Source of the DNA: Sphingomicrobium sp. | GTDB lineage: Bacteria; Pseudomonadota; Alphaproteobacteria; Sphingomonadales; Sphingomonadaceae | DNA: 64,000 nt | NCBI GenBank assembly: GCA_035537335.1 | Contig: DATLMM010000063.1 | Span: 1,576-65,575 of the forward strand | Direction of reading: 5' to 3' | Shown: positions 1 through 64,000 of the stretch, in pieces | How positions within the stretch are numbered: the first letter of the stretch is position 1 | How the letters are laid out: the number at the start of each line of letters is the position of its first letter | The notes under the pieces: model-generated | What the model saw: only the letters and a program-made list of their open reading frames with translations | The model's database searches: none | Told to the model about the DNA's origin: nothing | Made by a program: the position numbers and the translations under genes

Positions 1-1512
1 GCCGCCCAGCTGAATGTCCGTACCGCGGCCGGCCATGTTTGTAGCGATGGTCACCGCACCGATGCGGCCGGCCTGGGCCACGATGTGCGCTTCGCTCTCG
101 TGCATGCGGGCGTTTAGAACCGAGTGACGGACCCCTTCGGCATCAAAGTGCTCGGACAGCAGTTCCGATTTCTCGATCGAGACGGTTCCTACCAGCACGG
201 GCTGGCCCGAGTCCTGCCGCTTCTTGATCTCCTTGGCGATGGCCGCGAACTTGTCACCGATGTTCTTGTAGAACTCGTCGTCCTCGTCGATCCGCTGGAC
301 GTCCACGTGGGTCGGGATCGTCACCACATTCATCCGGTAGATGTCAAAGAACTCGGGCGCCTCCGTGGCGGCCGTTCCGGTCATGCCGGACAGCTTCGGG
401 TACATGCGAAAGTAGTTCTGGAAGGTGATGGAGGCGAGGGTCTGGTTCTCCGGCTCGATCGCCACGCCTTCCTTGGCTTCCACGGCCTGGTGGAGGCCGT
501 CGGACCACCGGCGGCCGTCCATCATGCGGCCGGTGAACTCATCGATGATGATGACCTTGCCGTCCTTGACGATGTAGTCGATGTCCTTGCGGAACATGAC
601 ATTGGCCTTGAGCGCCTGGTTGAGGTGGTGGACTACCTGCGTGTTGGCGATATCGTACAGGTTGGCGCCCTCGATCAGGCCCGCTCCCTCCAGCGCCCGT
701 TCGGCCTTTTCGGTGCCCTCTTCCGTCAGCACGACCGACTTCTGCTTCTCGTCCTTTTCGAAGTCGCCCTCGCCAAAGTTCTTCACGATCGCGTCGACCG
801 AGATGTAGAGTTCCGACTTGTCGTCGGTCGGGCCGGAGATGATCAGCGGGGTGCGGGCCTCATCAATCAGGATCGAGTCCACTTCGTCCACAATTGCATA
901 GTGGAACGGCCGCTGGACCATCTGATCGCGCGAGTACTTCATGTTGTCGCGCAGATAGTCGAACCCAAGCTCGTTGTTGGTCGCGTAGGTGATGTCGCAC
1001 TCGTAGGCGGCGCGGCGCTGATCCTCGTTGAGGTTCGGAACGACAACGCCAACGGTCAAACCGAGGAAATTATGTACCTGCCCCATCCACTCGGCATCAC
1101 GCCGGGCAAGATAGTCGTTGACGGTGACCACATGCACGCCCTTGCCGGGAAGGGCGTTGAGATATGTCGCAAGGGTCGCCACCAGCGTCTTGCCCTCACC
1201 GGTGCGCATCTCGGCAATCTCGCCGCGATGGAGCGCGATGCCGCCGATCATCTGCACATCGTAGTGACGTTGGCCGAGCGTGCGCTTGGCCGCCTCCCGG
1301 ACGGTCGCGAACGCTTCCGGCAACAGGTCGTCGAGCAGGGTCCCGTTTTCCAGACGCTGGCGAAACACCTCCGTCTGACCGCGCAATTCCTCGTCGGTCA
1401 TGGCCGAGATGGTCGGCTCGAAACCGCTGATCAGATCAACGGTGCGGCGCAGCTTGGCGACGTAGCGGTCGTTGCTTGAGCCGAAGACCGACTTGGCCAG
1501 CGTGGCGAACAT
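1..1512 (-). CDS. secA: Preprotein translocase subunit SecA (N-terminal part; runs off window start)
   Basis: Reverse strand from ATG at 1512 reads [18 protein letters not shown]..., with MRTGEGKTL (Walker A), [30 protein letters not shown] and [12 protein letters not shown]. Not in the ORF track because it has no stop inside the window. Confidence 0.97.
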
Positions 1513-1635
1513 CTGAGTTCCTTGAAGCCTGTTAAGTGCGCGAGGCATGACAACGGGACGCCCGCACGAAGGCGTTGGTCGTTAGGCGCGATGTAGGATT
1601 GGCCCGGCGGACAGTCAATCAAGCCGGCGCAAGGA

Positions 1636-1956
1636 TCAGAGTTGCCCTTCCAGCCACTGCTGGATCTGACTGCGCGGGGCAGCGCCGACCTTTTGCGCGA
1701 CTGGCTGGCCGTTCTTGAACAACAGCATCGCCGGGATCCCGCGAACGCCGTAGCGGCCGGGCGTATCCGGATTGTCGTCGATGTTGAGCTTGGCGACAGT
1801 GACCTTCTCGCCGAGCGCAGTGCTGATCTCCTCCAGCGCCGGCGCGATCATCCGGCACGGGCCGCACCATTCCGCCCAGAAATCCACCAGCACAGGCTTG
1901 TCGGAGCCCAACACGTCGGTGGCGAAGCTCTGGTCGGTAACGGTCGTGGTCGGCAT
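1636..1956 (-). CDS. trxA: Thioredoxin
   Basis: WCGPC active site in LVDFWAEWCGPCRM; start moved to MPTTTV behind a GGAG RBS. Confidence 0.96.
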   Translation of the reverse strand: MPTTTVTDQSFATDVLGSDKPVLVDFWAEWCGPCRMIAPALEEISTALGEKVTVAKLNIDDNPDTPGRYGVRGIPAMLLFKNGQPVAQKVGAAPRSQIQQWLEGQL

Positions 1957-2014
1957 GTCGTAAAAACTCCTGATGAGTAGATTAGCAGTCATATGGGACC
2001 GGGCAGTGCCGGCC

Positions 2015-5000
2015 TCAACCGGTCAATCCGATGAGACGAGGGCCGGCGGTGTAAAGCAGTGCGGTCTCGACGCGCTTGCCGGGGAAGATCACCGACAGCG
2101 CGGCGCCGTAGGCCTCCATCTGGGCGCGGTGATGGGTCGGCACCTCCCGCTCTCCCGCGGGTACTTGCCGGCCCGTCTTGAAGTCGATCACCCGCACCCG
2201 ATCCGGCTCGACCAGCAGCCGGTCGACGGTGCCGGCAACCACCCGCCCGTCGGGCAGGGTCGCGGCGATCGGCGCTTCCGCCAGCGAGTTTTCGGCAAAG
2301 AGCGCGGCGAACAGACCGTCGCCGATGAGAGAACAGGCGGAGGTAGCGATCTCCGTGCGAACGGCTGGGTCGGGAACTCCGGCTGATTGCTCCAGCCAAA
2401 GCAGGGCGGCGGCGTGTCGCTGGTCGCTGGGCACACCCGGAAGCCGCTCGAACAGCGAATGCAGCAGGACACCGCGGCGGGCAGCGGCCCGCAGGTCGTG
2501 ACTGGGTGGCGGGGCGGCTTCGCGATCTTCAACCAGCTGCGACGGGGCGAGCGGCCGCGACGGACGCGCTTCGACGGGAGCAGCGTGGCGGAGCCAGTCC
2601 GGCAGAATCGGTAACGGCAAGGGCAAGGCTTTGCGCCGGACCCGCGGTGCGCTGGGCGGGACATCGCCGGAGTAGCGCAGCACGTCGCCGTCCCATTCGG
2701 CGCCAACCTGCTCCATGGCGGCCTGCACCCGCGCGTGCCAGCTATTCTCCGGCAGATCGCCGCGGCCGGGCGCAAGCCCCGCGACCACCAGCCGCTCGCC
2801 GGGCCGAGTCAATGCGACGTAGAGCAGCCGCCAATGCTCCTCCAGATCGCGCTCCTTCGCTTGCGCGATGATGCTGGTGTAGGGCTCGCCCAGTTCCGGC
2901 TTGCGCGGTCGGATCACCGGCGCCTTTCCGGCCTCGCCCAGCGGAACGGCGATCGGGCCGTTGCGCTCCCCCAGCTTGGCTGGGTCGGCAGTGGCGTCGG
3001 CCAGGATCACGACCGGCGCTTCGAGCCCCTTGGCGCCGTGCACGGTCATGACCCGGACGGCGTCGGCGGGCGCGGAAGGGTCACGCTTGATCTCAACCTC
3101 GCCGCTGCCGAACCAGTGAAGGAAACGGTCGAGCGAGGCGATTTCCGAGCGCTCGAACTCGAAGGCAGCAGCGACGAGTTCGTCGATCGGGTCCCGCGCG
3201 GCCGCGCCAAGCCGCTCCAGCAGCTTGCGGCGCCCGTCGATCGGTCCGGACAGGATTGTCTCCAGAAAGCGCGCGGGCGTGGTGAAGTCGGCCATGGCCA
3301 GCAGCCCGCCGAGCACCTCGCGGGCCTCGGCCAAATGCCCACTCTCCGTTGCCCGGCGGCCAAGCTCCACCCACAGGGCGGCCGAGCGGCCGTGTGCCAG
3401 CCCGTAGAGCTGGTCTTGGTTCCAGCCGATCAGGGGCGAGACCAGCAGGCTGGCTAGCGTCAGGTCATCGAGCGGCTGAACGGCGAAGGCGACCGCCGCC
3501 ATCAGGTCCTTGACTGCCAGCGGCGACGACAGATGCAACCGGTCGATGCCAGCCACCGGCACCGCTTCCGCGAACAGCCGCGCCACGATCAGCGACGCAA
3601 GCTCGCCCCGGCTGCGGACCAGGATCAGCACGTCGCCGGCGCTCATCGGCTGCCCGGTCGTCTCGAGCACCGGTGCCTCGTCCAGCCAATGCTTCACGGT
3701 CCGCGCAAGCAAGGTCGCGTACTTGCGGGCAGGCTCGGCGATCCAGCCCTCCTCCCCTTCCTCGCCGCCCTCCTCATCTTCCTCGATCTGGAACGCGGGC
3801 CACAGTTCGACGGAGCCTGACCGCCACAACCAGTGCGCCCGATGCGGGTTGGGCTGGTCAGGCAAACCCATTTCGACCGATCCCACCTCGGCGATCACTG
3901 CATCCACCACGTCCAGAACTGCCTGCGATGAGCGGAAGCTGCGATCGATCGACAGGTCCTCAAACGGGCGGCTGTCGTCGACGATCTTCCGCAACGCTTC
4001 GGCCCGCTGGCGAAAGCGGCTGCGCGCCTGGTCAAACTCGCGCGGGTCGGTCCCCTGAAAGCCGTAGATCGCCTGCTTGAAGTCACCAACCATGAACAAG
4101 GTGCGGTGGGAGGGGCCTGCGCCTTCCCCGGCAAAATATTCGTCGGCCAGCGCCTCGATGATCGCCCATTGATCGAGGTTGGTGTCCTGCGCCTCATCGA
4201 CCAGGATGTGGTCGGTGCGCCTGTCGAGCTTGTAGCGGACCCACTCGCCCATTCCGGGCGTCGCCAGCAACTCCCGGGTCCAGCGAATGAGGTCGTCGAA
4301 ATCTGCCACTCCCTCCGCCCGCTTGGCCCGGGTGTAGGCTTCGGCAAAGCGTGCGCCGGCCCGCAATCCAGCGGCTTGCACGGCAACCAGTTCAGCCTGG
4401 CGCATGAGGGCGAGGAGTTCCGCTACCTCCCCTGCCAGGCTGTCGCAGTGCTCCTGCGCCAGCGGCTCCACCTTGAGGACGCCGCCCTGCACCTTGCGGC
4501 GTTCACCGCCTTGCGTGAACACCACGCTGGCGAGCTGTCCCAACGAACGGCAGCGCTCGCCCGGTGGCAAGGCGAGCCAGCCCTCGATGTCGTCGGCGAC
4601 CGCGTGACCAGTCTTGGTATTCCAGCCGCGATGGGCCTGTACCATCGCATGCAGTAGTGCACAGTCGAAGCTGCCATCGTCGCAGCGGACCGTGACTAGT
4701 TCCTCGATCGAACCTTCAGGCAGGCCTAGGCGACTTCGAAGTGCCGGCTCGACCGCCTCCGGCAGCGCGAAGTAGGTCATCGCCTCGGGCTCACGAGCGC
4801 AGGCGAGCAGGTATCGCTCGGCCTCCCGCTCACCCACCCGCCGGCTGAGCAGCTGCAGGTCGGCGATCAGCCCGTCACCAGCTGCCTCGGAGTCCGCCAC
4901 CAAGGTCGCCAGAGTACGGCGGGCGAGCAGTTGCTCTTCCCGCCCTTCGATGGCACGGAAGCCGGGCGTGATCCCGGCCTCTGCCGGAAAGGCGGCGAGC

Positions 5001-5398
5001 AGCGTTTGCGCGAAGCTGTGAATGGTCTGGATGCGAAGTCCGCCCGGCGCGTCCAGCACTTGCGCGAACAGGCGGCGCGCTCGCTGGCGGCTCTCCGGAC
5101 CGACATCGGCTCCCAGCGCTCTCAGCTCCGCACCGAGCGCCGTCTCCGGTAGCCGGACCCAGCTCGCCAGCCGGGCGCCGATCCGGTTGGCCATCTCGGC
5201 AGCGCCAGCCTTGGTGAAGGTCAGGCACAATATGCTCTCGGGCGTCGCGCCGCCCAGCAGCAGCCGCAGAACCCGTGCCGTCAGGACTTGCGTCTTGCCG
5301 GTGCCGGCGCTGGCCGACAGGGCGGCATGGATCGCCGGATCAGCGGCGCGGGCCTGGTCCGGCTGGAGTGGCTTCAGGGGTTTGAACCGACGCGACAT
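2015..5398 (-). CDS. addA: Double-strand break repair helicase/nuclease AddA
   Basis: UvrD motifs ASAGTGKT, LVDEAQD, MTVHGAKGLE, LLYVALTR; C-terminal nuclease GTVDRL..IDFKTG; next to addB. Confidence 0.95.
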   Translation of the reverse strand: MSRRFKPLKPLQPDQARAADPAIHAALSASAGTGKTQVLTARVLRLLLGGATPESILCLTFTKAGAAEMANRIGARLASWVRLPETALGAELRALGADVGPESRQRARRLFAQVLDAPGGLRIQTIHSFAQTLLAAFPAEAGITPGFRAIEGREEQLLARRTLATLVADSEAAGDGLIADLQLLSRRVGEREAERYLLACAREPEAMTYFALPEAVEPALRSRLGLPEGSIEELVTVRCDDGSFDCALLHAMVQAHRGWNTKTGHAVADDIEGWLALPPGERCRSLGQLASVVFTQGGERRKVQGGVLKVEPLAQEHCDSLAGEVAELLALMRQAELVAVQAAGLRAGARFAEAYTRAKRAEGVADFDDLIRWTRELLATPGMGEWVRYKLDRRTDHILVDEAQDTNLDQWAIIEALADEYFAGEGAGPSHRTLFMVGDFKQAIYGFQGTDPREFDQARSRFRQRAEALRKIVDDSRPFEDLSIDRSFRSSQAVLDVVDAVIAEVGSVEMGLPDQPNPHRAHWLWRSGSVELWPAFQIEEDEEGGEEGEEGWIAEPARKYATLLARTVKHWLDEAPVLETTGQPMSAGDVLILVRSRGELASLIVARLFAEAVPVAGIDRLHLSSPLAVKDLMAAVAFAVQPLDDLTLASLLVSPLIGWNQDQLYGLAHGRSAALWVELGRRATESGHLAEAREVLGGLLAMADFTTPARFLETILSGPIDGRRKLLERLGAAARDPIDELVAAAFEFERSEIASLDRFLHWFGSGEVEIKRDPSAPADAVRVMTVHGAKGLEAPVVILADATADPAKLGERNGPIAVPLGEAGKAPVIRPRKPELGEPYTSIIAQAKERDLEEHWRLLYVALTRPGERLVVAGLAPGRGDLPENSWHARVQAAMEQVGAEWDGDVLRYSGDVPPSAPRVRRKALPLPLPILPDWLRHAAPVEARPSRPLAPSQLVEDREAAPPPSHDLRAAARRGVLLHSLFERLPGVPSDQRHAAALLWLEQSAGVPDPAVRTEIATSACSLIGDGLFAALFAENSLAEAPIAATLPDGRVVAGTVDRLLVEPDRVRVIDFKTGRQVPAGEREVPTHHRAQMEAYGAALSVIFPGKRVETALLYTAGPRLIGLTG

Positions 5399-5470
5399 GG
5401 TGTCGGCATAGCGCTTCCCTTGGCCGTTGCCAGCGGGCTAAAGAGGGTTCGACACTTTGGGAGTAACCTC

Positions 5471-5629
5471 GTGAGCGACGACGCGGCCAAGCGGCCGGTG
5501 ACCGACAAGACGGTCGGCGACAAGCCGGAAGGCAAGCAGTTCAAGACCGGCGTGGCGGTGGGCATCGGCTCGGCCGCGATCGTGGCGGCGCTGCTCTACG
5601 CCCGGTCGAACAAGCCAAGAAAGAAGTAG
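5471..5629 (+). CDS. Small (52 aa) protein with one hydrophobic segment and basic tail, hypothetical
   Basis: GGGAG RBS before GTG at 5471; GVAVGIGSAAIVAALLYA then RSNKPRKK; fills the addB-addA gap on the opposite strand. Confidence 0.6.
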   Translation: MSDDAAKRPVTDKTVGDKPEGKQFKTGVAVGIGSAAIVAALLYARSNKPRKK

Positions 5630-5656
5630 GCGGGTCCGCCTCCGCCGGGATGAAGA

Positions 5657-8569
5657 TTACTCCCGGCCGTACCACTCCTCCAGCCGCATTAGCTGGTCGT
5701 ATTCGCCATAGGGCGCGAAGTCCGGGTGGAGCTTGGCCACGAACGGCTTGTCGCCGAGCAGATATTCGGCCGCAACAGCAGCGAACGACGCTTGAGCATG
5801 GGCCAGAAAGTCGGCCGCGCCGCTCTTCCCGTCCATCGCCGTTCGCTTGCCGAACTTGTCGCGGTCCTTGGCCAGCGACCAATATTCATGCGCACCCGGC
5901 AGGCCAGCGATCTCCGCAAACCCGCCCGCCCGAGCGATCAGTCCGAGCAAGCCAAGCTGCAGCGCAAACCCGGCCTCGACCGCCTTGGCCGACGGTGCCT
6001 TGCCCGTCTTGTAGTCGATGACGCCAAGCCCGCCATCCGCCAGCCGGTCGATGCGGTCGGCCTTGCCGTGCAGGGTGACGCCCGACACTTCCGCCTCGCC
6101 CTTGGCTTCTGCCGCAAGCGGAGTGCGGCCGGCTCCCGCATCCTTGCGCACTTCCTCCGCCACCCACTCGATCGCTTCCAGCAGCCGCGGCTGCCACAAG
6201 GCGCGAAGCATCGGGTGAATGGCCTCGCCCTCCAGCAGCAGGCGGGCGCGCGGCAGCAGCAGGTCGGGGTCGCAGCGGTCCTGCGCCAGCCAGTCTTCAA
6301 GCACCTCGTGCACGGCGCTGCCCTTCCATGCCGCCGTGTGATCGGCGTCCACCGGGTCCAGCGCGCGCAGGTTGAGCATGGCCTGGGCGTAAAAGGCGAA
6401 GGGGTCGGCCTTGAGCCGGTCGACGGAAGTCACCGCGATCCGGCGCGGGCGCTCGGCGGCTGGCGGGCGCGGTGCCGGCCTCCTGACAGGCTTCTCTGCA
6501 GCCGGCTTGTCGATCGCGGTTGCGAGCCGCTCCAGCCGATGGTCACGGGCCAGGCCGCCGGTCATCGCTTGCAGGCGCAGCAGCAAGCGCGAAGCCACCG
6601 TTGGCGAGCGCCCGTCCCGCCGCGCGCGGGTCAGCAGGACTCGCGGCGCCCCGAGCAGGCTGGCGAAATCATGCGCTGCAAGGCCGATCCGGAACTCAAG
6701 CCCGGGTAGCCCGAGGTTGGCCCGGATCTTGGGCGCAAGCCAGGGATCGGGCGCCGGCAGCGCGGGCCAGACCCCTTCATTCAATCCGCCGAGGATCATC
6801 AGGTCGGCGTGGGCCAGCCGCGCTTCCAACAGACCAAGGATCTGGATGCGCGGGTGCCCGCCATAAGGTGGTCGCACCGCTTGGGCATCGAGCAGCTGCC
6901 GAAGCAGGGGAACGGCGTCCTCCGCTCGCAGCTCGACCAACGCGGCGCCGTCCGCTTCCTCCAGCCGGGCGAGGAGATCGGCGGCCGCACGGCCATCCGG
7001 CCCCGCCCAGGCTGCGTCGCCAGCCACGGCCGTGGCGAACTCGCGCAGGGAGGCGGCGAAACGTTGCAGGGTGACGCGGCCGGCGAAGGCCTGGTCGAGC
7101 CGTTGAAGGCACGGGCGCAGCGTGGCCCAGGCCTCGCCACAGCCGCGTGTCTTTCTGTCGGCGTCTTTCTCGCGGCAATGGGCATCGATCCCCGCGAGCC
7201 CTTCGGGAGGACGCGGACCGCGCAAGGCCAGATCGAGCATCCGGGCCGCGTCGAGCCATGCCTGACGGTCATCGCCCGCACCGGCCAGCGGGTGCTTCAG
7301 CAGCGCCAGGGTCGCCACTGGTGCCAGCCGTTCGGCGCTTGCCGCGGCAATCCCAAGCAGCAAGGTGCCGGCCGGTGTCTGGCCCAGCGGCCTGCCGGCG
7401 CTGTCGTCCGCGCTGATCCCCCAGCGCGCCAGCAAGGCCGACACGCGCACCGCAAGCATTCGGTCGGGCGTGACCAGCGCGGCAGTCCTCTCCGGCGTCT
7501 CCAACGCTTCACGGAGCGCGATGGCGATTGCCTGGGCTTCGGCAGCCGGATCGGCCAGCTCGGCCAGGCGGACGCCGGACAGGCGGCGTTCGGGCGGCGG
7601 AAGGCTGGCCCAGCGATCGGTGAAGCGGGCGGACTTCATGGCATGGGCGATCGCCCGATCACGGATCGCCTTTGCCGAAGCGCGACCCGCCGGCCGCCAC
7701 GGCTCCACTTCCTCCCGGTTCACGCCGATCCGATCCAGCAAGCGCTTCAGGTGGAATTGCGGGTGCGTCTCGTCGGCACGTCCGCTGTCAGGATCCGGGC
7801 CAAGCGCCTCCCATTCCTCATCGCTCATCAGTCGCGACGAACTCAGTGTCGGCAGTACGACGCACCCGTCCGGCATTTGCGCTATCCGCGCCAGCAGGGC
7901 GGCGACGGCCGGCGCGGAAGTGGTGATCCCGGCCGCCACTGTGAAGCCGGGCGGTGGCGCACTCGCCCATCGCTGGGCCGTCGCGCGGAGCAGGCGATTG
8001 CGGCGGTCGGCAAGATCGATCCGGCCCAGCGCCCGCAGTTCGAGCGGCCAGGCGGTCAGCAGCGCCTGCAGCCGTTCCAGCGACAATTGCCAGTGCCGGG
8101 CGAGATCCGGCGCGTCGGCGACCGCTTCGGCCAGCTGCGAGGGCGCCACTTCCTCGATCTGCAAGGCATCGAGGGTGCGTGCGAGATCGGCTGCCAGGCG
8201 CAAGCTTTCGGCGGCGCCAGTGCCCACCTGCCGGCCGACCTGCCGGGCAAGCGTCACCAGCCGTGCCAAGGGCTCCACCGCTGGCGGAACCGGCTCGCCG
8301 CCAGCCGGATCGAGAGCTCCGCCGATGCGATCGTCCAGCTCGGGGTCGCCGATCGCGATCAGCCGGGGCAGCACCAGCCCGGTGCCGCTAGCTCGCACGA
8401 ACGCCTCGGTCACCGTGCGGATCGCGCGATTGTTCGGCAGCAGGATGCGTCCGCGAGCCAGCGCCAGCGGGTCCGATCGATGCTGGCGAAGCAGGCCGGC
8501 CACCAGCGCATCGGCGAAGCTGCGGTGCGCGCCAACCGTGAAAACGCACGGCCGCACGGCTTCAGGCAA
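5657..8569 (-). CDS. addB: Double-strand break repair protein AddB
   Basis: LLPNNRA, ILGLLEARL, GLNEGVWP and C-terminal PD-(D/E)xK nuclease GKADRID..IDYKTG; context. Confidence 0.93.
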   Translation of the reverse strand: MPEAVRPCVFTVGAHRSFADALVAGLLRQHRSDPLALARGRILLPNNRAIRTVTEAFVRASGTGLVLPRLIAIGDPELDDRIGGALDPAGGEPVPPAVEPLARLVTLARQVGRQVGTGAAESLRLAADLARTLDALQIEEVAPSQLAEAVADAPDLARHWQLSLERLQALLTAWPLELRALGRIDLADRRNRLLRATAQRWASAPPPGFTVAAGITTSAPAVAALLARIAQMPDGCVVLPTLSSSRLMSDEEWEALGPDPDSGRADETHPQFHLKRLLDRIGVNREEVEPWRPAGRASAKAIRDRAIAHAMKSARFTDRWASLPPPERRLSGVRLAELADPAAEAQAIAIALREALETPERTAALVTPDRMLAVRVSALLARWGISADDSAGRPLGQTPAGTLLLGIAAASAERLAPVATLALLKHPLAGAGDDRQAWLDAARMLDLALRGPRPPEGLAGIDAHCREKDADRKTRGCGEAWATLRPCLQRLDQAFAGRVTLQRFAASLREFATAVAGDAAWAGPDGRAAADLLARLEEADGAALVELRAEDAVPLLRQLLDAQAVRPPYGGHPRIQILGLLEARLAHADLMILGGLNEGVWPALPAPDPWLAPKIRANLGLPGLEFRIGLAAHDFASLLGAPRVLLTRARRDGRSPTVASRLLLRLQAMTGGLARDHRLERLATAIDKPAAEKPVRRPAPRPPAAERPRRIAVTSVDRLKADPFAFYAQAMLNLRALDPVDADHTAAWKGSAVHEVLEDWLAQDRCDPDLLLPRARLLLEGEAIHPMLRALWQPRLLEAIEWVAEEVRKDAGAGRTPLAAEAKGEAEVSGVTLHGKADRIDRLADGGLGVIDYKTGKAPSAKAVEAGFALQLGLLGLIARAGGFAEIAGLPGAHEYWSLAKDRDKFGKRTAMDGKSGAADFLAHAQASFAAVAAEYLLGDKPFVAKLHPDFAPYGEYDQLMRLEEWYGRE

Positions 8570-9329
8570 GGTTGAGCGCCTGCTCGGTCATCGCGATGGC
8601 GCTCGGCGTGCCGACGTCGAACCACAGTCCCTGGTGAACGACGCCGAAGCAGCGCCCGTCGGCAATCGCCTTGTCCCACAGGATGTTGGTCGAGAAGACT
8701 CCGGTCGGAGCGTCATCCAGCATGCGCTTGGAAAGCATTTGAATGCCGGTGTAGACGAACGGCGCCACCTTGGCCTTGGTCCGGCGGCGCAAACGCCCTT
8801 GCGCGTCCATGTGGAAATCGCCCTGCCCCGTGTGATTGCCCGCCCTGGATTGCGGGACCAGCAGCAACAGCGCGTCCATCCGCTCGTCGTCCCAGTGGCT
8901 GGCGAGCAGCTTCAGGGTGTCGGACGGGCCATCGACCCAGAAGTTGTCGCTGTTGACCGCCAGGAACGGGTCGCAATCGATCAGCGGCAGGGCGTGCTTC
9001 AGCCCGCCGCCGGTCTCCAGCAACAGCTGGCGCTCGTCGGAGATGGCGACGTCGAGGTCGCCCGCCTTGTTCTTGAGGTGAGCTTCCAGCGCGCCGGCAA
9101 GGTAATGAACGTTGACGACGACCCGCTCCACCCCCGCGACGCGCAGGTGATCGAGCACATGATCGAGCAGTGCCTTGCCCGCGACTTCCACCAGTGGCTT
9201 GGGCTTGGTTGCGGTCAGTGGGCGCATCCTCTTGCCGAGCCCGGCCGCCATGACCATCGCCGTGCGCGGGACTTCCGCTTCGATCCGGGGGCGCAGCCGT
9301 AGCGCACGTTTTACGGTAGCAACGGTCAT
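8562..9329 (-). CDS. murU: Nucleotidyltransferase, MurU-like (MurNAc-1-P uridylyltransferase)
   Basis: AAGLGKRMRPLT..PKPL and LLETGGG motifs; follows amgK-like kinase. Confidence 0.8.
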   Translation of the reverse strand: MTVATVKRALRLRPRIEAEVPRTAMVMAAGLGKRMRPLTATKPKPLVEVAGKALLDHVLDHLRVAGVERVVVNVHYLAGALEAHLKNKAGDLDVAISDERQLLLETGGGLKHALPLIDCDPFLAVNSDNFWVDGPSDTLKLLASHWDDERMDALLLLVPQSRAGNHTGQGDFHMDAQGRLRRRTKAKVAPFVYTGIQMLSKRMLDDAPTGVFSTNILWDKAIADGRCFGVVHQGLWFDVGTPSAIAMTEQALNLA

Positions 9330-10312
9330 GCGGCCTCCAGCCAGGGAGAGATGCGGGCTTGTGCCGGTACATGCGCGGCAAACCAATCGCGAATCGGCTC
9401 AAGGCCCGGCTGCGCGAGATCTCGCTCAAGGAGACCCCACATGCGCGGTTGGAAGCGCCGGTAGCCGGGTTTGCCGTCTCGCTTCCACAGCCGGGTGAAC
9501 ACGCCCAGGATGCGGGTGTTGCGCTGTGCTGCAAGCGCCCAATAGGCCCGCTCGAACCCTTCCGGCGTGCTCGTCGTCGCCTTGTAGCGGTTGATCATCG
9601 CCCGCTCGATGTCAGGCGATACGTCCCGGCGCCCGTCCTCCAGCACGGAGCAAAGGTCATAGGCCGGGTGCCCGGCGAGCGCGTCCTGGAAATCCAGCAA
9701 TCCAAGGTGCGTGATCCCCTCTCGCTCACCGACCAGCATGATGTTCTCGGCATGATAGTCGCGCAGCACCGTGACCGGTCCAAGCCCATCGCCGACGACT
9801 GGTGCGAGCACCTGCTTCCACGCTGAACGGAAGCTCGTCCGATCCGCATCGATCCCGACCGCCGGGCAGTACCAATCAGTGAACAGCTCAACTTCGGTCA
9901 GCCATTCGGAGAGGCCGTGCGGCTGGAGCCCTGGCATCGGCGGATGCCGATGGAGTTCGACCAGCAGGTCCGTGGCAACCGCGTAGAGCTCCCGCTCCCG
10001 CTCCGGCGAACTGTCGAGGTGCTCACGAAATCGATCGTCACCGAGATCGCTGAGCAGCAGCAAGCCTTGCTCCAGGTCTCGTGCCAGAACCTGCGGCGCG
10101 CTCAACCCCAAGCCACAAAGCCAGTCGGCAACGGCGACAAACGGGCGCGGGTCCTCATGCGGCGGTGGAGCATCCATCAGCACCGCCATCCGCTCTCCGT
10201 GGCGAACCCTGAAATAGCGGCGAAAGCTCGCGTCGCCCGCCAATGGCTCGATCGCTGCGCCCTCCCAGCCGTTCTTGGACAGGAAGGCGGGTGCGTGTGG
10301 CGGCGGTGTCAT
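9326..10312 (-). CDS. amgK: Aminoglycoside-phosphotransferase-family kinase, AmgK-like
   Basis: LAGDASFRRYFR, LRDYHAENIM, LLDFQDA; tsaE-amgK-murU order. Confidence 0.82.
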   Translation of the reverse strand: MTPPPHAPAFLSKNGWEGAAIEPLAGDASFRRYFRVRHGERMAVLMDAPPPHEDPRPFVAVADWLCGLGLSAPQVLARDLEQGLLLLSDLGDDRFREHLDSSPERERELYAVATDLLVELHRHPPMPGLQPHGLSEWLTEVELFTDWYCPAVGIDADRTSFRSAWKQVLAPVVGDGLGPVTVLRDYHAENIMLVGEREGITHLGLLDFQDALAGHPAYDLCSVLEDGRRDVSPDIERAMINRYKATTSTPEGFERAYWALAAQRNTRILGVFTRLWKRDGKPGYRRFQPRMWGLLERDLAQPGLEPIRDWFAAHVPAQARISPWLEAA

Positions 10313-10749
10313 GCTGCTGGAGGCCATCGGCCTTCCCATGCCGGGGGCACCACCCAAGTCAAGGATCGTGCTCCGTTAGGGGCAAAGCCGAGCGAAAGCC
10401 TGAGCGCCTGTGGCCACGCCGCCGCACCTGCCCGTTCCGGCCATTCGACCAGCAGCGCACCATCATGGAGTGCGTCGTCCAGGCCAAGCTGCGCCAGTTC
10501 TGAAGGGTCCTCCAGGCGATACAGGTCGCAATGGGAGATCGGCAGCGGGAGATCGTCATAGGGCTGGACGATGGCAAAGGTCGGACTGGGCACCTCGCCG
10601 AAGTGGCCCGCGGCCTTCAGCACCGCCCGGGCAAGTGCCGTCTTACCGACGCCGAGCGGTCCGGAGAGAGTGATGACGTCTCCAGCGCGCAGGCGGCTCG
10701 CGAGCTCCGCCCCGATATCCGCCGTGCTCGCCTCATCCTCCAGGATCAT
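10309..10749 (-). CDS. tsaE: tRNA threonylcarbamoyladenosine biosynthesis ATPase TsaE
   Basis: GPLGVGKT, VPSPTF, HCDLYRL, LVEWPE motifs. Confidence 0.95.
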   Translation of the reverse strand: MILEDEASTADIGAELASRLRAGDVITLSGPLGVGKTALARAVLKAAGHFGEVPSPTFAIVQPYDDLPLPISHCDLYRLEDPSELAQLGLDDALHDGALLVEWPERAGAAAWPQALRLSLGFAPNGARSLTWVVPPAWEGRWPPAA

Positions 10750-13094
10750 TGCTGCTTGCGTGGCAGCACGATCCGCACCGCGGTCCCCTCACCCAATTGC
10801 GACTGCAGATCGACCGTGCCGCCGTGTGCTTCCACGAACTGGCGGGTAAGCGGCAGCCCAAGGCCAAGCGCCGCCTCGCTATGCGCCCCGCCGACGCGAG
10901 TGAAGCGCTCGAACACATGGGCCTGGTCCTCGGCCGGGATGCCGGGACCGGTGTCGCTGATGCGAATCTCGGCCTTGTCGTCATCGCCCCAGGCCGAAAG
11001 AGTGACATTGCCTCGTTCGGTGTAAGCGATCGCGTTGCGGAGCACATGCTCAAGGCTTTCCCGCAGGCGGCGCGCATCGCCGATGACCACTCCCGTAGAA
11101 GCGTCGATGGCCGTATCGACCCGCAATCCCTTGGCACTCGCGGCGCCGTCCATCCGCTCCGCCACGCTTCGGGTCAGCCCGGCCAGATCGATCCGTTCAT
11201 GCTCGATCACCACAGCGCGCTGCTCGCCCTGGGTAAGGTCGAGCACGTCGTCGATCAGCTTGGACAGACGTGACACCGATTCCAGAATGGCATTCACATA
11301 GTCGGCCGCCGCCGGCGCGAGCTTGCCGGCGTAACCAGCCGCCAGCATTTGCGCGAAGCCACCGATGGAGGTCAGCGGCGTACGCAGCTCGTAGCTCATG
11401 TTCGCGACGAAGTCGGTCCGGACCTTGTCCGCTTCTTCAAGCGCCGTGGTCCGCTCCCGCAGGGCATGTTCGATCCGCGTCGAATCGGTCACGTCGACCA
11501 TGGTGAACAGCGCGTTTCCGTCCGGCAGGGGCACGGCGGCAAACTCGAAATGGCTGCCGTCGACCATCGACAAGCGACCGCTGCCCATTCGCCGCTCGTT
11601 CGTGGCCGAGCGGACCAGCTCGCGAAGCTGGGCGGCCGCGGTGGGATTGACCAGGCGGCGGGCCATGGCCGGAACCAGCTCGTCCACCCGCGGGTGCTCG
11701 CCAAGCCAGCTCTCGTCGAGGTCCCAGAAACTGCAGAAGCGCCGATTCCAGAGGTAAAGACGACCATCGGCCGCGAACACGCTGAGTCCCTCGAACAGGT
11801 TGTCGAAGGTCGCCGTGCGCACCCGCAGCAACGTGTCGCGAGCGGAGGCCAGCCGGACCTGCTCGGTCCGGTCCTCGAAGATCAGGCGCAGGCCGCCATC
11901 GGGCAGCGGCTGTCCGACGACGCGCAGGTGATCGCCATTGGCAAGGGTCCACTCCTCTTCGACCGCCTCGTCGGCCGAAATGAACCAGTTGCGCCGCTCC
12001 GCCTTCCACTGCGGGAAGTCGCGTGTTTCGGGCAGACGCCCATTCTCGCGCATTCGCTCGAGCACCCGGTCGAACTCGGGCCGTTCCCCCAGCCACTCCG
12101 CGTCCAGCTGGGCCATGATCGCGAACGGCTGATTGAAGAACGACAGGGTGCGATCGGGATCGAACTGCACCGCGCCCGCCGTCATGCGGTCGGCCAGCTC
12201 GCGCTGACTCTCTATATATCGCGCAAGCTCGATCCGCGCGTCCTCCAGATCCTGGATATCGAGGGCGAACCCCGCCACCGCCCCCCCCACCAACGGCACG
12301 TCGACCACCTTCAGCATTCGTCGTTCGCCACCGATGGTGGCCGGCTGGGTGCGCGAGTATGGCCGGCCGCTATCGAGCGCCGCTTTGGCGCCAGAGCGAG
12401 CGCTCGCCGACCCCGTGCCGTCGATCAACTCGGTGCCTTGCGCCACGACGTCGGTGGCGGAGGAGGCCTCCACCGCGGCGACATAGGCCGAGTTGACCAG
12501 CCCAAGCGACAGGTTCGGACCACGATACCACATCGGGAACGGCGCTGCTTCAATGAGGTGGGTGAGCGAGTCTAGCGCTGTCTCGGTATCAACAAGCCGC
12601 AGCGCGATGTCCGACTTCTCGCTCTCCGCTGCGCTCGTATCGAACAACCACAGCAACACACTGCCGGGCTCGGACGGTGGCGGAGCAGCTCCACCCCGAA
12701 CCTCCAAGACCCGAGACGATCCGGCGATCCGCACTGATTGCTCGATTCGCTCACCGGACAGGGACGATGCCCGAACGATTTCCATGAGAGCAGCAAGGTC
12801 TTCAGCCTCGACGCCATGTTCTCCGTCGGACAATTGCTCCACCCTGCGCGCGTGGTTCTCGACGCCGATTTCCCGCAGCAGCTGCGGATCGATCTCGATC
12901 GCGCCGTCAGGCCGCACGATCATGGGTCGGGCGGGCGCCGCTGCCAACAGAGCCGCCATGGAGCGAGCGGACTCGAGAACCTGGTTTGCGCGCCTCATCC
13001 GTCTCGCAGCGATGATCGACAGGATCGCAGCGACCGGCAGCCAGAGGGCGGCAAGTCCGAGCGCAAGCAAGCCACTGTCTGCGCTGACCATCAT
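10746..13094 (-). CDS. divL: PAS-domain histidine-kinase-like protein with Tyr at the phospho-His position (DivL-like)
   Basis: N-terminal TM helix, several PAS-like segments, H-box FVANMSYELRTPL (Y instead of H), HATPase motifs; immediately upstream of tsaE. Start moved to MMVSADS. Confidence 0.78.
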   Translation of the reverse strand: MMVSADSGLLALGLAALWLPVAAILSIIAARRMRRANQVLESARSMAALLAAAPARPMIVRPDGAIEIDPQLLREIGVENHARRVEQLSDGEHGVEAEDLAALMEIVRASSLSGERIEQSVRIAGSSRVLEVRGGAAPPPSEPGSVLLWLFDTSAAESEKSDIALRLVDTETALDSLTHLIEAAPFPMWYRGPNLSLGLVNSAYVAAVEASSATDVVAQGTELIDGTGSASARSGAKAALDSGRPYSRTQPATIGGERRMLKVVDVPLVGGAVAGFALDIQDLEDARIELARYIESQRELADRMTAGAVQFDPDRTLSFFNQPFAIMAQLDAEWLGERPEFDRVLERMRENGRLPETRDFPQWKAERRNWFISADEAVEEEWTLANGDHLRVVGQPLPDGGLRLIFEDRTEQVRLASARDTLLRVRTATFDNLFEGLSVFAADGRLYLWNRRFCSFWDLDESWLGEHPRVDELVPAMARRLVNPTAAAQLRELVRSATNERRMGSGRLSMVDGSHFEFAAVPLPDGNALFTMVDVTDSTRIEHALRERTTALEEADKVRTDFVANMSYELRTPLTSIGGFAQMLAAGYAGKLAPAAADYVNAILESVSRLSKLIDDVLDLTQGEQRAVVIEHERIDLAGLTRSVAERMDGAASAKGLRVDTAIDASTGVVIGDARRLRESLEHVLRNAIAYTERGNVTLSAWGDDDKAEIRISDTGPGIPAEDQAHVFERFTRVGGAHSEAALGLGLPLTRQFVEAHGGTVDLQSQLGEGTAVRIVLPRKQQ

Positions 13095-13191
13095 CTCCTG
13101 CGATTGGACCTCTCTTGTGCAGCCACATAGGATGAGGTTCGTGCACATGTCGAAGGGCATGATGGCTTGCACGCAAAGGCACGGCGCAACC

Positions 13192-13269
13192 TGTTGCAGT
13201 AAAGTGACAGGCATCGTCCAATTGGCTCGGATGCCTCTACGTGATTGTGTTTGCGAGGACTCCACGAAA
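13192..13269 (+). promoter_or_regulatory. Upstream module copy 1: TGTTGC-N6-GTGACA ... TTGTGTTT-N10-CACGAAA
   Basis: Same elements at nearly the same spacing precede the second TBDR (19356-19436). Confidence 0.55.
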
Positions 13270-13310
13270 GAGAGGAACGGCCTGCCATTTTTTCAGAATC
13301 GGGTCTCCTC

Positions 13311-16300
13311 ATGACTAAGATGACGCTCTTGAGCGCAACGGCTCTCCGGACGCTCGCCGCCGCTGGTCTTAGCTTGGCCGCGACACCGTCGATGGCGCAG
13401 GATGTCCAGCCGCAACCGACTCCACCTACGGAAGGTACGACCACGAATACGACGACGACGGAGACGGCCCCACCTGAGGCGCTCCAGTCTGAAGTAGAGA
13501 TCGAGTCCGGGACCGAAGCCAACACGGCTGACGAGATTGTGGTTACGGGTTCCCGAATCCGCCGTCCGAACCTCGAGTCGGCAGTTCCCGTGACTTCGGT
13601 CAGCGGCGAGGAGTTCTTCGAGACCGGTCAAACGTCCATCGGCGACACGTTGAATGAGCTACCGGCTCTTCGCAGCACGTTCAGTCAAGCGAACTCGACC
13701 CGCTTCCTGGGTACCGCCGGGCTGAATATACTCGACCTTCGCGGGCTTGGCACGCAGCGTACGCTCGTGCTGGTCAATGGCCGCCGTCACATCGCGTCCA
13801 ACGTTCTTGGCAACGCGGTCGAAGTCGACGTGAACACCATTCCGACGGATCTTATCGAGCGGGTCGACGTGGTTACGGGCGGCAACTCGGCCATCTACGG
13901 TTCGGATGCAATCGCGGGCGTCGTGAACTTCGTTCTAAAGCAGGACTTCGAGGGTCTGCAGCTACGAGGTCAGGGCGGTGTCAGCAAGTATGGCGATGCC
14001 GGCAACTACTATGTCAGCGCGCTTGGTGGGCGCAACTTCGGCAGCGATGGCCAGGGCAACGTAGCCGTCAATCTGGAATATGCTCGGCAAAATGACTTCT
14101 ACGCGTCCGATCGCGGCAAATGCTTCCGGACTCAGTGCGGATTTGTGCGCGTTGACACGGACACCGGCGCTTCGTCCGACGACACGCCCGACCGCGTCTA
14201 CCTGGAAGACATTCGCAGCGCTCTTTATACAAATGGCGGGTCGCTCTACGGCTTCGGTCTGGTTCTGGATCCGGCGGACCCGCTGATCGGGGGTAACGGC
14301 GTCTTCACCATTCCGTTTACCTTTACGCCGGGTGGCGATTTGATTCCTGTGACTGGTCAGCGGGTCGGCATCGCTCCTTTTGGTTCTTTCATTGGCGGCA
14401 ATGGCAACAACTTCCGCGAGGGGACCCAGTTCGGGCTTTCGCCAGCGCTCGATCGCTACTCGGCCAACTTGATCGCTCGTTACGAGGTATCGCCGGCGCT
14501 CGTTCCGTTCGTCGAAGCGAAGTTCGTGCGTACGAAGTCCTTCGGCAATGCGTCGGGTCCGTTCTTCGGCCCAGCGATTGGCGAAACCTACGCGTCCGGC
14601 CCGCTTGAGGGTTTCGATCGCGAGGCCATTTTCTCCGACAATCCTTACCTTAGCGATCAGGCGCGTGGCGTCTTGGACGAGCAAGGTCTCACCTACTTCT
14701 ACCTTTATCGCAATTACGTGGAACTTGGGAACCGAGAGGAGAAGGCTCGGCGCGATACGTTCCAGATCGTCGGTGGTCTGCGGGGCGAGTTCAACGACGA
14801 TTGGTCCTACGAAGTCTCGGCGAACTACGGCCGCCTGAAGGAAAACACCCGCATCCTGGGCAACGTGAACACGCAGCGCTATCTTCTGGCGCTTGATTCT
14901 GTAGTGGATCCGGCTTCGGGGAATATCGTCTGTCGATCGCAGATCGATCCGACCGCAGCAATCTCCCTACGCAACAACCTTGATCCGGCGTTCGCCGCAT
15001 CACAGTTGGCCGCTGACGTAGCTGCCTGTACGCCGTTGAACCCGTTCGGTGAAGGCAACATCAGCCAGGCAACACGCGATTATATCCTCCAGGATACTCT
15101 TGCGAAGGGCCGCATCAATCAATTTGTGCTGAACGCCTTCGTCTCCGGTGACACGAGCCAGTTCTTCAACCTTCCGGGCGGACCAGTCGGCTTTGCTCTC
15201 GGTGTGGAACGTCGCACGTACGACGTGAGCTATCGCCAGGACGCCTCCACGCGTGCGGGGCTGACATTCTACAATGCCATCCCGAACTTCGAACCGCCGA
15301 AGTTCGCCGTGACCGAGACCTTCGGCGAAGTCCGGCTTCCGATCCTCCGCGATCAGCTCTTCCACGAGCTCACCATTACGGCTGCGGCACGCTACGCCAA
15401 GTACAAGCAGTTCGGTGGTGTTTGGGCTTACAACGTTGGCGGGGAGTTCGCGCCGATCAGGGACATCCGCTTCCGCGGTAACTTCTCGCGCGCCGTTCGC
15501 GCGCCAAGCCTAGCTGATGCTTTCACGCCGCTTGGGTCCAACTTTACACCCGCGCCATTGGATCCATGCGCTTTGGACAATATCAACCAGGGATCCGAGT
15601 TCCGGGAGGCGAATTGTCGTGCTGCGGGTGTACCGGCCGACTTCAACTATACCTACACCCAATCTCTGGCGTATTTGTCGGGGGGAAATGCCGACCTTTC
15701 GCCTGAGAAGTCGGACTCGATAACTCTCGGCGGCGTGGTGCAGCCGCGCTTCGTCCCTGGCTTTTCATTGTCGGTCGATTACTACAACATCACGGTCGAC
15801 GACGTGATCACTTCACCGACCGCGCAAGATGTGATCGACGCTTGTTACGACTTGCCGAGCACGGATAATCCGTTCTGCGCATTGTTTCAGCGCAACGCGG
15901 GTCCTGGAGCCGGTCCAACCGGCGAGATCCCTGGGCAGATTCTCGAGAACAGCTTGGAACTGACTCCACTGAATTACGCAAAGCTGAAGGTCCGCGGCAT
16001 CGACGTCGAAGCGGCGTACCGAACCAATCTCGGTAGCATCGGGCGACTGGATACGCGTTTCATCTATACGCGTGCGCTTCAGAACGATGAATTTCTCGAT
16101 CCGACGGACCCGGACCGAGCCGATCAGCTCCTGCTTGAGCTTGGCGATCCAAAGCATGCCTTTAACTTCAACAGCAGCTTGAAGACCGGACCGCTCACGA
16201 TCGGTTACCAGATGCGCTACCTGGGTAAGCAGCTGATCAACCTCGCCGAGTATGAATTCTTCTTTAGCAAGAATGGCGAGGACCCGCAGGATCCGGACTA

Positions 16301-16505
16301 TGCCGAACGGAGGTACAGCCCGTCTGTGTTCTATCATGATGTTCGAGCATCGATCGACGTGAACAAGCAGTTCAACTTCTACCTTGGCGTCGACGATATC
16401 ACCAACCGGAAGCCGCCTCTTGGCGGAACCGGCATCGGCGCTGGCAGCGGTATCTATCGTAATATCGGCCGCTTCTTCTACGCTGGTGCTGTCGCCAAAT
16501 TCTGA
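13311..16505 (+). CDS. TonB-dependent receptor 1
   Basis: Signal peptide ending PSMA/Q, TonB box EIVVTGSRI, plug motifs LRGLG..RTLVLVNGRR and IERVDVVTGGNSAIYGSDAIAGVVNF, C-terminal Phe. Confidence 0.96.
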   Translation: MTKMTLLSATALRTLAAAGLSLAATPSMAQDVQPQPTPPTEGTTTNTTTTETAPPEALQSEVEIESGTEANTADEIVVTGSRIRRPNLESAVPVTSVSGEEFFETGQTSIGDTLNELPALRSTFSQANSTRFLGTAGLNILDLRGLGTQRTLVLVNGRRHIASNVLGNAVEVDVNTIPTDLIERVDVVTGGNSAIYGSDAIAGVVNFVLKQDFEGLQLRGQGGVSKYGDAGNYYVSALGGRNFGSDGQGNVAVNLEYARQNDFYASDRGKCFRTQCGFVRVDTDTGASSDDTPDRVYLEDIRSALYTNGGSLYGFGLVLDPADPLIGGNGVFTIPFTFTPGGDLIPVTGQRVGIAPFGSFIGGNGNNFREGTQFGLSPALDRYSANLIARYEVSPALVPFVEAKFVRTKSFGNASGPFFGPAIGETYASGPLEGFDREAIFSDNPYLSDQARGVLDEQGLTYFYLYRNYVELGNREEKARRDTFQIVGGLRGEFNDDWSYEVSANYGRLKENTRILGNVNTQRYLLALDSVVDPASGNIVCRSQIDPTAAISLRNNLDPAFAASQLAADVAACTPLNPFGEGNISQATRDYILQDTLAKGRINQFVLNAFVSGDTSQFFNLPGGPVGFALGVERRTYDVSYRQDASTRAGLTFYNAIPNFEPPKFAVTETFGEVRLPILRDQLFHELTITAAARYAKYKQFGGVWAYNVGGEFAPIRDIRFRGNFSRAVRAPSLADAFTPLGSNFTPAPLDPCALDNINQGSEFREANCRAAGVPADFNYTYTQSLAYLSGGNADLSPEKSDSITLGGVVQPRFVPGFSLSVDYYNITVDDVITSPTAQDVIDACYDLPSTDNPFCALFQRNAGPGAGPTGEIPGQILENSLELTPLNYAKLKVRGIDVEAAYRTNLGSIGRLDTRFIYTRALQNDEFLDPTDPDRADQLLLELGDPKHAFNFNSSLKTGPLTIGYQMRYLGKQLINLAEYEFFFSKNGEDPQDPDYAERRYSPSVFYHDVRASIDVNKQFNFYLGVDDITNRKPPLGGTGIGAGSGIYRNIGRFFYAGAVAKF

Positions 16506-16525
16506 ACTCGGAAGCGAGTGACTGG

Positions 16526-16562
16526 GAAGGGTCGGGACTTTGTCCCGACCCTTCTTGCTTTT
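16526..16562 (+). terminator. Intrinsic terminator-like hairpin after TBDR1
   Basis: GAAGGGTCGGGAC-TTT-GTCCCGACCCTTC (13-bp perfect stem) then TTGCTTTT. Confidence 0.75.
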
Positions 16563-16597
16563 GAGAAGCGGATTGGCGATCTTAAGCTATCGGTCCT

Positions 16598-17245
16598 ATG
16601 TGGACGCGAACGTTGCAGACACTTGTGCTTGAGTGTCCGAGAAACGTCGATTCCAGATCGGGTGCTGTCTTGTACGAACCTTCAAAAACGGTCTTGTCTT
16701 CGGTCGGCGATGCGCTGGAGAACGCGCGCAAGCTCCTGCCCACCCATCCGTTGGCAGCAGCGGAGCAAGCTCGAGAGATCATCCGGGTGGAGCCGGACAT
16801 CGCGGAAGCTTATGTTCTGCTTGCATGCTCCCTGCGGTCGGTCCGTGACGATGCTGAAGCTTTGAGGAACGAGCAGATCGCGATCGCTGTGGCGGAAAAA
16901 TCTCCGGTGATCGTTCGTGTGCGCAAGCAGATTGCTGATGGCGATCTGTCGAAGGCTGATGAACTGCTGCAACTGTACCTTGCGGACACTCCGAACGATC
17001 CCGTGGCCATTTACCTCCGTTCGCACGTGAGAAAGCGCTTGAGTGACTTCAGTGAAGCTCAACGACTGCTTGAGCGAGCGATCGCTTTGGCTCCGTCCTT
17101 TCAAGACGCGCGAGTTGCTCTCGACGCGCCTCCAACAACAGCCATCGGTGCTCTCCAACAAGGCTCCGCCGACGACATCCTCGATGACGGAAGCTGGTTC
17201 ACGGGCGAACCAGAGAAATCCGGCGAGAAGTCCCCGGCGACATGA
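16598..17245 (+). CDS. TPR-repeat protein (start uncertain)
   Basis: TPR-like helices (EPDIAEAYVLLA, AQRLLERAIALAPSF); ATGA overlap with the sulfotransferase; resembles that protein's N-terminal TPR region. Confidence 0.7.
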   Translation: MWTRTLQTLVLECPRNVDSRSGAVLYEPSKTVLSSVGDALENARKLLPTHPLAAAEQAREIIRVEPDIAEAYVLLACSLRSVRDDAEALRNEQIAIAVAEKSPVIVRVRKQIADGDLSKADELLQLYLADTPNDPVAIYLRSHVRKRLSDFSEAQRLLERAIALAPSFQDARVALDAPPTTAIGALQQGSADDILDDGSWFTGEPEKSGEKSPAT

Positions 17246-19035
17246 GGGATCGTTCCGTTGTTCTAGGCTCGAAAGAACAAGCACTTGCCAACGCCCGAGG
17301 ATTACTGACGCGTGATCCCTCTTCTGCCGAGCGGCAGGCAAGGATCGTCATTGATGGAGATGCCGAGTGCCCGGAGGCACATAGACTGCTGGGCCAAGCC
17401 CTTCGACAACTCGGCCGCGCGGAAGAAGCACAACAAGCAGAGGAAGCCGCGATTCGGTTTGCACTCCTCCAGCCGACCTTGTTCGAGGCGGCGATGGCTC
17501 TGGTGCAAGTAGATTTGAATAAGGCAGAGCGGTTGCTTCGGCCCTACTTGAAGCAACATCCAGATGACGCTGCGGCGCTTCGCATGCTGGCCGAGATAGC
17601 AGGTCGAACCGGCCACTTCGACGCCGCCGAACGGTTGGTGGAACGCGCGCTGGCAACCGCGCCGGACCATGCGCCTGCCCGAGCTCTGCAACAATCGATA
17701 CGGCGCCTGCGCATGCGTGGAAACGACGTTGCCTCCGGGCAGCTCCGCGGAGGGTTCACTGGCGGCGAGGAAGAGACTGGAGAGGAAAACCAGAGCGAGG
17801 CGTTGAAGCTGTACGAAGAAATTGTACATCGCTTTCCGGACAGCCCTGAAAATTGGGTGACCTATGGCCATGTTCTGAGGTCGGTCGGCAAGCAGAATGA
17901 AGCCGTTAACGCTTACCGCCAAGCGCTGGAGCGGCGCGTCCATTCCGGCGAAGCTTGGTATGGCATCGCAGATCTGAAGGCAGCACGCTTTGCTGTTGAC
18001 GATCTGACTCAGATGCAGCGCGCCCTTGCTTCTCCCGATCTCTCATCGAATGACCGAGTGCAGCTGGAGTTCGCCCTAGGACGCGCTCTGGAGCAGTTCG
18101 GATCGCCGGCCGAAGCATTTGAACACTACGCCGTGGCCAACGAACTTCGAGCGATACAATCAACATACCAAGCAGATCCCATCTCCCGGCATGTAGAATC
18201 GTCGAGGCACCTCCTCGGTCCAGAGTTCTTCGAAGCGCGGGTCGGCGCTGGAGATCCGTCGTCAGACCCGATCTTTATCTTGGGCATGCCCCGAGCAGGC
18301 TCGACGCTGCTCGAGCAAATCCTCTCGAGCCATCCGCTGATTGAAGCCACTGGCGAGCTTGCCGACCTGCCGAACCTTGCAAACACCTTGGCGGAGCAGA
18401 AAGTCGCAGCATTTGAGGATAGCCCGTATCTGCCTAATCTGATGGCGCTACCCCCTGCTGACCTGCTTCGACTTGGTCGCAGCTACATCTGGAGCACGGG
18501 CCTGAGACGGCGAACCACGCGGCCATTCTTTCTGGACAAGATGCCCAACAACTGGCTACATCTTGGACTTCTTATTAGCGTTCTGCCGAACGCCAAAATC
18601 ATCGACTCGCGGCGGCACCCGATAGCTTGCAGCTTCTCCAACTTTCGGCAGTACTTCGCCAAAGGGCAAGAGTTCAGCTATGACTTGAGACACATGGGGC
18701 GCTTCTACCGCGACTACGTCATTTTGATGGAACATTTCGACGAGGTTCTGCCAGATCGTATCTATCGGGTCGTACATGAGGATCTCGTCAACAATCCCGA
18801 AGACGAGATCCGGCGACTGCTAGACCATTTGGGCGTGGACTTCGACGAGCGGTGCCTTCGCTTTCATGAGAACAAGCGTACGGTGAAGACGGCCAGTTCA
18901 GAACAGGTCCGCCGTCCGCTCAATCGCGAAGGGTTCGATCAATGGCGCCCCTTTGCCGCCTGGCTTCAACCCCTTCGAGACGCCTTGGGTTCACTTGGCG
19001 ACGATTATTCCTCGGAGCAGGCTAAACCTTCGTAG
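17242..19035 (+). CDS. TPR-containing PAPS-dependent sulfotransferase
   Basis: N-terminal TPRs; PIFILGMPRAGSTLLEQIL (5'-phosphosulfate loop), DKMPNN, RHPIACSFS (3'-phosphate binding), TASSEQVR. Confidence 0.9.
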   Translation: MRDRSVVLGSKEQALANARGLLTRDPSSAERQARIVIDGDAECPEAHRLLGQALRQLGRAEEAQQAEEAAIRFALLQPTLFEAAMALVQVDLNKAERLLRPYLKQHPDDAAALRMLAEIAGRTGHFDAAERLVERALATAPDHAPARALQQSIRRLRMRGNDVASGQLRGGFTGGEEETGEENQSEALKLYEEIVHRFPDSPENWVTYGHVLRSVGKQNEAVNAYRQALERRVHSGEAWYGIADLKAARFAVDDLTQMQRALASPDLSSNDRVQLEFALGRALEQFGSPAEAFEHYAVANELRAIQSTYQADPISRHVESSRHLLGPEFFEARVGAGDPSSDPIFILGMPRAGSTLLEQILSSHPLIEATGELADLPNLANTLAEQKVAAFEDSPYLPNLMALPPADLLRLGRSYIWSTGLRRRTTRPFFLDKMPNNWLHLGLLISVLPNAKIIDSRRHPIACSFSNFRQYFAKGQEFSYDLRHMGRFYRDYVILMEHFDEVLPDRIYRVVHEDLVNNPEDEIRRLLDHLGVDFDERCLRFHENKRTVKTASSEQVRRPLNREGFDQWRPFAAWLQPLRDALGSLGDDYSSEQAKPS

Positions 19036-19355
19036 TGTAGTTAGGCTCGACGAGCGGTAGAGCTTTCGCCGAGGCTGCGTGCTTCTTCTGCGCGTCGGCA
19101 TGATTTCGCATGCCAGAACATTCGTTACTCTGAATCAAGAGCAACTTGACTGGGAAGACCCTTCGTCTTCGTGTCTTTGAAGAGACCGTTCTGTGGAACC
19201 AGGTGCACGCCAAGCATAACGACGGCGAAGCGGACGCAACCCTTCGGAATTCACCTCGGAAGTTCGGGGGTCCAAGTCCTTGCTCAGCAATCAGACACAC
19301 AAGCGATGATGCTAACAAGTATCCTCCAGCGAAGGTCAGCGCGTTACGCGACGTA

Positions 19356-19436
19356 TGTTGCCGATATGTGACACCGATCTGGAACTCGTGGTCCGGATCA
19401 ACACTCAGCTTTGTGTTTTCTCTCAGTTGCACGAAA
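19356..19436 (+). promoter_or_regulatory. Upstream module copy 2: TGTTGC-N6-GTGACA ... TTGTGTTT-N11-CACGAAA
   Basis: Matches the module upstream of TBDR1; palindrome ends 99 nt before ATG versus 101 nt for copy 1. Confidence 0.55.
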
Positions 19437-19472
19437 AGGCGCGAATCCTGCCTACCAATCAAGGAATCGTTG

Positions 19473-22400
19473 ATGAAAAAGATCTCGTTGCTGGGAACAA
19501 CGTCCCTGCGCACCTTTGCAACCGTCGGTCTGGTGTTCGGTATTGCCGGCGTTGCCAACGCTCAGGAGACCCCAGCAGAGACGCCAACTCCCGACAGTCA
19601 GCAGACTGCCGGCGAAGACGCTCCCGAGACTCTTGGATCTGAGGTCGAGGCACAATCGGGCGAGAATGCAAATACCTCCGACGAAATCGTCGTCACTGGA
19701 TCGCGCATTCGACGGCCCAACCTCGAGTCGACCGTTCCGGTCACGTCGATCGGCGGTGAAACCCTCTTTCAGCAGGGTGATGCCAACATCGGCGACACGC
19801 TCAACGAATTGCCGCAGCTTCGCAGCACGTTCGCCCAGCAGAACCCGGGTCTGGGGATCGGCATTGCCGGCCTTAATCTCCTCGACCTGCGTGGCCTTGG
19901 TACGCAGCGCACGCTAGTGCTGGTGAATGGCCGCCGACATGTTGCAGCCGACATCCTGAACAACGCTGTATCGCCTGACGTCAACTCGATTCCGAATGAT
20001 CTGATTGAGCGCATCGACATCGTGACGGGTGGCAATTCCGCCATTTATGGTTCCGATGCTATTGCTGGAGTCGTCAACTTCGTCCTCCGCCGAGACTTCG
20101 AAGGGCTGCAGATCCGCGGGCAAGCAGGTGTTTCGCCGCGCGGATTCGGCGGAAATCAGTACGTTTCCGCCATGTACGGCAAGAACCTCGCAGATGACCG
20201 TGCAAACATCACCGTGCATGGCGAATTCGCCAATCAGGAGCGTGTGTTCGGTTCCAGCCTGCCATGGCTTCGATCGGTCAACGGCCAGATTAACACGGAT
20301 GTCGATCCGGCCGGTCTGCCAAACGGTAGCGACGGCGTGGCAGACTTCACGTTCAACCGCGATGTTCGCAGTGCAACGAACAATCGCTTCGGCCTGATTC
20401 CGATCACTCAGTCCGCAGCAACGCCAGCTTGCGGAACGGGCATTGCAGCAAGCAACGGCCCTCCGTCCACCGTTGGAGGAAGTCCGTACAACTGCAACTT
20501 CTTGTTCGATCCGGCGGGCAATCTTGCAGCACAGACTGGGACGCGAGTTGGCGCAGGTCCGTTCGGCAGCTTCCTCGGCGGCAATGGGCAGACGGGTCGT
20601 GAGGGTCGGCTCTTCTCGGTGCAGCCTGAAGTACAGCGCTACAACTTGAACCTGCTTGCACATTTTACGATCAACGACGCAATCGAGCCGTTCGTTGAAG
20701 CCAAGTGGAACCGGGTCAACGCCCTCGGGAACAATGCCGGCCCGTCGTTTATCCAAGGCACTTTCGGGCAATTCGATGCTCGCGAGCGTGTTCGCCTCGA
20801 TAATCCATTCTTGGACCTTTCCGAACGAACCACCATCGCCAACGCAATCCTTGCGTCCGGTTGCAATACCGATCTGTCAACGGCTTGCGGCACCCGCGCA
20901 TCGGTGTTCGGAACCGGCTTGGGTCGGAGCGGTGCGCTGAATGCAGTCGACCGGGCGGCGATCGCGAACGGAACATATCGGTTTGTCGTTGCTCGCAATC
21001 TCCTCGACGCAGGTATTCGCGATGAAGAAAACCAGCGTGATACTTACCGCATCGTTGGAGGATTGCGCGGCGACTTCAATGATGACTGGAACTACGAAGT
21101 CTCTCTGAACTATGGAAAGTTCAAAGAGAAGAAGACGACTTTTGGCTACCTCGACAGGCAGCGCTTTATGCTTGCGCTCGATGCTGGGGTAAATCCGCTT
21201 ACCGGGCAGATCCAGTGCCGATCGCAATTCGATCCAGCTGCTGCGGCCGCGTTCGATCGGGGCCAGTATCAGGTCAATGCTCCGACAGCTACGAACCCGA
21301 ACCCCAGCCGTGGCAACGCCGGCCAAGTCGGTCGGTTGGCCGCGGATATTGCTGCCTGTCAGCCGTACAATCCATTCGGTGGTAGCGACAACAGCGCTGC
21401 AGTGGACTACTTCAGCTACAATTCGCGCACTACTGGGTCGCTTCGGCAATTCGTTGCGACCGGCTTTGTTGGCGGTGACAGCAGCCAGTTGTTCGAGTTG
21501 CCCGGCGGACCTGTGCGCTTTGCACTTGGCGCGGAGTATCGGCGGGAACAGGGTGATTATACCGATGACCCGTTCACGAACGAGGGTAACCCACTTGCCA
21601 CTGACCCGAGCAGCGTCAACCCAGTGACTCAGACGAATACCAATGCGGTGGTCATTGGCCGGTTCAATCCAGACACCTTCAAGGTTCAGGAGGCCTTTGG
21701 GGAACTCCAGATTCCGATCGTAAAAGAAATCCCTCTCTTTCACGAGCTTACCCTTAGTGGCGCTGCTCGAGTCTCGAAGTACAACAAGGTTGCGGGGGAT
21801 GTAGGAACGGTTTGGACCTACAACGTCGGGGCGGATTGGGCACCTGTCAGGGACATCAGGTTCCGCGGAAACTACAGCAAGGCTGTCCGTGCGCCGAACC
21901 TGTCGGAACTTTACTTTCCGCCCGTGCCGAACTTCGCTCCGGGCTTCGTTGACCCATGCTCGTCCAACGTAATCGCCAACAATCCCAATCGCTCGAGTAA
22001 CTGCCAGGCCGATCTGGGCCCGCTGCTGGCTTCCATTCGCAACTCGGCGATCTCGCTGCCGGTCATCAGCGGCAGCAATCCTCTCCTCGGAGAAGAGACC
22101 TCCCGATCCATCACGCTCGGAGCGGTCGTGCAACCTCGCTGGGTGCCGGGGCTGTCCCTCAGCGTCGATTACTATAAGATCAAGGTGGAAGACGTGATCG
22201 TGTCGCTTACGGCTCAAGCGATTGCGAACAACTGCTATGATCAACCAAGCCTCAGCAACGTGTTCTGTTCCTTGTTTGACCGGAATCGTGGCACGGGACC
22301 CGACGGCTTCGGCCAGAACCCGGGCGAAATCTTGGGCAACACGCTCATTCAGGCAGGCGTCAACTTCGCAGCGCGCCGGCGTGAGGGTGTCGATGTGAAC

Positions 22401-22952
22401 GTTGCCTATCGCGGAGACTTGGGGAACCTCGCAAAGATTAACACCAACTTCATCTATACTCACAATATCAAGAACAGTAACTACGAGAACCCGGCCCTTC
22501 CCAAGTTCGAGAACCGCATCCTTAGCGAGTTGGGTGATCCTCGTGATGAGTTCCGTTGGGACACGGATCTCACGCGTGGCGCATTTACCTTTGGTTACCG
22601 GATGCGGTACATCGGCCCGATGCTCACCAGTCTGTACGAGAACTTCTACGAACTCGACACGGCTTGCAGCACGACGACTTGCCCGCCCAACAACTTGGAC
22701 GCAGCGGAGCCCAGGAAGTATGACGCGGTCTTCTACCACGATATCCGGTTCGAAGTAGATTTGAAGGATACGGCTGGTTTCGGTAAGCAGTTCTCCTTCT
22801 ACGCTGGTGTCGACAACCTTCTCGACACGCACCCGCCGCTGGGCCTGTCCGGCACGGGTACCACCGGCATCACCGATCGCGGTACCGGTAACGCGGCGAT
22901 CTACGACGCGTTCGGTCGGAAGGCATACGCGGGCTTCCGCGCACGCTTCTAA
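19473..22952 (+). CDS. TonB-dependent receptor 2 (paralog of receptor 1)
   Basis: Start MKKISLL behind AAGGA; signal peptide ANA/Q; DEIVVTGSRIRRPNLES; plug motifs; C-terminal RARF. Confidence 0.96.
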   Translation: MKKISLLGTTSLRTFATVGLVFGIAGVANAQETPAETPTPDSQQTAGEDAPETLGSEVEAQSGENANTSDEIVVTGSRIRRPNLESTVPVTSIGGETLFQQGDANIGDTLNELPQLRSTFAQQNPGLGIGIAGLNLLDLRGLGTQRTLVLVNGRRHVAADILNNAVSPDVNSIPNDLIERIDIVTGGNSAIYGSDAIAGVVNFVLRRDFEGLQIRGQAGVSPRGFGGNQYVSAMYGKNLADDRANITVHGEFANQERVFGSSLPWLRSVNGQINTDVDPAGLPNGSDGVADFTFNRDVRSATNNRFGLIPITQSAATPACGTGIAASNGPPSTVGGSPYNCNFLFDPAGNLAAQTGTRVGAGPFGSFLGGNGQTGREGRLFSVQPEVQRYNLNLLAHFTINDAIEPFVEAKWNRVNALGNNAGPSFIQGTFGQFDARERVRLDNPFLDLSERTTIANAILASGCNTDLSTACGTRASVFGTGLGRSGALNAVDRAAIANGTYRFVVARNLLDAGIRDEENQRDTYRIVGGLRGDFNDDWNYEVSLNYGKFKEKKTTFGYLDRQRFMLALDAGVNPLTGQIQCRSQFDPAAAAAFDRGQYQVNAPTATNPNPSRGNAGQVGRLAADIAACQPYNPFGGSDNSAAVDYFSYNSRTTGSLRQFVATGFVGGDSSQLFELPGGPVRFALGAEYRREQGDYTDDPFTNEGNPLATDPSSVNPVTQTNTNAVVIGRFNPDTFKVQEAFGELQIPIVKEIPLFHELTLSGAARVSKYNKVAGDVGTVWTYNVGADWAPVRDIRFRGNYSKAVRAPNLSELYFPPVPNFAPGFVDPCSSNVIANNPNRSSNCQADLGPLLASIRNSAISLPVISGSNPLLGEETSRSITLGAVVQPRWVPGLSLSVDYYKIKVEDVIVSLTAQAIANNCYDQPSLSNVFCSLFDRNRGTGPDGFGQNPGEILGNTLIQAGVNFAARRREGVDVNVAYRGDLGNLAKINTNFIYTHNIKNSNYENPALPKFENRILSELGDPRDEFRWDTDLTRGAFTFGYRMRYIGPMLTSLYENFYELDTACSTTTCPPNNLDAAEPRKYDAVFYHDIRFEVDLKDTAGFGKQFSFYAGVDNLLDTHPPLGLSGTGTTGITDRGTGNAAIYDAFGRKAYAGFRARF

Positions 22953-22977
22953 CTTCCGATAGCCAGGATAGAATTGC

Positions 22978-23009
22978 AGGGCCGGAGCAATAGCTCCGGC
23001 CCTCTTTTT
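22978..23009 (+). terminator. Intrinsic terminator after TBDR2
   Basis: AGGGCCGGAGC-AATA-GCTCCGGCCCT then CTTTTT. Confidence 0.8.
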
Positions 23010-23047
23010 CGTTGCGCTGACCCGGGCTCAGAGGCACAGGTCGATCT

Positions 23048-24004
23048 GTGTCAGTCATCAACCAAGCCCACCGAATGGTCGACATCGGGCGAGTCAGTGA
23101 CGCAGTTTCCCTGCTTCAGGCAGCCGGTTCTGCTAAGAACGCCGATGCACTTATGGAGCTTGCCGTCTGGCAGCTCGGCGGCCGGTACGTCCCACGTGAT
23201 CTTGCACTTTCACGCCAGAACTTCGGCAAGGCAGCCGCTCTCGGGCATCGGCAGGCTCAATCGATCTATCTAAATCTACTTGGTGTCGGCATCGGGGGAG
23301 TCCGGGACTGGGCCGCCGCGCTCGACCGGTTACAGAAACTCGGCCAAACCGACAACGATGCGCAGCGGCAACTTCGATTGCTGCAAGCGATGGCTCTCGA
23401 CGAGAACGGCGATCCGTTGCAACCGCCGTCAGGCGATCGCTTGAGCAAAAGCCCCGAAGTAGTGCGCTTTTCCGATTTGCTGACCGCTGAGGAATGCCGC
23501 TACCTCATCGACCGTGCGACCCCCGCCTTAGCGCCGGCGGTCGTGATCGATCCCGCGAGTGGCCGAACCGTTCCTCACCCGATCCGGACTTCAGAGAACG
23601 CGGGCTTTCCGTGGGTTGACGAAGATCCGGTGATCCATGCGCTGAACCGCCGAATAGCCGCTGCGAGCCTTACGCAGGCAAGCTGGGGCGAACCGCTGCA
23701 GGTCCTGCGCTATCGTCCGGGGCAGCAGTACAAACCGCATCACGACGCCATAGCTCAAGCCAAGAACCAGCGGATCATCACAGTCCTTGTTTACTTGAAC
23801 GAGGGCTACGTCGGCGGAGAAACCGAATTCCTCCACACCGGCCTACGGGTCGCAGGTCGCACTGGCGATGCCTTGCTGTTCCGCAACGCCGATAACAACG
23901 GAACGCCCGATCCGACGGCGGTCCACGCGGGACGGCCGGTCACCTCGGGCGAGAAGTTCCTCGCCACGAGGTGGATACATCAGCGGCACTTCGGCCCCTC
24001 CTAA
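23048..24004 (+). CDS. Sel1-like repeat + 2OG-Fe(II) oxygenase (prolyl 4-hydroxylase family)
   Basis: Sel1-like N-terminus (VPRDLALSRQNFGKAAALGH); EPLQVLRY..YKPHHD (HxD), LVYLN..GGETEF, HAGRPV..GEK..TRW. Confidence 0.88.
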   Translation: MSVINQAHRMVDIGRVSDAVSLLQAAGSAKNADALMELAVWQLGGRYVPRDLALSRQNFGKAAALGHRQAQSIYLNLLGVGIGGVRDWAAALDRLQKLGQTDNDAQRQLRLLQAMALDENGDPLQPPSGDRLSKSPEVVRFSDLLTAEECRYLIDRATPALAPAVVIDPASGRTVPHPIRTSENAGFPWVDEDPVIHALNRRIAAASLTQASWGEPLQVLRYRPGQQYKPHHDAIAQAKNQRIITVLVYLNEGYVGGETEFLHTGLRVAGRTGDALLFRNADNNGTPDPTAVHAGRPVTSGEKFLATRWIHQRHFGPS

Positions 24005-24019
24005 CGGGACCTCCGCCGC

Positions 24020-25426
24020 TCAGTACCGATAGTGCTCCGGCTTGAACGGGCCCTGCTGCTTCACGCCGATGTACGCGGCCTGCTTCTCAGACAACGTAGT
24101 CAGCTTCACGCCCAGCTTGTCTAGGTGAAGCGCCGCGACCTTTTCGTCGAGGTGCTTGGGTAGAACGTAGACGTCCTTGCCGTACTTGTCGGCACCCTGC
24201 CACAGTTCGATTTGGGCGAGCACCTGATTGGTGAAGCTAGAGCTCATTACGAAGCTTGGGTGGCCGGTGGCGCAGCCCAGGTTCACCAGGCGGCCCTTGG
24301 CCAGCACGATGATCTTCTTGCCGTCCGGGAATTCGACCTCGTCAACCTGCGGCTTGATCTCCGTCCACTTCATGTTGTTAAGGCCGGCGATCTGAATCTC
24401 GCTGTCGAAGTGGCCGATGTTGGACACGATCGCCATGTTCTTCATCGCCCGCATGTGGTCGAGGGTGATGACATCCATGTTACCGGTCGCGGTGACGAAG
24501 ATATCGGCGCGCGGCGCGGCCTCTTCCATCGTGACGACTTCATAGCCTTCCATGGCAGCCTGCAGCGCGCAGATCGGATCGACCTCTGTCACCAGCACGC
24601 GCGCGCCGCCATTGCGGAGCGAGGCGGCCGAGCCCTTGCCCACGTCCCCGAAGCCGGCAACGACCGCGACCTTGCCGGCCAGCATGACATCAGTGGCACG
24701 GCGGATCGCATCGACGAGCGATTCCTTGCAGCCATAAAGGTTGTCGAACTTCGATTTGGTGACGCTGTCATTGACGTTGATGGCTGGGAACGGAAGCTTA
24801 CCCTGCTTGGACAGCTCATACAGCCGGTGAACTCCGGTGGTGGTCTCTTCCGACACGCCCTTGATGTTCTGCACGGTCTGCGTGAGGTACCCCGGACGAT
24901 CCTTGAGGAACCGACGGAGGGTGGCGGCGAAGACCTCCTCCTCCTCGTTGGTCGCCTCGAACAGGGTCTCCCCTGCCTCTACCCGTGCTCCCCAGAGTGC
25001 GAACATTGTGGCGTCGCCGCCGTCGTCGAGAATCAGATTGCAGGTCTGATCCTGACCCCAATCAAAGATGCGCGCGACATAGTCCCAATACTCCTCCAGC
25101 GTCTCGCCCTTCACCGCGAACACCGGCACGCCCGTCCTGGCGATCGCAGCGGCGGCATGGTCCTGGGTCGAGAAGATGTTGCAGCTGGCCCAGCGGACAT
25201 CGGCGCCCAGAGCGGTCAGCGTCTCGATCAACACGGCCGTCTGAATGGTCATGTGCAGCGATCCGGTGATGCGCGCTCCCGTCAGTGGTTTGGACGCGCC
25301 ATATTCTGAACGCAGCGCCATCAGGCCCGGCATTTCCGTCTCGGCGATCTCGATCTCCTTGCGGCCGAAGTCAGCGAGGGAAAGATCCTTGACGAGGTAA
25401 TCGCGCTCAAGCGTCTGGGTAGCCAC
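24020..25426 (-). CDS. ahcY: Adenosylhomocysteinase
   Basis: [42 protein letters not shown]; GTG start behind GGAG. Confidence 0.98.
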
Positions 25427-25504
25427 GATGAGAGAACTCCATTTAGAAGGAAACCGCCAGCGCACTGGCGAGCGGTCGTTCGCCCGCGCCTAGCGCAGAG
25501 CAAC

Positions 25505-25524
25505 ATATAACGAAAGCTTTATAT
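25505..25524. promoter_or_regulatory. SahR-like 20-bp operator upstream of ahcY
   Basis: ATATAACG-AAAG-CTTTATAT, AT-rich near-perfect palindrome about 80 nt upstream of ahcY; resembles the SahR motif as recalled (ATATAAAG-N4-CTTTATAT). Confidence 0.65.
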
Positions 25525-25529
25525 GTGTT

Positions 25530-26102
25530 TCAGGCCGCGCCTGTCTCGCTCGACAACAGGCGCGGATCGACTCCTTCGCTGCGGAAAGCCGCGCCCCACC
25601 TCTCGTCCGTCGGCGTGTCCCACAGAATGGCGGGTCGGCCCTCCGCCGTGAACCAGCCATGGCGGGTCATCTCCTGTTCCAACTGGCCGCCGGCCCAACC
25701 TGCGTAGCCAAGCGCGATGATCCACTGGGCAGGTCCCCGTCCCTCCGCGATGGCCCGCAGCACGTCGACGGTACCCGTCATGGCACAAAGCGGCCCACCC
25801 GCACTGTTGACCTGCAACGTGTCCTCGCCGCCCCAGTCGGTCGAATGTAGCACGAAACCGCGGCCAGGCTCGACCGGTCCGCCATGGTGGACGGCGCAGT
25901 CGGGCGCTTCACCGGGGTCGAGGCCGAGTTGCTTGAGCAGGGCGCGAAAGCGAAGGCCGGCGCGCTTGTGACCGATGCCGACTCCCACGGCGCCATTTTC
26001 GTCATGAACGCAGACGGCGATCACCGCTCGCTCGAAGCGCGGATCGGCCATGCCGGGCATGGCGAGCAGAAGCTTTCCGGACAGGAACTGGGGCTGGTCC
26101 AT
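25530..26102 (-). CDS. YqgE/AlgH family protein
   Basis: LLLAMPGMADPRF, GGPVEPGRGFVLH, LGYAGW..GQLEQE; start moved to MDQPQF. Confidence 0.92.
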   Translation of the reverse strand: MDQPQFLSGKLLLAMPGMADPRFERAVIAVCVHDENGAVGVGIGHKRAGLRFRALLKQLGLDPGEAPDCAVHHGGPVEPGRGFVLHSTDWGGEDTLQVNSAGGPLCAMTGTVDVLRAIAEGRGPAQWIIALGYAGWAGGQLEQEMTRHGWFTAEGRPAILWDTPTDERWGAAFRSEGVDPRLLSSETGAA

Positions 26103-26204
26103 CCTGCCGTCCATGCCTCTTTGCTGGGGCCCGCTGCAACCCTTGCTGGCGGTAGCGTCGGCTTCTATCGGCTGAATGGACCTAATCACCAGGAGCTCCA
26201 TGCC

Positions 26205-26684
26205 ATGACCATCCAGATCGGCGATCGCCTGCCCGAAGTCCCGCTGACCATTGCCACCGGCGAAGGCCCTCGGCCGACCACCACCACCAAATATTTTGGT
26301 GGCAAGAAGGTGGCACTGTTTGCCGTCCCGGGCGCCTACACCCCGACTTGCTCGGCCAAGCACCTGCCCTCTTATGTCGAAAAGGCCGACGAGCTTAAGA
26401 GCAAGGGCGTGGACGAAATCGCCTGCACCAGCGTCAACGATGCCTTCGTCATGAGCGCCTGGAACCGTGAGGCAGGCAGTGAGCACATTACCATGCTGGC
26501 GGACGGCAATGGGCAGCTGGCCGACGCATTGGGTCTGACCATGGACGGCAGCAAGTTCGGCATGGGCACACGCTCGCAGCGCTATTCCATGATCGTGAAC
26601 GATGGCGTCGTCGAGCAGCTCAACGTGGAAGCGCCGGGCGAGTACCAGGCCTCCAGCGCCGAGACGATGCTGGGTCAACTTTAA
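26205..26684 (+). CDS. Peroxiredoxin (Prx5/type II)
   Basis: VPGAYTPTCSAKHLP, SVNDAFVM, RSQRY; AGGAG RBS. Confidence 0.94.
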   Translation: MTIQIGDRLPEVPLTIATGEGPRPTTTTKYFGGKKVALFAVPGAYTPTCSAKHLPSYVEKADELKSKGVDEIACTSVNDAFVMSAWNREAGSEHITMLADGNGQLADALGLTMDGSKFGMGTRSQRYSMIVNDGVVEQLNVEAPGEYQASSAETMLGQL

Positions 26685-26738
26685 GCAAAGCGTAGTAGTC
26701 GCCCGTCGCTGTTCGGCCTCTCCCTGGCGAGAAGACTT

Positions 26739-26763
26739 GCAACGACGGGCGGCGCTGCACGTT
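26739..26763 (+). promoter_or_regulatory. EcfG (general stress sigma)-like promoter
   Basis: GCAAC-N16-CGTT ending 33 nt before the Ser/Gly-rich gene; consensus GGAAC-N16/17-CGTT. Confidence 0.45.
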
Positions 26764-26796
26764 GAGCGGTCAGCAAACTTTTGCGAAATGAGGAGC

Positions 26797-27462
26797 ATGA
26801 CCGTGGCCAATAACGATCGAAACGACAGCAATACGACCAGTCAGCGTCGCACGACCGCCGAGAAAACCAACAAGAGCAACGAACGCGGCCGCTTTGCCGG
26901 CATCGGGCAGACCGTGAAGGATCGCCCGTATGCAGCGGCCGCCGTTGCGACGGCTGCCGCCGCGGCAGGCGCATTCTTCTTCTCTCGCCGCAGTGGCAGC
27001 TCAGGGTCCGCGGTCAAGTGGGGCCAGCAGTCCGACGGTGAGTCGCAGCGCGGCAGCTCAGCCGGAAGTGCTGGCAGCAGCTTCGCCCAAGGCTCGACCA
27101 GCCAGGACAGCCTGCTGGAAACCAGCAGCAGCAGCCCAAGCAGCAGCGCCGGCATTGGCGCGGGCACCGGCGGAAGCAGCCCGAGCGACCTGTCGAGCAG
27201 CACTTCCGGTAGCGGCAGCACGAGCGGCAAGAGCGGCAGCAGCGGCGTCTCGGGGTCGGACAGCAGCGACAATCTGAACACCGGCACCAACACCTCGTCG
27301 GGAGCGGGCAGCAGCACGAGTTCCACCTCCACAAGCGGTGGGAAGGGCTCGGCCAAATCGAGCAACACCGGCAGCCAGACTTCGTCGGCCAAGGGCAACA
27401 CTGGGCTCGACGAGACCTCCGAAGACCAGACTAAGACAGGTTCGATTGCCTACGGAGCCTAA
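26797..27462 (+). CDS. Ser/Gly/Thr-rich low-complexity protein with one hydrophobic anchor
   Basis: GAGGAG RBS; DRPYAAAAVATAAAAAGAFFFSRR segment followed by a long S/G/T-rich tail; terminator follows. Confidence 0.75.
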   Translation: MTVANNDRNDSNTTSQRRTTAEKTNKSNERGRFAGIGQTVKDRPYAAAAVATAAAAAGAFFFSRRSGSSGSAVKWGQQSDGESQRGSSAGSAGSSFAQGSTSQDSLLETSSSSPSSSAGIGAGTGGSSPSDLSSSTSGSGSTSGKSGSSGVSGSDSSDNLNTGTNTSSGAGSSTSSTSTSGGKGSAKSSNTGSQTSSAKGNTGLDETSEDQTKTGSIAYGA

Positions 27463-27485
27463 GGCTGGTTTCGACGGTTGAACGG

Positions 27486-27511
27486 AAAGGGGTGCTTCGG
27501 CGCCCCTTTTT
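27486..27511 (+). terminator. Intrinsic terminator
   Basis: AAAGGGGTGC-TTCG-GCGCCCCTTTTT. Confidence 0.75.
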
Positions 27512-27534
27512 GTTGATGAGAAGGAAGGATCGAT

Positions 27535-28614
27535 ATGGGCGCTGCGTTGAAGCCGCTGGGCGAACAGGTGATGGTGATCACGGGAGCCTCGAGCGGTATC
27601 GGGTTGGCGACGGCCCGTCGTGCCGCTGCGGCCGGGGCGAAAGTAGTGCTCGCCGCTCGCAACTCCGAAGCTCTGGACGAGGCCGTCGTCGCCATCCGCA
27701 ACAAGGGCGGGCAAGCAACGTCGGTCGACCTGGACGTTGCCGATGAAGGCGCGGCCGAGGAACTCGCGGCCAAGGCGATCGAGGAATTCGGCCGCATCGA
27801 CTGTTGGGTCAACGATGCCGCCGTTGCGCTGTACGCCCGCCTGGAGGAGGTGACGCTAGACGAGCACCGGCGCGTGTTCGACGTCGGCTACTTCGGCCTC
27901 GTCCGGGGCAGCCTGGTCGCGGCGCACCATCTGAAGGTTGCGGGCGGGGCGTTGATCAATCTCGGCTCCGTGCTCTCCAACCGGGCGATTCCGCTGCAGG
28001 GGCCGTATTGCGCAATGAAGGCGGCAGTCATGCAGTTCACCGATGCGCTGCGAATGGAACTGGAGGAGGAGGGCTCGCCCATATCGGTGACACTGATCAA
28101 GCCGTCCGGGATCGACACGCCATACCCCGAGCATGCCCGCAACAAGATGGGCAAGCCGGCGCGCCTGCCGCAGCCGCTGTACGACGTTGAGCTGGTTGCC
28201 AAGGCGATCTGCTTCGCCGCCGAGCACCGGCGGCGTCAGCTGATCGTCGGCGGCGGCGGTTTGGCCCTGACCACTCTCGCCCCTGCCCTGCCGCGCTTGG
28301 CGGACAAGGGCATGGAGCTTGTCGGCGACGAGGCCATGCAGACCACCGACGTGCCGCCCGCTCCCGGCACGAACGACAATCTGTTCGAGCCAAGAGCCGA
28401 TGGCCGGACCGAGAGCAATCAGCAGCCGTTCACTCGTCAGACCAGCCTGTTCCTGGAAGCGCAGATGCACCCGTTGGCTGCCACTGCGCTGGTCGGCGGA
28501 GTTGCAACGGCGATTGGCGGCGCGGCGTGGGCGTTTGGCCAACGAAGGCGCCGGGACGTCGGCGTGCGCGACGCCGAGCGGCGGATCCGCGCGGCGGGGA
28601 TGGTGGCGGAGTAG
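27535..28614 (+). CDS. SDR family oxidoreductase
   Basis: TGASSGIG Rossmann motif, YCAMK (YxxxK). Confidence 0.92.
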   Translation: MGAALKPLGEQVMVITGASSGIGLATARRAAAAGAKVVLAARNSEALDEAVVAIRNKGGQATSVDLDVADEGAAEELAAKAIEEFGRIDCWVNDAAVALYARLEEVTLDEHRRVFDVGYFGLVRGSLVAAHHLKVAGGALINLGSVLSNRAIPLQGPYCAMKAAVMQFTDALRMELEEEGSPISVTLIKPSGIDTPYPEHARNKMGKPARLPQPLYDVELVAKAICFAAEHRRRQLIVGGGGLALTTLAPALPRLADKGMELVGDEAMQTTDVPPAPGTNDNLFEPRADGRTESNQQPFTRQTSLFLEAQMHPLAATALVGGVATAIGGAAWAFGQRRRRDVGVRDAERRIRAAGMVAE

Positions 28615-28734
28615 AGGTCGAAGCTGAATAGGCCGTGAGGGCACCTCAGGCGGCGGCAGGCTGGCCGGCCTTCCGGCTCTCTCGGCTAAGCCGATCGCCG
28701 CTCCGCGACATCGGCCTAGCCTTTCGCCTTCAGG

Positions 28735-30624
28735 CTACCACCCGCACTGCTTGCCGGCGTTCTGCTCTTCCAGCCACTTCTGCAGAGGCGCGAAATATTC
28801 CAGCATCGGGCGTCCGGACATCTCACGCGAGCCGGTGAAGGCTTGCAGCGCATCGGGCCAGGGCTTGGACGCGCCCATCTCCAGCATCGCGTTCAGCCGC
28901 TGACCGACCTCCTTGTTGCCGTAGAAGGAGCAGCGGTGCAGCGGACCCTTCCACCCGGCCATGTCGCACGCCGCCTTGTAGAACTGGAACTGCAGGATGC
29001 GGGCAAGGAAGTAGCGGGCGTAGGGCGTGCTAGCCGGGATGTGGTACTTGGCGCCCGGATCGAAGTCCGCCTCGGTCCGCTGACCCGGCGGGGTAATGCC
29101 CTGATACTGGAGGCGCAGCTGGTTCCAGCCGGCGTTGTACTGCTGGGGCGTGATCGAACCGTCGAACACGCCCCAGCGCCACTTGTCGACCATGAGGCCG
29201 AACGGCAGGAACGCCACCTTGTCCATTGCCTGGCGGAGCAGCAGGCCGGTATCCTTGGACGCGTCCGGGACCTTGTTGCGATCAAGCAGGCCGATCTGCA
29301 CGAGATACTCCGGCGTCACGGACAGAGCGATGAAGTCGCCAATCGCCTCGTGGAAGCCGTCGTTGGCGCCGTTCAGGTAGAGATACGGCTGCTGATTGTA
29401 GGCGCGCTGGTAGTAGTTGTGGCCAAGCTCGTGATGGATGGTCACGAAATCGTCCCCGTTGACCTTGGTGCACATCTTGATGCGCAGGTCGTTCTTGTTG
29501 TCGAGGTCCCAGGCCGACGCGTGGCAAACGACTTCGCGCCCTTCCGGACGGACGATCTGAGAACGCTGGTAGAAAGTCGCCGGCAGCGGCTGTAGCCCGA
29601 GGGAGGTGTAGAAGCCTTCGCCGATACGGACCATGTCCTCCGGCGTCTTCTTCTTGGCCTTCAGCAACTCCGTCACGTCGTAGCCGACATCGCCGGCACC
29701 GGCCGGCGCGACCAGGTCGTAAATATTTCCCCATTCCTGCGCCCACATGTTGCCTAGCAGGTCGGCGCGGATCGGGCCGCTGTTGGGCTGCACCGCATTG
29801 CCATACTTCTGGTTGAGCTTGGCGCGGGTAAAGCAGTGAAGCTGATTGTATAGCGGCTTAACCTCGGCCCACAGCCGGTCGTACATGCCGGAGAACTCCT
29901 GCGGGGTCATGTCGTACTGCGACCGCCACATGGCGCCGCTGTCCTGGTAGCCGAGGTCCTTGGCACCAGCATTGGCGAGCTCGACCAGCCGGGTATAGTC
30001 GGCGCGCATCGGTCGCCCGACATTATTGTGCCAGCTGGTCCAGACTTCCTGAGTCTTCCGGGGATCGCGCAGCGTGCCCATCGCTTCCTCGGCATCGTCA
30101 CCGGTGATGGTCTTGCCGTTAAGCTGAGCGCGGCCCTTGCCGTACGTCGATTGCAGGCGCGTCGCAATGGTGTTGAGCTCGGCCGCGGCACCGGGCGTGG
30201 AAGGCGCCGCGAGCACCAGGGCACCGCGGAGGATGTTAAGCTTGCGCGCCGTATCCGGATCGAGGCCCTGCACCTGAGCGAAGCGGGCCGCCTCCTTGGC
30301 GTAACGTACACCCTTTTCGGTTCCGATCGTTCCGAAGTAAGCCGCAAGGGCGTCCGTATCGTCGGTAATGTAGGTGGAATTAACCCACTGCGCGCGGCTG
30401 GAGATGGTCGAAAGATCGAACAAGTCCTTCTCGACCTCCGCAATGAACTGCCGCGCCCCCTCCGACGTGGAGGGGTACACTGACGCGGGCGGGGCATCGG
30501 TCGTGCCGGGCGTGTCGTTCTGCGATACGGCCAGCGGAGCAGCCGCCGTGCTGTCGCCACTGGCCGTGGTCATGCAGCCGGCAAGGGCGAGGGCGAGCAG
30601 GGAAACGGAAGCGGCCAATTTCAT
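28735..30624 (-). CDS. M2 family metallopeptidase (ACE-like peptidyl-dipeptidase), lipoprotein
   Basis: Lipobox LAGC; HHELGH zinc motif plus EAIGD third ligand; LLGNMWAQ, FDPGAKYHI, LQFQF. Confidence 0.93.
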   Translation of the reverse strand: MKLAASVSLLALALAGCMTTASGDSTAAAPLAVSQNDTPGTTDAPPASVYPSTSEGARQFIAEVEKDLFDLSTISSRAQWVNSTYITDDTDALAAYFGTIGTEKGVRYAKEAARFAQVQGLDPDTARKLNILRGALVLAAPSTPGAAAELNTIATRLQSTYGKGRAQLNGKTITGDDAEEAMGTLRDPRKTQEVWTSWHNNVGRPMRADYTRLVELANAGAKDLGYQDSGAMWRSQYDMTPQEFSGMYDRLWAEVKPLYNQLHCFTRAKLNQKYGNAVQPNSGPIRADLLGNMWAQEWGNIYDLVAPAGAGDVGYDVTELLKAKKKTPEDMVRIGEGFYTSLGLQPLPATFYQRSQIVRPEGREVVCHASAWDLDNKNDLRIKMCTKVNGDDFVTIHHELGHNYYQRAYNQQPYLYLNGANDGFHEAIGDFIALSVTPEYLVQIGLLDRNKVPDASKDTGLLLRQAMDKVAFLPFGLMVDKWRWGVFDGSITPQQYNAGWNQLRLQYQGITPPGQRTEADFDPGAKYHIPASTPYARYFLARILQFQFYKAACDMAGWKGPLHRCSFYGNKEVGQRLNAMLEMGASKPWPDALQAFTGSREMSGRPMLEYFAPLQKWLEEQNAGKQCGW

Positions 30625-30688
30625 GGGCTTGAACCTCAAAGGCTGATTGTTCGCGTGGGCAGCGGACTGCGACACTGTCACTGAACCG

Positions 30689-31447
30689 TCAAGAGGAGAG
30701 GAAACGAACCAGCGCGTCGCCGAACGCCCCTTCCGCCACCGAGCTCATGTGCGTGCCCGACACCTCCTCGTAGCGCGCATTGGGCAGTGCTACCGCCAGC
30801 TTGGGCGCGGAGCCATTGTCATGGTCGTCCGCGCCGCACAGCACCAAGGTCGGCATGGTGAATGACGCCAGCCAGTCGGACGTCGCGTCCTCGAACGTAC
30901 CTAGGAGCAGCTGCGCGGCTTCGCGATCGACCTTCATTGTCTTCATGAACTGGATCGCCATCCAGTGCCGGTCGCCGCGCCTGGCCGTGTCGTAGACTGC
31001 GATAGCTTCGAGGAAGAAGTCCTTGCGCTTAAGCCAGCCGCCCAAGCCTTCCAGCCCCATGCCGGCCAGCACGGCGCGGCGTGGTGCAAGCCCCTCCCCA
31101 ACGCCCTGCACCGCAGTGCGCGAACCCAGCGAAAAGCCGGCTAGGTCGAAGTCGGTCAGCTGCAGGTGCGCTACGAGCTCGCGGAGGTCGCGGGCCAGGA
31201 TGCCGCGCGGGTAGCAGGCAGGATGGTGTGGCTTGCCCGAGAGTCCATGGGCGCGAAGGTCGGGCATGATAACTCGAAAGCCAGCGTCGGCCAGCTTCTG
31301 GGCGTGGCCGAACTTGATCCAATTCATCTGCGCATCGGAGAAGAGACCGTGCAAAAGGATGGCGGGTCGACCCTGACCGAGCTCCCGCCAGGCGAGTTCG
31401 ACCCCGTCGGACGCGGTCCAGTGGTGGGTGGCGGCGGCGGCGCTCAC
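30689..31447 (-). CDS. Alpha/beta hydrolase
   Basis: LLHG, DLRAHGLS, GFSLG nucleophile elbow, C-terminal His. Confidence 0.9.
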   Translation of the reverse strand: MSAAAATHHWTASDGVELAWRELGQGRPAILLHGLFSDAQMNWIKFGHAQKLADAGFRVIMPDLRAHGLSGKPHHPACYPRGILARDLRELVAHLQLTDFDLAGFSLGSRTAVQGVGEGLAPRRAVLAGMGLEGLGGWLKRKDFFLEAIAVYDTARRGDRHWMAIQFMKTMKVDREAAQLLLGTFEDATSDWLASFTMPTLVLCGADDHDNGSAPKLAVALPNARYEEVSGTHMSSVAEGAFGDALVRFLSS

Positions 31448-31587
31448 GCGCGCGGCAACATGGACAACATGGACACCACGTCCCCTCTCTCTTCGCCCCT
31501 GCCGCAGAAATTGGCGGAGTGTAGGCTGGGAGCGATGTTGAGGAGCAGCATGTGCAGCCGAATGGCAGCCGCTATCCTACTTTGCAA

Positions 31588-32040
31588 TCAGCTCGGTGGC
31601 GGCTCCGCGCCTGCTTTCCGCCAGCGATCCTGCAGCGACTCGTAGGCATCGCTGCGCATCTCCGGCAAGCCATCCGTGTCGAGCCAGGCCCGGTGCATGC
31701 TTTCTGCGCCGAAGTGGCTTTGGGGCGTGAAGATCGAGGGATCGTCGAACGCTGCAACGGTCAGGTCCATCTTTTCCGTACCTTCGTCGTAGCGAAAGCC
31801 GAGCGACGTACCGCAAACCGAGCAAAACGGCCGTTCCGCGATCGGCGAGCTGCGGTACCAGTCGGGTTCGCGGCTCCAGCGCACGTCCTCCTGCCTCACG
31901 CCGACCATTGCCAGGCTGACGTTACCGCTCGCTCGCTGACACATGCGGCAATGGCAGAGATAGGCATGTGGCTGCTCAGGCAGTGTCGCATCGAAGCGAA
32001 TGCGGCCGCAGGCGCAGCCGCCGGTGTGGTGCTCTTGCAT
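31588..32040 (-). CDS. GFA (CENP-V) family protein
   Basis: GGCACG, CHCRMC, FCSVCG zinc-binding pattern. Confidence 0.9.
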   Translation of the reverse strand: MQEHHTGGCACGRIRFDATLPEQPHAYLCHCRMCQRASGNVSLAMVGVRQEDVRWSREPDWYRSSPIAERPFCSVCGTSLGFRYDEGTEKMDLTVAAFDDPSIFTPQSHFGAESMHRAWLDTDGLPEMRSDAYESLQDRWRKAGAEPPPS

Positions 32041-32047
32041 CAGATGA

Positions 32048-32132
32048 CCGTCGCCCCGGACTTGATCCGGAGTCTGCCTTTCCCATGCAACACAAGAAGG
32101 AAGGCGGATGCCGCGTCAAGCCGGGCATGGGC
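32048..32132. repeat. REP-like palindromic element
   Basis: Arms CCGTCGCCCCGGACTTGATCCGGAGTCTGCCTT and AAGGCGGATGCCGCGTCAAGCCGGGCATGGGC are imperfect reverse complements; intergenic. Confidence 0.65.
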
Positions 32133-32139
32133 AAAGGCT

Positions 32140-33168
32140 CTAAGCCGCCTTCTGTAGGTGCCGTCGCCCGAGCAGCTCCGCGATCTGCACCGCGTTCAGC
32201 GCGGCGCCCTTGCGCAGGTTGTCGCTGACAACCCACAGCGACAGGCCGCTATCCACGGTAGGATCCTCGCGCACCCGCGAAACAAAGGTCGCATAATCGC
32301 CGACGCACTCGACCGGGGTGACGTAGCCGCCGTCCTCGCGTTTATCGACCAGCATGACGCCAGGCGCCTCACGCAGGATGTCCTGTGCTTCCTTGGCAGA
32401 GATGTCTCGCTCGAACTCGACGTTGATGCTTTCGGAATGACCGACGAAAACCGGCACGCGGACGCATGTGGCAGTGACCTTTATGCGCGTATCCAGAATT
32501 TTCTTGGTCTCTACCACCATCTTCCACTCCTCCTTGGTCGATCCGTCGTCGAGGAAATCGTCGATGTGCGGGATGACGTTGAAGGCGATCTGCTTGGTGA
32601 ACTTGGCTGGCGCGGTCGGGTCGCCAACGAAGATATTCCGGCTCTGCTCGAACAGCTCGTCCATGCCCTGCTTGCCCGCGCCGGATACCGACTGGTAGGT
32701 CGAGACCACCACCCGCTTGATCCCGGCGACATCATGGAGCGGCTTAAGCGCGACTACCATCTGGGCGGTGGAGCAATTCGGGTTGGCGATGATATTCTTC
32801 GCCCGGTACCCGGCGATGGCTTCCGAATTGACCTCCGGGACGATCAACGGAACATCAGGATCCATCCGGTAGAGCGATGAATTGTCGATCACCGTGCATC
32901 CCGCCGCAGCGGCACGGGGCGCGTGGAGCCTGCTGCCTTCCGAGCCGATGGCGAACAAGGCCATGTCGAAGCCTTCGAAGTCGAAGTGTTCGAGGTTCTT
33001 GACCTTGAGCTCTTCGCCCGAGTCCCCGAAATCTATGATGTCGCCGGTCGAACGGGCGCTGGCGACGGCTGCGACCTCGTCGAGCGGAAACTGCCGCTCA
33101 GCCAGGATCTGCAGCATCTCGCGTCCGACATTCCCCGTCGCACCAACAACGGCGATCCGATAACCCAT
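32140..33168 (-). CDS. asd: Aspartate-semialdehyde dehydrogenase
   Basis: VGATGNVG, NPNCST catalytic Cys, STYQSVSGAG, DNLRKGAALN. Confidence 0.97.
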   Translation of the reverse strand: MGYRIAVVGATGNVGREMLQILAERQFPLDEVAAVASARSTGDIIDFGDSGEELKVKNLEHFDFEGFDMALFAIGSEGSRLHAPRAAAAGCTVIDNSSLYRMDPDVPLIVPEVNSEAIAGYRAKNIIANPNCSTAQMVVALKPLHDVAGIKRVVVSTYQSVSGAGKQGMDELFEQSRNIFVGDPTAPAKFTKQIAFNVIPHIDDFLDDGSTKEEWKMVVETKKILDTRIKVTATCVRVPVFVGHSESINVEFERDISAKEAQDILREAPGVMLVDKREDGGYVTPVECVGDYATFVSRVREDPTVDSGLSLWVVSDNLRKGAALNAVQIAELLGRRHLQKAA

Positions 33169-33225
33169 TTCATGCTCCAATCCGCGAGAGGCTGCCGATA
33201 TGGGATGGGCCTCCGGCTTGTCCAG

Positions 33226-34161
33226 CTAGGACGCCATATGCTCGCGGGCAGAAGTCATGAGGGCGTGGCCAAGCTCCGTCAGATGGCCTCCCTGCTCGAT
33301 CACCTCGTTACCGGCGTGGAAATTGCGGCGATGCAAGACGAGATCAGCCCGAGCTGCCTCGGCTTGCTCGTCATCCAGAACTCCCACGCTCAGCAATCGC
33401 TGCAGCGTCTGGTGCATTCGAGCGATCACGTAGGTTGCGTGGATCACTCCGTCCATTGGCCGCGGGTCGGCGCGCAACGGCGAGTGGAAGAGTTCGTCGT
33501 CGGGACTGTCAGTGAGCGGACCGGAAGCGCAGAAGCCGAACAGCAGATTATGTCCGCTTTCGTGCGCAAGGGCCTGGGCGGTGTCGAGCACCGTCTTCTG
33601 CCCTCGTGCATTGAGCAGGATGGCGCCCCACAGCATGAAGCAGGAGGCGCCGTCGAAGGTCAGGGCCTTGGGATCTTCGGGTCCGGTCGCCACTACGATC
33701 TCTCGCAGCAGCGCCCGTATCTCGGCTGCAAGCTGCGGAAAGCCGCGGTCGAGCAGGTCGAATGCGTCATCGACCCTGCGCCGGCACTCGCCAAGGATCA
33801 CGGCATCGGGCGGCTCGGCCATCTCCGGCGTTGGTAAAAAAAGACGCCGGCAACGTTCGGCATGAGCCTGTGGGCGGTCGTCGATGGCCCCGACGTGAGC
33901 CCCGGTCGTCGGCACGGCCTCCTCATAGCCGGTCGACACCAGCTCGCGGGCGAGTTTTCTCGCCCGATCGAGCTGATCCTGTTCCAGCGCGAACACCAGA
34001 TCATAGTAGGTGCCGAAAAGCTGCGGCGACTGCGGCTGCGCCCGAACAGACGCGACCGTCTGCGCGATCTGCTCACGACCTAAAGCGAGAGGTTCACCGA
34101 CCTGACCGCATAGGTAATCGAGACTGTCCGCAAGCCGGTCACGCATGCGCTGATCGAGCAT
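33226..34161 (-). CDS. HExxH-motif protein (aKG-HExxH-type peptide-modifying oxygenase candidate); may start at CTG 34224
   Basis: FDGASCFMLWGAILLN, LAHESGHNLL, SPLRADPRPMDGVIHATYV; frame stays open 21 codons upstream to a CTG 2 nt after the peptide's stop. Confidence 0.8.
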   Translation of the reverse strand: MLDQRMRDRLADSLDYLCGQVGEPLALGREQIAQTVASVRAQPQSPQLFGTYYDLVFALEQDQLDRARKLARELVSTGYEEAVPTTGAHVGAIDDRPQAHAERCRRLFLPTPEMAEPPDAVILGECRRRVDDAFDLLDRGFPQLAAEIRALLREIVVATGPEDPKALTFDGASCFMLWGAILLNARGQKTVLDTAQALAHESGHNLLFGFCASGPLTDSPDDELFHSPLRADPRPMDGVIHATYVIARMHQTLQRLLSVGVLDDEQAEAARADLVLHRRNFHAGNEVIEQGGHLTELGHALMTSAREHMAS

Positions 34162-34226
34162 GCGGCCGCGGTCGGCGCTCGGCTCAAACGTAGGAGCCGA
34201 TAGGATGTCGACGGCGGTGGCCAGCT

Positions 34227-34409
34227 TCAGGCTTTGAGCCCGAGCTTCGCCCCGATCTTCACGCCAAGCTTGTTGCCGACCTTGGCGCCAACCTTCGCTT
34301 CAAGCTTGCCCGTGGTCTCGTTGCGGATGGATGGGCGATGCTCAACAATCTGGTCAAACCCAAGCAGGCGGTTCCAGTCTAGCTTTGCAGAGACGTTTTC
34401 CCTGTTCAT
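34227..34409 (-). CDS. 60-aa putative RiPP precursor with (K-[LVI]-G-x)n core
   Basis: GGGAGA RBS 5 nt before ATG; MNRENVSAKLDWNRLLGFDQIVEHRPSIRNETTG-KLEA-KVGA-KVGN-KLGV-KIGA-KLGL-KA. Confidence 0.75.
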   Translation of the reverse strand: MNRENVSAKLDWNRLLGFDQIVEHRPSIRNETTGKLEAKVGAKVGNKLGVKIGAKLGLKA

Positions 34410-34504
34410 ACAATTCTCCCTGTCAGACGGCATGCTGCCCTTGCGACTCGTTATCTTAACGTTAATCTCTGCTCGGGACAATCGGCTTGTACGGGGGAGC
34501 GGCC

Positions 34505-35536
34505 TTGATCCTAATCGTCACCACGCGAGAGCACCGCTACACGCATGAGGGGCTGGCTGCCGAAACTGGTGTAGCCATGCGGGTCGTGACCTATGACGAA
34601 CTACTCCGGCGCAGGAAGCTTTTTGGCGCTACCCACATCTTCACCGATGTCGACCGCCTCCCTTCCTGGCGCGTTCACGAGGCGGCCTTGCTGTACCGCG
34701 ACCTCAAGAAGGCAGGCATTAGGGTCTTGAACGACCCCGCACGAATGCTTGGGCGCTTCGGATTACTTCGCGCACTCAACCGGTCCGGCATGAACAGCTT
34801 CGATGCGTATCGGGCGGAGGAGCTCGAGCGGCCGCGGAGGTGGCCGGTTTTCCTGCGGACGGAAGGAGACCACCGCTTCCCGGTGTCCGGCCTGCTCCAC
34901 AGCCAGGCAGAGCTGGACGAAGCACTAAGGAGCAGCGTTGATGTTGGAGTTCCGCACAGCGCCTTGCTGATCATCGAATATGCAGCCGAGCCGGTGCGTC
35001 CCGGACTTTTCCGCAAGCTGTCTATGTTCCGAGTTGGCGAGCGACTGCTTGGCTACACCTGCGTCCATGACGACCAGTGGCTGGTCAAATATGGCAAGCC
35101 GGGGATCGCCCCGCCCGAACTGTATGAAGAAGAATATTCAATCGTCGCGAACAATCCGTTTGCGGACGCCATCCTCCCGGCCTTTGAAATCGCCGGCATC
35201 GAGTATGGCAGGGTGGACTTCGCCGTGGTGGCCGGAAGGCCGGTCATCTACGAGATCAACAGCAATCCCAACGTGCAGCTTAAGCCGCCCGCCAGCCCCG
35301 CTACTCGGCGCAACGAGAGCACAGAATTGTTCCGGCTTAATTATCTGGACGCGATGAGTGCGATTGACAGCGGTCCTTCCGCGAGCCTGGGTCTGCACTT
35401 TGCCCTGCTCGCACAACGGGCGAGCGCCGCCCCAGGGAAGGCGAACCGTGCGGTCCGCAGTTGGCATCAGAAATTGCGGGCGGTGTTCAAGAACAACGGC
35501 AAGCGTAGCAGCGTCGGCCCGCAGCCAACCAGCTAG
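34505..35536 (+). CDS. ATP-grasp fold protein
   Basis: GGGGAG RBS before TTG; RVLNDP, WPVFLR, LLIIEY, YGRVDF..VIYEINSNP (D...ExN metal-binding end of ATP-grasp). Confidence 0.7.
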   Translation: MILIVTTREHRYTHEGLAAETGVAMRVVTYDELLRRRKLFGATHIFTDVDRLPSWRVHEAALLYRDLKKAGIRVLNDPARMLGRFGLLRALNRSGMNSFDAYRAEELERPRRWPVFLRTEGDHRFPVSGLLHSQAELDEALRSSVDVGVPHSALLIIEYAAEPVRPGLFRKLSMFRVGERLLGYTCVHDDQWLVKYGKPGIAPPELYEEEYSIVANNPFADAILPAFEIAGIEYGRVDFAVVAGRPVIYEINSNPNVQLKPPASPATRRNESTELFRLNYLDAMSAIDSGPSASLGLHFALLAQRASAAPGKANRAVRSWHQKLRAVFKNNGKRSSVGPQPTS

Positions 35537-35628
35537 TAAGCGACGAGGAAGGGGGCCTCCGCGGGCTCCGTTACTCAAGCGCTTGGCCTCGCGACCTCCC
35601 CCGCTTTTACGAGGGAGGTGCTTGCCTG

Positions 35629-36066
35629 TCAGGCCTCGGCGCTCTCGGTTTCCGGAGTGACAGACTCGGTCGCCGGAGCCGCCGCTTGGTTCTTGGCATT
35701 TAGGCGCGGGTCACGGCGTTCGGCGATGCGAGCCGATTTGCCGGTGCGGCCGCGCAGATAGTAGAGCTTGGCGCGGCGAACGGCACCGCGGCGCACGACA
35801 TCGATCGAGTCGAGCGACGGCGAGTAGAGCGGGAACACACGCTCGACGCCTTCGCCGAAGCTGATCTTGCGCACTGTAAAGTTGCTGTTGATGCCCTTGT
35901 TGGCGCGAGCGATGCACACGCCCTCGAAGTTCTGGACGCGGGTGCGTTCGCCTTCGATGACCTTGACGCCGACCCGCAGGGTGTCGCCAGGACGGAATTC
36001 GGGAATGGCACGGGCCTGGGTGAGCTCCGCGATCTGCTCGCGCTCGATGGTCTCGATGAGGTTCAT
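35629..36066 (-). CDS. rplS: 50S ribosomal protein L19
   Basis: [32 protein letters not shown]. Confidence 0.98.
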
Positions 36067-36079
36067 GTCTTAAACAACC

Positions 36080-36802
36080 CTAGTCTTCGCGCCGCGCGCC
36101 AGAGGGCGGTGCCTGCCTTGCGCCCCCATGGCGCTCGATCAGGTCCGGCCGCCGTAGCCGTGTATCTTCCAGAGCGCGTTCGTGTCGCCACGCCGCGATC
36201 CTCGCATGATCCCCCGATCGCAGCACTTCGGGGATCGTGCGCCCTTCCCACGATGGAGGTCGGGTATAATGCGGATATTCGAGCAGCCCCTGTTCGAAGC
36301 TCTCTTCCTCTCCGCTGGAGGCCGCGCCCATTACGCCGGCAAGCAGGCGAACGCAAGCATCCAGCAGGACCATAGCGCCAAGCTCCCCGCCCGACAGGAC
36401 ATAATCGCCAATGCTGACCGGCTCCACCGGGCGCGCATCGAAGATGCGCTCGTCGAAGCCTTCGAACCGGCCGCACAGGATGATGGCGCCCTCGCCTGCC
36501 GCCAGTTCGCGCACTCGGGCCTGTGTCAGCGGTCTGCCGCGCGGGGTCATCGCCAGCATGGGCCGGCCGTCGGCTACGCTGTCCAATGCCGCCGCAAGGA
36601 TGTCGCAGCGCAGAACCATGCCAGCGCCGCCGCCGGCCGGCGTGTCGTCCACGCTGCGGTGCTTGTCGGTGGCGAAGTCGCGGATGCTGCGCGCGTCGAG
36701 CGACCACGCGCCCGCAGCCAGTGCCCTGCCAGCAAGGCTTGTGCCGAGCGGCCCCGGAAACATCTCCGGGTAGAGCGTAAGGACCGAAGCTCGGAACGTC
36801 AC
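36080..36802 (-). CDS. trmD: tRNA (guanine-N1)-methyltransferase
   Basis: [43 protein letters not shown]. Confidence 0.97.
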
Positions 36803-37149
36803 CGGCTGGACTCCCCGTCCTGCGTGAGGAGGTCAAGGCCCCACGCAGTCACCAGTCCCACGAACAAGCTGACGACCGCCAACTGCACCGCGCCGGTGAA
36901 GACGGCGGCGCGGGCCAGGTCGGCCCAGCCATCTCCCGGACCTCTCACCACAAGCACTACGGCGATCACGACGCCAACAAAGATCAGCAACGGGGCGAGC
37001 GATGCTGCGATCAACCGACGCCGCATGGGCTGCCACCCCGGCCTGCGCTGGATCAGGAGAAAGAGGGCCCCAACCGTAAGCAGCACGGAGAAGATCGTCA
37101 GCCCAAGCCACGCTTCCCAACGCAGCACGAGAAACAACGTGTCGGTCAT
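36799..37149 (-). CDS. Small membrane protein (about 3 TM), hypothetical
   Basis: Three hydrophobic segments; stop overlaps trmD start (GTGA). Confidence 0.6.
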
Positions 37150-37207
37150 TTTCTTCGCTTAGAGCAGTGCCCGCGGAACCGCCAAGCCTGCCGGGGATTG
37201 GCCGGGC

Positions 37208-38203
37208 ATGGCTTCCAACGCACCCACTGACTGCCTGATCATCGGCGGCGGCCCGGCCGGGCTCACTGCCGCCATCTATCTTTCCCGTTTCCTGCTCGAC
37301 ATCCAGGTGGTGGACGGCGGCAACAGCCGGGCGGCGTGGATCCCTTGCAGCCACAACCATGCCGGCTACCCCGATGGTATCAACGGGAAGGAACTGCTCC
37401 GACTAATGCGCGAGCAGGCACAGAAATATGGCGCGAAGATCGTCGACGGGCGCGTGACCCGGCTCGACCGCGACGAGAATGGCCTGTTCACCGCGGAATG
37501 GGGCAGCGGAGCCTATCGCGCGAAGAGCGTGCTTCTTGCGACCGGTCTCACGAACCGCCGCCCTCCGATCGACCCGGAGCTGCATGACGATGCGATGGCG
37601 CGCGGGCTGATCCGCTACTGCCCGATCTGCGATGGCTATGAGGTCACGGACAAGAAGGTGGGCGTGATCGGCTCGGGCAAGGGCGGAGTCGGCGAGGCGA
37701 TCTTCCTGCGAAGCTACACCGCGGACGTGACGCTGATCGCCCCGGATCGCGCCATGGAGATCAATGCGGACGAACGGGCACGCCTGGAGGCGGCAGGGGT
37801 AAGAACGGTGGACGGCCCCGCCGAGGCGGTCGGGGTAACCGGATCGTGCATCACCGTGGACACGGCCGAGGGGCTGCTGACCTTCGACAGCGTCTACCCC
37901 GCCCTGGGATCCGACACGCACACCACCCTGGGCGAGATGGTCGGCGCCAAGGTGGCCGACGATGGCTGCTTCCTGTGCGACGAGAAGATGCGGACCTCGG
38001 TCGAAGGTCTCTACGCGGCGGGCGACGTGGTCCACGGGCTCGACCAGATCAGCCACGCCATGGGCGAAGGCGGCCAGGCAGCGACGACGATCCGCAACGA
38101 TCTGGCGGCCAAGTCTCCGATCATGCGAGAGCCGTTGGAAGTGGAAGCTGCCGGCGAGACGGAGCGGGAGAGTATCGAGGTTGGGGACAGCGCGCCGGCC
38201 TAG
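37208..38203 (+). CDS. NAD(P)/FAD-dependent oxidoreductase, thioredoxin-reductase-like
   Basis: [22 protein letters not shown]; preceded by GGAAC-N16-GATT (37175-37199). Confidence 0.9.
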
Positions 38204-38215
38204 GCAGGCAAACCC

Positions 38216-38701
38216 TCAAGCAAGAAACAGTGGATCGACGACGATCCTGTTGTCCTGAAGATCCGCCACGCCCGGCCGGAACGGAACAAGCGTGCGCTTG
38301 CCTTCTTTGTCTTCGATTTCGAGCAGGTCGCCGGCGCCGAAGTTCTCGATTGCCGACACGGTGCCGAGCGTTCGCCCCTCGCCGTCGACGCATGGGAGGC
38401 CGAGCAGGTCGGCGTGGTAATATTCGCCTTGCTCAAGAGCCGGTAGAGCGGAGCGGTCGACTTCGACCAGGCTGCCGCGCAATGCTTCGGCCTGTTCGCG
38501 GCTGTTTACTCCGGCAAGGCGCGCGATAGCAGTCTTGCCACCATCCTTGCAGCTTTGCAGCATCATTTCCTGGCCGTCCAGGAAGACCAACTTGTGGCGG
38601 GCAAGGTTCTCCGCAGCGTCGGTGAAAAGCTTCAGGCGCAGCTCGCCGCGGATGCCGTGGGCACCCGCGACTGCAGCAAGGGCGATGCGTTGTTCAGCCA
38701 T
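38216..38701 (-). CDS. rimM: Ribosome maturation factor RimM
   Basis: AHGIRGE, EYYHADLLG, NFGAGDLLEI; downstream of rpsP. Confidence 0.95.
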   Translation of the reverse strand: MAEQRIALAAVAGAHGIRGELRLKLFTDAAENLARHKLVFLDGQEMMLQSCKDGGKTAIARLAGVNSREQAEALRGSLVEVDRSALPALEQGEYYHADLLGLPCVDGEGRTLGTVSAIENFGAGDLLEIEDKEGKRTLVPFRPGVADLQDNRIVVDPLFLA

Positions 38702-38790
38702 CGGAAGCACGTGCCTCGACTACTCTCGACACGACCGGAGTTGGGGTTCCAACCCTGCCGATCGTGCCAAGCGAAATCGAGTGACGCGAC

Positions 38791-39465
38791 TTAGCCTTCG
38801 GCCTTCTCGGCACCTTCGGCCGGAGCAGCGTCTTCGCTGCCTTCGGCGGGTTCCGGCTGGGTCGGAGCCGAAGCTTCGTCGGTGGCAGGAGCGGTATCGT
38901 CCGCGCCTTCCGCGGGTTCGGGCTGGGTCGGGGCGCTGGTCTCCTCGGCAGCTTCGGTCACCGGAGCCTCTTGGGCAGCCGGAGCTTCGGCGGCTGCCTC
39001 TTCGGCAACCACTTCCTCGGCGGCGGGAGCTTCCTCAGGGGCCGGAGCCTCCTCGACGGCCGGGGCCTCTTCAACGGCGGGAGCAGCAGCGGCTTCAGCG
39101 GCGGCCGCGGCGGCGGCTTCAGCAGCCTCGGCCTGCTTGGTCGCACGCTCCTCGGCGCGCTCCGTCGCCTTCTCGCCCGGCTTGCCCTTGTTCGGGTTGT
39201 TCCGGGCGGCACGCTCACGGACACCGGCCGCGTCGAGGAAGCGGGCGACGCGATCCGACGGCTGGGCGCCGACGCTCAGCCAGTGCGAAGCCCGCTCCGT
39301 GTCGAGCTTGACCCGCTCGGGCGAGTCCTTCGCCAGCAGCGGATTGTAGGTGCCGATCTTCTCGATGAAGCGGCCGTCGCGCGGATTGCGCGAGTCGGCG
39401 ACCACGATGCGGTAATATGGGCGCTTCTTGGAGCCGCCGCGCGCTAAACGAATTGCAACTGACAT
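38791..39465 (-). CDS. rpsP: 30S ribosomal protein S16 with long acidic Ala/Glu/Pro tail
   Basis: [30 protein letters not shown]; about 100-aa low-complexity C-terminal extension. Confidence 0.97.
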
Positions 39466-39490
39466 TTTATAGTTCCTTCTTTCTTCTAAT

Positions 39491-39579
39491 CGTCACCCCC
39501 GCGAAGGCGAGGGTCCATCTCCCAAACTCTCCACCTGCCGGACGACCGGAGATGGATACCCGCCTGCGCGGGAATGACG
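39491..39579. repeat. REP-like palindromic element between ffh and rpsP
   Basis: CGTCACCCCCGCGAAGGCGAGGGTCCATCTCC ... GGAGATGGATACCCGCCTGCGCGGGAATGACG, 32-nt imperfect inverted arms each with an internal hairpin. Confidence 0.75.
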
Positions 39580-39588
39580 GTCAAACCG

Positions 39589-41049
39589 TCACTTCTTGCC
39601 GAACTTGTCGAAACCGGGTGGCAGGCCGAACGGCTGATTGCCGCCAGGCAGGCCGGGCAGTGCCGGACCGCCGGCACCCGGTCCCATCAGGCCGCCCATG
39701 GCGCCTTCGAGCCCGCCTTGGCCGAACATGGTCGCCAGTTTGCCGAACCCGCCCATCTTCTTGAGCCGCTTCATCGCGGTCTCCATTTCCTGGTGCATCT
39801 TCAGCAGCTTGTTGACCTCCTGCACCGTCCGGCCGCTGCCCTTGGCGATGCGGATCTTGCGCTTGGCATTGATCAGCTGCGGCGCGGCGCGCTCCCTGGC
39901 GGTCATGGACGACAGCATGGCTTCCAGGTGGACGAGCGCCTTGCCGTCCTGGGCCTTTTCCATCGCGCCCTTGATGCCTTTGATGCCGGGCAGCATGCCG
40001 GCGAGCGCGCCCAGACCACCCATTCGCTTCATTTGATCCAGCTGCATGCGAAGGTCATCGAGGTCGAACTTGCCGCGTGCCATCTTGGCCGCGAGCTTCT
40101 CGGCGTCCTCCACCTTGATGGTTTCGGCAGCTCGTTCCACAAGGCTGACAACGTCGCCCATGCCGAGGATCCGACCGGCGACCCGGCTGGGATGGAAGGG
40201 CTCGATCGCATCCAGGCCTTCGCCCGTACCGGCGAACTTGATGGGCTTGCCCGTGACCGCGCGCATCGACAGCGCCGCGCCGCCGCGCGCGTCGCCGTCC
40301 ATCCGGGTCAAGATCACGCCGGTAAGATCGACCTCACCGGCAAAGCCTTTGGCGACATTAACTGCGTCCTGACCGGTCAGGCTGTCGACCACCAGCAGCG
40401 TTTCGGCCGGAGCGGACGCGGCACTGACCGCCTTCATCTCGCTCATCAGCGCATCGTCGACATGGAGGCGGCCAGCAGTGTCGAGCAGCAGGACGTCGTA
40501 GCCCTGCAGCCGAGCCGATTGCAGCGCGCGCCTGGCGATGTCGACCGGCTGCTGCCCGGGAACGATCGGCAGCGTATCAACGCTTGCCTGTCGGCCCAGC
40601 ACGGCGAGCTGCTCCTGCGCAGCCGGGCGGGCGACGTCGAGCGAGGCCATGAGGACTCGCTTGCGATCCTTCTCCGACAGGCGCTTGGCGATCTTGGCGG
40701 TCGTGGTCGTCTTGCCTGAACCTTGCAGGCCGACCATCATCACCACCGCGGGTGGGGCGACGTTGACGTTAAGCTCCGAAGCCTCGGCGCCGAGCATCTC
40801 GACCAGAGCGTCGTTGACGATCTTGACGACCTGCTGGCCGGGAGTGACTGAACGAAGCACTTCCTGGCCAACAGCGCGTTCGGTCACCTGGTCGACGAAG
40901 TCGCGCGCGACCGGCAGGGCGACATCGGCTTCGAGCAGCGCGACCCGCACCTCACGCAGAGCAGAGCGCACGTCGGCCTCGGTCAGCGCGCCGCGGCCGC
41001 GCAGCTTGTCGAACACACCGCCAAGGCGGTCGCTCAGGGACTCGAACAT
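39589..41049 (-). CDS. ffh: Signal recognition particle protein
   Basis: ALLEADV, GLQGSGKTT, DTAGR, DGDARGG, Met-rich M domain. Confidence 0.98.
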   Translation of the reverse strand: MFESLSDRLGGVFDKLRGRGALTEADVRSALREVRVALLEADVALPVARDFVDQVTERAVGQEVLRSVTPGQQVVKIVNDALVEMLGAEASELNVNVAPPAVVMMVGLQGSGKTTTTAKIAKRLSEKDRKRVLMASLDVARPAAQEQLAVLGRQASVDTLPIVPGQQPVDIARRALQSARLQGYDVLLLDTAGRLHVDDALMSEMKAVSAASAPAETLLVVDSLTGQDAVNVAKGFAGEVDLTGVILTRMDGDARGGAALSMRAVTGKPIKFAGTGEGLDAIEPFHPSRVAGRILGMGDVVSLVERAAETIKVEDAEKLAAKMARGKFDLDDLRMQLDQMKRMGGLGALAGMLPGIKGIKGAMEKAQDGKALVHLEAMLSSMTARERAAPQLINAKRKIRIAKGSGRTVQEVNKLLKMHQEMETAMKRLKKMGGFGKLATMFGQGGLEGAMGGLMGPGAGGPALPGLPGGNQPFGLPPGFDKFGKK

Positions 41050-41083
41050 TCCAAACGCTCCTGCGATGAAGACCCACAACGCA

Positions 41084-41140
41084 TGACGCGCCGGCGGGCG
41101 AAACCTCGCCGGCCAGCGTGTCCTCGAGGGACGCTCATCG
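41084..41140 (-). ncRNA. Structured ffh 5' leader (possible alphaproteobacterial ffh RNA motif)
   Basis: Minus strand GACACGCTGGCCGGCGAGGTTTCGCCCGCCGGCGCGTC forms a long hairpin, preceded by TCCCTCGAGGA, 35-90 nt upstream of ffh; family assignment rests on position only. Confidence 0.4.
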
Positions 41141-41212
41141 ATGTAATGCCGAAAACGACGGGGCTGCGCTTAGCCGAAGGCCGCGTTCAGCTCAACTCTT
41201 TGTTGAGCCCGC

Positions 41213-41641
41213 CTACCCCTGCGGCTTCCGCGGACCGCGCGGACGGCCGCCCGGCCCCGGCGGACGGCCTCCCCCAGGGCGAGCACCACTCGTACCGTCG
41301 GAGCGCGGACCCCTGCTTCCCGGTCGCGATGGCTGCAGCCCTCGCGCGCCGCGGTCCACCACCTCGCCATGGCGGGGAGCCTGTCGAACCGGGGCGGAGT
41401 CGCGCGGCGCTACGGAGTAGCCTTCCTTGAGCAGTTGGGTGAATGCCGTGCGAGTGCTGGCCGAAATCGCATCCTGCAACTCTTTCGGCAGGTCGGCGAA
41501 GGTCACGTTGTTGTGGATCGCCTGGATGTCGCGCAGCAAGTTGTTGGGCAAGCCGCCCGAGCCCGCTTTCAGCGCGGCAATGGCGTCCAGCACGGCGGAG
41601 AAGATGACGGACTGCATCACTTCGGTGGCGGCTCTGGGCAT
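41213..41641 (-). CDS. Hypothetical protein with Arg/Gly/Pro-rich tail
   Basis: Helical-looking N-terminal 80 aa, typical codon usage, fills gap between dapF and ffh. Confidence 0.7.
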   Translation of the reverse strand: MPRAATEVMQSVIFSAVLDAIAALKAGSGGLPNNLLRDIQAIHNNVTFADLPKELQDAISASTRTAFTQLLKEGYSVAPRDSAPVRQAPRHGEVVDRGARGLQPSRPGSRGPRSDGTSGARPGGGRPPGPGGRPRGPRKPQG

Positions 41642-41698
41642 GCGCGTTCAACTCTCTCGCGATGGACTTGGGTTCACCACGCCCCTAAGTCGCCCGGC

Positions 41699-42502
41699 GT
41701 GTTGCGGCAATTCCATAAGATGCATGGGCTGGGGAATGACTTCGTCATCTTCGACGCGCGCGAGCAGCCGCTGACGCTTGCGCCGGGCCTGGCCAAGGCG
41801 ATCGCCGACCGCCGCACCGGCGTCGGTTGCGACCAGCTGATCCTGCTGGAGCCGAGCGCGACTGCCGATGTGAAGATGCGCATCTGGAACGGCGACGGCG
41901 GCGAGGTGGGGAGCTGCGGCAACGCCTCGCGCTGCGTGGTGGCGCTGACGGGAGCCAAGTCGCTCGAGACCGGGGGCGGGATCGTCGAGGGATTGAGCCT
42001 GGACGGGGCGGTCGAAGTGTCGATCGGCCAGCCGAAGTTCGCCTGGGACGAGGTGCCGATCACCTATCCGATGGATACCGACGCGGTGCCGATGGGCTGG
42101 GGACCGTTGGAGAAACCGATGGCGCTCAGCGTCGGCAACCCGCACCTGGTGTTCTTCGTCGAGGATGTTGAGGCCATTGACCTTGTCCGGGTCGGCCCGA
42201 GCATCGAGCATGATCCCGCGTTCCCTGAGCGCATCAACGTCAACGTGGCCGAGGTGCGCGAGGGCGCGCTGTACCTGCGCACCTGGGAACGCGGCTCCGG
42301 GCTGACGCTTGCCTGCGGGACCGGTGCTTGTGCCACGGCAGTGGCCGCGATCAAGTCCAGGCGCGTCCAATCGCCGGTCGAAGTGACAATGCCCGGCGGA
42401 ACGCTGACGGTGGCTTGGGAGCCGGGCGGCGAAGTCCGGATGATCGGCGCGGCGACGTACGTGTTCGGCGGCGAGATCGACTTGGCGGTGCTGAACGGAT
42501 GA
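41699..42502 (+). CDS. dapF: Diaminopimelate epimerase
   Basis: KMHGLGNDF, CGNASRC, VGNPH, ERGSGLTLACGTG. Confidence 0.96.
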   Translation: MLRQFHKMHGLGNDFVIFDAREQPLTLAPGLAKAIADRRTGVGCDQLILLEPSATADVKMRIWNGDGGEVGSCGNASRCVVALTGAKSLETGGGIVEGLSLDGAVEVSIGQPKFAWDEVPITYPMDTDAVPMGWGPLEKPMALSVGNPHLVFFVEDVEAIDLVRVGPSIEHDPAFPERINVNVAEVREGALYLRTWERGSGLTLACGTGACATAVAAIKSRRVQSPVEVTMPGGTLTVAWEPGGEVRMIGAATYVFGGEIDLAVLNG

Positions 42503-43743
42503 GCGTGGAGACGATCACGCTCGGCTGCCGCCTGAACTTCGCCGAGAGCGAGGCGATGAAGGCCGTCGCGCCCGCGGGATCGATCATCATCAACAGCTGC
42601 GCGGTCACGAACGAAGCCGTTCGCCAGACGCGGCAGGCGATCAGGCGGGCCCGGCGCGAGCGGCCCGAGGCGCGGATCGTGGTCACCGGCTGTGCGGCAC
42701 AGCTTGAGCCTGACAGCTTCGCCGCCATGCCGGAGGTGGACCTTGTCGTGGGGAATGGAAGGAAGGCCCACCCACTTCCGCTCGTCCCGAGCGTAGTCGA
42801 GGTACGCTCTGAAGGTGTCTCGACTTCGCTCGACACGAATGAAAAGTTGGTTCGGGAGAGTTTCTCCTTCTCTCCTCCCCCCGTCGCCGCCGGTTTCCGT
42901 CAGCGTGTCCGAAGTTTCGTGGCAGTTCAGACCGGCTGCGATCATCGCTGCACGTTTTGCACCATCTGGCAGGCGCGAGGGCCAAGCGTCACCCTGCCAT
43001 ACCCGGCCGTGCGCGATGCCGTAGCCCGCGAGCTGGATGCCGGCGCGACGGAGATCGTACTTACGGGCGTGGACATCACCGATGTTGTGGGCGGGCTCGG
43101 CCGACTGTGCGAGCGGCTGCTGAGCGACCTTCCCGCGCTCGGGCGTCTGCGGCTATCGAGCCTGGACGGTTTGGAGATTGACGACGCCTTGCTGGCGCTG
43201 ATCGCAGGAGAGCCGCGGCTGATGCCGCACTTCCACCTTTCGCTGCAGCATGGCGACGACCTGATCCTGAAACGCATGAAACGCCGCCACTCGCACGGTG
43301 ACGCGGTGCGCCTCGTCGAACAGATCAAGGCGGCTCGGCCGGATGCCAGCATCGGCGCGGACCTGATCGCCGGCTTTCCGACGGAGAGTGAGGAAGCGGA
43401 GCGGAATACGCTGAAATTGATCGACGACTGCCAGATTGTGGCGGCCCACATTTTTCCCTTCTCACCACGTCCAAACACGCCGGCGGCCCGCATGCCGCAG
43501 CTGCCGCGAGAGCTGGTCAAGGCCCGTGCCGCTCGCCTGCGCGAAGCTGCTGCGACGCGGCGCACTGCTTGGCTGGATCGCCTTATCGGCACCGCTCACT
43601 CCGTGCTGATCGAGAACGGCGAAAAGGGCCACACCGACCATTTCGCGCCGGTCTTCGTCACTGGCGCAACTCGCGGTCAGACCGGTATGGCTCATGTCAT
43701 CGGCCGGACCACCGAGCACCTAATCGGGACGTTTGTTCAATGA
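42499..43743 (+). CDS. mtaB: tRNA methylthiotransferase (MiaB/MtaB radical SAM)
   Basis: TLGCRLN..ES, INSCAVT, VTGCAAQ, GCDHRCTFC (CxxxCxxC), IAGFPTE; dapF-mtaB-ftsY order. Confidence 0.88.
   Translation: MSVETITLGCRLNFAESEAMKAVAPAGSIIINSCAVTNEAVRQTRQAIRRARRERPEARIVVTGCAAQLEPDSFAAMPEVDLVVGNGRKAHPLPLVPSVVEVRSEGVSTSLDTNEKLVRESFSFSPPPVAAGFRQRVRSFVAVQTGCDHRCTFCTIWQARGPSVTLPYPAVRDAVARELDAGATEIVLTGVDITDVVGGLGRLCERLLSDLPALGRLRLSSLDGLEIDDALLALIAGEPRLMPHFHLSLQHGDDLILKRMKRRHSHGDAVRLVEQIKAARPDASIGADLIAGFPTESEEAERNTLKLIDDCQIVAAHIFPFSPRPNTPAARMPQLPRELVKARAARLREAAATRRTAWLDRLIGTAHSVLIENGEKGHTDHFAPVFVTGATRGQTGMAHVIGRTTEHLIGTFVQ
42778..42842. repeat. Palindromic repeat embedded in frame in mtaB
   Basis: CCGCTCGTCCCGAGCGTAGTCGAGGTAC ... 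GTGTCTCGACTTCGCTCGACACGAATGA; similar to 46235-46312. Confidence 0.75.
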
Positions 43744-44654
43744 GTTGGCTTGAAAGGCTGACCGGCGGTTTCAAGAAGACCGCCGATCGGCTGGGCGAGA
43801 ATATCAGCGGGCTTGCGAGCAAACAGGCGCTCGACACGTCCACGCTGGACGACATCGAGGAGGCGCTCATCGCGTCCGACCTCGGGCCGGAAGCATCCAG
43901 GCGCATCCGCGACGCCATTGCTGCACGTCGCTTCGAACAGCTCGACGAGCGCGGCCTGCGCACCATCCTGGCGGAGGAGATCGAGAAAATCCTGGCGCCC
44001 GTCGCCAAGCCGCTCGACATTTGGGGCTTTCCTCGCCCGCACGTGATCCTGGTCATCGGCGTCAATGGATCGGGCAAGACGACCACGATCGGCAAGCTTG
44101 GCCACCTGCTGCAGGAGCAGGACTATGGCGTCATGCTCGCCGCCGGGGACACCTTTCGAGCCGCCGCGATCGAGCAGCTACGCATCTGGGGCGGGCGGAT
44201 CGGCGCACCGGTGATCACGGGCAAGGAGGGCGGCGATGCGGCCGGCATCGTGTTCGATGGCGTCAAGCAGGCCACCGCGACCGGGATCGATTGCCTGATC
44301 GTGGACACCGCCGGGCGCCTTCAGAACAAGACCCATCTGATGGACGAGCTTTCCAAGGTTCGCCGCGTTCTCGGTCGTTTGAACCCCGAAGCGCCTCACG
44401 ACGTGGTGCTGGTGCTGGACGCCACTACTGGTCAGAACGCCCTAAACCAGATCGAGGTCTTCCGCGACCTGGCCGGAGTGACGGGATTGGTGATGACCAA
44501 GTTGGACGGTACCGCCCGCGGCGGCGTGCTGGTCGCGGCGGCGGAGAAGTTTGGCCTGCCAATTCATGCGATTGGCGTTGGCGAAAGCGTAGACGACCTA
44601 CGCCCGTTCGACCCCCGGGCTGTGGCCCGCGCCATTGCCGGACTGACGCCATGA
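43740..44654 (+). CDS. ftsY: SRP receptor FtsY
   Basis: GVNGSGKTTT, DTFRAAA, DTAGRL, TKLDGTARGG. Confidence 0.97.
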   Translation: MSWLERLTGGFKKTADRLGENISGLASKQALDTSTLDDIEEALIASDLGPEASRRIRDAIAARRFEQLDERGLRTILAEEIEKILAPVAKPLDIWGFPRPHVILVIGVNGSGKTTTIGKLGHLLQEQDYGVMLAAGDTFRAAAIEQLRIWGGRIGAPVITGKEGGDAAGIVFDGVKQATATGIDCLIVDTAGRLQNKTHLMDELSKVRRVLGRLNPEAPHDVVLVLDATTGQNALNQIEVFRDLAGVTGLVMTKLDGTARGGVLVAAAEKFGLPIHAIGVGESVDDLRPFDPRAVARAIAGLTP

Positions 44655-45274
44655 CCTCCGCGACGCAAGGTGAGCCGACCGGAGGCTCGCGCCTGCTGAT
44701 CGATCTTGGCCCATTGCTGGTGTTCTTCCTGGTCAACTTCTTCGCGCCGGTCGATCCGCTCGGCCGCATCTTCGTTGCCACCGGCGCCTTCATGGTCGCG
44801 ATGGTGGTCGCCATGATTTACTCGGCCGTCAGGTTCCGCCGTATCTCGCCCCTGCTTTGGTTCTCCGGTGCAATGGTAGTCATTCTCGGCGGATTGACCA
44901 TCTGGCTGCACAACGAGACCTTCATCAAGGTTAAGCCGACCCTCTATTATCTGCTGGTCTCTGGCCTGCTCGGCTTCGGCCTGTGGTCGGGCAAGCCGCT
45001 GCTCAAGATGGTGCTCGGCTCCGCCTATCCTGGACTGACTGACGAGGGCTGGACCAAGCTGACCCGCAACTGGGCGCTCTTCTTCCTGGCGATGGCCGCA
45101 CTCAATGAGGCGGTGTGGCGCAACAGTTCGACCGACTTCTGGGTCGGGTTCAAGCTGTGGGGAGCCATTCCCCTGACCTTCCTGTTCGCGGCGCTGAACA
45201 TTCCCATGCTGCTTCGCCACGGCCTTAGCGAAGATGACAAGCCGGAACCGGTGGAGGCAGGACCAGTCGAATGA
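44651..45274 (+). CDS. yciB: Inner membrane protein YciB/IspZ
   Basis: [31 protein letters not shown]. Confidence 0.9.
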
Positions 45275-46215
45275 GCGAACCGATCCTTTCCATCCGCGGC
45301 CTGCGCAAGGCCTACGCGAGCGGCACCGAGGCGCTGAAGGCCGTCGATCTCGACATCCATCGCGGCGAGATCTTCGCCCTGCTCGGCCCGAACGGCGCAG
45401 GCAAGACGACGCTGATTTCGATCGTCTGCGGCCTTGTCACAGCCACTGCTGGCGAGGTGCTGGTCGACGGCAAGAACTGGCAGACCCATTACCGCGAAAT
45501 TCGCCGCCGCATCGGCCTCGTCCCGCAGGAGCTGACCACCGATGCGTTCGAGCCGGTCATCTCCACGGTCAGCTTCAGCCGCGAACTGTTCGGCAAGCCC
45601 CGCGATCCCGCAAAGATCGAAGATATCCTTCGCACCCTCACCCTGTGGGACAAGCGCAAGACGATCATGAAGGAGCTCTCGGGGGGCATGAAGCGCCGGG
45701 TCATGATCGCCAAGGCGCTGGCGCACGAACCCGACATCCTGTTCCTCGACGAGCCCACCGCCGGCGTCGACGTCGAGCTCCGCAAGGACATGTGGAACCT
45801 CGTTCGGCGTTTGCGCGAGCAGGGCGTCACCATCATCCTCACCACCCACTATATCGAAGAAGCCGAAGAGATGGCCGACCGGGTTGGCGTCATTGCCAAG
45901 GGCGAGCTGATCCTGGTCGAGGACAAGAGCGCGCTGATGCAGAAGCTCGGCCGCAAGATCCTGCACCTCCAACTCACCGAGCCGCTCGCCGCTGTGCCCG
46001 CGGCCCTTGCCGCCTGGAACCCCCAGCTTAGTGACGAGGGCAGTACGCTGACGTACGAGTTCGACGCCAAGGCCGATCGCACCGGCATTCCTTCGTTGCT
46101 CGCCGCGCTGCGCGACGAGGGGATCTTATTCAAGGATCTCGATACCAAGCAGTCCAGCCTGGAGGACATCTTCGTCGGGTTGATCCAGCAGCAGCGAAAG
46201 GAGGCGGCGGAGTGA
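45271..46215 (+). CDS. ABC transporter ATP-binding protein (YadG-like)
   Basis: [29 protein letters not shown]. Confidence 0.93.
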
Positions 46216-46234
46216 CCGCCATGCGCACCCACCT

Positions 46235-46312
46235 CCGCTCGGCCCGAGCGACGTCAAGGGGCGTCGGCAGGAGCACCCCTCGACTTCGCTGCGCTTCGCT
46301 CGGGACGAGCGG
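46235..46312. repeat. Intergenic palindromic repeat, same family as the mtaB insert
   Basis: CCGCTCGGCCCGAGCGACGTCAAGGGG ... CCCCTCGACTTCGCT(GCGCTTCGCT)CGGGACGAGCGG. Confidence 0.75.
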
Positions 46313-46339
46313 CTCTCTTTGTCGCAAGGAACGAACTCG

Positions 46340-47101
46340 ATGAACTGGCGCGGTATCTGGGCGATCTATCGGTTCGAAATGCACCGCTTCCGCCGTACCC
46401 TGTGGACCGGCCTCGCCGTGCCGGTGATCACCACCAGCCTCTACTTCATCGTCTTCGGCTCCGCGATCGGCAGCCGAATGACGGAGATCGGCGGGGTGCC
46501 CTACGGCAGCTTCATCGTGCCGGGCCTGATGCTCTTGAGCGTCTTCACCGAGAGCATCTTCAACGCCAGTTTCGGCATCCACATGCCGCGCTTCACCGGT
46601 ACTATTTACGAGATCCTCTCGGCTCCGATGAGCGCGTTCGAGACGGTGCTCGGCTATGTCGGCGCGGCGGCGAGCAAGGCGATGATCGTGGCGTTGGTGA
46701 TCTTCGCCACCGCCCACCTGTTCGTGCCGGTGACGGTGCTGCACCCCGTACTGGCGCTGCTGTTCCTTATGCTGGTGGCGCTGACCTTTTGCATGTTCGG
46801 CTTCATCATCGGAATTTGGGCCAAGGGCTTCGAGCAGTTGCAGGTCATCCCGCTGCTGGTTGTCACGCCGCTGACCTTCCTTGGCGGCAGCTTTTATTCG
46901 ATCGACATGCTGGCCGAGCCGTGGCGGACGATTACCCTGTTCAATCCCGTCGTCTACCTGATTAACGGCTTCCGCTGGACCTTCTTCGGCACGGCGGACG
47001 TGGCGTTCGGCACGGCGCTGGCGGCCACGGTCGCGTTCGCCGGCGCCTGCATGTTCGGCATCTGGTGGATCTTCCACACCGGTTACCGCCTCAAGGCCTG
47101 A
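46340..47101 (+). CDS. ABC-2 type permease (YadH-like)
   Basis: Six hydrophobic segments, FIVPGL, TPLTFLGGSFYS, NPVVYLINGFR. Confidence 0.92.
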   Translation: MNWRGIWAIYRFEMHRFRRTLWTGLAVPVITTSLYFIVFGSAIGSRMTEIGGVPYGSFIVPGLMLLSVFTESIFNASFGIHMPRFTGTIYEILSAPMSAFETVLGYVGAAASKAMIVALVIFATAHLFVPVTVLHPVLALLFLMLVALTFCMFGFIIGIWAKGFEQLQVIPLLVVTPLTFLGGSFYSIDMLAEPWRTITLFNPVVYLINGFRWTFFGTADVAFGTALAATVAFAGACMFGIWWIFHTGYRLKA

Positions 47102-47105
47102 CTCG

Positions 47106-48212
47106 ATGACCGGAAAGCTAGAACGCTTCTTCGACTGGCTGATCTACAATCTCGACGCACTGCTGTTAGGCAGCGCAGTCGCGGTCGGCCTCGTGCTACT
47201 GATGCTGCTGCTCCGGGCAGCAGGCCATGCGATCGTAAAGATTGATCCCAAGTGCATCAGCTGGAAGGGCGTGATCGGCCGGGTCCTCTCCAAGACCAGC
47301 GTCCTGTTCATGGCTGCTGCCGCGCTGGAGATCGTAGTCAGCTACTCACAGCCGCCCGAACGCATCGGCCGTCTGTTCGACATCCTGTTCATCATCGCCT
47401 TTGCCCTGCAAGGCGCGGTTTGGGGGCGCGAGCTGATCCTCGGGATCGTCGGCCAGCAGGTCGGCGAGCGACCCGGTGAAACCACGCTTGGCAACGCCAT
47501 GGGCATCATCCGAGTGCTGGTCAGCGTTGCGCTGTTTGGCATCGCGCTAGTGGTGATCCTCGACAACCTTGGCGTTAATGTCACCGCGCTGGTGGCGGGC
47601 CTAGGTATCGGCGGCATCGCCATCGGCCTTGCCGCACAGGGCATCTTCTCCGACCTGTTCGCGGCGCTGGCCATCCTGTTCGACCGCCCGTTCCGCCGCG
47701 GCGACACCATCCGCTTCGACACTACCACTGGCACGGTCGAGAAGATCGGCCTCAAGACCACCCGCCTGCGCAGCCTGACCGGCGAGCAGGTGATCATGGC
47801 CAACACCAAGCTGCTCGAGCGCGAGATCCGCAACCTGGCGGCGGGCGACGACCGGCAGGAGACGCTTCGCTTCGGCCTGGTCTACCATACGCCAACAGAG
47901 AAGCTGGAGCAGGTCCCTGCCCTCGCCCGTGCCGCCGTCGAAGCGCAGCCCGGGTGCTCACTGGTTCGCTGCGTCCTTGTGGCGTTCGGCCCCTCTAGCC
48001 TGGACCATGAATTGATCTTCCTCCACGAAGGTCTCGACGCCGATGCCATGTTCGCCAAGCGCGCCGCGATCATCATGGCCCTCCTCAAGAGCTTTGCGGC
48101 CGAGGGCATCCAGTTCGCCTACCCCACCCAAACCACCTTCACCGCGGCGCCGGACGGCACGCTGGTAATGCCCTACGCTCCGGCCGCGAGTGCCTCGCCA
48201 CCCCGGCCCTGA
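47106..48212 (+). CDS. Small-conductance mechanosensitive channel (MscS family)
   Basis: LVAGLGIGGIAIGLAAQ, DRPFRRGD, GTVEKIGLKTT. Confidence 0.93.
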   Translation: MTGKLERFFDWLIYNLDALLLGSAVAVGLVLLMLLLRAAGHAIVKIDPKCISWKGVIGRVLSKTSVLFMAAAALEIVVSYSQPPERIGRLFDILFIIAFALQGAVWGRELILGIVGQQVGERPGETTLGNAMGIIRVLVSVALFGIALVVILDNLGVNVTALVAGLGIGGIAIGLAAQGIFSDLFAALAILFDRPFRRGDTIRFDTTTGTVEKIGLKTTRLRSLTGEQVIMANTKLLEREIRNLAAGDDRQETLRFGLVYHTPTEKLEQVPALARAAVEAQPGCSLVRCVLVAFGPSSLDHELIFLHEGLDADAMFAKRAAIIMALLKSFAAEGIQFAYPTQTTFTAAPDGTLVMPYAPAASASPPRP

Positions 48213-48348
48213 GCCGGGATCTGCGTGTTTTTTGCCAGCACCCGCTTACGACCTCTGGACACAACTCGCTGGAAGATTTGCGGGTCTGCTCCTGCTTGGG
48301 CACTTGCCGGTCGCCCCAGCGTTAAAGCCGGAAAGGAAAGGATCGAGC

Positions 48349-48660
48349 ATGTCCGACAAGGAGACCGATGCGGGAACCAGCGATGGCAAGGTGCCGATGC
48401 CTGCAAGTGGGGAGAACAGCCCCAAGCTGCGCTCTGATGGGGTCAGCGATGTTGGTACCCATGGACGGACCTCCGGCGGGGAGTCGGGTGGAGGCGGTTA
48501 CGAGAATCCGCACACTGGCAAGGAGGCTCGGGGCGCGAGCGGTGGCTACGAGGGCGGGCAAAGTGAGCAAGCCTATCACGGGCCCGAGCCGCTAGATGGC
48601 GGAAAGGTGCCGAAGGAAGACAGCACTCCGATCGACAAGGGCCAAGGGGGTAGCGGCTAG
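48349..48660 (+). CDS. Gly-rich hydrophilic hypothetical protein
   Basis: AAGGA RBS; GESGGGGYENPHTGK; preceded by GGCAC-N16-CGTT (48299-48323). Confidence 0.65.
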   Translation: MSDKETDAGTSDGKVPMPASGENSPKLRSDGVSDVGTHGRTSGGESGGGGYENPHTGKEARGASGGYEGGQSEQAYHGPEPLDGGKVPKEDSTPIDKGQGGSG

Positions 48661-48843
48661 GGGCTGCGTGCCTCCAAGTGCCGCCGAAAACCGGGGCAAG
48701 ATCAGCGAAGGCTTAGCGGTAGCAGACGGCCAGGAGGACATGTCGGTTGTCGAATCATAACCTTTGCACCATATGGGTCTTATCACTGGCACGCTCCTAG
48801 CAGGCGCCGGTGGCTGAGAGTTTACCACTCCCGCCTGTTTGGA

Positions 48844-49227
48844 GTGGATATGATGTTCTCAGGGGACGACCCTACGGGCCCTAACGACAACCAGCCGCCG
48901 CTGCCCCGGCCCCGCTCGCAAGCGACGCTTGAATGCGAACTTTTCGAAAGCTTGATGCATCATCTCTTCGAGAAGGGCATCCTGACGAAGAACGACACGC
49001 TGAGTGTGATTCAAACAGTCGCGCAAGTAAGGCAGGGTCTGAAGGAAGAACCTGATGACGACGCTGACCAGCTGAACCGCGAGCTGGCGGCGCTTAAGCG
49101 GTTGTATCTCAGCTTCGAGCTGCTCACCGACCGTCCGATCACCGCGAAGGCCCTGCGAAGCGAGAATGTCGTACAGCTAAGGCACACATCGCACGGCGAG
49201 AACCCGGGGTTTCCGTCAGCAAGCTAA
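48844..49227 (+). CDS. Hypothetical protein
   Basis: ORF with helical core (LFESLMHHLFEKGILT); no recognised family. Confidence 0.5.
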   Translation: MDMMFSGDDPTGPNDNQPPLPRPRSQATLECELFESLMHHLFEKGILTKNDTLSVIQTVAQVRQGLKEEPDDDADQLNRELAALKRLYLSFELLTDRPITAKALRSENVVQLRHTSHGENPGFPSAS

Positions 49228-49228
49228 G

Positions 49229-49984
49229 CTAGTTGCTGCTGCGCTTCTCGGCTGATTGCAGGAACAGGTACGCTGGATTGAAGTCGCCTGCTGCAGCAAG
49301 CTTCCGCCAGTCGCCGATGATTACGGATTTCGGCGTGGCTCGTTGGATCAAGCCGAGATCGGCCAACACCATCAGCATGCGATTGACATGGACCGGCGTC
49401 ATACCAGTCGCATCGGCCAGCTGATCTTGAGTCATCGGCAATTCGTAGCTCAGCTGCTTGCCGAGGCTCACAGCCTCCAGCTTTAGCGCGAACTCGCACA
49501 GCAGATGAGCGATCCGTTGAGCGCCATCTCGCCTGCCGACGTTGGCAACCCATTCACGATGGATGGAGCCGTCCACCAGCGTGTCGTACCAAAGCGCGTC
49601 CTTGATAGCCGGCCGCGCGTCGCCCAGCACACGAATTGCCTCAAACGGGATCTTCGCCATCTTGCACTCAGTGATCGCTTGAACGCTGTGATCGGCAACC
49701 CCCAACACGGCGTTCTGCAGGTCGATCAAGTCGCCCTTCATATGAATCGAAAGTATCTGCCGCCCGCCATCACCGACGATCTTGTAGCGAATGCAGTATC
49801 CCGACAGGATCAGCCAACAGTGGGATGTGTAATCACCTTCCGTGATAAAGGATCGCTGTTTGGCCAAGGTGACAATGCTGTGGGGAAGGCAAAGCAACGC
49901 TTGTTCGTCTGAAGCGCTGAGCGGCGCCCACAGCCTGAGCTTGCGCAGCATGATTTCAAGTTCAGGTGCAGGCTTGTTGCTCAT
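49229..49984 (-). CDS. Crp/Fnr family transcriptional regulator
   Basis: cNMP-like domain (GGRQILSIHMKGD) and HTH LPMTQDQLADATGMTPVHVNRML. Confidence 0.92.
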   Translation of the reverse strand: MSNKPAPELEIMLRKLRLWAPLSASDEQALLCLPHSIVTLAKQRSFITEGDYTSHCWLILSGYCIRYKIVGDGGRQILSIHMKGDLIDLQNAVLGVADHSVQAITECKMAKIPFEAIRVLGDARPAIKDALWYDTLVDGSIHREWVANVGRRDGAQRIAHLLCEFALKLEAVSLGKQLSYELPMTQDQLADATGMTPVHVNRMLMVLADLGLIQRATPKSVIIGDWRKLAAAGDFNPAYLFLQSAEKRSSN

Positions 49985-50234
49985 CTCTGACGCCCCATGG
50001 CGGCGGGAGCCGTAGGGTCCTCGCCAATGCCGGACTGCCTTGGCGGCCCATCTGAATGCCCATTTAAGGGGAGTGTGAGCTACGCGCCAGAGTCCAATCT
50101 TGTGCAAGATCCTATCCTATGTGGGAGTTATATTTGGCTCCCCGAAGTATCAGGTACAGATCGACGGCATGAACCAGCCAGCCGCCGCCTGAGAGACGTT
50201 CGTCCTGCTCCCGGCTTTCAGAAGCGAGACAGCA

Positions 50235-50477
50235 ATGCCTTGGCAAACGGACGAACAATACTTCTCGGGTCGGGCCTTGACTGAGCGGAGGCTGTCCGAG
50301 GAAGCCTCTAGCGCAGAGGTGGCCCGCATCCATGAAGAGCTAGCTCGTGGGTACGAAATTTTGGCGGGACAAGAACCTCAGGAGCAGCGATCTGCTGTCT
50401 TGCTGGCATTTGCCAGGTCCTCAACTTCCTCAACCGCGGAGCACGAGGGATTGCAGAATCTCCTCCACTCGAATTGA
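50235..50477 (+). CDS. Small hypothetical protein
   Basis: YFSGRALTERRLS...RIHEELARGY helical pattern; divergent from the Crp/Fnr gene. Confidence 0.5.
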   Translation: MPWQTDEQYFSGRALTERRLSEEASSAEVARIHEELARGYEILAGQEPQEQRSAVLLAFARSSTSSTAEHEGLQNLLHSN

Positions 50478-50636
50478 AGGTCGTAACGAGGCTCAGGTGC
50501 TCTGAAAGCAGCCCAGCTTTCGCGCGGCCGGATGCAGGTTCTCAGGCCACCTAAACGGCGATTTGTCCGCTTCCCATCCAGGTCAACGATTTCAGTTCGC
50601 CTTGCCTAGGTCCTCCCCACCCGCCAAGCGCTCGAC

Positions 50637-51098
50637 ATGCGCATCGCTCTGTTCGAACCGGAAATCGCTGGCAATGTCGGGGCGGTGCTCAGGCTCGGTG
50701 CTTGCCTAGGAGCCGAGGTGGACCTGATCGAGCCATTAGGCTTCGAGTGGGACGACCGACGCGTGCGGCGAACAGCGATGGACTATATCGATCATGTCGC
50801 CGTCGCTCGCCATGCCGACTTCGACGCGTTCAGGGCCAGCCTTCCCGGCCGCAGGCTAGTTCTATTGACGACCAAGGCCAGTGTATCGGCCTACGACTTC
50901 AGCTTCGATCCGAACGACATCCTGCTGTTCGGCAAGGAGAGCGGTGGCGTGCCACCGATGGTCGCTCAGGCCTGCGATGCCCACGTGCGCCTGCCGATGC
51001 GGCCGCAGGTCCGCTCCTTGAACCTTGCAATGTCGACGGCGCTGGCGCTAGGCGAGGCCTTGCGGCAGACGGGCTCACTCCCCGGAACGGCATCGTGA
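50637..51098 (+). CDS. trmL: tRNA (cytidine34-2'-O)-methyltransferase
   Basis: PEIAGNVG, LIEPLGF, LLFGKESGG, RSLNLA (SPOUT). Confidence 0.93.
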   Translation: MRIALFEPEIAGNVGAVLRLGACLGAEVDLIEPLGFEWDDRRVRRTAMDYIDHVAVARHADFDAFRASLPGRRLVLLTTKASVSAYDFSFDPNDILLFGKESGGVPPMVAQACDAHVRLPMRPQVRSLNLAMSTALALGEALRQTGSLPGTAS

Positions 51099-51279
51099 GG
51101 TGGATCGGGGGTCATCGCCCTTGAACAATAGATATTGGTCTGCTCTCGAACCCGCGCGCGGCTAGCCCACGACTTTTCTTCATCCACCAGGCTGCAGGAT
51201 AGCAACACCTCACGACCGCGATCATTGGGACCGTTCCGGCAATGCTTGCCGCCGCTTATTCAGTCGCTAGAGACAAGCC

Positions 51280-51735
51280 ATGCCGATCGCTTCAGTCGAC
51301 GAAATTCGCAGCAAGGTTGGTTCCGAGATCGGCGTGTCCGACTGGATTACCGTAGATCAGAGCCGCATCAACGCCTTCGCCGACACCACAGAGGACCATC
51401 AGTTCATCCACATCGATGAGTCCGCCGCAAAGCAGACGCCGTTTGGCGGCACCATCGCGCACGGCTTTCTGTCACTATCGCTACTCAGCCGCATGGCGGC
51501 GGACGTGATGCTGGTGCCTGAGACGATCAAGATGGGCGTGAATTACGGCTTTGACCGCGTGCGCTTCCTTGCTCCGGTAAAAGCCGGCAGCCGAGTCCGC
51601 GGTCGCTTCGTGCTGGACAGTGCCGAGGAGAAGGCCGCCGGCCAACTGCTCACCCGTCACACCGTGACGGTTGAGATCGAGGGCGAGGAGAAGCCTGCGC
51701 TGACTGCCCAGTGGCTGGGATTGTTGTTTATCTAA
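51280..51735 (+). CDS. MaoC-like dehydratase
   Basis: FADTTEDHQFIH, TIAHGFLSL, NYGFDRVRF. Confidence 0.93.
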   Translation: MPIASVDEIRSKVGSEIGVSDWITVDQSRINAFADTTEDHQFIHIDESAAKQTPFGGTIAHGFLSLSLLSRMAADVMLVPETIKMGVNYGFDRVRFLAPVKAGSRVRGRFVLDSAEEKAAGQLLTRHTVTVEIEGEEKPALTAQWLGLLFI

Positions 51736-51752
51736 GCGCTGGCAACGAAGAA

Positions 51753-51843
51753 AACCGATGCCCCGAGCTTGTCGAAGGGCTGCCCTTCTCTTAGCTGCCG
51801 GAAGAACAAGGACAGGGCTTCGGCAGGCTCAACCCAGACGGTT
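51753..51843. repeat. REP-like palindromic element
   Basis: AACCGATGCCCCGAGCTTGTCGAAGGGCTGCCCTT ... AAGGACAGGGCTTCGGCAGGCTCAACCCAGACGGTT imperfect inverted arms. Confidence 0.65.
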
Positions 51844-51876
51844 GGGGCGCGGAGCACAAATGAACGGAACCACCTC

Positions 51877-53064
51877 ATGCCGACCGCCGCACGCGACGCC
51901 GTTATCGTTTCCACCGCCCGCATCCCGATCGGCCGTGCCTACCGCGGCGCTTTCAACGCCACTCCTTCACCCACGCTGACTGCCCACGCGATCCGGGCGG
52001 CTGTGGAGCAGGCCAAGGTCGATCCGGCCGAGATCGAGGACTGCATCATCGGCGCGGCGCTGCAGCAGGGCGTGCAGACTACCATTGGCCGCACCGCGGC
52101 CCTTCGCGCCGGGCTCGGCGTCGGTGTCGCCGGCATGTCGATCGACCGGCAGTGCGCGTCCGGCCTGATGGCCATCGCCACCGCCGCCAAGCAGGTCATC
52201 GTCGACCGCATGGACGTATGCGTCGCCGGCGGCGTGGAGAGCATCAGCCTGGTTCAGACGCCGGAGATGCGGGTCGGCTCCGACCCCGAGCTGCTCAGCA
52301 TGCACAATGCGGTCTACATGCCGATGATCCAGACCGCCGAGGTGGTCGGACAGCGCTATACCATCAGCCGGGAGCGCTGCGACGAATATGCGCTCCGCTC
52401 TCAGCAGCGCACCGCCGCCGCGCAGGCAGAAGGTCGCTTCGCCGACGAGATCGTCGAAGTCACCGCGCGCATGGCGGTCAAGAACAAGGAAACTGGCGAG
52501 ACCTCCATGCAGGAGGTCACTCTGGCCAAGGACGAAGGCAACCGGCCGCAGACCACGCTGGAGGACCTCGCCAAGCTGCAACCAGTGATGGGCCAGGAAG
52601 CGGTAATCACCGCCGGCAATGCCTCGCAGCTGTCGGACGGCGCCTCGGCCTGCGTGGTGATGGACTCGGCTTACGCAGAGAAGAAGGGGCTTGAGCCGCT
52701 CGGCCGCTACCTCGGCATGGCCGTCGCCGGCACGGAGCCCGACGAGATGGGCATCGGTCCGGTATTTGCCGTGCCCAAGCTGCTCAAGCGCTTCGGCCTG
52801 ACCGTTGACGACATTGGCTTGTGGGAGCTGAACGAAGCCTTCGCGGTGCAGGTGCTTTACTGCCAGGACAAGCTCGGCATTCCTGACGAGCTCCTCAACG
52901 TCAACGGCGGCGCCATCTCCATCGGCCACCCTTACGGCATGAGCGGCGCACGCCTGACTGGCCACGCCCTGCTCGAAGGCAAGCGCCGCGGAGCCAAGCA
53001 TGTGGTGGTCACCATGTGTGTCGGCGGCGGCATGGGCGCGGCGGGGCTATTCGAGGTATTCTAA
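51877..53064 (+). CDS. Acetyl-CoA C-acyltransferase (thiolase)
   Basis: RQCASG, NEAFA, GHPYG, MCVGGG. Confidence 0.95.
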
Positions 53065-53113
53065 GCGAGGCGATGGCTGCCCGCGCCTGACCCATGATTG
53101 AAGCGCGTGCGGC

Positions 53114-53444
53114 TCACGTCGCCGCGTTGAGTTCCTCGATCGAGCGCGGCTCGAGGTGGCGGTTGCCATTGGCCCTCATCCGGCGTTCGACCATGACGGG
53201 GTAGACCTTCAGCCGTGCTCTCCGCAGCGATCCCTTGTGCCGACTCCGGTAGCAGGTCGTTGCCAATAATCTGCTCGGCTCTGAGAATCCCGGTGGCCTT
53301 GGCGTGGCTCGTCCGCATGGCATGACCCTCCTTCTTCAGCTGGAGGTCGGCCAGCTTCTCGAAGGTCTCACCAATCTGCTGAATGGTCTCCGCTTCGTCG
53401 CTGGCGGGCTGTTCGATGTCAGGGTGGTAGCGAACGAGGCGCAT
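53114..53444 (-). pseudogene. Internally deleted catalase-like gene
   Basis: N-terminus MRLVRYHPDIEQ..MRTSHAKATG..AQG joined out of frame to a C-terminus-like GSLRRARLKVY..EPRSIEEL at about 53230. Confidence 0.6.
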
Positions 53445-53503
53445 GAGCGATCCTTGGTCCGGGGGCTTGCTCTTGTTCAACGCGCCTGACAGCATCTGGC
53501 CCT

Positions 53504-54103
53504 ATGTCCGGTGTCGAACTGCTCGCCTTGGCCGCTTCCACCAGCCTGCTGGCGGGCTGGCGGTTGTACCTCGTCACCTTCGTCACCGGTGTCGCGATGC
53601 GTTGGGGGCTGATCGACTTGCCGGACAAGCTTGCCGCCTTGGACGTGCTGGCCAATCCGTGGGTAATCGTGCTCGCCGGAGCGGCCGCGGTGTTCGAGTT
53701 CTTCGCCGACAAAATCCCCTTCATCGACAGCCTGTGGGACGGCATTCACAGCGTGGTCCGCCCGCTCGGAGGCGCGCTGCTGTCGCTGGCAATCGTCGAT
53801 GCGGGAGATCCGGCGTGGCAGGTCGCAAGCTTCCTGCTCGGCGGTGGGGCGGCCTTTGTCGCTCACGCCGGCAAGGCTGGCGCGCGCACGCTGGTCAACG
53901 CCAGCCCCGAACCGTTCAGCAATATTGCCGTGTCCGCGACCGAGGACGTCGCGACTGCTGGGCTGCTTGCACTGGCCATCGCCAATCCGATCGCGGCGGC
54001 GCTGGTTGCGCTGATCCTGGTTGTGCTGTCGTCATGGCTCGTACTGGCGGCAAGGCAAACGTTGAAGAGGCTGCTGACCGGGGTGAACCGAACGCCTGTC
54101 TAG
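53504..54103 (+). CDS. DUF4126-like membrane protein
   Basis: AGWRLYL, EFFADKIPFIDSLWD, SPEPFSN..S..ED. Confidence 0.85.
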   Translation: MSGVELLALAASTSLLAGWRLYLVTFVTGVAMRWGLIDLPDKLAALDVLANPWVIVLAGAAAVFEFFADKIPFIDSLWDGIHSVVRPLGGALLSLAIVDAGDPAWQVASFLLGGGAAFVAHAGKAGARTLVNASPEPFSNIAVSATEDVATAGLLALAIANPIAAALVALILVVLSSWLVLAARQTLKRLLTGVNRTPV

Positions 54104-54136
54104 CCGTTCCCCCTCGAAACAGGAGGAACTTACGAT

Positions 54137-54397
54137 ATGGCCGAAGGTGGACACACGAGCCTGGTGGAGCGGATCGCGCGAGTGCTGGCCGGTGCGGCAC
54201 ACAGCAGCAATGCGGACGGCAGCGACCCTAGCGCGGGCGAGAAGGTCGATCTGGTATGGCACGAGCACCGCAACCAGGCGCTTGCCGTACTGCACGCCAT
54301 TCGCGAGCCAGATGGAGCTGGAGCCGCCGCTGGCGATCCGCAGCTCTGGCAACGGATGGTTGAAGCTTCGATCGCTGCCGAGAAGACCGGCAACTGA
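54137..54397 (+). CDS. Small hypothetical protein
   Basis: AGGAGG RBS; LVERIARVLA..REPD..WQRMVEA; TGAAC-N16-CGTT at 54084-54108. Confidence 0.7.
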   Translation: MAEGGHTSLVERIARVLAGAAHSSNADGSDPSAGEKVDLVWHEHRNQALAVLHAIREPDGAGAAAGDPQLWQRMVEASIAAEKTGN

Positions 54398-54402
54398 CAA
54401 GC

Positions 54403-54436
54403 AAAAGGCCGCCCGAGGTTACCCCGGACGGCCTTT
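54403..54436. terminator. Probably bidirectional intrinsic terminator
   Basis: AAAAGGCCGCCCGAGG-TTA-CCCCGGACGGCCTTT between convergent genes. Confidence 0.7.
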
Positions 54437-54466
54437 CCATTGTCGAGCCGGGTGGCGGCCTGACGC

Positions 54467-54520
54467 TTAAGCAATCACCTCAGCGGAGGCGACGCCCACC
54501 GACTTGGGACAATGAGACAT
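54467..54520 (-). CDS. 17-aa small ORF MSHCPKSVGVASAEVIA
   Basis: GAAAGGAGGTG Shine-Dalgarno just upstream of ATG; followed by terminator. Confidence 0.5.
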   Translation of the reverse strand: MSHCPKSVGVASAEVIA

Positions 54521-54588
54521 CAGACCACCTCCTTTCGATTGTTGAACGATGGTGGGGAGATGGGATCGGATCTCGCGATTTCAAGCGC

Positions 54589-55809
54589 TTAGTTGTGAGC
54601 AGCAATCCATTCTTCGACCACCGGAGCGATCCGCTCGCGCCACTTGCGGCCATTGAAGATGCCGTAATGACCCACGTCTCTGGCCATGAGGTACTTCTTG
54701 TCTGCGTCCAACAGCTTGCCGGCGAGCGCAAGCGCTGCCTTGGTCTGCCCTAGGCCCGAGATGTCGTCTCGCTCGCCCTCGATCGCCAGCAGGGCTGTGC
54801 GGGTGATTGCCGCCGGATCGACGTGGCGTCCGCGATGCTCATACTCGCCCTTCGGCAGGGCATGGCGCTGGAACACGAGGTCGATCGTCTGAAGGTAGAA
54901 TTCCGCCGTCATGTCGCAAACGGAGCGATACTCTTCGTAGAAATCCCGTGTTGCATCGGCGCTCTCGTCGTCGCCCACCACGAGATGCTTGAACATCTCC
55001 CAATGGCTGATGAGATGACTGCCAAGATTCATGGTCATGAAGCCGGCGAGCTGCAGGAAGCCGGGGTAAACTCTCCTCCCGGAGCCCGGGTAGATCCCCG
55101 GCACGGTCGCGATGACGTTCTGCTGGAACCAGGCATGAGGTCGCTGGGTGGCCAGCGTGTTCACCGCAGTCGGCGCCTCGCGAGTGTCGATCGGGCCGCC
55201 CATCAGGGTAAGTGTCTTGGGCGTCGCCGGGTGCCCATCGGCGTTCATCAGGGCGACGGCGGCGTAGGCCGGCACTGACGGCTGGCATACCGCCAGCATG
55301 TGCGCGCCCGGCCCAATCGCCTCCAGATATTCGATCAGATAGTCGACATAGTCGTCCAGATCGAAGCTGCCGTCGGCCAGCGGGACCATCTTCGCGTCGC
55401 GCCAGTCGGTGATGAACACTTGATGCCCCGGCAGCATCCGTTCGACCGTGCCACGAAGCAAGGTCGCGAAATGGCCTGACATCGGAGCGACGATGAGCAG
55501 CTTGGGCTGGCCCTCGGGCGCGCCAGCCTTCACAAAGCGCTTCAGTTGGCCGAACGGCTTGCGGAGCACCACTTCCTCGTGAACCGGCAGCAGCTTGCCG
55601 TCGACCTTGGTCTCGAACAGGTCGAAAGCGGGCTTTCCGCGTGGCGCGGCGGCGTGGGCGAAAACGTCGAGACTGGCTGCGACGATCGGGCTCATGCCCT
55701 GATAGCGGAGTGGATTGCTGGCGCTGTTCAGCCAGCTAGCACTTAGACCTGCAAGCTGGCTTGCCCCTGCCAGCCATGACCGCTGCACTTCGTAAGCATC
55801 GTAAAGCAT
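54589..55809 (-). CDS. phaZ: Intracellular polyhydroxyalkanoate depolymerase
   Basis: APMSGHFATLLR, AVCQP catalytic Cys, EGERDDI, GHYGIF. Confidence 0.94.
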   Translation of the reverse strand: MLYDAYEVQRSWLAGASQLAGLSASWLNSASNPLRYQGMSPIVAASLDVFAHAAAPRGKPAFDLFETKVDGKLLPVHEEVVLRKPFGQLKRFVKAGAPEGQPKLLIVAPMSGHFATLLRGTVERMLPGHQVFITDWRDAKMVPLADGSFDLDDYVDYLIEYLEAIGPGAHMLAVCQPSVPAYAAVALMNADGHPATPKTLTLMGGPIDTREAPTAVNTLATQRPHAWFQQNVIATVPGIYPGSGRRVYPGFLQLAGFMTMNLGSHLISHWEMFKHLVVGDDESADATRDFYEEYRSVCDMTAEFYLQTIDLVFQRHALPKGEYEHRGRHVDPAAITRTALLAIEGERDDISGLGQTKAALALAGKLLDADKKYLMARDVGHYGIFNGRKWRERIAPVVEEWIAAHN

Positions 55810-55935
55810 TCAACCTCGTTCAGAAAAGCGTTCCCCCGGACAACCGGTGTGGAGCCGAAAGGGTCCGGTTCGCAAGCGCAATCACTTGGGCGACAGGCTG
55901 GTGACGGCCGGGCCCTCCCCTGCTAACCGCCGCGC

Positions 55936-57720
55936 ATGGCCACTTCGCCGACCGACCCCGACAAGGGCAGCCGAAGCATCGGCAATCTGAAGCTCGTATG
56001 GCAGGCCGCGGCTCGCTACCCGGGCAGGATTGCGGGCGCCCTGTTCTTCCTGGCGCTGTCATCGGCCGCGACGCTGGCGATCCCTTATGGCTTCAAGCAA
56101 GTCATCGACCGCGGTTTCGGCAGCGGTTTGATCAGCGCCGACGCGGTCAGCCAGGCTTTTCAGCTGCTGCTGGTCATTGTCCTTGTGCTGGCGCTGGCGA
56201 CCGGCTTTCGCTTTTACTTCGTCTCGTGGCTTGGCGAGCGAACTGTGGCCGACCTGCGCCGCCGGGTGCAACGCAATCTCCTCACCCTTCCACCGCGCTT
56301 CTTCGAAGAGAACCGCCCGTCGGAAATCGCCTCGCGGCTGACTGCCGACACGGCCATCCTGGAGCAGGTTGTCGGCTCCTCCGCTTCATTCGCGTTGCGC
56401 AACCTCGTCACCGGAATTGGCGGGATCATCTATCTGTTCGCCTTGTCGCCCAAGCTGGCGGGGCTGCTGCTGGTCGGCATTCCCCTGCTGTTCGGGCCGA
56501 TCATCCTGTTCGGCCGCAAGATCCGTACCTTGTCGCGAGACAGTCAGGATCGGGTCGCGGACGTTGGTACCAACGTTTCGGAAGTGCTCGGCGCGATGAA
56601 GATCGTGCAGGCGTTCGGACAAGAAAGTCGCGAAGAGGCCCGTTTCGCCGACACCGTCGAACGGGCGTTCGCCACCGCGCGCACCCGGATGCGCCTCCGC
56701 GCAGTAATGACGGTGGTGCTGATCGCGCTCATGTTCGGCGCGATCGTGATGGTGATCTGGGAAGGCGCGCGGGATGTTGCCGCGGGCACCATGACCGGAG
56801 GCGAAATTGCCGCTTTCGTCTTTACCGGGGTGCTGGTCGGCGGAGCCTTCGCGGCCCTGTCCGAGGTTTACGGCGACCTGCTGCGCGGGTCGGGCGCAGC
56901 CGGGCGGATCGCCGAACTGATCGCGGCCAAGGCAGAGATCAAGGCACCTGCTGTTCCCGTTCCACTCCCCGACCCGCCGTTCGGATCGCTGGCATTCGAA
57001 GAGGTTGAATTCCGTTATCCTACGAGACCCGAGGAGAAGGCGGTTCACGATCTTACCCTGCGAGTAGCGCCGGGCGAGACAGTGGCGGTGGTAGGACCGT
57101 CAGGTGCCGGCAAGTCGACGCTGTTCCAACTGGCCCTGCGCTTCTACGATCCGCAGGCTGGTCGTGTGTTGATCGACGGAGTGGACGTGCGTGACGCCGA
57201 CCCGGCAGCGGTGCGAGCGCACATTGCGCTTGTACCGCAGGACACCGTGATCTTCGCGGCCTCGGCGCGGGACAATCTTCGCTATGGACGGTGGGACGCC
57301 TCGGATGCCGAAATCGAAGCAGCGGCTCGAGCAGCCAACGCGCATGTGTTTCTGGCGACCCTCCCCGAAGGCTACGACACGTTTCTTGGCGAGAGCGGGA
57401 CGCGGCTGTCGGGCGGTCAGCGGCAACGCATCGCCATTGCCCGCGCGCTGCTGCGCGACGCGCCGCTGCTGTTGTTGGACGAGGCGACCAGCGCTCTCGA
57501 CGCGGAGAGCGAGGCTGCGGTGCAGCAGGCATTGGAGCGGCTGATGACTACTCGGACTACCGTGGTGATCGCTCACCGTCTGGCGACCGTTCGAGCAGCG
57601 AACCGGATCGTGGTGATGGAGGGCGGGCGGATCGTCGAGCAAGGGACCCATACCGAGCTCAGTGCCAATGGTGGGCTTTACGCTCGGTTGGCGCGGCTGC
57701 AGTTCGATGTGGCGGCTTGA
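55936..57720 (+). CDS. ABC exporter, fused permease/ATPase (MsbA-like)
   Basis: TM domain then GPSGAGKS, LSGGQRQR, LDEATSALD. Confidence 0.93.
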   Translation: MATSPTDPDKGSRSIGNLKLVWQAAARYPGRIAGALFFLALSSAATLAIPYGFKQVIDRGFGSGLISADAVSQAFQLLLVIVLVLALATGFRFYFVSWLGERTVADLRRRVQRNLLTLPPRFFEENRPSEIASRLTADTAILEQVVGSSASFALRNLVTGIGGIIYLFALSPKLAGLLLVGIPLLFGPIILFGRKIRTLSRDSQDRVADVGTNVSEVLGAMKIVQAFGQESREEARFADTVERAFATARTRMRLRAVMTVVLIALMFGAIVMVIWEGARDVAAGTMTGGEIAAFVFTGVLVGGAFAALSEVYGDLLRGSGAAGRIAELIAAKAEIKAPAVPVPLPDPPFGSLAFEEVEFRYPTRPEEKAVHDLTLRVAPGETVAVVGPSGAGKSTLFQLALRFYDPQAGRVLIDGVDVRDADPAAVRAHIALVPQDTVIFAASARDNLRYGRWDASDAEIEAAARAANAHVFLATLPEGYDTFLGESGTRLSGGQRQRIAIARALLRDAPLLLLDEATSALDAESEAAVQQALERLMTTRTTVVIAHRLATVRAANRIVVMEGGRIVEQGTHTELSANGGLYARLARLQFDVAA

Positions 57721-57726
57721 GGTAAC

Positions 57727-58098
57727 ATGCACGTGCACCACTCGCCTGGCACACCTCCTGCCGCTGAGATCACGTTCGATCAGTTCCTGGCAGTCGATGT
57801 ACGGGTTGGCCGGATCGTCGCAGCTGAGCCGTTCCCCCAGGCGCGAAAGCCTGCTTACAAGTTGGCGATTGACTTCGGATCAGCGGTTGGCGTCAAGCGG
57901 TCTTCCGCCCAGATCACCGAGCATTACGCGTTGGAGGAGTTGCCTGGGCGGCTGGTCGCGGCGGTGGTCAACTTTCCGCCGCGGCAGATCGGTCCCTTCG
58001 TGTCCGAGGTGCTGACCCTCGGCTTTCCCGATGAGGCCGGTGCTGTTGTGCTGTTTTCGCCCGATCGCGATGTTCCGCTCGGTGCTCGGCTCTTCTGA
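57727..58098 (+). CDS. csaA: tRNA-binding protein CsaA
   Basis: DVRVGRI, KRSSAQIT, VNFPPRQIG..SEVL. Confidence 0.9.
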   Translation: MHVHHSPGTPPAAEITFDQFLAVDVRVGRIVAAEPFPQARKPAYKLAIDFGSAVGVKRSSAQITEHYALEELPGRLVAAVVNFPPRQIGPFVSEVLTLGFPDEAGAVVLFSPDRDVPLGARLF

Positions 58099-58101
58099 GA
58101 G

Positions 58102-58504
58102 TCAGAACCGATCCTAGGCCTCGTTGCCGACCAAGCCAGGCTTCGACACTCCCCTCTTTCTGGCAAGCACCAGCAACTCATCGACCATGCGGTATGAAGC
58201 TTGGGCGTGCGGGGTCGGTACGGTTCGGGAGCGAGCGGAAGCCGGTAATTGCCTCCAGCAATCGACTAAGCTCCGATTGGGACCGCTTACCGGTTCCGAT
58301 GAATAATCCTCACGGTCGAGTTCCTAAACAAGCGTTTCCAGCGGGGAGGACGAGCGTCGCCGCCTGGGCCTGCACGGTGATGACGAGCATAATGGTGAAC
58401 ACAAGCATGACAACGATGAGCGGCGTCGTCTTGATCTCCGGTATGAGAGGGGTTCGGGTGAGTGATTCATTCTGGCCGTGGCGAGCACTCGGCGGACGTA
58501 ACAA
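58102..58504 (-). pseudogene. exbD: Degraded third exbD copy
   Basis: EIKTTPLIVVMLVFTIMLVIT at the 5' end and YRMVDELLVLARKRGVSKPGLVGNEA*DRF* at the 3' end align with intact ExbD at 58605-59036; internal stops. Confidence 0.78.
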
Positions 58505-58536
58505 TGAAGCCTGATCGGCCGCGAATACTTGCAAGC

Positions 58537-58571
58537 AAAAAATGGGGCGGCTCCGTGCAAGAGCCGCCCCA
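58537..58571 (-). terminator. Intrinsic terminator of tonB-exbBD operon
   Basis: Minus strand TGGGGCGGCTC-N7-GAGCCGCCCCA-TTTTTT. Confidence 0.8.
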
Positions 58572-58604
58572 GGCGCTTCGGGTAATCGAGCCCCGAAAGA
58601 AGCT

Positions 58605-59036
58605 TTAGAACTTGGAGTAAGCCTCGTTGCCGACGAAGCCCATCTTATCCACCCGGGCCTGCTTGGTCACTACCAGCACCTGATCAACCAGCTCGTAACG
58701 GGCTTCCGGCTCCGGTTGCAGGTGCAGTTCCGGCGTTGGATTCATTTGCTGGGTCTGGTCTAGGAACTGGCGCAGCTGCACCAGATTCACTGGGGAGCCA
58801 TTCCACAGCACCGCGCCACCCGCCGTCACGACGATCTTGTTCTTGACCGGATCGATCGGCGGAGGAGTATTCTGTTGGTTCTGCTGCGGCAGATCAAGTT
58901 TCACCGCGTGGGTCTGCACCGGAATGGTGATGATCAACATGATAATCAACACCAGCATAACGTCGATGAGCGGAGTCGTATTGATCTCCATCATCGGTTC
59001 GCCTTCGGTATTATTGCTGGTCGTTTGCATCGCCAT
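58605..59036 (-). CDS. exbD: Biopolymer transport protein ExbD
   Basis: EINTTPLIDVMLVLIIMLII. Confidence 0.93.
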   Translation of the reverse strand: MAMQTTSNNTEGEPMMEINTTPLIDVMLVLIIMLIITIPVQTHAVKLDLPQQNQQNTPPPIDPVKNKIVVTAGGAVLWNGSPVNLVQLRQFLDQTQQMNPTPELHLQPEPEARYELVDQVLVVTKQARVDKMGFVGNEAYSKF

Positions 59037-59069
59037 GGCTGGCGTTTCCTTTCGTAGCGACCCTGTTCT

Positions 59070-59558
59070 TTAAAGACGGGTAACGGTGGAGCCTGGGGGT
59101 GGTTCGGAGACGAAGCCGACCCGGGCAAAACCCGCCCGCTGCATGGTGAAGATCGCGCCGCCGATGCACCTGTAGGGAGTATTGATGTCCCCCCGGATGT
59201 GCGCTTCGGGCATGGTTTCTTCCGTCAGGTTTTCCGCGCCGCCGGCCGCCTTAACGGCTTCCTCGAGCTTCTTCACCGAACGGTCGAGCAGTTCGTCCGA
59301 GCTGACGGGGGTCATGCCCCAATACACCTCGCAGGTGCCGCCCTCCCCTGCGCGGACCGTCATGTCCACGTTCTCCGGCTTGGTTTCACGCGCTTCGTAT
59401 ACCGTCTTCGGCAGCGCGATCGGAATGGTTTCGACCACCACCGGAACGGCGATCAGGAAGATGATCAGGAGCACCAGCATCACGTCGACCAGCGGCGTGG
59501 TGTTGATGTCCGACATGGGGACGTCTTCGCCCTCTTCCTTGCCTACGCTCATTGCCAT
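59070..59558 (-). CDS. exbD: Biopolymer transport protein ExbD
   Basis: DINTTPLVDVMLVLLIIFLI, HIRGD. Confidence 0.93.
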   Translation of the reverse strand: MAMSVGKEEGEDVPMSDINTTPLVDVMLVLLIIFLIAVPVVVETIPIALPKTVYEARETKPENVDMTVRAGEGGTCEVYWGMTPVSSDELLDRSVKKLEEAVKAAGGAENLTEETMPEAHIRGDINTPYRCIGGAIFTMQRAGFARVGFVSEPPPGSTVTRL

Positions 59559-59629
59559 GGAATCAAGGCTTCCTTCAGCTTGAGAGACTGGACCGGCGGC
59601 GTCCTGCCACCGGTCCATCCATTGCTACG

Positions 59630-60484
59630 TTAGCGGCGATCAACCGTAGTGGTGCCAGTGCCACCGGCCTGCTGGCCAGTGGAGGTCTGACCAGCCGTCA
59701 GCGGCTGGGTACCAGCCGGCGTCGGAGCGCTGCCCGAGCGGGTCTGAGCACCACGAGCAACCGACGAAGAACCGGCAGCAGCGGCGCCAGCAGCGCCCAT
59801 GTTCGGCTTAACCTTGCCTTCCGACATGATGTAGCCGTGCAGGTCGTTGGTGAAGGCCGCGAGGTCCTCCATGATCGACTTGTTGCGGCGGATCAGCCAG
59901 TTGTAGGCGAGCACGGCCGGGACCGCGACGACCAGACCAAGTGCGGTCATGATCAGCGCTTCGCCAACCGGACCGGCAACCACCGAGATGGAGGCCTGGC
60001 CCGACGCACCGATCTTGATCAGCGCGCGGTAGATGCCGACCACCGTACCGAACAGACCGATGAACGGAGCCGTCGAACCAACGGTCGCGAGGAACGCGAG
60101 TCCCTCACCGAGACGGGCGCCGATGCCGCCCTGCGAGCGAGCGAGCGAGTTGGCCATCCAGTCGTGCTGGTCGATCGGGTTGGTCAACTTGCCATGCTGG
60201 TCCTGCGCAACCAGCGTGTCATCCACGATCGCGCGATAGGCGCTCTTCTGATCGAGCTTGCTCGCCGCATCACGAAGATTGGGCGAATTCCAGAAGCTCG
60301 ACCGGACCTTGCGACCCTGGCTGATGATCTTCTGCTGCTCAAACATCTTGGTGAAGAGAATGTAGAAAGTGCCGACGGACATCGCCACCAGGACGATGAA
60401 GGTGGCCCAGGAGATGACACCGCCCTCGTTGAGGGCCTGCATCAGGCCATAGGGGCTTTCGCCGGCGGGTGCTGGAGCTGCCAT
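59630..60484 (-). CDS. exbB: MotA/TolQ/ExbB proton channel
   Basis: LATVGSTAPFIGLFGTV, EALIMTALGL. Confidence 0.93.
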   Translation of the reverse strand: MAAPAPAGESPYGLMQALNEGGVISWATFIVLVAMSVGTFYILFTKMFEQQKIISQGRKVRSSFWNSPNLRDAASKLDQKSAYRAIVDDTLVAQDQHGKLTNPIDQHDWMANSLARSQGGIGARLGEGLAFLATVGSTAPFIGLFGTVVGIYRALIKIGASGQASISVVAGPVGEALIMTALGLVVAVPAVLAYNWLIRRNKSIMEDLAAFTNDLHGYIMSEGKVKPNMGAAGAAAAGSSSVARGAQTRSGSAPTPAGTQPLTAGQTSTGQQAGGTGTTTVDRR

Positions 60485-60534
60485 AGTGTTCGTCTTTCCT
60501 CGTTAGAGCTGGTGCTGTTTCAGGGGGTTGAGGA

Positions 60535-61215
60535 TTAATCTTCCGGAAGGACCCAGCGAATACGCGCTGAATCCGAGTCGGCGATCGCTTGGCCGTTCTG
60601 GTCCTTGGCCGGGGTGTAACGAGCCCGCGCCCGGATAATCCGGCAAGTGGCATTGTCGAGCGACGAGGAGCCGCTGGAAGCAGTTACCGTGCAGCCGCTG
60701 ACCCGGCCGCTGCCATCGATGGTCAGGCGAACGGCCGTCGTCCCCTGGTCCTCATTGCGGATCGCATCCTGCGGATAGTCGTCCGTAGAGAACAGACCAG
60801 GGAGCGAACCCCGAGCCTTCGCGGCCTGGCTGACCCGCGGCACTGGCGGCGGAGGAGGCGGCGCCGGCGGTGCGGGCGGGGCCGGAACCGCGCGCGGCGT
60901 GATCACCACGGGCGGGGCAACCGGTGCAGTCTGGATCTGCGGCGTCTGAACGTTGCTCCGGACCAGCGGCGGCGGCGAGACGACCGGCGGCGGCGGGGTT
61001 TCCGGAACATTCTCCGGCGGGGGTGGCGGTTCTTCCTCGGGGGGCGGCGGTTCGTCCTCGACGTCGAAGGTCTTCAGATCCTCCGCCGCCTTCTTGATTA
61101 CGTTGTAGGCGAGGCCGGTAACCAGAGCATACCCCAGCAGCACGTGCAGGAGCGCGACGATGATAACCGCCACCGTCCGGTTCGAACTCATTTGCCTGCG
61201 ATTGGCGTAAGACAT
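60535..61215 (-). CDS. tonB: Energy transducer TonB
   Basis: TM helix with His, Pro-rich linker, YP..A..QG, SSGSSSLD. Confidence 0.92.
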   Translation of the reverse strand: MSYANRRQMSSNRTVAVIIVALLHVLLGYALVTGLAYNVIKKAAEDLKTFDVEDEPPPPEEEPPPPPENVPETPPPPVVSPPPLVRSNVQTPQIQTAPVAPPVVITPRAVPAPPAPPAPPPPPPVPRVSQAAKARGSLPGLFSTDDYPQDAIRNEDQGTTAVRLTIDGSGRVSGCTVTASSGSSSLDNATCRIIRARARYTPAKDQNGQAIADSDSARIRWVLPED

Positions 61216-61405
61216 CCTGCCGCAATTCTCCTTAAGCGGGCTCCGGGACCTGACCCGGCGAAAGCAGCAAAACAAGCGCCGCTCCGACAGGCAAGGGTTG
61301 CCAAGGTATCAACATATCATTGGCAGTCCGGCGCGCTTCCTTAATGTGGCCTCAATGGCGGTGCAATGATATTGTTCCGCCCCTGCAAGCAATCGGGAGC
61401 AACCG

Positions 61406-61834
61406 TCAGGGCGCCGATCCTTGAAAGGAGGCAAGCTCCACGCCGACGCCCCGGGCATTCGGGTAGACGTCCGGCTTGCAACTTGCCACCCGAATGGCCC
61501 GAACTCCACCCCGTGCAGCAATCCATTGGTAGATTTCAGCCACAAAGGTTTCCTGCAGATTGTACCGGCGGGCACTGGCGATCCGCTCGATCTCCTGTCG
61601 GAGATGGTCGTAATTCCAGGCGTTGGCCGCATTGTCGCCGGCCGGCATGGAGTTGTCCTCCAGCCAGATTTCGACATTGACCAGCAGCCTTTGCGGATTG
61701 CCGACTTCGAAATCGTGAAAACCGATGTCGACCGTCACTGCCAGCGAGTCGAGCTGGATCCGGGTGGAGCGCACCGTCAGCGAATCAGGCACCATGCCAT
61801 CGAGGCGCGGCTTAAATGATAGAATGTCGGTCAA
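61406..61834 (-). CDS. folB: Dihydroneopterin aldolase
   Basis: DIGFHDFE..PQRL, NYD, YNLQET, KPDVY..GVGVE. Confidence 0.85.
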   Translation of the reverse strand: MTDILSFKPRLDGMVPDSLTVRSTRIQLDSLAVTVDIGFHDFEVGNPQRLLVNVEIWLEDNSMPAGDNAANAWNYDHLRQEIERIASARRYNLQETFVAEIYQWIAARGGVRAIRVASCKPDVYPNARGVGVELASFQGSAP

Positions 61835-61849
61835 ATGGTCCTGCCATCA

Positions 61850-62569
61850 TCAAAGGTCGAGGAACTGAACGTCGCGCGGTAGGGCCAGGAAGCGCTGCCC
61901 GCCGTCAAGGGTCAGCACCTCGCCGGTGATCGCTACCGAGTCCAGCAGAAAGCGGATGGCAGCAGCGATGTCCCCCGGATCGACGCCACGCCTGAGTGGA
62001 TTGAGGACGTGAGCACGCGCGAAGTTCTCGGACGTTTGCCCATCGGATTGAAGCATCAGCGCCGGAGCAATCCCGTTCACGCGAATACCCTGCCCCGCCA
62101 ACGCGCGAGCTGAAACCTCGGTCAGTGCGGCCAGTGCCGCCTTGGACAAGGTGTAGCTCAGGAAGTCCGGATTGGGAGCGACGAGCTTCGCATCGAGTAT
62201 GTTGACGATCAGCCGATCGCCCGCCTCTTCCGCTCGCGCGAAGGCGCCCGTAAGCAGTGCTGGCGCCTGCACGTTTACGGCCATGTGCGCTGCGAACTCC
62301 GCTGGAGAAAAGCCGTGCAGATCGTCGTGCGCGAAGCGCGCAGCGTTGTTGACCAGCAGCTGTGGTGCAGCCGGACAAGCCGCGACGATCCGTTCTCCGC
62401 AGTCTGGTGAGGCGAGATCAACCGCCAGCTTGATCGCGCCATGTGGCACCTTGTCATCGTCGCGATGAACATGAGCGATCACTGTCCAGCCGGCCTCCTG
62501 CAGGTCTTCGGCGATAACCCGGCCAACCCGCTTGCCGGCTCCCGTAACGATGGCGATGCGCTGCTCCAT
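61850..62569 (-). CDS. SDR oxidoreductase, pteridine-reductase/FolM-like
   Basis: TGAGKRVG, NNAA, YTLSK; upstream of folB. Confidence 0.85.
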   Translation of the reverse strand: MEQRIAIVTGAGKRVGRVIAEDLQEAGWTVIAHVHRDDDKVPHGAIKLAVDLASPDCGERIVAACPAAPQLLVNNAARFAHDDLHGFSPAEFAAHMAVNVQAPALLTGAFARAEEAGDRLIVNILDAKLVAPNPDFLSYTLSKAALAALTEVSARALAGQGIRVNGIAPALMLQSDGQTSENFARAHVLNPLRRGVDPGDIAAAIRFLLDSVAITGEVLTLDGGQRFLALPRDVQFLDL

Positions 62570-62622
62570 GACGCAAACTCCTGCCTTGCGCGGCAGGCCG
62601 GTGCAATGACAGAGGGACAACC

Positions 62623-63180
62623 ATGCCCGAAAGTCGCGAACCCATCCGTGTTGCCGGACAAAGCTTAGCGGAGATCGCCCTGGCGCTGGCCGAACGGCGA
62701 TTGCCGCCCGTCGAGCAGTGGCAGCCTCTCCACTGCGGGCATTCGGAAATGCGTATAGCAAAGGACGGTCGCTGGTATCACCAGGGCGCACCCATCGATC
62801 GACCGGCGATGGTCCGTCTCTTTTCCACCATTCTTCGCCGCGAGCCGGACGGCAGCCATGTGCTCGTGACGCCCGGAGAGAAGCTGACGATCGACGTCGA
62901 GCTTGCCGCCTTTGTTGTCACGGCCATGACCAGCGAGGGGGAAGGGACACGGCGGAGGATCGCCTTCGAGCTCAACAGCGGAGACGCGGTGATCCTTGGA
63001 CCCGAACACCCGCTTCGGCTGACGGCTGAAGGCGTGCCGCTGGTCGTCGTTCGCCGTGGACTGGAAGGAAGTTTGAGTCGGCCGGTCTACTACGAGATTG
63101 CCGAGCTTGCGCTGACCGAGGACGCGGAGGCGCCTGGTGTCTGGAGCGATGGGGCGTTCTTCTCGCTGGAACAGGCATGA
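62623..63180 (+). CDS. DUF1285-like protein
   Basis: PPVEQWQP..CG, DGRWYHQG, RLFSTILR, LVTPGEK. Confidence 0.85.
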   Translation: MPESREPIRVAGQSLAEIALALAERRLPPVEQWQPLHCGHSEMRIAKDGRWYHQGAPIDRPAMVRLFSTILRREPDGSHVLVTPGEKLTIDVELAAFVVTAMTSEGEGTRRRIAFELNSGDAVILGPEHPLRLTAEGVPLVVVRRGLEGSLSRPVYYEIAELALTEDAEAPGVWSDGAFFSLEQA

Positions 63181-63761
63181 AGCTGAGGGATCGACTGCGG
63201 GCCGCGCTCACCCGTCCTGCACCTGGCAACTTACTGCCAGGCGACCTGCTTGAGGGTGACCACACGGAAGCGCGAGCCGCCGCCGTGCTGGTCGCGATTA
63301 CCCGTCGGCCCGAACCGGGAGTTCTTCTGACCGTGCGCCGCGAGCACCTGCGCACTCACGCGGGGCAAGTCGCGTTTCCCGGCGGCAGGGTCGATCCGGA
63401 GGACGCCGACTTCGCGGCCGCTGCCCTTCGAGAGGCGGATGAAGAGCTTGGCCTCTCGCCTCGCGATGTAGAGGTTTGGGGGACGGCCGACCCATACCGC
63501 ACGATCACCGGCTACCAAGTTACCCCGGTGCTCGGCGAAGTGCCGCCGGACCTGCCGCTCTCTCCTCATGAGCATGAGGTTGCCGACTGGTTCGAAGCCC
63601 CTCTCGACTTCCTGCTGGATCCCGCCAACCAGCGTGCGGTCGAGACCGAGTTTCAAGGACGAACGCGATCCTATTACCAGATCGATTGGGAAGGCCGCCG
63701 AGTGTGGGGAGCAACGGCCGCCATGCTGGTCAATCTCACCAGGAGACTGGCATGGAGCTGA
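63177..63761 (+). CDS. Nudix CoA pyrophosphatase
   Basis: HAGQVAFPGG, AALREADEELGL (Nudix box), VWGATA. Confidence 0.92.
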   Translation: MKLRDRLRAALTRPAPGNLLPGDLLEGDHTEARAAAVLVAITRRPEPGVLLTVRREHLRTHAGQVAFPGGRVDPEDADFAAAALREADEELGLSPRDVEVWGTADPYRTITGYQVTPVLGEVPPDLPLSPHEHEVADWFEAPLDFLLDPANQRAVETEFQGRTRSYYQIDWEGRRVWGATAAMLVNLTRRLAWS

Positions 63762-64000
63762 CGCCGCTGGAAGAGCTGTCGGCCCGGCCAGGTATGGCGG
63801 GCTTGCTGCAGGCGTTGAAGCCGCGAAGCAGCCGGTTCGTCGGCGGCGCGGTTCGCGACGGCCTGCTGGGCTTGCCGGTTCAGGACATCGACCTTGCGAC
63901 GGAGCTAACCCCGTACGAAGTCATGCGCCGCTGCGGCGCTTGCGGGATCCGAACCGTCCCGACCGGGATTGAGCATGGCACCGTGACGGCGATCGTCGAA
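63752..64000 (+). CDS. cca: CCA tRNA nucleotidyltransferase (partial, runs off window end)
   Basis: From ATG 63752: RFVGGAVRDGLLG..DIDLAT..PTGIEHGTVT. Confidence 0.9.
   Translation, partial: MELTPLEELSARPGMAGLLQALKPRSSRFVGGAVRDGLLGLPVQDIDLATELTPYEVMRRCGACGIRTVPTGIEHGTVTAIVE

Follow-up and report, generated by a model that had tools for sequence, protein, structure and literature searches.

A peptide, HExxH-oxygenase and ATP-grasp cassette likely to hydroxylate and acylate lysines of a ribosomal peptide

Closest described systems

The aKG-HExxH oxygenases of RiPP pathways (TIGR04267, IPR026337), among them ChlH/ChlBH, SjiH, BpmH/BipH, PflC/PosC and PesO, have been recognised only recently, and reactions are known for few of them. 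They beta-hydroxylate His, Asp, Phe, Gln and Pro on RiPP precursors (PMC13060819; PMC12636437), and in the literature we found no characterised member that targets Lys (PMC13060819). The locus described here, from a 64,000-nt stretch of Sphingomicrobium sp. DNA (the window), encodes an enzyme of the same family and fold, likewise beside a small precursor and, as in the pfl cluster, with no protease gene (PMC12636437). It differs in that the oxygenase stands alone, with an ATP-dependent ligase and neither radical SAM nor MNIO protein as partner, and in its different leader and Lys-Gly repeat core. ChlBH-type triceptide systems have a radical SAM cyclophane synthase, either fused to the oxygenase or encoded next to it, and this too is absent.

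No paper on such a cassette was found in the literature, the closest system being corallotide (graspetide group 15; CorA/B/C). There an ATP-grasp enzyme and a 2OG-Fe(II) oxygenase likewise act on repeated Lys motifs (PMC13097080). However, CorA is a 22-kDa precursor with KxxxD donor-acceptor motifs, CorB belongs to TIGR04187 and CorC to PF13640, whereas the present cores lack an acceptor, the oxygenase is of the HExxH fold and the present ATP-grasp protein is matched by none of the graspetide models. The leader strings and HExxH terms had no occurrence in the part of the PMC13097080 supplements covered.

Selidamides are RiPPs acylated on Lys or Orn side-chain amines, as would be the case for the reaction proposed here; unlike the present system they use a GNAT with acyl-CoA, NHLP or Nif11 leaders and a single site (PMC13647313), against an ATP-grasp or A-PCP-TE protein and up to nine or ten Lys. 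There is no GNAT among the three proteins of the locus, and the precursor matches no Pfam or NCBIfam family. In nosiheptide biosynthesis an acyl group is handled by NosI, NosJ and NosK, which together supply adenylation, carrier and hydrolase-like functions (PMC5585349), a set that matches the fused adenylation-carrier-thioesterase (A-PCP-TE) protein found in relatives of our locus. The Nos proteins are separate and act on a thiopeptide scaffold, and such a trio is absent from the window.

Three genes between asd and rplS

The original prediction placed genes for a peptide, an HExxH protein and an ATP-grasp protein between asd (32140..33168, minus strand) and rplS (35629..36066, minus strand), two host genes outside the system whose names are our reading of the sequence. 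This layout was borne out. The peptide and ATP-grasp genes diverge across 95 nt (34410..34504), a gap reproduced with the ATP-grasp start at TTG 34505 and presumed to hold the promoters; a promoter scan of this region found no sigma-70 consensus, and terminator-like sites occurred at chance level. As had also been claimed, neither a protease nor an exporter is encoded between asd and rplS, nor is a radical SAM partner, since only the three genes are there and the HExxH protein is a stand-alone protein of 332 aa. Second enzyme copies or trans-encoded precursors were not found in the organism's own genome (1.77 Mb).

The peptide gene (34227..34409, minus strand; 60 aa plus stop) was identified by its ORF, its homologs and synonymous codon spread, which is present across 80 distinct leader DNA blocks. 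The good RBS noted earlier is AGGGAG (34416..34421, minus strand), 6 nt before the ATG. The leader-like half carries the motif LDWNRLLGFDQ (aa 10-20; 34350..34382, minus strand), conserved among homologs with the consensus (L/I)D-x3/4-LLG(F/Y). The repetitive core (34230..34310, minus strand) consists of G-x-K-hydrophobic units, with seven Lys at an exact period of four (35, 39, 43, 47, 51, 55 and 59). The count of one acidic residue in the core also holds, in that E37 stands alone inside the repeat stretch, E23 and E31 being spacer residues. No other (K-x-G-x)3K run occurs in any six-frame ORF of the 1.77-Mb genome, and a search of the ESM Atlas with the peptide gave no usable match by features. 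The locus has the general layout of RiPP systems, in which a short gene, its leader conserved and its core variable, adjoins the genes of modifying enzymes, and we are highly confident that the pathway is real and represents an uncharacterised RiPP family.

The HExxH gene (33226..34224, minus strand) was said to follow the peptide at once. This stands for its likely start, 2 nt past the peptide stop, but not for its frame, which is open further, to 34299. The start is likely CTG 34224, because a conserved N-terminal FEPSA motif precedes the first ATG (34161). The protein scores 107.9 bits against TIGR04267 (curated cut-off 40), with HESGH at 221-225 followed by SPLRADPRPMDGVIH at 248-262; H221-E222-x-x-H225, H262, R251 and R255 are invariant in homologs. 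So is the SP(W/L)R..RP..H segment downstream of HExxH, which is as in ChlH (alignment to 8s5f and 22nu). The fold is that of ChlH (Foldseek 8s5f, E 4e-11, TM 0.63 over 331 columns), and ChlH and SjiH are also matched by sequence. The predicted aKG-HExxH identity is thus upheld by family score, segment and fold alike, and the protein is predicted to be a 2-oxoglutarate/Fe(II) hydroxylase of the precursor.

The 343-aa ATP-grasp protein (34505..35536, plus strand) most likely starts at TTG 34505, with GGGGGAG 5 nt upstream and a fit to the homolog consensus MILIxTT. Its label is confirmed by fold and has no HMM behind it: the model (pLDDT 92) matches Ddl/ArgX/RimK in Foldseek (E 5e-9), aligns with VIA RimK at Z 15.4 (rmsd 3.7, 231 aligned) and also matches the graspetide synthetases PsnB and MdnC (Z 12.1 and 10.5), while no Pfam or NCBIfam family, graspetide-synthetase and RimK models included, was matched at E 0.1. 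A PDB sequence search gave chance kinase matches only, profile searches gave weak Ddl matches, and the ESM Atlas returned unnamed and RimK-like clusters. The conserved R..D and ExNxNP motifs include R212, D214, E226 and N228 (numbered from ATG 34577), residues of metal/phosphate type. Fold and R..D/ExN catalytic-type residues are common to RimK, LysX, ArgX and D-Ala-D-Ala ligase; in contrast, identity to these is 11-18%, with no family HMM match, and, going by the alignment, Arg presumably replaces their ATP-binding Lys. RimK and LysX/ArgX activate a carboxylate of the protein, not a free acid; compared with RimK/LysX, the present substrate lacks a conserved acidic C-terminus. The family is large (1,193 clusters at E 1e-30) and unnamed, and the chemistry proposed below, if true, would be its first function.

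Conservation of the cassette and exchange of its ligase

The expectation that homologous enzymes would co-occur with each other and with a similar peptide was confirmed: the three genes are found together in many bacteria, mostly divergent, with leader and Lys-Gly repeats conserved. All 30 metagenome loci anchored on the grasp gene and reaching 1200 nt or more upstream had an HExxH match, one of them weak. In the genus, each of nine further genomes that carry a complete grasp gene has the HExxH gene and precursor adjacent, and 43 of 48 genome loci have the divergent arrangement of the window. HExxH and ATP-grasp pairwise identities correlate (r 0.87 over 44 loci), the loci being non-independent through near-copies and overlap between samples. 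The cassette is conserved and patchily distributed. HExxH was not found among the genomes searched from a 60-genome draw of relatives.

The precursors are equally consistent. The leader-only pattern gave 196 matches in 808 kb near the enzymes and none in 719 kb of distal DNA of the same loci, against a background of 6 false matches in the 1.77-Mb genome. K-x-G follows within 45 aa in 177 of 184 complete leader-pattern ORFs, and G-x-K-[VIL]-G occurs 209 times against 3 with Arg instead of Lys. The Gly of the repeats is as conserved as the Lys.

The new finding is that the ligase, by contrast, is swapped across loci while HExxH enzyme and Lys motif stay. In a set of 80 genome loci the partner was this grasp in 48, an A-PCP-TE protein in 16, a CphA-like (cyanophycin-synthetase-like) grasp in 4 and others in 4 (two other grasp-like, two AMP-type ligases); A-PCP-TE, CphA-like and other grasp-like ligases were never at the same locus as this grasp. 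On the HExxH tree loci with the same ligase type tend to group, with 16 changes of type compared with 31.9 when shuffled. What stays constant is the HExxH enzyme with the leader and Lys motif, while this ATP-grasp is a ligase for which others can substitute. The ligases are not strictly exclusive, because three loci (L057, L073, L075) carry the grasp and a separate AMP-binding gene 1.6-3.2 kb away, and acylation is not obligatory, because no ligase was detected at four HExxH loci whose sequence extends to either side (L025, L033, L035, L058). A 330-aa partner at L047 and L081 is ATP-grasp-like by motif and a weak Pfam match (E 0.008) only, its identity being unsupported by profile comparison and PDB search.

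Two neighbours were considered and rejected. An MFS transporter adjoining the cassette in several relatives was not accepted as exporter, since it is widespread in the genus as a host gene (157 of 251 genomes); no close copy occurs in the organism's own 75%-complete assembly. An HtpX-like M48 peptidase stands beside 4 loci, too few, and was taken as a host gene.

Proposed chemistry and competing explanations

Ligase exchange on a constant Lys motif suggests that Lys is both hydroxylated and acylated, the acid coming from outside the peptide. Recruitment of the HExxH enzyme would fall to the leader, since the leader is kept with every type of ligase. Using Fe(II) and 2-oxoglutarate, this enzyme is predicted to hydroxylate the core Lys, at the beta-carbon by default from family precedent; Lys is the presumed target because no other reactive side chain is conserved. 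The ligase would activate a small acid, probably an amino acid or a short organic one, as acyl-phosphate and pass it to the epsilon-amine as an amide or to the new hydroxyl as an ester; the modification would be repeated along the tetrapeptide units, and host machinery may provide leader removal and, if any, export. The absence of Lys among known targets of the family, the preference of RimK and LysX/ArgX for a protein carboxylate and the equal conservation of Gly count against this scheme. That the oxygenase acts on Lys seems probable with considerable reserve, and that the ligase adds an external acyl group slightly more probable than its opposite. For the whole reading, leader-recruited hydroxylation of core Lys with attachment of an outside carboxylic acid there, we see an even chance. 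The enzymes likely hydroxylate and acylate peptide Lys, giving an undescribed kind of ribosomal natural product. If true, this minimal system of one 60-aa peptide and two enzymes adds Lys as a target and provides a RiPP scaffold on which evolution has swapped ATP-grasp, CphA-like and A-PCP-TE ligases while the Lys motif stayed the same. Repeated acylation of Lys under direction of a leader, or the stapling of one Lys to another, would also be of use in peptide engineering.

The invariant Gly admits another reading. In grasp-type tails Gly stands at +2 of 438 of 633 Lys, PflC and PosC are HExxH enzymes of oxidative backbone cleavage (PMC12636437), a Gly alpha-carbon is the proposed hydroxylation site of MicC (PMC12912966), and no protease recurs beside the cassette in relatives. 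The oxygenase could thus oxidise the Gly alpha-carbon and cleave the backbone into short amidated units without a protease, with the ligase acylating Lys or the new termini. We consider this unlikely: active-site access explains the Gly equally well, the Peptidase_S74 domain fused after the core in some relatives suggests a separate C-terminal release route, and cleavage is a minority activity among HExxH enzymes in the literature found. The same modules also suggest that oxidation of the Lys epsilon carbon to an aldehyde or aminoadipate might turn core Lys into a carboxylate acceptor, which the ATP-grasp would close to a lactam with the Lys four residues away, graspetide-like without encoded Asp or Glu, the wider HExxH family swapping ligases that decorate the same motif. 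Such rings along the repeats, each crosslink built from two Lys, would define a new RiPP class. K-x-G-x-K is indeed nearly general among grasp-type cores (117 of 123) and absent from all 40 of A-PCP-TE type, the second Lys is kept in 403 of 438 modules, even isolated ones, and encoded acceptors are lacking. However, the split follows the HExxH tree and may be ancestry, the distant grasp loci L067, L073 and L075 have single-Lys modules, and no such HExxH chemistry was found in the literature; such rings appear distinctly improbable.

A graspetide or RimK-like route, in which the grasp activates the peptide's own carboxylate (spacer Asp/Glu or C-terminus) and joins it to Lys, Ser, Thr or free amino acids before later tailoring by the oxygenase, draws on the fold matches to RimK, ArgX/LysX, PsnB and MdnC and on the CphA-like substitutes. 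CphA-like enzymes activate a polymer carboxylate. Corallotide also combines a grasp with a 2OG oxygenase on Lys repeats (PMC13097080). Nevertheless Asp and Glu are absent from 48 of 121 cores, Lys outnumber acids in 107 of 121 (mean 5.2 Lys to 1.3 Asp/Glu), precursor C-termini vary, the synthetase HMMs do not match and replacement by A-PCP-TE better fits an external acid. The poor graspetide fit recorded earlier is thus sustained, and we rate this route as decidedly doubtful. That the grasp does not act on the peptide at all, for example on surface polysaccharide instead, leaving HExxH enzyme and precursor as the RiPP system, could be argued from a class sample in which two of four genomes with a complete grasp gene lacked both HExxH and precursor within the 10-14 kb covered, MBOAT or Wzx flippase genes lying alongside, from one family member (P0325) fused to a GT2 domain, and from cassettes located among glycosyltransferase-like genes. 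Against the tight linkage, the divergent layout common to unrelated insertion sites and the substitution of other ligases at the same position, it seems very improbable. A poly-hydroxamate siderophore was set aside, as N-hydroxylation of Lys belongs to flavin chemistry and the recurring neighbours, inspected by eye, included no conspicuous TonB receptor. Finally, an HExxH motif in a zincin-like fold with no other protease at hand, and the hydrolysis by PflC of peptides without leader (PMC12636437), would suit a zinc peptidase removing the leader. This is extremely improbable, for TIGR04267 is matched far above its cut-off, the SPLRxDxRP..H segment aligns with ChlH, and in Foldseek only ChlH and SjiH pass E 0.001, peptidases reaching E 0.2 or worse.

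Gene content and enzyme identity of the cassette

Contig C63, which carries the window, belongs to a genome that is 75% complete, and Sphingomicrobium and other sphingomonads supply the closest named homologs. On re-examination, asd and rplS enclose the same three genes as in the original prediction. The precursor peptide gene (34227-34409, minus strand) encodes LDWNRLLGFDQ in its N-terminal half and Lys at positions 35, 39, 43, 47, 51, 55 and 59 in its C-terminal half; the good ribosome-binding site claimed for it can be located as AGGGAG, 6 nt before the ATG. The (K-x-G-x)3K run is unique to this peptide among the six-frame ORFs of its own genome. The HExxH gene lies directly downstream on the minus strand. 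Because the conserved FEPSA motif sits upstream of its first ATG, and homologs have either Met right before FEPSA (several) or CTG only, this gene likely starts at CTG 34224. This codon (34222-34224) lies 2 nt past the precursor stop, and several homologs likewise have no ATG, GTG or TTG there. The ATP-grasp gene, divergent from the precursor, most likely starts at TTG 34505, 95 nt from the precursor ATG, in agreement with the divergent gap first described.

The two enzyme assignments made earlier also held. The HExxH protein scored 107.9 bits against TIGR04267 (cut-off 40), and its HExxH and SPxR..RP..H segments align with ChlH and with another HExxH protein of solved structure. ChlH and SjiH were the sole matches with E <0.001 to the model of the window's protein (pLDDT 92), and neither the 120 close homologs nor the 44 more diverse loci show any change at residues H221, E222, H225, R251, R255 and H262. 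Every test run places the protein in the aKG-HExxH family; that it is instead a peptidase is the least probable of the alternatives considered. For the ATP-grasp protein, Pfam and NCBIfam gave no family. Its model (pLDDT 92), built from ATG 34577 and thus without 24 N-terminal residues, matches Ddl, ArgX/LysX and RimK (Foldseek E 5e-9); by VIA it aligned with RimK over 231 residues (Z 15.4, rmsd 3.7), and Z scores were 14.7 for ArgX, 12.1 for PsnB and 10.5 for MdnC. The enzyme looks catalytically intact, since its YGRVD and EINSNP motifs are conserved and align with the Ddl catalytic region.

Linkage and distribution

Each enzyme was used in turn as anchor for locus searches. The ATP-grasp query matched at least 421 metagenome loci; among the 80 best, which were retained, an HExxH gene was present in 50. 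Upstream sequence is shorter than 1200 nt in each of the 14 loci of this set that lack both HExxH and precursor; where at least 1200 nt were available, HExxH was matched in 30/30 (one weakly, L159) and a precursor was called in 27/30. The HExxH query matched 105 genome loci; of the 80 best, 48 carry the ATP-grasp gene, divergent as in the window in 43. In an even sample of the genus, full-length ATP-grasp protein was found in 10 of 251 genomes (its own included), and HExxH and precursor adjoin it in all 10; some of these cassettes are the same DNA as the HExxH-query loci, so the two sets are not independent. The denominators of the genus counts include the unpublished genomes G241, G020 and G255, on which no positive cassette claim rests (two of them are counted among the 157 genus genomes with a match to the MFS transporter that neighbours the cassette in several relatives). 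Together the three samples bear out the expectation that the enzymes and a similar peptide co-occur. That the ATP-grasp protein is unrelated to the peptide is highly improbable. Pairwise identities of the two enzymes are correlated (r 0.87 over 44 loci), as shared ancestry would also yield.

In an even sample of the class, a full-length ATP-grasp protein occurred in 4 of 400 genomes, two with HExxH (precursor called in one) and two without, where it lies beside MBOAT or a Wzx flippase. The cassette is accessory: in relatives, rplS directly adjoins asd in 2/22 and is less than 1 kb away in a third; neither gene was found in any of 169 other cassette loci. Frameshifts break cassette genes in L010, L027 and L032, which could be assembly errors or decay.

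With 2,055 clusters at E 0.001, the ATP-grasp family is a large one, and it has no family name. Some members occur without HExxH: at L223:5939-9679 and L224:5111-8581 the neighbour is MBOAT (two tandem copies) or a Wzx flippase. Others are fused to GT2 or TPR domains (proteins P0325, P0248, P0297). A second role in surface-polymer modification is possible. About 37 genus genomes have another ATP-grasp family that is weakly RimK-like and a distant relative of this one (E 1e-16 to 1e-8; L230, L231, L232, L234); in L232 it adjoins methyltransferase-like and KdoO-like genes.

Precursors and exchange of the ligase

To avoid circularity from the core motif, the leader was searched alone. Its pattern gave 196 matches in 808 kb near the enzymes versus 0 in 719 kb farther off, against a background of about 3 per Mb (6 unrelated matches in its own 1.77-Mb genome), and 177 of 184 complete leader-matched ORFs have K-x-G within 45 residues. 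Among the 80 distinct leader DNA blocks, synonymous codons alternate freely; as the residues are fixed by the pattern, this speaks to codon freedom only. Strict calling found a precursor in 61 of the 80 genome loci retained from the HExxH query, and relaxed patterns or inspection by eye added degenerate-leader precursors in about 15 more; none was seen by any of these searches in L034, L039, L040 and L069. Up to eight tandem precursor genes occur (L055:5441-7742, L070:6692-7721), several ORFs having two or three leader-core units.

The 123 distinct cores of grasp-type loci contain on average 3.6 K-x-G motifs, with spacing 4 predominant and Lys at +4 after the motif Lys in 403/438. Arg replaces Lys 3 times, versus 209 G-x-K-[VIL]-G motifs. 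Residues flanking Lys vary, as do C-termini, and Asp/Glu are absent from 48/121 cores.

Thirty-two of these 80 HExxH-query genome loci have no ATP-grasp protein of this type. Sixteen of the 32 encode, 0-1.5 kb after the HExxH gene, a protein with AMP-binding and PP-binding domains that in most cases also matches thioesterase weakly (A-PCP-TE; assigned by Pfam scan in 10 and by sequence clustering in the others). Four have a cyanophycin-synthetase-like (CphA-like) ATP-grasp of about 600 aa, two a 330-aa grasp-like protein recognised by motif and weak Pfam matches, and two other AMP-type ligases (L036, L039); four are cut by contig ends, and in four no ligase was seen (L025, L033, L035, L058). 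The precursor differs with the partner: K-x-G-x-K occurs in 0/40 A-PCP-TE-type versus 117/123 grasp-type precursors, and 33 of the 40 have one K-x-G per leader. On a quick, unrooted IQ-TREE tree of HExxH proteins (83 rows), the partner label requires 16 changes versus 31.9 when shuffled, two each for A-PCP-TE and CphA-like; L050, which has a CphA-like ligase and a precursor of period 4, falls in a starred clade whose other members are mostly grasp-type. Thus the ligase varies across loci while the HExxH oxygenase and the Lys motif persist. Exclusivity is not absolute, a separate AMP-binding gene lying near the ATP-grasp gene in three loci. L073:2703-8942 and L075:2628-8969 have an alpha/beta-hydrolase, an AMP-binding enzyme and a P450 beside ATP-grasp, precursor (ASKRG repeats) and HExxH genes.

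At A-PCP-TE loci L051, L059, L061, L071, L076, L078 and L080, the precursor C-terminus is fused to Peptidase_S74 (endosialidase chaperone) immediately after a single-Lys core (L071:6190-6639, minus strand, Pfam E 8e-6; the others by motif). Such a fusion might allow a RiPP precursor to cleave itself or to trimerise.

Proposed chemistry and known systems

The cassette very probably represents a real, conserved RiPP pathway. Leader, HExxH and K-x-G are constant; what varies is, with few exceptions, an enzyme that activates carboxylates with ATP. The simplest chemistry common to the variants would be oxidation of the core by HExxH at or near Lys, with acylation of a Lys-borne nucleophile by the ligase. 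The acid would come from outside the peptide, because the cores offer amines without a conserved carboxylate. Beta-hydroxylation is the favoured prediction by analogy with the aKG-HExxH family (PMC13060819, PMC12636437). Oxidative cleavage of the repeats at Gly by HExxH, with PflC and the proposed Gly hydroxylation by MicC (PMC12912966) as parallels, is unlikely here. Slightly lower we place Lys-to-Lys lactams formed via an enzyme-made carboxylate and, on a par with them, graspetide- or RimK-type chemistry on the peptide's own carboxylates; for the latter, both HMM and core composition set the cassette apart from graspetides, the poor fit that had been suspected.

Among known systems, corallotide (PMC13097080) likewise pairs ATP-grasp and 2OG oxygenase on Lys repeats, and selidamides (PMC13647313) and NosI/J/K (PMC5585349) are functional analogues. 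No description of the cassette was found in passages of PMC12707348 and PMC12452194, nor one of leader or gene set in searches of mainly open-access literature; a brief mention may exist elsewhere in print. The cassette unites known enzyme types in a combination not found in these searches, and its chemistry has a fair chance of being new and of defining a class.

Elsewhere in the window, Pfam identifies a TonB-dependent receptor and a Sel1/2OG-Fe(II) oxygenase in a block at 13245-24004, and the genes between these two were read by eye as TPR-sulfotransferase-like and as another TonB receptor; no link between this block and the cassette was seen. A Peptidase_M2 (ACE-like) gene (28735-30681, minus strand), 2.5 kb from the cassette, is taken as unrelated because no counterpart was recognised among the genes that recur next to the cassette at other loci. 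An ORF of 286 aa at 26602-27462 (plus strand), assigned to no Pfam family, is of low complexity and rich in Ser/Gly/Thr.

What the first reader, a model, noticed from the sequence alone, without database searches (positions are those of the whole stretch)
34230..34307. Strict 4-residue / 12-nt periodicity in the peptide core
Seen: Lys at residues 35, 39, 43, 47, 51, 55 and 59; position +1 is L/V/I in all six full units; position +2 is Gly in five of six. In the DNA the Lys codon recurs every 12 nt while other codons vary synonymously (GTT/GTC, CTT/CTC, GGC/GGG). Inference: selection acts on the peptide pattern rather than on a recent DNA slippage repeat. The product could be one poly-modified cationic peptide or several short units released by cleavage.
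Basis: partly seen in the sequence, partly recalled or inferred. Interest (0 to 1): 0.7.

Follow-up and report, generated by a model that had tools for sequence, protein, structure and literature searches.

The report
Lysine-repeat peptide with hydroxylase and ligase
The repeat is the tail of a small conserved gene that lies between a predicted iron-dependent peptide oxygenase and a predicted ATP-dependent ligase; this trio recurs in many bacteria and likely makes an undescribed modified peptide whose lysines would be acylated and hydroxylated.

Summary
Confirmed. The repeat is the core of a 60-residue ORF (34227-34409, minus strand). It is the genome's only run of five or more lysines at period 4, and no two 12-nt units are identical. 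The peptide family is large (396 representative hits), with a conserved leader (LDWxxLLGF) and 2-11 Gly-x-Lys motifs per core. It is flanked by an aKG-HExxH oxygenase (TIGR04267, ChlH fold) and a Pfam-less ATP-grasp protein (RimK/LysX fold). A same-genus genome lacks the trio at this site. Of 20 loci chosen by the oxygenase alone, 15 have a precursor and 18 a carboxylate-activating partner: this ATP-grasp, a cyanophycin-synthetase-like ATP-grasp, or an adenylating enzyme. Best reading: a RiPP precursor (0.9). The ligase likely acylates lysine epsilon-amines with an outside acid and the oxygenase hydroxylates the units (0.4). Rivals are i/i+4 lactam staples and cleavage at glycine. It fails the graspetide test, having almost no Asp/Glu acceptors. 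The closest analogue is corallotide. Strict periodicity is not family-wide; the K-x-G-x-K motif is. Eight literature searches found no description. This scan reported the same cassette five times on other DNA.

The parts
34227..34409 (-). Precursor peptide gene, 60 aa (P0001), stop included
   Evidence: family of 396 representative hits at E<=0.001; no Pfam or NCBIfam match
34416..34421 (-). Shine-Dalgarno-like AGGGAG, 6 nt before the precursor ATG
   Evidence: sequence
34350..34382 (-). Conserved leader motif, residues 10-20 (LDWNRLLGFDQ); predicted enzyme-recognition site
   Evidence: L10, L16, G17, F18, Q20 invariant in 10 rows; L10, D11, L16, G17, F18 at 90% or more in 118 rows
34230..34307 (-). 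Core, residues 35-60: seven lysines at period 4, five K-x-G-x-K motifs, net charge +6, one Glu (the finding)
33226..34230 (-). aKG-HExxH oxygenase. First ATG at 34161 (311 aa); homologues suggest a start about 23 codons upstream, probably the CTG at 34230-34228 that overlaps the precursor stop (inferred). HESGH motif at 33550-33564
   Evidence: TIGR04267 108 bits, cut-off 40; ChlH 8s5f by sequence E 8.7e-5 and by fold E 6.7e-11, TM 0.61; alignment
34505..35536 (+). Divergent ATP-grasp-fold protein, 343 aa, TTG start after GGGGAG (34494-34499); conserved R236, D238, E250, N252; no Pfam or NCBIfam family
   Evidence: model pLDDT 89.7; Foldseek ArgX E 5.3e-11; RimK Z 16.9, rmsd 3.9, 253 aligned; 829 clusters
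33226..35536 (.). Whole three-gene island (2.3 kb) between asd (32140-33165) and rplS (35629-36066); no protease, transporter or regulator gene inside
   Evidence: in same-genus G759 (L118) rplS is followed by asd after 82 bases; the family search found no close copy in 5 same-genus genomes

Best explanation
The repeat is the core of a conserved small peptide gene that is likely a RiPP precursor: the neighbouring HExxH oxygenase would bind its leader, the ATP-grasp enzyme would attach an outside carboxylic acid to the epsilon-amine of the lysine in each Lys-hydrophobic-Gly unit, and the oxygenase would hydroxylate the units, giving one branched, poly-modified peptide. Shown: the ORF, its family, the motif statistics, the co-occurrence of the three genes, the folds of both enzymes and their conserved predicted catalytic residues. 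Inferred: (1) leader binding by the oxygenase, because the same leader and oxygenase persist while the ligase is swapped among three unrelated types; (2) amide formation on lysine, because Lys is rarely replaced by Arg; (3) an outside acyl donor, because the cores lack Asp/Glu acceptors, the C-terminus is not positioned, and one locus uses an adenylation-carrier-thioesterase module instead; (4) hydroxylation, from family precedent. The acid, the hydroxylated carbon, the order of steps and the biological role are unknown. With no exporter or protease in the cassette, the product would probably stay inside the cell or use general machinery. Probability of a modified-peptide precursor at all is about 0.9; the confidence given is for this mechanism.
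For: Peptide-first: 54 of 58 metagenome loci carry a leader-bearing peptide. HExxH is present in 29 of the 35 with 400 nt or more downstream, and the ATP-grasp in 33 of the 39 with 500 nt or more upstream. Oxygenase-first, all 20 places in 18 of 391 genomes of one family: the 12 closest have a precursor 12/12 and this ATP-grasp 10/12; 3 further places have a precursor 3/3 with a cyanophycin-synthetase-like ATP-grasp (2) or an A-PCP-TE protein (1); 5 distant places have an AMP-binding enzyme 5/5. G813 also pairs precursor and HExxH with a CphA-like ATP-grasp. Lys 542 vs Arg 11 vs Glu 12 of 583. K-x-G occurs in 25 of 26 oxygenase-first precursors. 61 of 149 cores have no Asp/Glu from the first G-x-K onward. 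The C-terminal residue and its distance from the last lysine vary widely. Chains of three lysines are common (80 of 291), against a strict pairing of lysines. The best fold matches (RimK, ArgX, LysX) are amide-bond ligases, and the GRxD...ExN segment aligns with D-Ala-D-Ala ligase. PylC with L-lysine is among the fold matches (Z 10.9); that it makes an epsilon-amide is recalled. aKG-HExxH enzymes hydroxylate His, Asp, Phe, Gln and Pro in precursors (PMC13060819, passages).
Against: No biochemical, expression or binding data. A shared fold does not name a substrate. Two of the 12 close oxygenase loci (L104, L105) have no ATP-grasp nearby. Three peptide loci (L039, L041, L049) have the ATP-grasp but no adjacent HExxH, and L012 and L059 have neither despite long flanks. 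Distant ATP-grasp homologues (26-34%) occur with no precursor seen, one inside a polysaccharide cluster. The five AMP-ligase loci show no detectable precursor, one being cut by a contig end. The A-PCP-TE case is a single locus on a long branch, and its core reads F-S-K-R-G. Isolated units open with Lys more often than longer runs do (59 K/23 R vs 84 K/70 R, Fisher p 0.012, related sequences not independent), which fits a lysine-pair mechanism better. Lys is not among the residues reported for this oxygenase family.
Confidence: 0.4

Rival explanations
1. i/i+4 stapling. The ATP-grasp closes a lactam between Lys(i) and position i+4 across the Gly turn. Where i+4 is Glu this is direct. Where it is Lys, the oxygenase would first convert that lysine to an acid (aminoadipate), or a diacid such as succinate would bridge the two amines.
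For: 147 of 151 cores contain K-x-G-x-K, as do 20 of 21 oxygenase-first precursors. Glu takes the i+4 place in 12 of 583 cases, in a subfamily of tandem leader-core proteins. Isolated units prefer a Lys opener. Corallotide has a Lys-Asp lactam over KIVAD followed by Lys delta-hydroxylation (PMC13097080 section 10).
Against: Chains of 3 lysines are 80 of 291, and the window has 7. Precursors with CphA-like or A-PCP-TE partners lack K-x-G-x-K in 4 of 5 cases. Deaminating oxidation of Lys is not among the HExxH reactions in the passages read.
Confidence: 0.22
2. Multi-core cleavage. The oxygenase alpha-hydroxylates each conserved Gly and cuts the backbone, releasing short amidated lysine units that the ligase then acylates or joins.
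For: PflC/PosC cleave the backbone oxidatively, and small residues (Ala, Gly) favour alpha-hydroxylation and cleavage (PMC12636437). Gly is the second fixed residue. The cassette has no protease and no other gene recurs beside it.
Against: PflC cleaves only near the C-terminus even when given several motifs. Several precursors hold one motif only. Gly conservation is equally explained by access or a turn.
Confidence: 0.17
3. The peptide is only hydroxylated. The ATP-grasp works on another substrate (a cell-envelope polymer or a small molecule) and travels with the island for a linked but separate step.
For: A 29% homologue lies among flippase, O-antigen ligase and glycosyltransferase genes on a Paracoccus plasmid. 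A GT2 gene follows the ATP-grasp in L016/L018. The ATP-grasp gene is usually divergent from the precursor and is missing at L104 and L105.
Against: Tight co-occurrence in 33 of 39 and 10 of 12 loci at many unrelated insertion sites. Three unrelated ligase types were recruited beside the same leader. L039, L041 and L049 keep precursor plus ATP-grasp without an adjacent oxygenase.
Confidence: 0.13
4. Not a modified peptide: an unmodified cationic peptide, or a chance or slippage repeat.
For: The core is low-complexity and has net charge +6. There is no evidence of translation.
Against: Unique in the genome; synonymous divergence; conserved leader far from the repeat; Arg almost never replaces Lys; up to six paralogous precursors per locus.
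Confidence: 0.05

Closest known systems
Corallotide (graspetide group 15; CorA/CorB/CorC/CorD; PMC13097080, passages, section 10 and a supplement search seen)
   Same: Repeated Lys-led motif with i/i+4 geometry, an ATP-grasp ligase plus a 2OG-Fe(II) oxygenase, lysine as the modified residue.
   Different: CorA has Asp at i+4 (KxxxD); here i+4 is Lys in 542 of 583. CorB is TIGR04187 and CorC is PF13640, whereas none of 30 members of this ATP-grasp family lists TIGR04187 and the oxygenase is HExxH-type. The precursor is 60 aa rather than about 22 kDa. The paper's two supplements hold none of TIGR04267, HEXXH, LLGFDQ, KIGAK.
aKG-HExxH RiPP oxygenases: ChlBH/ChlH (PDB 8s5f), SjiH (PDB 22ob), BpmH, PflC/PosC (PMC12636437), PesO (PMC13060819); TIGR04267 / IPR026337
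   Same: HExxH iron motif, SPxRxDxRP segment and third His conserved; same overall fold; adjacent small precursor with a leader.
   Different: No radical SAM, MNIO, nitroreductase, protease or transporter partner. The partner is a carboxylate-activating ligase, and the core offers Lys, Val/Ile/Leu and Gly, none of the reported targets (His, Asp, Phe, Gln, Pro), apart from PflC's alpha-carbon attack on Ala/Gly.
RimK / LysX / ArgX ATP-grasp ligases (PDB 4iwx, 3vpb, 5k2m) and graspetide synthetases PsnB, MdnC, PruB
   Same: ATP-grasp fold over residues 1-291 (Z 12-17) with the Arg-x-Asp and Glu-x-Asn segments kept.
   Different: 10-18% identity; no Pfam family reaches its cut-off; invariant Arg118 and Lys195. 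These enzymes activate a carboxylate of the protein or peptide (recalled), which this core mostly lacks.
Cyanophycin (comb polymer made by CphA; recalled)
   Same: A CphA-like ATP-grasp replaces this ligase in three loci, and the predicted product is likewise a repetitive backbone with side branches.
   Different: Cyanophycin is non-ribosomal poly-Asp with Arg branches. The variants score 203-238 bits against cut-offs of 850-877, so they are not cyanophycin synthetases.

Membership tests
RiPP precursor (general) | Short ORF with conserved leader and variable core | tested here: met
RiPP precursor (general) | Consistently adjacent to predicted modifying enzymes | tested here: met
   49 of 54 peptide loci have at least one of the two enzymes; 12 of 12 close oxygenase loci have a precursor
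RiPP precursor (general) | Expressed and post-translationally modified; leader removed | not testable with these tools
   needs co-expression and mass spectrometry
aKG-HExxH oxygenase (TIGR04267) | HMM score above the curated cut-off | tested here: met
   108.1 bits vs 40
aKG-HExxH oxygenase (TIGR04267) | HExxH motif, downstream RxDxRP and third His; ChlH-like fold | tested here: met
aKG-HExxH oxygenase (TIGR04267) | Fe(II)/aKG-dependent hydroxylation of the precursor | not testable with these tools
   assay needed
Graspetides | ATP-grasp enzyme beside the precursor | tested here: met
Graspetides | Core with paired donors (Ser/Thr/Lys) and conserved acceptors (Asp/Glu) (definition from PMC13097080) | tested here: not met
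   window core has 7 Lys and 1 Glu, which is not conserved; 61 of 149 cores have no Asp/Glu after the first G-x-K; Asp/Glu offsets are scattered. The K-V-G-x-E subfamily may meet it; its gene neighbourhood was not obtained
Graspetides | Synthetase matches a graspetide-synthetase model | tested here: not met
   0 of 30 members list such a model at E<=1; only weak D-Ala-D-Ala ligase hits
Triceptides / radical SAM-HExxH clusters | Radical SAM partner and aromatic-x-x core motif | tested here: not met
   no radical SAM ORF in the island; no third recurring gene family in the loci; aromatic residues are under 2.5% of cores
Cyanophycin synthetase | Full-length match above the NCBIfam cut-off | tested here: not met
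   window ATP-grasp has no hit; variants score far below the cut-off
Catalogued anti-phage systems (PADLOC 2.0) | HMM match of any component | tested here: not met
   0 of 4 proteins; the library dates from 2023, so an uncatalogued role is not excluded

The most novel reading that the evidence does not exclude
A new RiPP class defined by lysine side-chain branching: one HExxH oxygenase clade reads a shared LDxxxLLGF leader and has recruited three unrelated carboxylate-activating machines (a new ATP-grasp family, a cyanophycin-synthetase-like ATP-grasp, an NRPS-like A-PCP-TE module) to decorate or staple Lys-x-Gly repeats, giving a ribosomally templated comb or ladder peptide that acts inside the cell.
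Probability: 0.45. Interest if true: 0.8.

Novelty: new variant of a known kind. Interest (0 to 1): 0.62.

Why it matters
It defines a three-gene, directly testable peptide-modification system that NCBIfam and Pfam label for only one of its three genes, and it gives a predicted job to an unannotated ATP-grasp family of at least 829 clusters. An ATP-grasp acting on a core without acid acceptors would need chemistry outside the graspetide definition: an outside acyl donor, a lysine-to-acid conversion or glycine cleavage. Any of these would be a new RiPP reaction and a possible tool for site-selective lysine branching or stapling. The swap of ligase types beside one oxygenase and leader is a natural experiment on how such pathways are assembled.

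Tried and rejected
Recent DNA slippage: rejected, since no two units are identical. Graspetide membership: rejected, for lack of acceptors and of a model match. C-terminal lariat without proteolysis: disfavoured, as the C-terminal residue and spacing vary. A conserved protease, transporter or fourth gene: none recurs beyond shared flanks of related contigs. Sigma-70 promoter scan: 0 sites, 0.5 expected; terminator-like sites 2, 2.1 expected. No RNA holder was listed, which says nothing on expression. Runs X2, X3 and X6 gave only short pieces. Peptide searches in plasmids found nothing. Viral-contig scans with the peptide alignments could not be run, so the neighbourhood of the K-V-G-x-E subfamily is unknown. 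The Atlas gave no usable hit for the peptide; for the ATP-grasp 28 of 30 hits had no common family, with one RimK-like cluster (PF08443 on 49% of members). The complex prediction of oxygenase with precursor was not available, so there is no model of binding. Rows dropped: 3 long proteins (P0015, P0088, P0126) before motif counts and 2 more without a regex leader; 4 of 58 metagenome loci without a leader; 9 of 11 non-own genomes in the peptide-profile phylum search, 3 of which I read as unrelated repeats while the rest matched only the repeat part. G997 (L095) and the two plasmid HExxH hits (L096, L097) showed no precursor or ligase of this kind. The HExxH tree (37 rows) leaves the deep forks open and cannot order the ligase swaps. 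Literature searches found no description of this trio; the library lacks most subscription papers, Morishita 2024 was seen only as a citation, and supplements were searched for PMC13097080 only.

Full report
Observation. The stretch 34230-34307 is the 3' part of a 60-codon ORF on the minus strand, ATG 34409 to TGA 34227, with an AGGGAG six bases before the start. In 3.55 million six-frame residues of the genome (1.77 Mb, 75% complete) no other place has five or more lysines at period 4. The six 12-nt units average 64% identity, none is identical to another, and 11 of 32 same-residue codon pairs differ synonymously. This is not a fresh slippage repeat.

Surroundings. Downstream on the same strand lies an aKG-HExxH protein: TIGR04267 at 108 bits against a cut-off of 40, with ChlH and SjiH as its only clear matches by sequence and by predicted fold (TM 0.61, E 6.7e-11). 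Homologues have a conserved F-x-P segment upstream of its first ATG, so it probably starts at a CTG overlapping the precursor stop (inferred). Divergent from the precursor is a 343-aa gene with no Pfam or NCBIfam family. Its profile weakly hits D-Ala-D-Ala ligase (E 0.003), and its model (pLDDT 89.7) has the ATP-grasp fold, closest to ArgX, RimK and LysX. R236, D238, E250 and N252 are conserved and align with the ligase's Arg-x-Asp and Glu-x-Asn segments, whose catalytic role I recall rather than tested. The three genes form a 2.3-kb island: in same-genus G759 rplS lies 82 bases from asd.

Family. A profile of ten homologues found 396 representatives at E<=0.001; I read the best 150. They share the leader L-D-W-x-x-L-L-G-F (variants L-D-x-x-K-L-L-G-F) and carry 2-11 G-x-K motifs (149 cores). 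Spacing is 4 in 444 of 630 cases, and after [KR]-[VILF]-G-x comes Lys 542, Glu 12, Arg 11 of 583. Perfect runs like the window's are the minority (7 or more lysines in 20 of 149). These counts are biased by the query. The check is the oxygenase-first set, where 20 of 21 precursors of the close clade have K-x-G-x-K and 25 of all 26 have K-x-G; precursors there were recognised with the peptide profile, but the loci were not chosen by it.

Co-occurrence. Of 58 metagenome loci found with the peptide, 54 have a leader; HExxH is seen in 29 of 35 with enough downstream DNA and the ATP-grasp in 33 of 39 with enough upstream DNA; 12 hold several precursors. Searching one alphaproteobacterial family with the oxygenase alone gave 20 places in 18 of 391 genomes, all examined. 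The 12 closest have a precursor in 12 and this ATP-grasp in 10. Three have a precursor with the same leader but a cyanophycin-synthetase-like ATP-grasp (L109, L110) or an adenylation-carrier-thioesterase protein (L093). Five distant ones have an AMP-binding enzyme and no detected precursor. G813, of another class, also uses the CphA-like type. The system is patchy: the peptide profile hit 2 of 401 class genomes, the ATP-grasp profile 3 of 401 family genomes, two of them distant and without partners in 1.5 kb flanks, and the oxygenase profile 6 of 400 phylum genomes; all three counts include this genome. No protease, exporter or other gene recurs.

Mechanism. The leader and oxygenase stay together while the ligase changes, so the oxygenase likely reads the leader. 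Every partner type activates a carboxylate with ATP. The core offers amines but almost no acids (61 of 149 cores have none) and no fixed C-terminus, and the A-PCP-TE variant points to an acid supplied from outside. I therefore favour epsilon-N-acylation of Lys in Lys-hydrophobic-Gly units plus hydroxylation, giving one branched peptide (0.4). Against it: there is no assay, 2 of 12 close loci lack the ligase, distant ligase homologues occur without peptide, one in a polysaccharide cluster, and isolated units favour a lysine pair (p 0.012, non-independent). That last point supports i/i+4 stapling (0.22), helped by the Glu variant and by corallotide, but three-lysine chains (80 of 291) fit it poorly. 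Oxidative cleavage at Gly (0.17) has precedent in PflC, which however cuts only near the C-terminus (PMC12636437, passages and Discussion). Function is unknown; PADLOC has no match. Protease-less anti-phage lanthipeptide clusters exist (bioRxiv 10.64898/2026.08.26.747419, passages), which is an analogy only.

Comparison and novelty. It works most like corallotide, with a repeated Lys motif, ATP-grasp and 2OG oxygenase (PMC13097080, passages, section 10, two supplements searched), but it is not a graspetide by that paper's definition. The oxygenase belongs to the TIGR04267 family (PMC13060819 and PMC12452194, passages). Eight searches found no paper on this trio, within a library that lacks most subscription journals. 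Five earlier notes of this scan describe the same cassette on other DNA; they are unchecked AI notes and agree with what I had reached. A word search of the notes found none on the adenylation-type partners. Their claim of six or seven phyla I did not test; my named records are Alphaproteobacteria plus one Myxococcota-labelled ATP-grasp.

Verdict. Real, selected and part of an uncharacterised RiPP-like cassette: a new variant of a known kind, interest 0.62, with a 0.45 chance of being a new class defined by lysine branching or stapling.

Noticed in passing
L093 (G1070:C12:777000-791000) 3770-7506: Same leader and HExxH clade, but the core repeats L-F-S-K-R-G twice and the partner is an 841-aa AMP-binding / carrier / thioesterase protein instead of an ATP-grasp.
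   Followed up: partly
L094, L111, L112, L113, L114: A well-supported distant HExxH clade (100/99 for the four in the tree) sits beside an AMP-binding enzyme, in several cases with a further small ORF of unclear family, and no precursor was detected; possibly a small-molecule or undetected-peptide pathway.
   Followed up: partly
L084, L109, L110: Cyanophycin-synthetase-like ATP-grasp (600-650 aa) replaces the window's ligase; L109 and L110 cores are Gly/Lys-rich without K-x-G-x-K.
   Followed up: partly
P0025, P0032, P0042, P0056, P0119, P0129: Tandem polyproteins that repeat leader plus a single unit ending A-K-V-G-x-E, with upstream D-F-x-D; could form ordinary Lys-Glu lactams. Gene neighbourhood not obtained.
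   Followed up: partly
L099 5253-9615: Six different precursors between one HExxH and two tandem ATP-grasp genes; L020 has four precursors.
   Followed up: no
L012 1448-1831: Precursor fused at its C-terminus to a Peptidase_S74 (endosialidase chaperone) domain, with neither enzyme nearby.
   Followed up: no
L068 (Paracoccus plasmid NZ_CP067229.1) 4229-5278; L067; L065; L066: Distant homologues (26-34%) of the ATP-grasp without precursor, one inside a polysaccharide biosynthesis cluster; the wider family may acylate glycans.
   Followed up: no
window 34228-34230: Probable CTG start of the oxygenase overlapping the precursor stop by the CTGA pattern, which would suggest translational coupling.
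   Followed up: partly
window 13245-24004: Lower-GC block (0.57-0.60 from 14001 on) with two TonB-dependent receptors, a TPR protein, a TPR-sulfotransferase and a Sel1 / 2OG-Fe(II) oxygenase; no link to the cassette was seen.
   Followed up: no
window 28735-30681 (-): 648-aa ORF with an HHELGH motif that resembles a peptidyl-dipeptidase (family M2, recalled, not scanned) 2.5 kb from the cassette; not a recurring neighbour in other loci.
   Followed up: no
window 26602-27462 (+): 286-codon Ser/Gly-rich low-complexity ORF with an Ala-rich hydrophobic stretch.
   Followed up: no
L100, L101, L104, L108: The cassette occupies the same lepB-pdxJ region in several genera of one family; in L104 the ATP-grasp is absent and two other genes fill the gap (gene names read from the translations).
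   Followed up: partly
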